In this document: positions 1-32,000 of the stretch, in pieces
Layout: each line of letters opens with the position of its first letter
How positions within the stretch are numbered: position 1 is the first letter of the stretch
Source of the DNA: Candidatus Saccharimonadota bacterium
GTDB lineage: Archaea; Nanohalarchaeota; Nanosalinia; Nanosalinales; Nanosalinaceae
Reading direction: 5' to 3'
Assembly: GCF_029232205.1 (NCBI RefSeq)
Contig: NZ_CP107255.1
Span: forward strand, 240,001-272,000
Length of the DNA stretch: 32,000 bases
Program-made: the position numbers and the translations under genes
Notes under the pieces: generated by a model
What the model saw: only the letters and a program-made list of their open reading frames with translations
What the model was told of the DNA's origin: nothing
Database searches by the model: none

Positions 1-617
1 ATGAAAGGCTGACCGGTATAGCTTACAACAAGGCCTGCAGGTTTGTCATGGCTCTGCACAGTATTTCTGATTCTGTTCGCCATCTCCGTTTTCTCTGCTG
101 TCGATATCTCTACAGTATTTATTCTGATTACGGCAGCTGTGTAATCTTCTGAAATATAGTTGCTCCACCGGGCCTCGCCCAATGTACTGAATGTCTGTCT
201 TACCTGTGTCTTGCTTGCAGGAATTTCTCCACGGAAGAGATCTGAAGGCCCGGAAGTAGAACTGATCTTGTCTATGGTGTTCAGATCATTTGAAACTGAT
301 TCCATAAATCTCAATGCGTCAGGATTCCTCAGATCTCTTACCTCGGTAGAGTTAGGATACTTAGGGCTAGATTCGATCAGAATAGTGTAGCTAGTGCCCG
401 AGTTACTGGAAAACTCTGTGCTTATCACATCGAAGGCCTCCATGGTAGGCATTGAATCAGGAAGAAGATCCTCCTGACTCATCTGAGTTGTCTGTACCTG
501 TGAAGCCCCTGAGGCAAGCACTGCAGTTATAATCAATGAAAATGCCAGTACTGTTACAGGCCTGCTTTCTACAGTATTTGCGTATCCTTCAAGTGTATTA
601 CCTATCTTTCCGTTCAC
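1..617 (-). CDS. MMPL/RND-superfamily exporter, second half-transporter gene (start in window, 3' end beyond left edge)
   Basis: Absent from the ORF track because no stop lies in the window. Hand translation of the minus strand from GTG(617) stays open to nt 1: VNGKIGNTLEGYANTVESRPVTVLAFSLIITAVLASGASQVQTTQMSQEDLLPDSMPTMEAFDVISTEFSSNSGTSYTILIESSPKYPNSTEVRDLRNPDALRFMESV...VVSYTGQPF. It has one TM helix, then a soluble loop colinear with residues ~20-130 of the upstream 365-aa protein (QESLPDSLPP vs QEDLLPDSMPT; DVRDPRMIRTLNFLEDEL vs EVRDLRNPDALRFMESVSNDL). The GTG overlaps the upstream TGA (GTGA). Confidence 0.6.
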   Translation of the reverse strand, partial: MNGKIGNTLEGYANTVESRPVTVLAFSLIITAVLASGASQVQTTQMSQEDLLPDSMPTMEAFDVISTEFSSNSGTSYTILIESSPKYPNSTEVRDLRNPDALRFMESVSNDLNTIDKISSTSGPSDLFRGEIPASKTQVRQTFSTLGEARWSNYISEDYTAAVIRINTVEISTAEKTEMANRIRNTVQSHDKPAGLVVSYTGQPF

Positions 618-1711
618 TGTTGATCACCTTTCCATCTCTCATACTTTACAATCAATGCAGGAGTAAGAAGCAGTGCGGCAGCCAATGTAAGGCCTTCTCC
701 AAGCGCCAGTGTAAGACCTAGATCTCTCATGAATGATATTGAGGCGAGCAGTAGGGCCAGGAATCCGACCAGATCGGTTGTTGATGATCCAAGTACTGCC
801 TTCCCTGTGTTCGGTACTGCTGTCATTATGCCATCTTCAAGACCCTGCTCGTCTGTTTCCTCTACTATTCTTTCTGCGATGAATGAGCCGTATTCTACTC
901 CGAGGCCTAGAAGCATTGAACCTATCGCGATAGTTGCGATAGTCATTGGGATGCCAAGTAGGCCCATTGCTCCGAGCGCCCAGAGAAGCCCCATAAAGAG
1001 CGGTGCGAATGTTGCTGTTCCGTATGCTGCACCTCTTACAGCTATCAGAAGTAGCCAGATCAGGGCGGAGGCCACAGCAATTATTGTTACGGTGTCTGTT
1101 ATCAGAACATCTGAAAGAACGTTTCTCATCACCGGTGTTCCTGTTGTCTGTATCTCTATGCCAGGATACCGTGGCGACTGTTCTATATTCTCTTCGATTG
1201 TCTTTGTGGCCTCTCTGACGTTTTCCTCTGTCATGTCGTTGCTTAGCTGTATGAACATCGTTGTAGCGGTGTAGTCTCTGTTTGTGAAGCTGGCCTGTGA
1301 CTGTTGCAGCGTCTGTTTGATCTGGGCCTTGGAGTCTGGTGTCTCACTGAAAAGCGAGGCCATGGAGTTTACAGAGCTGATAGATGGCTCATTGTTCAGT
1401 TCATCTTCCAGAAAGTTTAGTGTGCGTATCATCCGCGGGTCACGTACATCGGTGACGTAGTTTTCCTCAAGCTTGTCGTCGCTGGTCTGGAAAAGTACTA
1501 TGATTGAGTTGCTGCTTCCGAAGTTGGCCTCTACCTTGTCCTGTGCTGCGATAGGTGGCAGGCTGTCTGGTAGACTTTCCTGGAAGTTTGTCTGCAGCTG
1601 AATCTGTGGAAGGCCTAGTGAAAGTACTACTGTTAGAAGCAGGCATAGACCGATAATCTTGTCGGTGTGGTCTAGATGCGCTCGGGCCAGAAGATTCAGC
1701 GGATTTTCCAT
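614..1711 (-). CDS. MMPL/RND-superfamily exporter (COG1033-like), first half-transporter
   Basis: 365-aa ORF with TM1, a ~170-aa extracytoplasmic loop and a five-helix bundle ending GSMLLGLGVEYGSFIAERIVEE. This is the G-x-G-(V/I)-(D/E)-Y...R region typical of MMPL-type exporters. It carries only one of the two repeats normally found in a single polypeptide. Confidence 0.7.
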   Translation of the reverse strand: MENPLNLLARAHLDHTDKIIGLCLLLTVVLSLGLPQIQLQTNFQESLPDSLPPIAAQDKVEANFGSSNSIIVLFQTSDDKLEENYVTDVRDPRMIRTLNFLEDELNNEPSISSVNSMASLFSETPDSKAQIKQTLQQSQASFTNRDYTATTMFIQLSNDMTEENVREATKTIEENIEQSPRYPGIEIQTTGTPVMRNVLSDVLITDTVTIIAVASALIWLLLIAVRGAAYGTATFAPLFMGLLWALGAMGLLGIPMTIATIAIGSMLLGLGVEYGSFIAERIVEETDEQGLEDGIMTAVPNTGKAVLGSSTTDLVGFLALLLASISFMRDLGLTLALGEGLTLAAALLLTPALIVKYERWKGDQQ

Positions 1712-1737
1712 TAGTTATCTACGTTTTGTTCCCCCAC

Positions 1738-1744
1738 ATTTAAG
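1738..1744 (-). promoter_or_regulatory. A/T box (CTTAAAT on minus strand), candidate TATA box for the exporter genes
   Basis: Lies 27-33 nt upstream of the ATG at 1711. Five other first-in-unit genes in this window show the same spacing. Confidence 0.3.
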
Positions 1745-1746
1745 AA

Positions 1747-1764
1747 ACTGAATGAACATTCAGT
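1747..1764. promoter_or_regulatory. Perfect 8-2-8 palindrome ACTGAATG-AA-CATTCAGT, candidate TetR operator
   Basis: Read directly from the sequence. It sits in the 40-nt gap between the divergent exporter and TetR genes and covers the first ATG (1752) of the TetR ORF. Confidence 0.5.
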
Positions 1765-2324
1765 CAGTAGGGAAGTTGATGATGAACGAATCGAAAGAGG
1801 AGATTATGGAGGCCACTTATCGAGCACTCTGTAGCCATGGCTATGCTGATTTAACTATTGAAAAAATTGCTATGGAGTCGGAGAAAGGCAAATCATTGAT
1901 ATATTATCACTATGAGGACAAGGAAGATCTCATGGGTTCCTTCCTGGAGTATATGGGCCGGAAGCTGGAGGATGAAATCTCCGAACTTGAGGATCTTCCT
2001 GCGGAAGAGAAACTTGATGAACTGCTTGACCTCTTTCTGGATGTAGATGATGGAGAGATGTGGGAATTTCACAAGGCTCTCTCCGAACTCAGAGTCCAGA
2101 CACACCACAACAGCTCTCTGGCCGAAAAATTCCTGGAAATAGACAGTTATCTCACTGATACAATAGCTGAAACAATGAAAGATGCAGGAGTCCAAGAACC
2201 TGATCTGCGTGCAGAAATTATGGCCTCCGCGATGGAAGGAGCTTTGACGAGAAAAATAAGAGCTGATGACAGAGAAGGCCTTAAAGAAGTGAAAAAGGAG
2301 CTAAAATCGCTTTTTGACTTCTAA
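1752..2324 (+). CDS. TetR/AcrR-family transcriptional regulator
   Basis: N-terminal HTH region EIMEATYRALCSHGYADLTIEKIAMESEKGKSLIYYHYEDKEDL, followed by a helical C-terminal domain. Divergent from an exporter gene. The true start may be ATG 1779 or 1782 (MMNESKEE...) because the palindrome covers 1752. Confidence 0.8.
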   Translation: MNIQSVGKLMMNESKEEIMEATYRALCSHGYADLTIEKIAMESEKGKSLIYYHYEDKEDLMGSFLEYMGRKLEDEISELEDLPAEEKLDELLDLFLDVDDGEMWEFHKALSELRVQTHHNSSLAEKFLEIDSYLTDTIAETMKDAGVQEPDLRAEIMASAMEGALTRKIRADDREGLKEVKKELKSLFDF

Positions 2325-2325
2325 A

Positions 2326-3819
2326 TTATCTAAACGGAAGGATTTTCAGGGTTTTCTCTGCTATACCGGTGATTGTTTCACTGAATCCTTCTGCTTCCTC
2401 TGCGACTTCGCCTTTCTGTCTGTCTTTCTCTTGAGACTTTCCTCTCCATGTACCTTTCTGATACCATAAATAGGCTATTGCTGCGCCTGCAACGTTGGAG
2501 ATGAAGAATGCTATCCACAGGCCTTTTGTGCCGATGTTTATTGCTCCGAAGTAGGCTATAGGAAGTCTGATAAGGCCTAGTGTGGCGATTGATATTGCTG
2601 CTGCTGTCAGGGTTTTTCCTGCGCCACGGAAGCTTCCGTTGTAGCTTCTAAGCACTCCTATGAATCCAAAGCTGAATGAGACGTATCTGAGGAATTCTGC
2701 AGATACTGCGGCTATTTCTGGGTCTTTTGTGAATATGTTGGAGATTGGGTATGCGAAGATGAATGTTAGTACGCCGAGTCCTGTCAGTATGATGAATGTC
2801 CATTTTGCTCCGAACCTTGCTGTCTCTTCTGCTCTGTCGTAGTTTTCTGCGCCTATGTTCTGACCTGTCATTGATTCAACTCCTCTTCCTACTGCGGCTG
2901 CCGGTAGGAATACCATGGAGAAGATTCTGACTGCGATTCCATAGCCTGAGACAACTGTTCCAGCGAATAGTGTTCCGACTACTGCTACAAGGGCGTTTAC
3001 AGAGAGTGAGCGACCTGTTTGTTCTCCTGAGGCCGGGACGCCTATAGCGATCATCTTTTTGAAGAACTTGAAGTTAGGTTTCATCTGTGCTAGAGATATC
3101 TGTATGCCATGAGTTCCTTTGAACAGTATAGCTATTCCTACGATAAGCGATAGGGTTCTTGCAAGTATTGTAGCTATTGCTGCTCCTGTAACTCCCATTT
3201 CTGGTATTATCCAGAATCCGAAGATGAACATTGGATCGATTATTATGTTGAGTATAACGGTTGCAAGCATCAGTATCATAGGAGTGACTGTGTCGCCGTA
3301 ACCTCTCATCAAAGACTGGAAAACCAGGAAACCGAACAGCGAGAACAGGCCTACAGACATTACTTCAAGGTAGCTTGAGGCCGATGCTGCCACTGTTCCT
3401 GAAGCTCCTAGAAGAGGAACGAAATCGCTGATAAGGAAGAAACCAAGGCCTCCTATAGCTACTGAGGCCAGTGCGCTGAACATTACAGTCTGAGAGGCCG
3501 CATAGTCGCGTCTCTTGCTGTTTCCTTTACCTTCATTCTGTGCAACGAGCACGCTTCCTGCAACCGCCAGGCCCATTCCTAGGGAGATCAGGAAGAATAC
3601 GACAGGAAATGCAAAAGTAACTGCTTCCAGTGCATTGTTGCTGTACTGGCCTAGCCAGAAAGTATCCGCAAGATTGTACATTGTCTGCAGAAGATTGATT
3701 ACGATGACAGGTAGCGAGAGATAGAACAAGTTCTTTCCTACAGGCCCTCCTGTTAGATCAAGATCTTCTTGAGACTTGAACCTGTTGCGGATGGCCTCTG
3801 TGATTTTATTGAATACCAT
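2326..3819 (-). CDS. MATE-family multidrug/efflux transporter
   Basis: 497 aa and about 12 TM helices. N-terminal signature LFYLSLPVIVINLLQTMYNLADTFWLGQYSNNALEAVTFAFP, with a second repeat (IGVPASGEQTGRSLSVNALVAVVG). There is a short charged C-terminal tail. Confidence 0.85.
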   Translation of the reverse strand: MVFNKITEAIRNRFKSQEDLDLTGGPVGKNLFYLSLPVIVINLLQTMYNLADTFWLGQYSNNALEAVTFAFPVVFFLISLGMGLAVAGSVLVAQNEGKGNSKRRDYAASQTVMFSALASVAIGGLGFFLISDFVPLLGASGTVAASASSYLEVMSVGLFSLFGFLVFQSLMRGYGDTVTPMILMLATVILNIIIDPMFIFGFWIIPEMGVTGAAIATILARTLSLIVGIAILFKGTHGIQISLAQMKPNFKFFKKMIAIGVPASGEQTGRSLSVNALVAVVGTLFAGTVVSGYGIAVRIFSMVFLPAAAVGRGVESMTGQNIGAENYDRAEETARFGAKWTFIILTGLGVLTFIFAYPISNIFTKDPEIAAVSAEFLRYVSFSFGFIGVLRSYNGSFRGAGKTLTAAAISIATLGLIRLPIAYFGAINIGTKGLWIAFFISNVAGAAIAYLWYQKGTWRGKSQEKDRQKGEVAEEAEGFSETITGIAEKTLKILPFR

Positions 3820-3841
3820 GTACTTTCAGCCGGTTCAAAAA

Positions 3842-3849
3842 TTTATAAA
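3842..3849. promoter_or_regulatory. TTTATAAA box, candidate TATA box of the MATE gene
   Basis: Lies 23-30 nt upstream of the ATG at 3819 on the minus strand and is palindromic. Confidence 0.35.
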
Positions 3850-3856
3850 CATGTTA

Positions 3857-3878
3857 CGAATCGAAACATTTCGAATCG
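3857..3878. promoter_or_regulatory. Inverted repeat CGAATCGAAA-CA-TTTCGAATCG (core TCGAAA-CA-TTTCGA perfect), candidate PadR operator
   Basis: Read directly. The 6-2-6 core at 3861-3874 is perfect, and the extended arms match 9 of 10. It lies in the 94-nt divergent MATE/PadR intergenic region. Confidence 0.45.
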
Positions 3879-3913
3879 GAACTCACAAAAATATTCAGGC
3901 ACTGAGTATTCTC

Positions 3914-4309
3914 ATGGGCAAAAAACTGCCGAGTGACATCCTCAGGTATACTGTCCTGAAAATATTTGAGGAAGGCCCGAGCTACGGCTATGAGGTTGTA
4001 TCAAGTATCGAGGAGGTAACTGATGGCTACTGGAGCCCAAGCTATGGAACTATCTACCCTCTGATTCAGAGATTGGAAGATCAAGGCCTTTTGAAATCGC
4101 TGAGCGAGAAGGAAGCTAAGGATCAAGGCCTGGATAACGGCGACAGAAACTACTTTGAGCTTACAGAAAAGGGAAAAGAAGAGGTAACTCCTGATCAGGA
4201 AACAGAGGCCCGTGAAAACTTTGAAGAACTCATTCTAGGATACTTGAAGATATACGAAAACAAGTACGGCAAGGAATCTCTCGAAGAACTTCTGGAAAAC
4301 GCCCTTTAA
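3914..4309 (+). CDS. PadR-family transcriptional regulator
   Basis: Winged-helix signature LRYTVLKIFEEGPSYGYEVVSSIEEVTDGYWSPSYGTIYPLIQRLEDQGLLKS. I start at ATG 3914 (MGKKLPS) because the ORF-track start at 3776 overlaps the MATE start and promoter. Confidence 0.8.
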   Translation: MGKKLPSDILRYTVLKIFEEGPSYGYEVVSSIEEVTDGYWSPSYGTIYPLIQRLEDQGLLKSLSEKEAKDQGLDNGDRNYFELTEKGKEEVTPDQETEARENFEELILGYLKIYENKYGKESLEELLENAL

Positions 4310-4951
4310 CTAGTCCTGCTTTCTACGGAACTCCATGTACGAGTAAACGGTTGCATAAACCGAAACTATCATCGCTGGTGCTACAGTAAAGAAGATGAAG
4401 TATTCTGGCAATGCTAGTCCTAAAAGAGCTATCAGGCCAGCTGCCTTGAACAGAGGCCCACATCTCTCATGAGTTTTATTCCATACTTCTTCATCGCTAA
4501 GAGTCCACGGCGTCCGGATACCAATAAACCAGTTCTGCCGGGCCTCACTGATAACAATACCCATAATATAGTACAGGGCTGCTATACCAGGAACAAGAGC
4601 CTGACTGATGCTAAAAGAGTATCCAAGATTCCAGAAAACTATCAAGGCCTGAATATATGTAAGAAATCCCAGAACAGCTGCTATAATAGTTCTGTACTGG
4701 TCTTTAAACTCCTGAATGTTGTCTCCGAGCGGATCGATACTTGGAAGTACTTTGAAAAGGCCGTAGAGTCCGAGAAACATTGCTGGTAGTAGTAAGAGGC
4801 CTGTTGTCTTGCTGGTGAAGTTGTCTGGTTGTCCTGCTGCGTTGAAATGTATGGCTATCTGATCTGGCAGATTAAACCATCCGTAGATGGTTAATACAGC
4901 AAGTAAGGCGCCTATTCCGGCTGTAATGTAGTCTTGTTTTTCCAGTTCCAT
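4310..4951 (-). CDS. SdpI/YhfL-family membrane protein with DUF1648-type N-terminus
   Basis: Motifs PDQIAIHFNAAGQPDNF (DUF1648-like) and NWFIGIRTPWTLSDEEVWNKTHERCG (SdpI-like), with about 6 TM helices. Confidence 0.75.
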   Translation of the reverse strand: MELEKQDYITAGIGALLAVLTIYGWFNLPDQIAIHFNAAGQPDNFTSKTTGLLLLPAMFLGLYGLFKVLPSIDPLGDNIQEFKDQYRTIIAAVLGFLTYIQALIVFWNLGYSFSISQALVPGIAALYYIMGIVISEARQNWFIGIRTPWTLSDEEVWNKTHERCGPLFKAAGLIALLGLALPEYFIFFTVAPAMIVSVYATVYSYMEFRRKQD

Positions 4952-4971
4952 TGGGTTCTTGTGTGAGGTTT

Positions 4972-5172
4972 CTATTTTTCCAGTTTGAAAAGTTCTTCTA
5001 CGCGTTCGTTGAAGAAATCTGCAATCTTTAACGCGAGCTCTAGACTTGGATCGTATTTTCCGGTTTCTATGGCGTTTATTGTCTGTCTTGAGACATCCAG
5101 TTCTCTAGCCAGCTCTGCCTGTGTGATATCTTCCTGCTTCCGGAACTTCTTCAGTTGATTTTTGATCGCCAT
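4972..5172 (-). CDS. Small XRE-family helix-turn-helix transcriptional regulator
   Basis: 66 aa: ITQAELARELDVSRQTINAIETGKYDPSLELALKIADFF. This is the classic short Cro/C1-type HTH. Confidence 0.85.
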   Translation of the reverse strand: MAIKNQLKKFRKQEDITQAELARELDVSRQTINAIETGKYDPSLELALKIADFFNERVEELFKLEK

Positions 5173-5177
5173 GATGT

Positions 5178-5423
5178 CTATTTAGACCCGAGATTTGATA
5201 GGCTTAGCCCGTTTTCCAGTCCTCTCCAGTGATAGTAAATCATGGACAGTATGAACACGGCGAATGGTCCGAACGCCATACCATATAGAATCCACTGGAT
5301 CTGCTCCATATAGATAAGGTTGTAGGCCCAGACACTGAAAGTAACAGCAGTGTACGCTATGAAGCCGTTTCTCGCACTTTCCGCGTGAATCCTGTTCTCT
5401 CGTTCATCTCCTTTCAGCATCAT
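5178..5423 (-). CDS. DUF2178-like membrane protein, short paralogue (C-terminal half only)
   Basis: 81 aa. It starts at the conserved GDERENRIHAES motif followed by 2 TM helices. An ATGA overlap links it to the upstream gene. Confidence 0.55.
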   Translation of the reverse strand: MMLKGDERENRIHAESARNGFIAYTAVTFSVWAYNLIYMEQIQWILYGMAFGPFAVFILSMIYYHWRGLENGLSLSNLGSK

Positions 5424-5821
5424 TCTCCTCCTCCAAACTGGTGATATAGAGTAGACAGTGATAGATACATTATGAATGTCCAGAGGCCTAGCTCTGAAAC
5501 ATCTCTGATGAAATCAAGATTAATTTCTATACTCGTGGTTCCAGCTGCTATCAGTGCCAGAGAGACTGTGACAAAGGCCCAGGCCATTCCGTTCGTTGTA
5601 ATCTCTCTTTTTCTTTCATCCATAATCGGCTTTTCATTGTACAAAGCCCAGAGGTTCACAATTACTGTAAATACAGCTGAACCTGCAGAGATCTGAGAGA
5701 AATTAAGTACAAGTCCAAAGTTTGGAAGGAATGCGAACAGGAAAACAGCGGTGTAAGTGAAAAAGAGCGCGTTCATCCTTGCTGGCAAAATGCTTTCCCT
5801 AAACCTTGATCTTAGATTCAT
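5420..5821 (-). CDS. DUF2178-like membrane protein paralogue 3
   Basis: 133 aa with the layout 2 TM, MDERKREITTNG, 2 TM. ATGA overlaps occur at both ends. Confidence 0.6.
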   Translation of the reverse strand: MNLRSRFRESILPARMNALFFTYTAVFLFAFLPNFGLVLNFSQISAGSAVFTVIVNLWALYNEKPIMDERKREITTNGMAWAFVTVSLALIAAGTTSIEINLDFIRDVSELGLWTFIMYLSLSTLYHQFGGGE

Positions 5822-6222
5822 TTCTTAAGGCCTCTGATTCCTGTTTGCCGGATGTTTTGACAGATCATTAGAAATGTTGCTGTAGTGACTGAGATAATCA
5901 GGATTTCAGACTGGCTCCATGAAATTTTTGTGGCGATACCTACGCCTGTAAGCGTTGTCATTACTATGAAGCCGTATCCCAGGCCTTGATCCAGGTTCTG
6001 AATATCTCTTTCATCGTAGCCTGGCTTATCTCTGATCTTCTTAGCTGCGAGATTTCCTATGTTGAAGGCTATGACTGCTCCGAGAGCTACTACAAGACTG
6101 ACGCCGGTTTCTGTCGAGAGAAAGGTCTCAGCGACCACCATGCCAGTTAAGGCTCCGATAAAAATCATAAAATTCTGCTTAATAACTCTATCTAGGCCCT
6201 TGATTCTTCCAGAAAATACCAT
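5818..6222 (-). CDS. DUF2178-like membrane protein paralogue 2
   Basis: 134 aa with the layout 2 TM, YDERDIQNLDQG, 2 TM. Its start abuts the upstream stop (TAGATG). Confidence 0.6.
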   Translation of the reverse strand: MVFSGRIKGLDRVIKQNFMIFIGALTGMVVAETFLSTETGVSLVVALGAVIAFNIGNLAAKKIRDKPGYDERDIQNLDQGLGYGFIVMTTLTGVGIATKISWSQSEILIISVTTATFLMICQNIRQTGIRGLKK

Positions 6223-6630
6223 CTAATCGGCCACCTCCTTCAAACGCTTCAAGGCCTCGATGGTTATCGCGAACAGCATTATTGCTCCCCATGTCAGATA
6301 ATAGGGTGCAACCTGATCCGGATAGGTTTCCAGATTTCCGGTTCCCAGAGCTACTGAGATACCGATCATGGCTACACCAAGAAAAACTCCTGTCCATGTG
6401 AAGGCCTTGAAGATCGAATCTTTCGCGATGCTGATATCTCGCTCATCCTCGATAGGTGTCTTGCTCTTTTTCTTGATCAGGTATAGAAGGCCTACTGTAG
6501 CTGTAATCGCAGCTGCAGCCCCAATATAGATTTCTGTGGCGAAAAGGCCTACAGATACGATCATTCCAGCAAGTAAAGTAAGTTTGTGGGTTCTTTTAGT
6601 AGCGTATTTTTCCAGATCCATGCCGATCAC
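6223..6630 (-). CDS. DUF2178-like membrane protein paralogue 1
   Basis: 135 aa with the layout 2 TM, EDERDISIAKDS, 2 TM. The start is GTG 6630 or ATG 6621. Confidence 0.6.
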   Translation of the reverse strand: MIGMDLEKYATKRTHKLTLLAGMIVSVGLFATEIYIGAAAAITATVGLLYLIKKKSKTPIEDERDISIAKDSIFKAFTWTGVFLGVAMIGISVALGTGNLETYPDQVAPYYLTWGAIMLFAITIEALKRLKEVAD

Positions 6631-6633
6631 ATG

Positions 6634-6677
6634 ATGTAAAGTGTGCTTGACATTTTTAAATGTAAAGTCTGCTTTAC
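6634..6677 (-). promoter_or_regulatory. Two 18-nt direct repeats, each an inverted repeat, flanking an A/T box (6652-6660): candidate promoter and operators of the DUF2178/XRE/SdpI operon
   Basis: ATGTAAAGTGTGCTTGAC (6634-6651) and ATGTAAAGTCTGCTTTAC (6660-6677) match at 16 of 18 positions. The second contains the perfect palindrome GTAAAG-N4-CTTTAC and the first matches it at 5 of 6. ATTTTTAAA lies between them, 22-30 nt upstream of the start. Confidence 0.5.
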
Positions 6678-6750
6678 TTTGTGGTCTGGAAAAATATGGC
6701 GGGGTTGTAAGGTTGTATGCTAATAGGTGTTGAGAGAAGGGCTTTGGCCT

Positions 6751-7833
6751 CTACTCTTTCTTATCCAGTTTCTTCTGGACTTCTGCTCTGATTGATTCTT
6801 TCAGTTTTGGTACTGTGATATCTTCCATTACTGGCTCGAAATAGCCTTTTACGATCAGTCTGCGGGCCTGATCTTCTGAGAGACCTCGGGAGTTCAGGTA
6901 GTGCAGTTCTTTTTCAGGTAGGTTTCCTGCTGATGCTGCGTGTGAGGCCTCTACGTTTGGGTCTTCGATCATGAGTTTTGGTGATGCGTCTACTTCTGCC
7001 TTGTCGCTGAGCATTAGAACTGATTCATCTTGGAAGCTCTGTGTGTCGTCGGCTCTGTCTCCTACGTGTTGGAGGCCTTCGTAGACTGAGCGTGCTTTGT
7101 CGTCTACTACTGCTCGTGAGTCCATCTGGCACCGCGTGTTTTCTCCGTAGTGATATGCATGCAGAGAAATGTCGTTGTGCTGTTCTCCTGTCGGGTACCA
7201 GACTGCGAGCTTTTCTGTCTCTGAGTTATCGCCGTTGAGAACGGTCTCGATCTTGGTTCTCTTCAGTTCGCCCGTGAACTGTGAGTTCAGCCAGTTGACT
7301 GTTCCGTAGTCCTCTACAACTGCCTTTCTTCTTGAGTACGTCAGGTCTGATTCTGAGGCCTCTACGGCTCCGTAGTTTACTGTTGCGTTTTCTCCTACGT
7401 AGATTTCGTTGATTGATGTTAGAAGGCCTTCGTTTCTGAATTCTTCTGTTAGTGTGAGCTCTGAATTTTCCCTGGCGTCGACTACGACGTGTGCAAATGT
7501 ATCTGCCTGATCTCTGTATGTTATTTTTACTGAGGCCTTTTCCTCTACTTTGATGTAGATTACAGAGTTGAGGTTGGCTGCGTGTGTTGCTGTCAGTTTG
7601 TCTTCTTCTGCTTTGACTGCGTTAAATATTTTTTCTTCTGAGGCCTCTACTGCTTCTTCTCCCTGAAGTACTTCTACTTCGCCTTCAGTTTCTATCTCTG
7701 GCTGTACTTCGCCTTTTTCTGGGGTTATTTCCGGGTATCTTGTCCATGTTCGGCCTGGTGTTCTGATGGATTCTGGGTTTTCCAGCTCTTCTATCTTCTT
7801 CTCTGCTTCTTTTTTGATTTCTTCTAGTTTCAT
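6751..7833 (-). CDS. sufD: Fe-S cluster assembly protein SufD
   Basis: C-terminal SufBD beta-helix signature ...SRAVVDDKARSVYEGLQHVGDRADDTQSFQDESVLMLSDKAEVDASPKLMIEDPNVEASHAASAGNLPEKELHYLNSRGLSEDQARRLIVKGYF. I prefer ATG 7833, which is preceded by GGTGAT-CAAA. The ORF-track start is GTG 7842, directly after the sufB stop. Confidence 0.85.
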   Translation of the reverse strand: MKLEEIKKEAEKKIEELENPESIRTPGRTWTRYPEITPEKGEVQPEIETEGEVEVLQGEEAVEASEEKIFNAVKAEEDKLTATHAANLNSVIYIKVEEKASVKITYRDQADTFAHVVVDARENSELTLTEEFRNEGLLTSINEIYVGENATVNYGAVEASESDLTYSRRKAVVEDYGTVNWLNSQFTGELKRTKIETVLNGDNSETEKLAVWYPTGEQHNDISLHAYHYGENTRCQMDSRAVVDDKARSVYEGLQHVGDRADDTQSFQDESVLMLSDKAEVDASPKLMIEDPNVEASHAASAGNLPEKELHYLNSRGLSEDQARRLIVKGYFEPVMEDITVPKLKESIRAEVQKKLDKKE

Positions 7834-7842
7834 TTTGATCAC

Positions 7843-9243
7843 CTAGCCCAGGCTTCCCTCCATTTCGAGTTGGATTAGTCTGTTGAGTTCTACTGCGTAT
7901 TCTAGTGGTAGTTCTTTGGCGATTGGTTCGATGAAGCCTCTTACGATCATTTCTTTGGCGTCTTCCTCTTCTATTCCTCGGCTCATCATGTAGTGAATTT
8001 CTTCGTCGCCGATTTTTCCTACTGTTGCTTCGTGGGCTACTTCTACGTCGTCTTCTTTGAGTTCGATGTATGGTTCTGTGTCTGAGGTTGCTTCGTCGTC
8101 GAACATTAGTGCGTCGCATTCGATGCTTGTTTTTGAGCCTGATGCACCTTCTGATACTCTGACCAGACCTCTGTAGTTGGTTCTGCCGTTGTCTTGGCTG
8201 ATGGATTTTGATTCGATTGTTGATTTGGTGTTTGGTGCGTTGTGGATGACTTTGGCTCCTGTGTCGATGTTCTGGTCTTCTCCTGCGTATGCGATGGAGA
8301 TGTGGTTGGCTCTGGCGCCTTCGCCGTTGAGGTGTGATGATGGGTATAGCATTGTGACTTTGGATCCCATTGATCCGGATACCCATTCCATTGTGCCGTT
8401 TTCCTGTACTTTGGCTCTTTTCGTGTTGAGGTTGTATGTGTTTTTACTCCAGTTTTGTACTGTTGAGTACTGGACGTGTGCGTCTTCTCCTACGAATACT
8501 TCTACGCATCCGCTGTGCAGGTTGTTTCTTGTGAACTGTGGTGCGCTGCAGCCTTCTATGTAGTGTACTGTGGAGTTTTTCTCTGCTATGATTAGTGTGT
8601 GTTCGAACTGTCCCATTCCTTTGCTGTTCATTCTGAAGTAGGCCTGTACTGGTATTTCCACTTCTACTCCTTCTGGTACGTATACGAATGATCCTCCTGA
8701 CCATAGTGCGCCGTGGAGGGCCGCGAATTTGTTGTCCTGTGGTGGGACGCATTTGTTCATGAAGTAGTCTTTGACTAGTTCTTCGTGTTCCTGTACTGCT
8801 TTGTCCATGTCGCAGAAGATTACTCCTTTTTCTTCCCACTGTTCTTTCATGTTCTGGTAGACGACTTCTGATTCATATTGTGCGCCTACTCCTGCAAGTG
8901 CTTCTTTTTCTGCTTCTGGAATTCCTAGCTGGTCGAATGTGTCTTTGATTTCTTCCGGCACTTCCTCCCATGAGTCGGATTGTTCTGCGTCTGCTACCAT
9001 GAACGGTGTTATTTCATCGAAATCCAGGTCTGACAGGTCAGGACCCCATTCTGGCATAGGCCTTTTTTCGAAGTGTCTGTAGGCCTGTAATCGCTTTTTG
9101 AGCATCCATTCTGGTTCGTCTTTTTCGGCAGAAATTTTGCGTATCAGGTCTTCTGATAGGCCTTTTTCGGCCTCGTATTTGATGTCTGCTTCTGTGATGT
9201 GGTTGAATTTCTCCTGGTTTTTCTGGATTTCCTCGTTGCTCAT
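7843..9243 (-). CDS. sufB: Fe-S cluster assembly protein SufB
   Basis: 466 aa with highly characteristic SufB sequence: GCSAPQFTRNNLHSGCVEVFVGEDAHVQYSTVQNWSKNTYNLNTKRA...AKVIHNAPNTKSTIESKSISQDNGRTNYRGLVRV...EAHEATVGKIGDEEIHYMMSRGI. Confidence 0.95.
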   Translation of the reverse strand: MSNEEIQKNQEKFNHITEADIKYEAEKGLSEDLIRKISAEKDEPEWMLKKRLQAYRHFEKRPMPEWGPDLSDLDFDEITPFMVADAEQSDSWEEVPEEIKDTFDQLGIPEAEKEALAGVGAQYESEVVYQNMKEQWEEKGVIFCDMDKAVQEHEELVKDYFMNKCVPPQDNKFAALHGALWSGGSFVYVPEGVEVEIPVQAYFRMNSKGMGQFEHTLIIAEKNSTVHYIEGCSAPQFTRNNLHSGCVEVFVGEDAHVQYSTVQNWSKNTYNLNTKRAKVQENGTMEWVSGSMGSKVTMLYPSSHLNGEGARANHISIAYAGEDQNIDTGAKVIHNAPNTKSTIESKSISQDNGRTNYRGLVRVSEGASGSKTSIECDALMFDDEATSDTEPYIELKEDDVEVAHEATVGKIGDEEIHYMMSRGIEEEDAKEMIVRGFIEPIAKELPLEYAVELNRLIQLEMEGSLG

Positions 9244-9266
9244 AATTGAATTAGGTGGGCCTAAAT

Positions 9267-9274
9267 CTTTAAAT
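9267..9274 (-). promoter_or_regulatory. A/T box (ATTTAAAG on minus strand), candidate sufBD TATA box
   Basis: Lies 24-31 nt upstream of the sufB ATG (9243). Confidence 0.3.
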
Positions 9275-9348
9275 CCGGTGAAGTTTTTCCTTTCCGTTTT
9301 TCTATACGGGTTTTAAGTTCAGGCTTTGCGAGTTTATTTACTGCAGTT

Positions 9349-9699
9349 ATGTCGGTTGAAGGATCTACTTACGGTGAGATGCTTGAGAATTCTCGTATAG
9401 GAGATGATGCTGTTTTCTGGATTGAAGAGGTTCTCGATGAGGCCAGTGATATTTATGGCGATAGGAACGGTGTTGATGCAGGTATTGCTGATGCCAGATC
9501 TACTTCTGAGTTTTATGATGCTTATGTGCTTGAGAACAGGGCTGTTGGCCAAAAGATTTTTGGTTTTGAGGTTAGGCCCTTGCGTTCAGGTGACTTTGGT
9601 ACCGGTTTCAGTATGAGGCCTGAAGGAGAATCTGATGAGTATGATGATTTCCGTGATGCTGTCTATGAGGCTTTTGAGAGTGATGTTGGTTCTTTTTAG
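9349..9699 (+). CDS. Hypothetical small acidic protein
   Basis: 116-aa ORF with GNN-rich periodic codons and acidic composition. It fills an otherwise empty 350-nt gap. I recognised no family. Its stop overlaps the ribL stop. Confidence 0.45.
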   Translation: MSVEGSTYGEMLENSRIGDDAVFWIEEVLDEASDIYGDRNGVDAGIADARSTSEFYDAYVLENRAVGQKIFGFEVRPLRSGDFGTGFSMRPEGESDEYDDFRDAVYEAFESDVGSF

Positions 9700-10088
9700 T
9701 TTCTGATGTTGCTTGAGGAGTAATTTTCCAGGCCTGATATTCTTTTGACTTGTACTTTGTGGCCTGTTGCTTTTTCTGCCATTTTCTGTACTTCTTTTTC
9801 GTCGTGTTTCTGGTCGTAGCCTAGTGTTATGATGTCTGGGTCTGTTTCTTTTACTGTTGTATATATGTCTCCTTCTGATCCGAGAACGGCCTGGTCTACT
9901 GGTTTGAGGGCCTGTACCATTTCTCTTCTTTCTTCTTCGTTGAAGTGGAGGCCTTTCTTTTCTTTGACTCTTGAGTCGCGGGAGATTATTACTACTAGTT
10001 TGTCTCCTAGTTGTGCTGATTTCTGCAGGTAGTGTAGGTGGCCTGGATGTAGTATGTCGAATGTTCCCTGGGCCATTACTGTTGTCAT
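9696..10088 (-). CDS. ribL: Archaeal FAD synthase RibL (cytidylyltransferase-like nucleotidyltransferase)
   Basis: 130 aa: AQGTFDILHPGHLHYL...LVVIISRDSRVKEKKG...EEERREMVQALKPVDQAVLGS...PDIITLGYDQ. This matches my recollection of the archaeal RibL pattern. Glycerol-3-phosphate cytidylyltransferase is the alternative. Confidence 0.7.
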   Translation of the reverse strand: MTTVMAQGTFDILHPGHLHYLQKSAQLGDKLVVIISRDSRVKEKKGLHFNEEERREMVQALKPVDQAVLGSEGDIYTTVKETDPDIITLGYDQKHDEKEVQKMAEKATGHKVQVKRISGLENYSSSNIRN

Positions 10089-10109
10089 GTTTGTTTTTTG
10101 TCAGGTTAG

Positions 10110-10117
10110 ATTTATTA
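10110..10117 (-). promoter_or_regulatory. A/T box (TAATAAAT on minus strand), candidate ribL TATA box
   Basis: Lies 22-29 nt upstream of the ribL ATG (10088). Confidence 0.3.
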
Positions 10118-10168
10118 CGTCTTGAGGCCTTGGAAGGTGTTTAATCTTTTTGCTGTTATTTTGTGTTT

Positions 10169-10555
10169 ATGGTTCAGGTTGCTGATAGAGTTTATTCTGT
10201 TGAGGAGTTGTGGAGAGATGATATTGATGAGATGGCTGTTGCAGTGAATGAGTATGTGTTGGATTCTCTTGATGTAAGGCCTGAGTACAGTGTTCTGGAC
10301 TCTGATAGGTCTGAGGTTGAGTCTGGTTATGTTTACGATCTGGATGGTCTTTCCTTTGATTTTAGTCTTGCTGGACCTGTCAACGGCGATCGTGATATTC
10401 TTTCAGGTTCTTCTCGTAGAGCTGTTTTTCAGGTTGATGGTGAGGGATGGCCTGAGGTTTTGCAGAGTCTTGATGAAGGTGTAGGTGCTGAGTTAAGTGA
10501 GAAAGATGTTGGCGGCCTGACTGTTTATGAGTTGGTGTTGCCGGCGCCGTTCTAG
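10169..10555 (+). CDS. Hypothetical small acidic protein
   Basis: ORF-track entry 10163-10555 (GTG). I prefer ATG 10169 because TTTAATC (10140-10146) lies 23-29 nt upstream. The protein is acidic and I recognised no family. Its stop shares CTAG with the XPD stop. Confidence 0.45.
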   Translation: MVQVADRVYSVEELWRDDIDEMAVAVNEYVLDSLDVRPEYSVLDSDRSEVESGYVYDLDGLSFDFSLAGPVNGDRDILSGSSRRAVFQVDGEGWPEVLQSLDEGVGAELSEKDVGGLTVYELVLPAPF

Positions 10556-12393
10556 TTTCTGTGTTTTTCGAAGAATTCGTCTATTTCTTTCCACGGTGCT
10601 CTGGTGGATACGAGTTTTTTGTCGTCTGGGAAGACTTTTCTGTAGTTGCTCCATTCGTATCTTTCGTCCATGTAGACTATTACTCCTTTGTCTGTTTCTG
10701 ATCTTATGCATCTGCCTGCGGCCTGTATTGCGCGGTTCATTGCTGGGTAGCTGTATCCGTAGTCCCATCCTTTTCCGAATTTTTCGTCGTAGAAGTCTAT
10801 GAGTTCTTTTGTTTCGAGGTCTGGTCTTTGTAGTGGGAGGCCTACGATGAATACTGCTTTGAGTACTTCTCCTGGGAAGTCTACTCCTTCTCCGTAGCTT
10901 CCTGCTGCTACTCCTAGTAGTACTGAGTCTCCCTGTTCTTTTCTGTCTGCGAACTTGTCGAGGAGGTTTTGTTTCTGGTCTTTTGATGCGTTTCTTTCTT
11001 CTATGAATATTTGTCGGTCGCTGTGTTCTTCTATTAGTGGTTTGACCTGGTTCATCATTGAGTAGCTTGGGAAGAAGACTCCGCAGTTGCCGTCTACTGC
11101 GTCGAATGATTTGGATAGGTACCAGGCGTATTTTTGCCACATTGAGTCGTCTCTTTCCTCGTATTTGGTTGTAAGTGTTGGTATTACGAGGTCGAGTTCG
11201 TTTTCTTCTGGGAATGGTGATTTGAATGCTCTTGTTTCTGTTTTGTCTTCTTCGAGGCCTAGGAGGTTTACGTACATTTCCTGTGGTGTGAGGGTTGCGG
11301 ACATGAGGATGCTGCTGTGGGCCTTGTTTAGTGGTTTTTTGCTGGAGATCTGTGGGTCGAGGCAGGAGTATTTTATTTTGAGTGTTTGGCTGCCTTGGTT
11401 GTATTCTCTTTTGATTACGCGTACGAATCCGTTGTCTTCTCCTTCTTCCCATGCTCTGAGGAATTCTGCTATCTGTGCGCAGTAGCTTCTCTCCTGTTCT
11501 TCCTCGACCTCTTCTGCCACATTTTCCATGTCTTTGACCATGTCCTCGTAGTCTCTGAAGTTGTCGATGCTGTCTACCAGGTCGTCTTTTTTGATTGTGG
11601 CGTCTTGTTCTGTCTGTGATAGTTTTTCGTTGGCCAGTCTTGTTACTACTCTTTTCAGTTGGTCGAGATTTTCCTGTTCTGAGTAATATCCGAATGTTTC
11701 GGCCTCCGTTATCGATCTCTTGATGTTTGGTAGAGAGAGCGAGTATGTGAACAGTGATCTGTTTCTTGAGGGCATGTTATGGGCCTCGTCCACGATAAGG
11801 ATGCAGTCCTCCAGGTTGATGTCTGCGTTTTCAAGTACTGCTTCTCTGACTCCTGGGTGGAATATGTGGAAGTAGTCTGCTATTATCAGGTCTGCGTCTG
11901 CTGCTAGCTGCATAGAAAGTGAGTAGGCGCATACTTTGTCGCAGGCCTTTTTCATTTCTCCTGCGGATAGGTTCTGGTGTTTTACTTCTTTTAGTTTTCT
12001 CTGGGCCTGTGTTGTTAGTTCGTGGTTGTCTTTGAAGGTGTTGTCGTGTCTTGGGCAGTCTGGGCCTTCTCCTCCTCTTGTTGATATATCTGCTTCGCAT
12101 AGGTGGTCTTTTCCGATGAGGTCTACTGAGATTATGTTTTCTCCGTGTCTTTCGTTTATTTTTCTTACTGTTTCGAGCGCGATCTGGTGTTGGCTGTGTC
12201 TTGGGGTGAGGAAGAATACTGTTTTGTCTTGTTCGCGTGCTTTTTCGATTGCTGGTGTTACTGTGCCTGCGGTTTTTCCTAGGCCTGTTGGTGCGTGTGC
12301 TACCAGGTTGCCCTCGTTGTTTAGGGCGTTTTCTGTTGATTCTATTAGTTCGTCCTGGCGTTCCCTTACTTGCTCGAATGGGAAAAGGTCCAT
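10552..12393 (-). CDS. xpd: XPD/Rad3-family (DinG-like) superfamily-2 DNA helicase with 4-Cys Fe-S domain
   Basis: - Motif I: AHAPTGLGKT.
- Four Cys between motifs Ia and II: HLCEAD, PDCPRH, KKACDKVCAYS.
- DEAH box: LIVDEAHNMP.
- C-terminal motifs: GSYGEGVDFPGEVLKAVFIVGLPLQRP and IQAAGRCIRSETDKGVIVYMDERY. Confidence 0.9.
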   Translation of the reverse strand: MDLFPFEQVRERQDELIESTENALNNEGNLVAHAPTGLGKTAGTVTPAIEKAREQDKTVFFLTPRHSQHQIALETVRKINERHGENIISVDLIGKDHLCEADISTRGGEGPDCPRHDNTFKDNHELTTQAQRKLKEVKHQNLSAGEMKKACDKVCAYSLSMQLAADADLIIADYFHIFHPGVREAVLENADINLEDCILIVDEAHNMPSRNRSLFTYSLSLPNIKRSITEAETFGYYSEQENLDQLKRVVTRLANEKLSQTEQDATIKKDDLVDSIDNFRDYEDMVKDMENVAEEVEEEQERSYCAQIAEFLRAWEEGEDNGFVRVIKREYNQGSQTLKIKYSCLDPQISSKKPLNKAHSSILMSATLTPQEMYVNLLGLEEDKTETRAFKSPFPEENELDLVIPTLTTKYEERDDSMWQKYAWYLSKSFDAVDGNCGVFFPSYSMMNQVKPLIEEHSDRQIFIEERNASKDQKQNLLDKFADRKEQGDSVLLGVAAGSYGEGVDFPGEVLKAVFIVGLPLQRPDLETKELIDFYDEKFGKGWDYGYSYPAMNRAIQAAGRCIRSETDKGVIVYMDERYEWSNYRKVFPDDKKLVSTRAPWKEIDEFFEKHRN

Positions 12394-12415
12394 GTTAGTG
12401 GATGGAACTGGAAGT

Positions 12416-12424
12416 CATAAAAAC
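12416..12424 (-). promoter_or_regulatory. GTTTTTATG (minus strand): candidate XPD TATA box, possibly also an oligo-T terminator for the upstream cluster
   Basis: Lies 23-31 nt upstream of the XPD ATG (12393). The T5 run in the minus sense lies 54-62 nt downstream of the zinc-ribbon gene stop. Confidence 0.3.
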
Positions 12425-12450
12425 CCATTTATTGGCCTTGAGAATTCTTT

Positions 12451-12466
12451 TACACAGGTTCCTGTG
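12451..12466. terminator. Perfect inverted repeat ACACAGG-TT-CCTGTGT between the zinc-ribbon gene and XPD
   Basis: Read directly. It lies 12 nt beyond the stop at 12478. In the minus sense no U-run follows immediately, so a terminator role is uncertain. It could instead be a protein-binding site. Confidence 0.25.
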
Positions 12467-12477
12467 TTTTTAACTTT

Positions 12478-12825
12478 TTATTGGAAGAGGAGGAATGCGA
12501 GTCCTGCGACGAGGGCCATGAGGATTATTCCTGTGTAGATCATGGAGATGAGTAGTCTGTTTTGTTCTTTCCAGAGTACCATTTGGTGTCTGGTTTCGGC
12601 CAGTTTTTTCGGTATTTCTTCTTTTTTCTGTTCTACTTTTTCTTTGGCCTTGTCTACCTTGGTTGGTGGTGTTGGTATTTCTCTTATTTCATCTTGGTAG
12701 CACTGGGGGCAGTGATCTGGTAGAACTTCGTGTTCGTCGTATTTTTCTGAGTACCACTGGTTTCCGCATCGCATACATTCTACGTTGCGGTAGTCGTATT
12801 TGTTGTCCCAGTCTTTCAGATTCAT
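12478..12825 (-). CDS. Tail-anchored zinc-ribbon membrane protein
   Basis: 115 aa. Two CxxC pairs (C17/C20 in ECMRCG, C39/C42 in HCPQCY), a Lys/Glu-rich linker, and a single C-terminal TM helix (LLISMIYTGIILMALVAGLAFLLF). The start overlaps the upstream stop (ATGA). Confidence 0.65.
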   Translation of the reverse strand: MNLKDWDNKYDYRNVECMRCGNQWYSEKYDEHEVLPDHCPQCYQDEIREIPTPPTKVDKAKEKVEQKKEEIPKKLAETRHQMVLWKEQNRLLISMIYTGIILMALVAGLAFLLFQ

Positions 12826-14378
12826 TGTTTCTTCTGTGCCATCTGAAGTACCAGTTCAGAAAGTTCTTCAACCTGGTTCTCCAGTTCATCGTTTCTTTGC
12901 TGTTGTTCCTCTAGTTCGTCTAGTCGTTCCTTGATCTTGCTGTTTCTTGCTCTCTGGTAGCTTTCGATTATGTCTCTGATGTTGTCGGTATCTTTTACGG
13001 AGTCCTCAAGCTGTTCGACTTTTTCCTGTAACTGGTCGATCTCTTCGGACAGGTTTTCATCGTCTTCGTCTCCTGTTTTCTCTTTGAGGTTATCTACATC
13101 TTCTTTCAGCTGTTCAATGCTTTTTTCGTGGCCCTCAATGTCGCCGATTTCTTCCTTTATTTTCTCCTCGAATCTGGCGTCGGTCATCACGCCTTCGAGT
13201 TCTTTTTCATCGTCTTCGGCAATCTCCTTTAGCTTATCGTTCAGGCTGTCTTCGTCCAGTTTGTCATCGATGTTAAGCTTGATCTTGTCAATGTCTTTGA
13301 CCTGATCCTGCAGCATTTCTTCGTGTGCTTCCGTCTTGCTTTTTACGGAGTCAAGTTCTGGTAGGCGGCCTTCGATCTCGCCGAACATCGATTCGACTTT
13401 GGATTCTTTTTCGTTGATGTCTCGCTTCAGTTGTTCGATTTTGTCCATTTTTTTCTGAAGCTTTTCCTGCATTTCTGCCAGGTTGTCGAAGTCGTCTACT
13501 TTGTCGACGTTTTCTTTGATGTCGTCTACTTTGTTCGATAAGTTATCTAGAAGCTCTTTGTTCTGTTCTGACTGGGCCTGTACTCCTTCAACTTTTCCGT
13601 TGATCTTCTCGAATCGTTTATTGATTTTTTCAGGCTCCATCTCGTCGTAGATGTCTTCTATCTTCTTGTAGCCTTGCTTTATGTCGTCTACTTCTTTTTC
13701 CTGTTCGAGAACCATGGATCGGACTTCGCCGATCTTTTCAGAAATATTTCCTATACGTTCATTGATCTGGTCCTGAAAGCTGTCTACTCCTTCAAAACGT
13801 CCTTCCAGCTTCTCTGTTTTCTGCATCAGGTCCTGGAGCTCGATGCTGTCGTCTTCTTGCTCGTCATCTTCGTATTGATCTGGGTCGTAGTCGATGTCCT
13901 GGTCTTCTCTGGCAATAGATCCTACTGTTTCTGGTTCATCGTCTTCTTCCTCTTCGTCGCCATCTTCTCCCTCGCTTTCATCTTCTGACTCCTCGGCCTC
14001 GTCCTCAGAGTCGCCATCTTCTTCTGTATCATTTTCGGTTTCTTCCGCTTCGTCCTTGTTTTCATCAGCGGAGTTCTTTTCTTCGCTTTCTTCATTCTCT
14101 GCCTGTTCTTCGTTGTTTCCTTCTTCAGAGTCTTCTTTCTCGGCCTCTGCGGATTGATCTTCGTCACTCTCTTCCTCCATTTCTTCTTGGAGGGCCTCTT
14201 CGTTTTCTTCTGGTTGTTCGTCTAGTTCTTCTTGAGAATCTTCTACTTCTTCGGGGCTGTTCTCTTCTTCCGAACTCTCTTCGCTGTCTTTGTGTTCTTC
14301 TTTGGTCTCTTCTACCTGTTTGTCGACCTCTTCTTCTACGTCTTTCTTTCTACCAGGGATTTTGTCGAGAACGCCCAT
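12822..14378 (-). CDS. Highly acidic coiled-coil protein (about 175 aa Asp/Glu-rich disordered head plus about 340 aa heptad-rich rod)
   Basis: 518 aa. The N-terminus is almost pure E/D/S/N/K low complexity. The remainder is long helical heptad-like sequence (…IEQLKRDINEKESKVESMFGEIEGRL…EQLQEKVEQLEDSVKD…). There is no TM helix and I recognised no enzymatic motif. GTGAT lies 5 nt before the ATG. Confidence 0.6.
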   Translation of the reverse strand: MGVLDKIPGRKKDVEEEVDKQVEETKEEHKDSEESSEEENSPEEVEDSQEELDEQPEENEEALQEEMEEESDEDQSAEAEKEDSEEGNNEEQAENEESEEKNSADENKDEAEETENDTEEDGDSEDEAEESEDESEGEDGDEEEEDDEPETVGSIAREDQDIDYDPDQYEDDEQEDDSIELQDLMQKTEKLEGRFEGVDSFQDQINERIGNISEKIGEVRSMVLEQEKEVDDIKQGYKKIEDIYDEMEPEKINKRFEKINGKVEGVQAQSEQNKELLDNLSNKVDDIKENVDKVDDFDNLAEMQEKLQKKMDKIEQLKRDINEKESKVESMFGEIEGRLPELDSVKSKTEAHEEMLQDQVKDIDKIKLNIDDKLDEDSLNDKLKEIAEDDEKELEGVMTDARFEEKIKEEIGDIEGHEKSIEQLKEDVDNLKEKTGDEDDENLSEEIDQLQEKVEQLEDSVKDTDNIRDIIESYQRARNSKIKERLDELEEQQQRNDELENQVEELSELVLQMAQKKQ

Positions 14379-14412
14379 GTTTTATCACAATTATGTTTCC
14401 GTTTGCTGGTAT

Positions 14413-25200: not shown

Positions 25201-28200
25201 AGACCCCATTCATTTTGACTGCGGTTGTTTAGTCCGATCCATTCTTCTGTTTGGGCATTTTGAATCTCTACGTTTCTTAGATGGCTGTCAGTTGCTGTTA
25301 GATTGATGTTCACTGTTGCATTGCTTCTCATTGTTTCGAAGCTCGCGTTGGTTCCCAGATTGGATAGGCTTGGAGGAGTATCGTCTACGGTGTAGGTCTT
25401 GCTGTCGTTCTTTATGCTGTTTCCTGCCTTGTCTGTTGCTGTGATATTGAGGTATCCATCGTTGTCTATCTCAACATCCTGTACCCAGATCGATCCATTC
25501 CAGAACAGGCTTTCTCCTTCTGCCGTTACTTCTGAGATGGTCTCATCTGACTCAGAGCTTACATTCACAGTAGTTCTAACTGTGCTGTTTGATTGGATTA
25601 TAGAGTCATTTAGAGTTATTTCTGATATTGAAGGCGGGTTATCGTCTATCTTCAAGGTGTAGTTTGCTGTTGCATTGTTTCCTGGCTTGTCAGAGGCCTT
25701 TAGCACAAAGGTGCAGTTTTCGGTTACTCCACTGTTACATCCTAGGGATGACGGTGTTCCCTCGTAGTACCAATCTGAGTCAGAGCTATTGCTCATATCT
25801 GTGCCGTTTACAGTTACTTCCTGTAGGGATGCATCTTCTACTGTTGCCGTTAGTTTGATGGTATCATCGCTTCTGCTCGTATTGAATGTTGCATTGGAGG
25901 TAAAGTTGCTGATACTTGGAGGATTACTGTCTTCTTCAACGTATACTGTTTTACTGTCGTTAAGGTTTCCTGCTTTATCTGTTGCTTCCAGAGTGAACGT
26001 TGAAGTATTGAATACCTCGAAAGTACAGCTGTAACCTGTGCCTGTTGTAGAAGTCATGTTACAGCGGTTTACTGTGTCATTTCTGATCTTCACTGTGTTC
26101 AGTGTAGGATCTGATACATTTGCTGTAAATTCTACAGACTCTCCTGCTCTAACAACACTTGTATTTGCTGAGAAGTTTGCTACAGAAGGCCTTACATCGT
26201 CTATTGTTATGTTTAGTGTATCGCTTTGCTGGTTATCTGCCTTGTCTGTTGCTGTGAGGCCTAGTAGGCATTCTAGGTTTTCTCCTGATGGGCATCCGTC
26301 TCCTATTATGCTGGCTGTTCTCTGGATGGTCCAGTTATCTCCGTCTTGGTTCATTACAGTGCCGTTGAGTTTCACGTTTCTTAGGTTATCGTCTGTTACG
26401 TTTGCACTGATTGTGAAGGCCTCATCGCTTCTGACTACTCCGTAGGTAGTGTTTTCTGTGAAGCTGTTGATTGTTGGCGGTGTGTTGTCGATTGTGTAGT
26501 TGGCAGTTATGTTGTTTCCTACGTTTCCTGCTAGGTCTTCTGCTGTAACGTTTACAGGGTTCTGTGTTGTGCCATCTACAGTAATATTTGCCTGCCAGGT
26601 TCCGTTGATTTGTGTCATTTCCACGCCGTTTGCCCACGCAGTGTCCATTGCATCTTCTTCTATGGTGGCCTTTACGAGAATTTCTGTGCTTCCTTGGATT
26701 ATATAGTCGCTTAGCTCTACACTGGTTATCTGCGGTGCTCCGTTGTCAATTCTCAGGTCGTAAGTTGTTGTGTTTGTGTTGTCTGCTTTGTCTGTTGCTC
26801 TGGCGTTTATTGTGTATGCCTGTTCGTTGACCATTCCCAGTGAGGCCGGGGTAGTTTCAATGTACCATGTGTCGCCATTTCCTTTGGTTAGGTCAATGTA
26901 GCTATCTGAGCTCTTGTTTTCTATTTCTACCGTTCTCAAGTTTTCGTTGTCTGTCGACTGAAGGTCAAATCTCAGATATGTATCACTGCTAGCTATGTCA
27001 TTAAATCCTCCGTTACTTGCATTTGAGTCAAAGCTATCGATTGTTGGCGGCGTATCATCAATTGTGTAACTGATGCTTGCGGTTTCGATGTTCTCTGCCT
27101 TGTCGTAGGCTGTGAAGTTTACTATTCCATCATCGGCTGTTACCTGTCCCGTCCAGTTATCGCCGTTCTGGTTAAGGTTATTTCCTTCTGCAAGAACTCT
27201 GTCAACAGCAACTTCGTCAGTTACATTGGCCCATACTGAGAGTACAGTACCGCTCTGAACGTAGTAGTCATCTATTGAGGCCTCGTTGATTGTTGGAGCA
27301 AGGTTGTCGTAGTATGTGTATGCATTGGCGTTGTAATTGGTTGAACCGAATCCAAGTCTGTCCTGTGATGTTGCCTTGAGAGTGTAGTTACCTGACGGCT
27401 CCATGTTTGGATTCCACTCTACTTCACAATGGTAGTTTGGATCTGCGAAGGTACACTCTCCTGTGTTCAAAGGCCCGTATACGCTGCCGTTGGTGTAGGC
27501 CAAGCTGAATTCTGTTCCTGTTCTGTTGAATGTGTCTTCGTCAATTGTCACGTTGAATCCTACTACCTCGCTACCGTTGGTGTATGTTAGGTTGGAGTTG
27601 AACTGGCTTAGCTGAGGTGGCGTGTTATCTACGAAGAAGTCTAATGTTTCAGTTCTCTGATTTCCTTCAGTGTCAGAGGCCTCAATGCTTAGGCTGTGTG
27701 TTCCATCTGAAAGGCCTAATCCACTGGTATCGATGTCTGTGAAGTACTCATAGCCACTTCCGCTTAGTGCGTTCCAGCCATTTGAGTCGATCTGGTAGTT
27801 GTATGTCGATGAGTCGCCGTTGCCGAGTGTGTCCTGAATGCTTGCGTTGAAGACGTTGCTTTCTTTGAGGTGGCCATTCTTGACGCTGTTGTAGCCTACT
27901 TCAAGTTCTGCGATGGCGTTAGCTATGCCTACTCCGCTCTGACTGTAGCTTCCCTGGAACTTGGTCCCCGTCTTTCTGTATAGTTCCTGGACTTCTGAGT
28001 TTGTAAGTGCGGTGTCGTATACCTGTACTTCGTCCATTGATCCTTCGAAGTAGTTAGATATTCCACCGGAACAGCCTGTATCGATGTCGGCTCCAATCAT
28101 AAAGTTGCAGCCATTGTAGTTTAATGTTACAGAGCCTATTTCCTGTTTATCTACCATTTTTCCGTCTACGTACCACTTGACTTCGTTACCGTCATATGAC

Positions 28201-31200
28201 GTGGAGATGAAGGTCCATTCATTCATTGGTAGCTTGCCAGCACTAGCTGTGTAAGTCTGATCATCAATTATGGTTCTCAGGTACTGGTTGTTTTCGAACA
28301 ACATTGCTTCGTTTGCTCCGCTACCATCAGGTCGACCCATGAAGAAGACGTTGCTCTTATTGTATTTTACCCAGGCTGAGTATGTGAATTGCTGTAGATC
28401 CATGCTGCTTGGGCTGCTGACGTTTACGTAGTCATCTGAACCATCAAATTTGAAGGCCTGAGTATTTGATATCCCTTCTGAACCTGTGTTAATTCCGTTC
28501 TGCGTTGTTCCATCATTGTTGTTTCCGGAGTAGTCTGTTACTGTTCCTCCGCTACCGCTGACGGCCTGGTCCATTCTCCAGTATCCTACTAGGTTGTCTC
28601 CTGCGGTTCCATCCTGGTATCCGATTCCTAGGTCACCGCTGTTTGCGTCTCTGTCTGCTGTGAGGCCGTTAAATGTTCCTGATTCCCAGTCTGCTTCGCT
28701 GCTGATGTTGGCCATTATATTTCCGTTGCTGTCTTTGAGTGCAATCCAGCCTATTTCAGGTGAACCTGTTGGATAATCGCTTGTTAAGTCGATGTCTAGG
28801 TCTGCTCCACCGTCTGTTGCGCCAAAGTCTAGTTCGTAGTCTGTGACTGTTGGAATTATGTTAACTGTCTCAGTTTTTCCATTGTCCGTGACTTGGATTG
28901 TGGCCTCGCTGTATAGCTGTTCTTTGAAGCTAATTCTTGGTGCGGTGTTATCTACTATTACATTTTGTACACTGCTCTGGTCCTGGTTGTCTAGTGTATC
29001 GCTTCCCTTGACCCATAGTTTGTATGCACCATCTGCAAGGTTTGTGGTGTCTACATTTGTTGAGTAGCTTGTTCCACTGTCGAATCCTACTGATCCAAAC
29101 CCTGTTCCTGATGGTGTGAAGTTTCCACTGCTGTTCTCAAGCGCGTACTTCATTGACCCTGTATCTGGGTTGCTTGGTAATACTGTTACATCGTCGAAGT
29201 AAGCGTTTACGTCGTCGAGGCCTGACTCCGTTCCACATAGGTCTGCTCCGTCTACTTGGATTGTCAGTGTTTCTGCGTTGCTTGGAACTTTGAATCCTTG
29301 TCTTACTGTTCTTAGGCCTGTGCCCGATGAGTAGTGGCTGGCCCATACTCCTTTCTTTTCTTTGATTATGCTTCCGCTGTTCCAGGCCTTGATGTGTAGT
29401 CTTGTATCTGCTTCTGCTCCGTACTGTCCATCGTATGCTTCTCCGTCTGTTTCTGTACAGATTCCTTGGCTCATGTCTGCGTAGAGATCGGCCTTCACTT
29501 CGATTGTCTGGTCTCGGAGTTCTGTGGTTGTTGCTGTGCTGATGTTTTGGCTGCCTTTTGCGTTTGGATATACAGCTGTTGATGCGAATCTTCCGCAGTC
29601 TCCGCCGTTACACTGTCCTGACTGTACTGTTCCTCCGCCGCTATATGTCCATGCGCCTGTGTTCCCGTTTTCGAAGTCCCAGTTCTGAAGCTGGTAGAAT
29701 CGGTCTGCTAGTGTTGCTTGTAGTGTCTGGGTTCCTGAGATGCTTTCGCCGGAGTTAATATTGTCTATGGATGTCTTTGGCTTGGCTCCGTCGACCTGTA
29801 CTGTTGCGTAGTTTTCGAAGGCGTTCTGGATGTTGCCTGGGGTGTCTGTTGCTAGTGCTAGGAAGGACTGTGTTCTGTTAATAGTTATATCGCAGCTGTA
29901 TGTGCTTCCGCCTTCTTTGGTGAATTCGCTGTTTGTACAGATTGTTTCGTTTCCTGAGGTGTCGCGGCCTTCGAAGTTTTCGAGGAACGTTTCGTCCAGG
30001 TTGATGTCTGTTATGTCTGCTTTAACTGTTACTGTGCTTCCTGGCGCTACTGGTGTTGATGGACTTGCTCTTACATTGGTTATACTTGGTGCTGTGTTGT
30101 CAATCTTGAACTTCATGGTTTTTGTGTTGGTATTCCCTAGATCATCTTGGGCCTCTACTGTGATCTGGTAGTTTCCGTCTGCTTCGGTTGTTGTGTCTAG
30201 GACTGCTCCGTATGAGGATCCTCCGTTTGTTCCTAGGTCGGTCCATGAAACAATAGTATCTGTTACAGTACCATCGCTATCGAGTTCCTCTATCTTGTAG
30301 TCATAGGTTGTTGGATCTCCGTTTTCCAGAAGATCGTAAATTGTCTCGTTGAAGCTTGTCTGGCCCTGCACGTTTCCTGTTTTGATATTTCTGGCATCTA
30401 CTGTTAGCTGGCCTGGGTTTTCTGTCAAGTCAATATTTCTGATCTGGTACAGGCCTGAGTATTTCTCGATTTCGCTTGCTGTCTCTTCAAATTCTCCTGG
30501 ATCATTGATTGTTCCTGCTGAAGTGTCGCCATCCAGGTAACCTATTTGCAGGCTTCCCGGCTGTGCATCTGGGGTTGTTCCATCAAAGTTACCGTCTTTC
30601 CACTGTGTCTCTGTTGTGAGGTTTTCAAGCAGGCCTCCCTGAGCTCCGTTGAGTTGTAGCGAGTCTAGTACTGGTGTGGAAGTTACCTGGTCTGTTGCGA
30701 GTTTGACGGAAATTGTTGCTGTTGTACCGTCAAGGTCTGAAAGGTCTGCAGTCGTTACTCCTGATTTTCTGAGGTTTACTATAATAGTATCTCCTGTATC
30801 TGTCTCTACTTTAACCCATGCCTGGTTGTAGATATTTTCTTCGTATGTTATCTCAGGAGGAGTGTTGTCAAACTGTGGTGTTACCTTTACAGTATTTCTA
30901 TTTCCGGCCTTGTCCTCAGCAACCACATACACATCATGGTTTCCATCCTCAAAGTTCGTTGTATCAACATCTGCCGTCCAAGGCCCTCCACCTGTCAGCG
31001 ATCCTGACGTGTTTGTTCCATCTGCCTTTGTGATCTTGTACTCTGGGGAATTGGTATCTAGGTGGCTGTCGCTGATGCTTGCATCAATAGTGATTGTTCC
31101 TGTTACAGGGCTGCTTGGAGGCTGATTAATTGTGATACTTGGCTTTGTATCATCTGTATCTACCTGAACTGTCTGGTAGTTAATGTTGCCGAGTGTGTCA

Positions 31201-32000
31201 TTTGCGAATACCGCGAACTCCTGTGTCTGATTGACCTGTACATCACAGCTCCCGCTGAACTGAGAGTTGTCACAGTAGATCTCTCCTGTTGCTCCCGTCT
31301 TTGACCACACGTAGTTGTTGTTATCTTGGTCTGGGTCGTGATATCCTATCCAGTGTTGTCCACTGAACTGGCCTGTTATCAGGTCGTTTTCCTCTTGGTT
31401 CTCAATTGTTGCTAGATGATCTCCATTTGACTGGCAAGTATCTCTGGCATTTGGCCAGGTCATGTCGGAGGATGTGTTGTAGTATGTGCCATTATCTCTC
31501 TCACAGATTGCGGCCTCAGTTTCGCCTGTAGGATAATCATGCCAGACTCCTCCGCTTGATGTCAGCATCTTGACATAAGGTTGATCTCCTGCATCAGGCT
31601 GGCCGCTATCCCAGTTTTTGTAGTAGGAGGTGACTACTGTCTGGTCTAGGTGGCCTTCTCCGTCGTTGATGCTGCTTGAGATTGTTACTGTGTCGTTTGT
31701 GTTTACTACTGTGTCATTTGCTGATGTGCTTGTGACTGATGGAGGTGTTGCGTCTACTTCTACGGTTATTGTTCGGCTATCATTGAGGTTGCCGGCGTTG
31801 TCTCTGGCCCAGAATCTGTACATGTAGGATCCTGTGCTTCCTGGTGTGTTGACTGTACATTGGTTGAGGTCGGTTCCTGCATCGTTGAAAGTTGAGTTTC
31901 CACATACTGTGCTGCTATCTCTGAGCAGTTTTGTTGCGTATAGGCCACTTTCTAGATCTCTTGTTATGGCTGAGAAGTTGACTGGCTGGTTTGCTGCTGT
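16299..32000 (-). CDS. Giant multi-lectin / Ig-repeat surface protein with C-terminal TM helix and cytoplasmic HerA/FtsK-superfamily ATPase (5' end beyond right edge; >5,233 codons)
   Basis: The ORF track gives 16299-31823 (5,174 aa from the first Met). My translation of 31824-32000 in the same frame has no stop (TAANQPVNFSAITRDLESGLYATKLLRDSSTVCGNSTFNDAGTDLNQCTVNTPGSTGSY-MYRFWARDNAGN) and continues a module motif. The real start and any signal peptide therefore lie outside the window. Domain content is listed in the separate features below. Confidence 0.9.
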   Translation of the reverse strand, partial: TAANQPVNFSAITRDLESGLYATKLLRDSSTVCGNSTFNDAGTDLNQCTVNTPGSTGSYMYRFWARDNAGNLNDSRTITVEVDATPPSVTSTSANDTVVNTNDTVTISSSINDGEGHLDQTVVTSYYKNWDSGQPDAGDQPYVKMLTSSGGVWHDYPTGETEAAICERDNGTYYNTSSDMTWPNARDTCQSNGDHLATIENQEENDLITGQFSGQHWIGYHDPDQDNNNYVWSKTGATGEIYCDNSQFSGSCDVQVNQTQEFAVFANDTLGNINYQTVQVDTDDTKPSITINQPPSSPVTGTITIDASISDSHLDTNSPEYKITKADGTNTSGSLTGGGPWTADVDTTNFEDGNHDVYVVAEDKAGNRNTVKVTPQFDNTPPEITYEENIYNQAWVKVETDTGDTIIVNLRKSGVTTADLSDLDGTTATISVKLATDQVTSTPVLDSLQLNGAQGGLLENLTTETQWKDGNFDGTTPDAQPGSLQIGYLDGDTSAGTINDPGEFEETASEIEKYSGLYQIRNIDLTENPGQLTVDARNIKTGNVQGQTSFNETIYDLLENGDPTTYDYKIEELDSDGTVTDTIVSWTDLGTNGGSSYGAVLDTTTEADGNYQITVEAQDDLGNTNTKTMKFKIDNTAPSITNVRASPSTPVAPGSTVTVKADITDINLDETFLENFEGRDTSGNETICTNSEFTKEGGSTYSCDITINRTQSFLALATDTPGNIQNAFENYATVQVDGAKPKTSIDNINSGESISGTQTLQATLADRFYQLQNWDFENGNTGAWTYSGGGTVQSGQCNGGDCGRFASTAVYPNAKGSQNISTATTTELRDQTIEVKADLYADMSQGICTETDGEAYDGQYGAEADTRLHIKAWNSGSIIKEKKGVWASHYSSGTGLRTVRQGFKVPSNAETLTIQVDGADLCGTESGLDDVNAYFDDVTVLPSNPDTGSMKYALENSSGNFTPSGTGFGSVGFDSGTSYSTNVDTTNLADGAYKLWVKGSDTLDNQDQSSVQNVIVDNTAPRISFKEQLYSEATIQVTDNGKTETVNIIPTVTDYELDFGATDGGADLDIDLTSDYPTGSPEIGWIALKDSNGNIMANISSEADWESGTFNGLTADRDANSGDLGIGYQDGTAGDNLVGYWRMDQAVSGSGGTVTDYSGNNNDGTTQNGINTGSEGISNTQAFKFDGSDDYVNVSSPSSMDLQQFTYSAWVKYNKSNVFFMGRPDGSGANEAMLFENNQYLRTIIDDQTYTASAGKLPMNEWTFISTSYDGNEVKWYVDGKMVDKQEIGSVTLNYNGCNFMIGADIDTGCSGGISNYFEGSMDEVQVYDTALTNSEVQELYRKTGTKFQGSYSQSGVGIANAIAELEVGYNSVKNGHLKESNVFNASIQDTLGNGDSSTYNYQIDSNGWNALSGSGYEYFTDIDTSGLGLSDGTHSLSIEASDTEGNQRTETLDFFVDNTPPQLSQFNSNLTYTNGSEVVGFNVTIDEDTFNRTGTEFSLAYTNGSVYGPLNTGECTFADPNYHCEVEWNPNMEPSGNYTLKATSQDRLGFGSTNYNANAYTYYDNLAPTINEASIDDYYVQSGTVLSVWANVTDEVAVDRVLAEGNNLNQNGDNWTGQVTADDGIVNFTAYDKAENIETASISYTIDDTPPTIDSFDSNASNGGFNDIASSDTYLRFDLQSTDNENLRTVEIENKSSDSYIDLTKGNGDTWYIETTPASLGMVNEQAYTINARATDKADNTNTTTYDLRIDNGAPQITSVELSDYIIQGSTEILVKATIEEDAMDTAWANGVEMTQINGTWQANITVDGTTQNPVNVTAEDLAGNVGNNITANYTIDNTPPTINSFTENTTYGVVRSDEAFTISANVTDDNLRNVKLNGTVMNQDGDNWTIQRTASIIGDGCPSGENLECLLGLTATDKADNQQSDTLNITIDDVRPSVANFSANTSVVRAGESVEFTANVSDPTLNTVKIRNDTVNRCNMTSTTGTGYSCTFEVFNTSTFTLEATDKAGNLNDSKTVYVEEDSNPPSISNFTSNATFNTSRSDDTIKLTATVEDASLQEVTVNGTDMSNSSDSDWYYEGTPSSLGCNSGVTENCTFVLKASDKPGNNATANYTLKIDDNPPSISEITLNDSIIQSNSTVRTTVNVSSESDETISEVTAEGESLFWNGSIWVQDVEIDNDGYLNITATDKAGNSIKNDSKTYTVDDTPPSLSNLGTNASFETMRSNATVNINLTATDSHLRNVEIQNAQTEEWIGLNNRSQNEWGLNNTTANLGCPEDGQRAKCNLTARGIDRADNIANITTEITVDDVEPVIQTVLLTGESDNVLKPNSTINIASVLYNDTDATLLNVTAEGETLMFTGERFNNTENRIESDWGGSVEIDNDGIINVTATDKADNKGANTSVDYIVDNENPEIYNLTINSSNNIVRSDEELNFTVTATDEYNVSTVTLEGYSMNQTGNTWYRVDTLSNIGCPTGETSCEVTTTATDQAEWTNQTTLNVTIDDVAPEVGTLSAINASDGNPDESLKKWLLDWRLTNTTDYTNLSVELFAYNETTNQPVDNTSYMEYYANDTYRDLETPAYFNASNGTYKFVANVTDRADNTVNSTYELKISARPPEATNMTPSDKFPEEDRQNINLTVNVTDTNSIQFVEIDIIGPNGDNVTGKRMEKISNNTGNFTGGYYRTNFTPTENGWYNTSIYARDTTDEEENKLFEDTFKAIGKTTGSVDLTANKTNFDNITQDYNGKTTLIAEFNNTGKVTAYETVLQEILAQNGITTNSTSIQCGDLAANATCNATIEATVTPTADPGNKRFSQFVDWVNPDGTTDDIGTTESINVEANPILKETGGQYYQELWWNETYQLPMEIYSFGNVDLTQVEPDIKQRALNNTEYLADNEFTIVNQSFTVEEGLTETAFIEVQIPDRGNYTSRAFVNATGNAENCDGSNCTDEKIIDLDVYRKLDVNLLNSSGNNLRDNLTLKAEVVDEEDTGISNYTVGFYDNGSLIRNVSTNSNGVAETHWNAISEEVGDHNIEVQIWDNESRYYKAYNDTETITKTLKDNLSISGGAQDTDMYWYDTQNDHYITAEYQLIDRNNNPVTGAAVDFYANATGSFEKIKTCETDGIGNCTILWNTTVTQPTTAQIRANSTKQYFSDSMTLTDMIEILGGFSIEIRSPADRPEKEYDRDLLRGSEQYLNASVRNQNGDEVTPNQLNWTINTTEGNVKIGENKTYNWSILNNVSTGLHKMNATAEGGNGTVTFDNNTVEIFDPVNITLTDQSTSSTERANSTVTFQAKVMNERNNTAVEGYPCRISDSSGLINTSTTNSSGYCNVTWNTGSTDFVGTHNITVDLATNRTGTWYKPQNTQSTTVTLTEKLNATINNPTGLINRYDTVDLESTIRDVYSQVNANVTWFYENQTILNTEDGIWNTTNQTLGPHNITVQAEKENYTTDNTTENITIYGYSDQAFSLADSYTTGDLVNISVRVTDNNTEEGLENYPVQLYKKHEDNTTETWLNGTTGANGWYNTTWDTENSTIGTYNITTEIKDNSSLYYNTTTENITETVFIGGTLQTNITNISAETIYRDNYSNPKQTTLRAETSSVNESVENASTFFLYNNQTIGQCTTNSTGDCNITWNPGNQTEIGNITVQAYSSAENYYNSSKANITLNVRTAAEPSWNDTEGAIAYNFSTKEGVELLPRIQETYTDRGIDNFPMTVYWGTRQETYTANISADDWNNVGTGNISQSDSGLVVSNTTAEKTVDIQEMDQLSFIANDSFTLELRNQTGWTEYTGSIENRNVTGIRVSSNNTVEILQIKMTDLDLENRKKLLEREPVGTFSYTNGTIDTAPVKNDYILTNEGGRNGTYVGARPGYDIDNVEGLKQEGVFGSKAAIANVSKLQPNESFHVRQSYAYWDSDNQKPFAEYDAISLWINSQLEANLSIENGDQTCSTSKVLETGTGWELKQVNLSNYSTQCGTDVGEIDIEFTNTGDSNFTGQVGVDEISKLNTVNTTADGERSLNWLPPRVDTFTFKLAMGDKQYYNNSQAYALKDYIVKSGGGGSSAGAELGGPTEDQDETAPESGQNVTSFNVTPRNFNVTVATNTYGTLGQIEVESNRTSSIKVNLSETENSELLDVRDQISLDPLETKTVDVGYDTSSAGDYNATLSLFNPETNEKSVDVNITMHVRPVEMNLLSAEAENGVDNLTAGDRINLTADLTFNGTDSIENADWTANIQDEKCGAANSTYNNQTDEWEISCYAPEIQYNPINTTLELVAETDNIETREKLSTQYRDTTGPFITSTTSENVEQRENATVEVDAFDNVNISSIEGQLVYLENNTAVENISFQRNGTVYKANATETAWDGDYDVNVTLTDENGYTTSKALPISVFPRVTVTGQMNNVKPNFKFKRPNSNTTLEEEETDSTYNLTVQNRTYDIEIDADTDTGNGIQRHKLEFNEANISGNTTNAVQLTSVDIGENTNFSHPEQTTNKTFAGISIENNMTFREVVVTLNYTTTEDFDEEEENNLRMYKCQYGNISKCNTTSTWTQLNGTINIDENTYSAKSNSTSSYILERYDTPDQENDNTEENPEEGQDTSSGGSNSGENTGGTIGPITGGGREQNESFNDTGLDDAYGPEPFIISPRIFQPIMFRGEERTFLLEIENNQNETIELNLDVEGELQKLLSFDNTSTRISPNSSTITQMRASIPENASIKSYKGDIIATYGNTTTRSTQQILVARRGIQGMNLDLQPLTQSVEPGNNFTFAVSIAEIELETPINVSITYYLRESSTDEILAQSNDSLNIMESTEFQRSFSTEGLGRGGYYVQAVAQARNSTVIDTATFSIQERFWTPFRTRAAVLLFLIMLISIGGWKAYQYYWVKRESEARYVFPVDYSKLPDDTDSDRMFEVGKIAETEKSAYINPEDLTTHAIVAGSTGSGKSVTANVIAEEALEEDIPVVVFDPTAQWTGFVKELKDDDLLKHYDRFDMDEETDPHPYPGVIKEISSEDPDIDFEELRNPGEITVFTLNELTTEQFDSAVRKIIDQIFEKEWEESPELEMLIVFDEVHRLLEEYGGEGGYKALEKGAREFRKWGIGLMMASQVTADFKQAISGNIMTEVQMQTKSMEDIDRVETKYGEEFAKRISSEDVGTGMIQNSNYNDGDPWFVDFRPTYHNPHKIPDSELEKYHELSEELDKLKDKLSQMKEQGQDVRDKKLELQLADNKLKQGRFKMARMYINSLKDELGIE
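16302..17387 (-). other. Cytoplasmic HerA/FtsK-superfamily ATPase domain of the giant protein
   Basis: Walker A AGSTGSGKS (17217-17240), PVVVFDPTAQW, Walker B MLIVFDEVHRLL, FRKWGIGLMMASQ, and a coiled-coil tail. No N-x-S/T sequon occurs in the ~360 aa. Confidence 0.8.
17424..17471 (-). other. Single transmembrane helix of the giant protein
   Basis: AAVLLFLIMLISIGGW, flanked by RTR on the outside and KAYQYYWVKRESE on the inside. Confidence 0.8.
21000..23140 (-). repeat. Asn/Thr-rich tract of Big_1 / carboxypeptidase-regulatory-like beta-sandwich modules
   Basis: Recurrent pattern V-x-F-(Y)...(T/S)-(D/N)-x-x-G-x-(A/C)-x-(V/I/T)-x-W-N. Examples: VGFYDNGSL..NGVAETHWNA, VDFYANATG..DGIGNCTILWNTT, PCRISDSSG..SSGYCNVTWNTG, PVQLYKKHE..ANGWYNTTWDTE, FFLYNNQTI..STGDCNITWNPG. 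Confidence 0.45.
24497..27632 (-). repeat. Eleven consecutive ~95-aa Ig-like modules delimited by D-(D/N)-x-x-P-x-(I/L/V) and ending (A/G)-x-D-(K/R)-A-(G/D)-N
   Basis: The twelve boundaries read from the translation are VDNTPPQL, YDNLAPTI, IDDTPPTI, IDNGAPQI, IDNTPPTI, IDDVRPSV, EDSNPPSI, IDDNPPSI, VDDTPPSL, VDDVEPVI, VDNENPEI and IDDVAPEV. Similarity is at protein level only and there is no DNA-level repeat. Confidence 0.65.
27972..28595 (-). other. LamG_3 / concanavalin-A-like lectin domain
   Basis: NLVGYWRMDQ...GTVTDYSGNNNDGT...AFKFDGSDDYVNV...FTYSAWVKY...EWTFISTSYDGNEVKWYVDGK...NFMIGAD...YFEGSMDEVQVYDTALTNSEVQELY. This is a near-textbook Laminin_G_3 pattern. Confidence 0.8.
29181..29699 (-). 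other. CBM_4_9-like (galactose-binding-like jelly-roll) domain
   Basis: Begins FYQLQNWDFENGNTGAWTYSGGG and ends NAYFDDVTV. These are the typical N- and C-terminal strands of CBM4/9/22-type modules. Confidence 0.45.
31296..31625 (-). other. C-type-lectin-like domain nested in an Ig-like module (giant protein aa ~67-176 from the first Met)
   Basis: Motifs NWDSGQPD...YVKMLTSSGGVWHDYPTGETEAAICE and MTWPNARDTCQSNGDHLATIENQEENDLI...QHWIGYHDPDQDNNNYVWS. Confidence 0.6.

What the first reader, a model, noticed from the sequence alone, without database searches (positions are those of the whole stretch)
12478..32000. Four colinear, translationally coupled genes form a candidate new cell-surface ATPase system
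**Seen in the sequence.**
- The giant gene's stop and the paralogue's start share a nucleotide (TAATG at 16299-16301).
- The paralogue's stop is 34 nt from the coiled-coil gene, which is preceded by GTGAT.
- The coiled-coil stop overlaps the zinc-ribbon start (ATGA at 12822-12825).
- Downstream of the fourth gene come a perfect hairpin and a T5 run. XPD has its own A/T box at the leaderless-promoter spacing, so the unit appears to end at about 12.45 kb.

**Inference.** The parts list is two membrane-anchored HerA/FtsK-type ATPases with very different ectodomain sizes, a long acidic cytoplasmic coiled-coil rod, and a tail-anchored Zn-ribbon that could tether the rod to the membrane. This resembles a membrane-spanning machine more than a simple adhesin locus. 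The cluster contains none of the following:
- NurA-like nuclease
- pilin or archaellin
- VirB/Ced-like channel subunit
- protease or endonuclease domain

It therefore does not match the HerA-NurA, Ced/Ted, type IV or SPEARE-type descriptions that I know.
Basis: inference. Interest (0 to 1): 0.8.

Follow-up and report, generated by a model that had tools for sequence, protein, structure and literature searches.

The report
Known SPEARE giant-adhesin ATPase operon
This is the already published giant "SPEARE" surface-protein locus of the nanohaloarchaeon Ca. Nanohalovita haloferacivicina, but its two small downstream genes, above all a coiled-coil partner found next to this kind of ATPase across many archaeal symbionts, appear not to have been described and make the machine easier to test.

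Summary
The sequence observations hold. Four minus-strand genes lie head to tail: TAATG overlap, a 34-nt gap with GTGAT, then an ATGA overlap. The unit ends before XPD.

The claim that it does not match SPEARE is wrong. The window comes from Ca. Nanohalovita haloferacivicina BNXNv. The giant gene is the C-terminal 5,233 codons of BNXNv_0298 (8,880 aa), cut by the window edge. The 628-aa gene is BNXNv_0297. Reva et al. 2023 described both as SPEARE-type giant proteins.

I did not find the following in the literature I could search:
- A cytoplasmic coiled-coil gene directly follows the ATPase in 73 of 80 genome loci. Conversely, the ATPase precedes the coiled-coil gene in 40 of 42 metagenome loci.
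- The Zn-ribbon tail-anchored gene is restricted to Nanohaloarchaeota (6 loci).
- Tandem giant and short ATPase domains evolve in concert.
- The ATPase belongs to the HerA clade, not VirB4/TraG.

Only the ATPase and coiled-coil families are conserved. No channel, pilin or nuclease is.

Most likely model (inferred): an adhesin anchored by a hexameric HerA-type motor built from giant and short protomers, with the coiled-coil protein docking on it. What it moves is unknown.

The parts
16299..32000 (-). Giant surface-protein gene. This is the C-terminal 5,233 codons of BNXNv_0298 (8,880 aa); the gene continues beyond the window.
   Evidence: The frame is open to base 32000. Pfam finds Lectin_C, Big_3_3, Big_13, Laminin_G_3 and DUF87/HerA_C. 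Identity with BNXNv_0298 rests on Reva 2023. The ectodomain carries 237 N-x-S/T sequons and the cytoplasmic part none.
17421..17489 (-). Single transmembrane helix of the giant protein (about aa 4838-4860 of the visible part).
   Evidence: Hydropathy scan. It is followed by the juxtamembrane ARYVFP motif, whose R, Y and P are invariant in the family.
16302..17390 (-). Cytoplasmic HerA-type ATPase domain plus C-terminal helical hairpin tail of the giant protein.
   Evidence: phmmer places the domain at 4871-5232. It is 88% identical in protein and 78.8% in DNA to the short paralogue's domain.
14413..16299 (-). Short paralogue (BNXNv_0297, 628 aa). It consists of a signal peptide, two Ig-like sandwiches, a TM helix (aa 232-256), a HerA-type ATPase (aa about 265-560) and a helical hairpin tail (aa 562-625).
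   Evidence: P0001 is 100% identical. AF2 model with pLDDT 82.5. Foldseek top ATPase hit is HerA 4d2i. The PDB profile search ranks HerA first. Walker A GSTGSGKS, Walker B FDEVH and the AREFRKWG motif are invariant.
14624..14715 (-). 92-nt block identical to 16510-16601 in the giant gene; a probable gene-conversion tract.
   Evidence: All 30 third-codon positions are identical, against 58.6% overall; the probability is about 1e-7 per placement.
14384..14388 (-). GTGAT, a Shine-Dalgarno-like element 5 nt before the coiled-coil ATG.
   Evidence: Sequence reading. Its function was not tested.
12822..14378 (-). Cytoplasmic coiled-coil partner (518 aa). It has an acidic disordered N-terminus (aa 1-170) and a conserved helical core (aa about 180-400) with invariant G217, R220 and P249.
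   Evidence: The family is found directly downstream of the ATPase in 73 of 80 loci. Core alignment. No Pfam family reaches its cut-off. The family has 813 representatives at E<=1e-10. The AF2 model is all-helical with pLDDT 64.
12478..12825 (-). Tail-anchored Zn-ribbon protein (115 aa). It has a C4 ribbon (C17, C20, C39, C42), a charged helix and a C-terminal TM helix (aa 89-112).
   Evidence: Orthologues hold the same position in 6 Nanohaloarchaeota loci. No Pfam or NCBIfam hit.
12452..12467 (.). Palindrome (ACACAG-GAAC-CTGTGT) just after the last gene.
   Evidence: The number of terminator-like sites in the region is no higher than in shuffled sequence (10 against 8.3), so this is weak on its own.
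12417..12423 (-). TTTTTAT. Probably both the oligo-T stop of the unit and the TATA-like box of XPD, at -30 to -24 from the XPD ATG at 12393.
   Evidence: Sequence reading. Inferred from general archaeal promoter and terminator rules; not tested.

Best explanation
**What it is.** This is the SPEARE-type giant surface-protein operon of Ca. Nanohalovita haloferacivicina BNXNv.

**Shown**
- The giant protein is an Ig/lectin/LamG-rich, heavily sequon-bearing ectodomain. One TM helix joins it to a cytoplasmic HerA-clade ATPase with intact catalytic motifs and a C-terminal helical hairpin.
- The next gene encodes the same TM, ATPase and tail on a two-domain ectodomain.
- The third gene encodes a cytoplasmic coiled-coil protein of a discrete family that is almost always coupled to this ATPase.
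- The fourth encodes a Nanohaloarchaeota-specific tail-anchored Zn-ribbon protein.

**Inferred**
- Giant and short protomers co-assemble into one membrane-apposed hexameric ring. The short copy dilutes the number of giant ectodomains per ring.
- The coiled-coil protein docks on the cytoplasmic face or tails of the ring as adaptor or scaffold. The Zn-ribbon protein holds it at the membrane.
- At the host contact made by the adhesin, ATP hydrolysis drives movement of a polymer (DNA or unfolded protein) across the symbiont membrane.

**Confidence by step:** identity about 0.95; functional two-gene core about 0.85; mixed ring about 0.45; translocase role about 0.35.
For: **Identity**
- 100% match to a BNXNv protein, plus the published description of the giant and short genes.

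**HerA clade**
- Pfam DUF87 (46.8 bits) and HerA_C (34.9 bits) are above their cut-offs.
- In the PDB profile search HerA scores E 5e-10, DotL 0.047 and FtsK 0.11; no VirB4 entry reaches E<=1.
- All ATPase-domain matches among the top 50 Foldseek hits are HerA.
- Walker A, Walker B and the arginine-finger motifs are invariant.

**Coupling**
- The coiled-coil gene lies directly downstream in 73 of 80 genome loci, with a gap of 60 nt or less in 56 of 72.
- In an independent metagenome sample seeded from the coiled-coil side, the ATPase lies directly upstream in 40 of 42 loci.
- Only these two families are conserved across the loci.

**Mixed ring**
- Within-genome giant-to-short ATPase identity is 87.4%, against about 80-82% for any between-genome comparison, and there are no separate giant and short clades.
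- A 92-nt identical tract with every third codon position identical.

**Zn-ribbon link**
- It holds a conserved position in 6 loci. A Zn-ribbon is fused to the N-terminus of the coiled-coil protein in L037 and L059.
- The SPEARE gene and its two downstream genes in Ca. Nha. antarcticus are all listed as lacking homologues in Ca. Nanohalobium constans.

**Precedents**
- CedB and CedD are two TM-anchored HerA-clade paralogues, both needed for DNA import.
- Cytoplasmic bridges have been seen by cryo-ET in the related SVXNc-Haloferax pair.
Against: - No channel-forming multi-TM protein, pilin or nuclease is conserved in the loci. Six single TM helices make only a narrow pore.
- Oligomeric state, partner binding, substrate and even co-transcription are untested.
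- A TTAAATA box before the coiled-coil gene could be an internal promoter.
- The broader coiled-coil family has free-standing members with no ATPase neighbour. That suits a general scaffold better than a dedicated adaptor.
- ATPase-less Ig-TM-tail genes sit in some loci.
- The family also occurs in Hydrothermarchaeota, including a 1.9-Mb contig, so it is not tied to symbiosis.
- HerA proteins in defence systems act as assembly platforms rather than transporters.
- The concerted-evolution signal is moderate: within-locus identity exceeds the best between-locus identity in 9 of 14 tandem loci.
Confidence: 0.55

Rival explanations
1. **Anchoring or scaffold machine without transport.** The ATPase ring and the coiled-coil protein form a cytoplasmic platform. 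It anchors, clusters or mechanically remodels giant adhesins at the contact site, and ATP drives assembly or disassembly rather than passage of a substrate.
For: - The partner belongs to a coiled-coil family that also exists free-standing.
- ATPase-less Ig-TM-tail variants carry the same tail motif.
- No channel component is conserved.
- MinD/ParA-like genes lie nearby in 7 loci, and small TM-plus-coiled-coil proteins lie upstream in 9 loci.
- HerA rings serve as assembly platforms in the SIR2-HerA and DUF4297-HerA complexes among the structural hits.
Against: - Membrane-tethered members of the HerA-FtsK superfamily with known roles (FtsK, VirD4, CedB/CedD) are transport motors (general knowledge).
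- The very short, invariant juxtamembrane linker holds the ring pore against the membrane.
- There is no direct evidence for a lattice.
Confidence: 0.3
2. **Type IV secretion-like 'straw' (Reva et al. 2023).** The giant protein and the second ATPase are VirB4/TraG-type secretion ATPases that inject effectors into the host.
For: - Published proposal for this very locus.
- There are weak local P-loop matches to TrwB_AAD_bind (23.8 bits) and AAA_10 (26.0 bits, below its cut-off).
- Cytoplasmic bridges have been reported.
Against: - The ATPase is HerA-clade by profile and by fold; no VirB4 entry reaches E<=1.
- The PF03135 N-terminal domain claimed for BNXNv_0297 is not found at E<=0.01.
- The N-terminus is a signal peptide plus two extracellular Ig-like domains.
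- No VirB3, VirB6, VirB8 or pilin homologue is conserved in 82 loci.
Confidence: 0.1
3. **DNA uptake and degradation device (original SPEARE model, Hamm et al. 2019).** A protease and toxin-like ectodomain opens the host, and the intracellular 'type III restriction' domain degrades imported DNA.
For: - A ResIII Pfam hit covers the ATPase (25-28 bits).
- The Nha. antarcticus SPEARE protein is synthesised.
Against: - The ResIII hit lies over the same region as the stronger DUF87 and HerA_C matches.
- No nuclease or protease family appears in the visible 5,233 aa or in the three other proteins.
- Reva et al. reached the same conclusion.
Confidence: 0.04
4. **The adjacency is incidental.** These are four unrelated genes that happen to be packed tightly in a small genome.
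For: - Overlapping start and stop codons are common in compact archaeal genomes.
- No transcript data were available.
Against: - The ATPase-coiled-coil pairing recurs in 73 of 80 and 40 of 42 loci across several archaeal phyla.
- The four-gene order is conserved in Nanohaloarchaeota while the flanking genes change.
Confidence: 0.02

Closest known systems
SPEARE proteins / giant membrane-anchored extracellular proteins of Nanohaloarchaeota (Hamm et al. 2019, PMC6642349; Reva et al. 2023, PMC10266531)
   Same: It is the same locus. BNXNv_0298 (giant) and BNXNv_0297 (short ATPase) share the giant Ig/LamG ectodomain, a TM helix near the C-terminus, the conserved cytoplasmic P-loop domain and the terminal coiled-coil tail.
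   Different: - The published accounts stop at the second ATPase.
- They label the ATPase as a restriction-enzyme domain (2019) or as VirB4/TraG (2023).
- The coiled-coil partner, the Zn-ribbon tail-anchored gene, the concerted evolution of the two ATPase domains and the HerA-clade placement are not in the papers I could search.
Ced DNA-import system of Sulfolobales (CedA, CedA1, CedA2, CedB, CedD, CedE)
   Same: Both have two paralogous, TM-anchored HerA-clade ATPases working at the membrane in cell-to-cell exchange. CedD is the best NCBIfam hit (46.6 bits).
   Different: - The CedD score is far below its cut-off of 600 and covers only the Walker A region.
- There is no VirB4-like cytoplasmic N-terminal domain.
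- There is no CedA/VirB6-like channel and no pilin in the loci.
- Here the N-terminus is an extracellular adhesin.
HerA-NurA and HerA-effector defence complexes (SIR2-HerA, DUF4297-HerA)
   Same: They give the closest sequence profile and fold for the ATPase core, and each has a dedicated partner encoded next to HerA.
   Different: - There is no HAS-barrel N-domain; a TM helix takes its place.
- No nuclease or Sir2 partner is present.
- NCBIfam HerA equivalog scores of 17-32 bits fall far short of cut-offs of 800-970.
- PADLOC gives only generic HerA hits.
Bacterial T4SS ATPases (VirB4, VirD4/TrwB), FtsK/SpoIIIE and T7SS EssC
   Same: They are membrane-tethered ring ATPases of the same superfamily that pump DNA or protein.
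   Different: The matches are only weak P-loop matches, and none of their partner genes is present.
DPANN coiled-coil proteins ('CCPs') of Hamm et al. 2024 (PMC11291902)
   Same: They are cytoplasmic coiled-coil proteins widespread in cluster-2 DPANN. They have the same weak look-alikes as the partner here, reovirus sigma-1 (6GAO) and nucleoporin-like hits.
   Different: Those CCPs were reported in loci with type IV pilus genes, not next to SPEARE-type ATPases. Whether the two sets are one family was not tested here.

Membership tests
SPEARE-type giant surface protein (Nanohaloarchaeota) | Very long protein, mostly extracytoplasmic, with adhesion domains including at least one laminin-G domain | tested here: met
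   More than 5,233 aa are visible (8,880 aa published). Laminin_G_3 scores E 8.6e-24, and Big_3_3, Big_13 and Lectin_C are also found. The ectodomain has 237 sequons.
SPEARE-type giant surface protein (Nanohaloarchaeota) | TM helix near the C-terminus followed by the conserved cytoplasmic P-loop ('ResIII-like') region | tested here: met
   The TM helix is at aa 4838-4860 and the ATPase at 4871-5232. ResIII and DUF87 hits are present.
SPEARE-type giant surface protein (Nanohaloarchaeota) | Homology to proteins named SPEARE in the literature | tested here: met
   P0008 (AQV86_02330 of SG9) is 64% identical to the short paralogue, and that locus tag is in the SPEARE list of Hamm 2019. The locus is named in Reva 2023.
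SPEARE-type giant surface protein (Nanohaloarchaeota) | [quoted passage not shown] | tested here: not met
   No protease or nuclease family appears in the visible part. Reva 2023 also disputes these domains. The N-terminal 3,647 aa lie outside the window.
HerA clade of the HerA-FtsK superfamily | RecA-like core with Walker A, Walker B and the arginine-finger (R-x-x-R-K-x-G) motifs; DUF87/HerA_C profile match | tested here: met
   DUF87 scores 46.8 bits (cut-off 23.2) and HerA_C 34.9 bits (cut-off 22). The motifs are invariant. HerA ranks first in the PDB profile search and in Foldseek.
HerA clade of the HerA-FtsK superfamily | N-terminal HAS barrel domain and an adjacent NurA nuclease (canonical HerA) | tested here: not met
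   The N-terminus is a signal peptide, Ig-like domains and a TM helix. No NurA is found in the window or the loci. HerA equivalog scores are far below their cut-offs.
HerA clade of the HerA-FtsK superfamily | Hexameric ring | not testable with these tools
   Only monomer prediction was available.
Type IV secretion ATPase (VirB4/TraG) | CagE/TrbE/VirB N-terminal domain (PF03135) and a VirB4-type ATPase profile | tested here: not met
   PF03135 is not found at E<=0.01. AAA_10 scores 26.0 bits, below its cut-off of 27.5. VirB4 and TraC equivalogs score 20-24 bits against cut-offs of 567-590. No VirB4 structure reaches E<=1.
Type IV secretion ATPase (VirB4/TraG) | Co-occurring T4SS core genes (VirB3/6/8, pilin) | tested here: not met
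   Only two families are conserved in 82 loci. Whole genomes were not examined.
Ced/Ted DNA import | CedB/CedD equivalog-level similarity and a CedA (VirB6-like) channel plus CedA1 pilin | tested here: not met
   CedD scores 46.6 bits against a cut-off of 600, and CedB 20.2 against 700. No multi-TM or pilin family is conserved in the loci.
Known Pfam/NCBIfam family for the coiled-coil partner or the Zn-ribbon protein | Score above the curated cut-off | tested here: not met
   The coiled-coil protein gives only generic coiled-coil hits below cut-off. The Zn-ribbon protein gives no hits.

The most novel reading that the evidence does not exclude
The conserved pair may be a previously unrecognised envelope-spanning machine. 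It consists of a surface adhesin whose membrane anchor is an active HerA-type ring ATPase, plus a dedicated coiled-coil partner. Optional short or ATPase-less protomers and lineage-specific small membrane tethers are added to it. It would be widespread in DPANN archaea and present in Hydrothermarchaeota, unrelated to T4SS, Ced or pili, and would build or energise the cytoplasmic bridges between DPANN symbionts and their hosts.
Probability: 0.2. Interest if true: 0.8.

Novelty: already known. Interest (0 to 1): 0.42.

Why it matters
SPEARE-type giant proteins are the most conspicuous candidates for how nanohaloarchaea and other DPANN symbionts grip and exploit their hosts. Their mechanism is unknown, and the two published models disagree: a restriction device or a T4SS 'straw'.

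This work changes what to test:
- The ATPase is HerA-clade.
- It almost always comes with one specific coiled-coil partner.
- Tandem giant and short copies are kept alike.

The testable proposals that follow are a mixed hexamer, a tail-to-coiled-coil interface and a small membrane tether. The work also removes the basis for the T4SS label. The locus itself is not a discovery, because it is published.

Tried and rejected
- **Bacterial promoter and terminator scan.** It does not apply to archaea, and the counts were no higher than in shuffled sequence.
- **Word-indexed homologue search with the coiled-coil profile.** It returned only 4 proteins, because coiled-coil words swamp the prefilter. I replaced it with the exhaustive representative search.
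- **Structure job on alignment A2.** I redid it with A3, but the model is low-confidence (pLDDT 64, pTM 0.25), so I ran no fold search on it.
- **First metagenome scan with A2.** I redid it with the closer set A4, which biases the sample towards the LSEEIGEL subfamily.
- **Literature searches.** A whole-word search for 'SPEARE' was flooded by an author name. 'DUF87 + DPANN' and 'arCOG06224' found nothing.
- **PADLOC and PHROGs.** These gave only generic HerA or coiled-coil similarity, so I rejected a defence-system or phage origin.
- **Makarova 2019 dark-matter paper.** It has no entry for this module.
- **Mobile-element reading.** This was prompted by arCOG06224 being in category X. I rejected it because the locus is syntenic among Nanohaloarchaeota and no integrase or conjugation genes recur.
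- **XPD as a fifth member.** I rejected this because the downstream neighbour differs in every relative.
Full report
**1. What is in the window.**

Four minus-strand ORFs run head to tail:
- 16299-32000: the giant gene
- 14413-16299: 628 aa
- 12822-14378: 518 aa
- 12478-12825: 115 aa

XPD follows at 10552-12393.

- TAATG at the giant/paralogue boundary.
- A 34-nt spacer with GTGAT 5 nt before the next ATG.
- ATGA at the coiled-coil/Zn-ribbon boundary.
- A palindrome at 12452-12467, then a T5 run at 12419-12423.

Two refinements apply.
- The giant ORF has no start in the window. Its frame is open to base 32000, so only its C-terminal 5,233 codons are visible.
- The T5 run lies 28 nt beyond the hairpin and is part of TTTTTAT at -30 to -24 of the XPD ATG. 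The 'terminator T-run' and the 'XPD A/T box' are therefore one element.

A TTAAATA box overlapping the paralogue's stop codon (14410-14416) leaves room for an internal promoter before the coiled-coil gene. I could not test transcription.

**2. Where the window comes from, and what is already published.**

The 628-aa protein is 100% identical to a protein of Ca. Nanohalovita haloferacivicina on a contig of 1,046,959 bp. That is the genome size given for strain BNXNv by Reva et al. 2023. The paper describes:
- the giant protein BNXNv_0298 (8,880 aa, gene 26,643 bp);
- 'another ATPase', BNXNv_0297, immediately downstream;
- an Ig-repeat ectodomain, a TM helix, a cytoplasmic ATPase and a terminal coiled-coil.

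It files these with the SPEARE proteins of Hamm et al. 2019. The SG9 orthologue of the short gene, AQV86_02330 (64% identical), appears under that locus tag in Hamm's SPEARE list, although the length printed there is 3,315 aa rather than 625. The core of the finding is already known.

**3. Anatomy.**

*Giant protein*
- Pfam finds Lectin_C, Big_3_3, Big_13 and Laminin_G_3 in the visible ectodomain. DUF87 and HerA_C are above their cut-offs in both ATPases.
- The ectodomain carries 237 N-x-S/T sequons. The cytoplasmic domains carry none, which fits the predicted topology.

*Short paralogue*
- The AlphaFold model (pLDDT 82.5) shows a signal peptide, two Ig-like sandwiches and one long TM helix.
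- A RecA-like ATPase and a three-helix C-terminal hairpin follow.
- Across 15 diverse homologues the Walker A (GSTGSGKS), Walker B (FDEVH), AREFRKWG and SQ motifs are invariant. So are residues of the juxtamembrane RYVFP motif and of the tail LKEGxF motif.

*Coiled-coil protein*
- It has no TM helix and a 52% acidic N-terminal 170 residues.
- Its helical core breaks at conserved G217/R220 and P249.

*Zn-ribbon protein*
- The 115-aa protein has a C4 ribbon, a charged helix and a C-terminal TM helix.

**4. Which ATPase clade.**

- In a profile search of PDB sequences, HerA proteins score E 5e-10 to 1e-6. DotL scores 0.047 and FtsK 0.11. No VirB4 entry reaches E<=1.
- Foldseek puts S. solfataricus HerA (4d2i) first. 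All ATPase-domain matches in the top 50 are HerA complexes; the remaining matches are to the Ig-like ectodomain.
- The best NCBIfam hit is CedD at 46.6 bits against a cut-off of 600.
- The PF03135 domain that Reva et al. report in the N-terminus of BNXNv_0297 is not found at E<=0.01. That N-terminus is predicted to be extracellular Ig-like domains.

**5. Comparative genomics.**

*From the ATPase side*
I kept 80 loci.
- By record title these are 33 Aenigmatarchaeota, 8 Nanohaloarchaeota, 2 Woesearchaeota, 2 Nanobdellati, 1 Parvarchaeota, 1 Pacearchaeota and 3 Hydrothermarchaeota. Another 24 are unclassified archaea, and a few carry labels that may reflect mis-binning.
- In nearly all of them the ATPase is the C-terminal end of an ORF of 1,000 to more than 4,000 aa.
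- A homologue of the coiled-coil gene lies directly downstream in 73 of the 80 loci that have at least 1.5 kb of downstream sequence. One of these is convergent. The gap is 60 nt or less in 56 of 72.
- All-against-all clustering of the genes in 82 loci shows that only these two families are conserved.

*The coiled-coil family*
- It is discrete. There are 950 representatives at E<=1e-3, 813 at 1e-10 and 287 at 1e-30 among 1.84 billion proteins.
- No Pfam or NCBIfam family reaches its cut-off.

*From the coiled-coil side*
- In 51 metagenome loci found with coiled-coil patterns, the ATPase is directly upstream in 40 of 42 evaluable cases.
- Six contexts sampled from the broader family included four to five free-standing genes. 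The family is therefore wider than the ATPase-coupled subfamily.

*Lineage-specific additions*
- A tandem giant+short arrangement occurs in 14 of 82 loci, counting the window and L081. These include the window, Ca. Nanohalococcus occultus, other Nanohaloarchaeota and Woesearchaeota.
- The Zn-ribbon gene occurs only in 6 Nanohaloarchaeota loci. A look-alike follows the coiled-coil gene in L010. A Zn-ribbon is fused to the N-terminus of the coiled-coil protein in L037 and L059.

*Unit boundary and phyletic pattern*
- In N. occultus the four genes are followed by PAC2, here by XPD, and in L001 and L002 by enolase. The unit therefore ends after the Zn-ribbon gene.
- In Ca. Nha. antarcticus the SPEARE gene (00330) is followed by unannotated genes of 589 aa and 86 aa. 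All three are listed as lacking homologues in Ca. Nanohalobium constans, which has no SPEARE.

**6. Concerted evolution of the two ATPase domains.**

| Comparison among five Nanohaloarchaeota | Protein identity |
|---|---|
| Short to short, between genomes | 81.2% |
| Giant to giant, between genomes | 81.7% |
| Short to giant, between genomes | 80.1% |
| Short to giant, within a genome | 87.4% (79-97%) |

- The short ectodomains are only 29-44% identical between these genomes.
- In 9 of 14 tandem loci the within-locus identity exceeds the best between-locus identity.
- In the window the two domains are 78.8% identical in DNA. They include a 92-nt identical block (14624-14715 = 16510-16601) in which all 30 third-codon positions match, against 58.6% overall.

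This points to gene conversion that keeps the two cytoplasmic modules alike. That is what one would expect if they share interfaces in one ring or bind the same partner. The signal is moderate, not overwhelming.

**7. How it most likely works.**

*Shown*
- An adhesin-type ectodomain is joined covalently, through one TM helix and a short invariant linker, to an intact HerA-type ATPase with a helical tail.
- A coupled cytoplasmic coiled-coil partner is present, and in this lineage a tail-anchored Zn-ribbon protein as well.

*Inferred*
- Six protomers form a membrane-apposed ring, as HerA-FtsK ATPases generally do. Giant and short protomers mix, which would relieve crowding by ectodomains of roughly 8,500 aa.
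- The coiled-coil protein binds the tails or the cytoplasmic face of the ring. The Zn-ribbon protein tethers it to the membrane.
- The ring uses ATP to move DNA or unfolded protein at the host contact.

*Precedents*
- The best functional precedent is Ced, in which two TM-anchored HerA-clade paralogues (CedB, CedD) are both needed for DNA import.
- Cytoplasmic bridges were reported by cryo-ET for the sister system SVXNc-Haloferax.

*Main rival*
- The main rival is a non-transport anchoring or scaffold role.
- It is favoured by the absence of any conserved channel protein, by free-standing members of the coiled-coil family, and by ATPase-less Ig-TM-tail genes inserted between the ATPase and coiled-coil genes in some loci.
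- I put the translocase reading at about 0.35 and the scaffold reading at about 0.3.
- The T4SS and restriction models are poorly supported (sections 3 and 4).

**8. Verdict.**

This is a real, conserved membrane-spanning unit of HerA type, with no nuclease, pilin or channel.
- It is wrong on novelty: this is the published SPEARE-type locus of this very organism.
- The extension beyond the literature I could search has four parts: the DPANN-wide coiled-coil partner, the Nanohaloarchaeota-specific Zn-ribbon tether, the homogenised paralogue pair, and the HerA rather than VirB4 placement.
- That extension is useful and testable, but it is incremental.

Noticed in passing
L013:11820-12830, L027:11778-12695, L045:7687-8646, L059:6488-7438, L075:11811-12578 (L057:11902-12717 lacks the tail): In some loci an extra gene sits between the ATPase and the coiled-coil gene. 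It encodes a signal peptide, an Ig-like ectodomain, a TM helix and a C-terminal tail that resembles the ATPase's helical hairpin, but no ATPase. A tail HMM scores E 1.8e-6, 1.5e-3 and 9e-3 in three of them.
   Followed up: partly
L005, L017, L019, L022, L025, L026, L028, L035, L067 (e.g. L035:2560-2790): A protein of about 75 aa, with an N-terminal TM helix and a short coiled-coil, is encoded just upstream of the giant ATPase gene in 9 loci, several of them Aenigmatarchaeota. It may be a functional counterpart of the Nanohaloarchaeota Zn-ribbon tether.
   Followed up: partly
L037:11799-13124 and L059:7442-9160: The coiled-coil partner carries an N-terminal CxxC...CxxC Zn-ribbon fused to it. 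I did not test whether this ribbon is homologous to the separate tail-anchored protein.
   Followed up: partly
L040:4432-5205, L046:12778-13551, L058:8805-9572, and four more loci: A MinD/ParA-like P-loop gene (GKGGVGKTT) lies close to the coiled-coil gene in 7 loci.
   Followed up: no
L086:3296-9927: A free-standing member of the coiled-coil family is followed by a second 738-aa coiled-coil gene. It sits beside two KaiC-like ATPases, a Roadblock/LC7 protein and a small GTPase-like gene, with no HerA-type ATPase nearby.
   Followed up: no
window 7000-32000: The AT skew on the + strand is extreme (-0.3 to -0.57), so the coding strand is far richer in A than in T. This probably reflects N/T/D/E-rich proteins and codon choice.
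   Followed up: no
window 14410-14416: A TTAAATA box overlaps the paralogue's stop codon, 32-38 nt before the coiled-coil ATG. It is a possible internal archaeal promoter that would give a very short leader.
   Followed up: no
window 4972-6630: A 66-aa XRE-type HTH gene is followed by four small membrane-protein genes with overlapping or abutting junctions (81, 133, 134 and 135 aa). One of them hits DUF2178, and the three larger ones are 23-28% identical to one another.
   Followed up: partly
window 12452-12467: The palindrome after the Zn-ribbon gene is followed on the + strand by TTTTAACTTT, so it reads as a terminator-like site in that direction too. No credible + strand gene ends there.
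   Followed up: no
L057 (Ca. Hydrothermarchaeum profundi, 1.9-Mb contig), L061, L079: The surface-protein-ATPase gene occurs in Hydrothermarchaeota, outside DPANN. In L057 and L079 the coiled-coil partner is also present; none was detected in L061. The system is therefore not restricted to small-genome symbionts.
   Followed up: partly
window 17900-27100 (giant aa 1633-2393 and neighbours): D-K-A-G/D-N-like motifs recur every 85-104 aa. They mark about 100-aa Ig-like modules, which matches the repeat size modelled by Reva et al.
   Followed up: no
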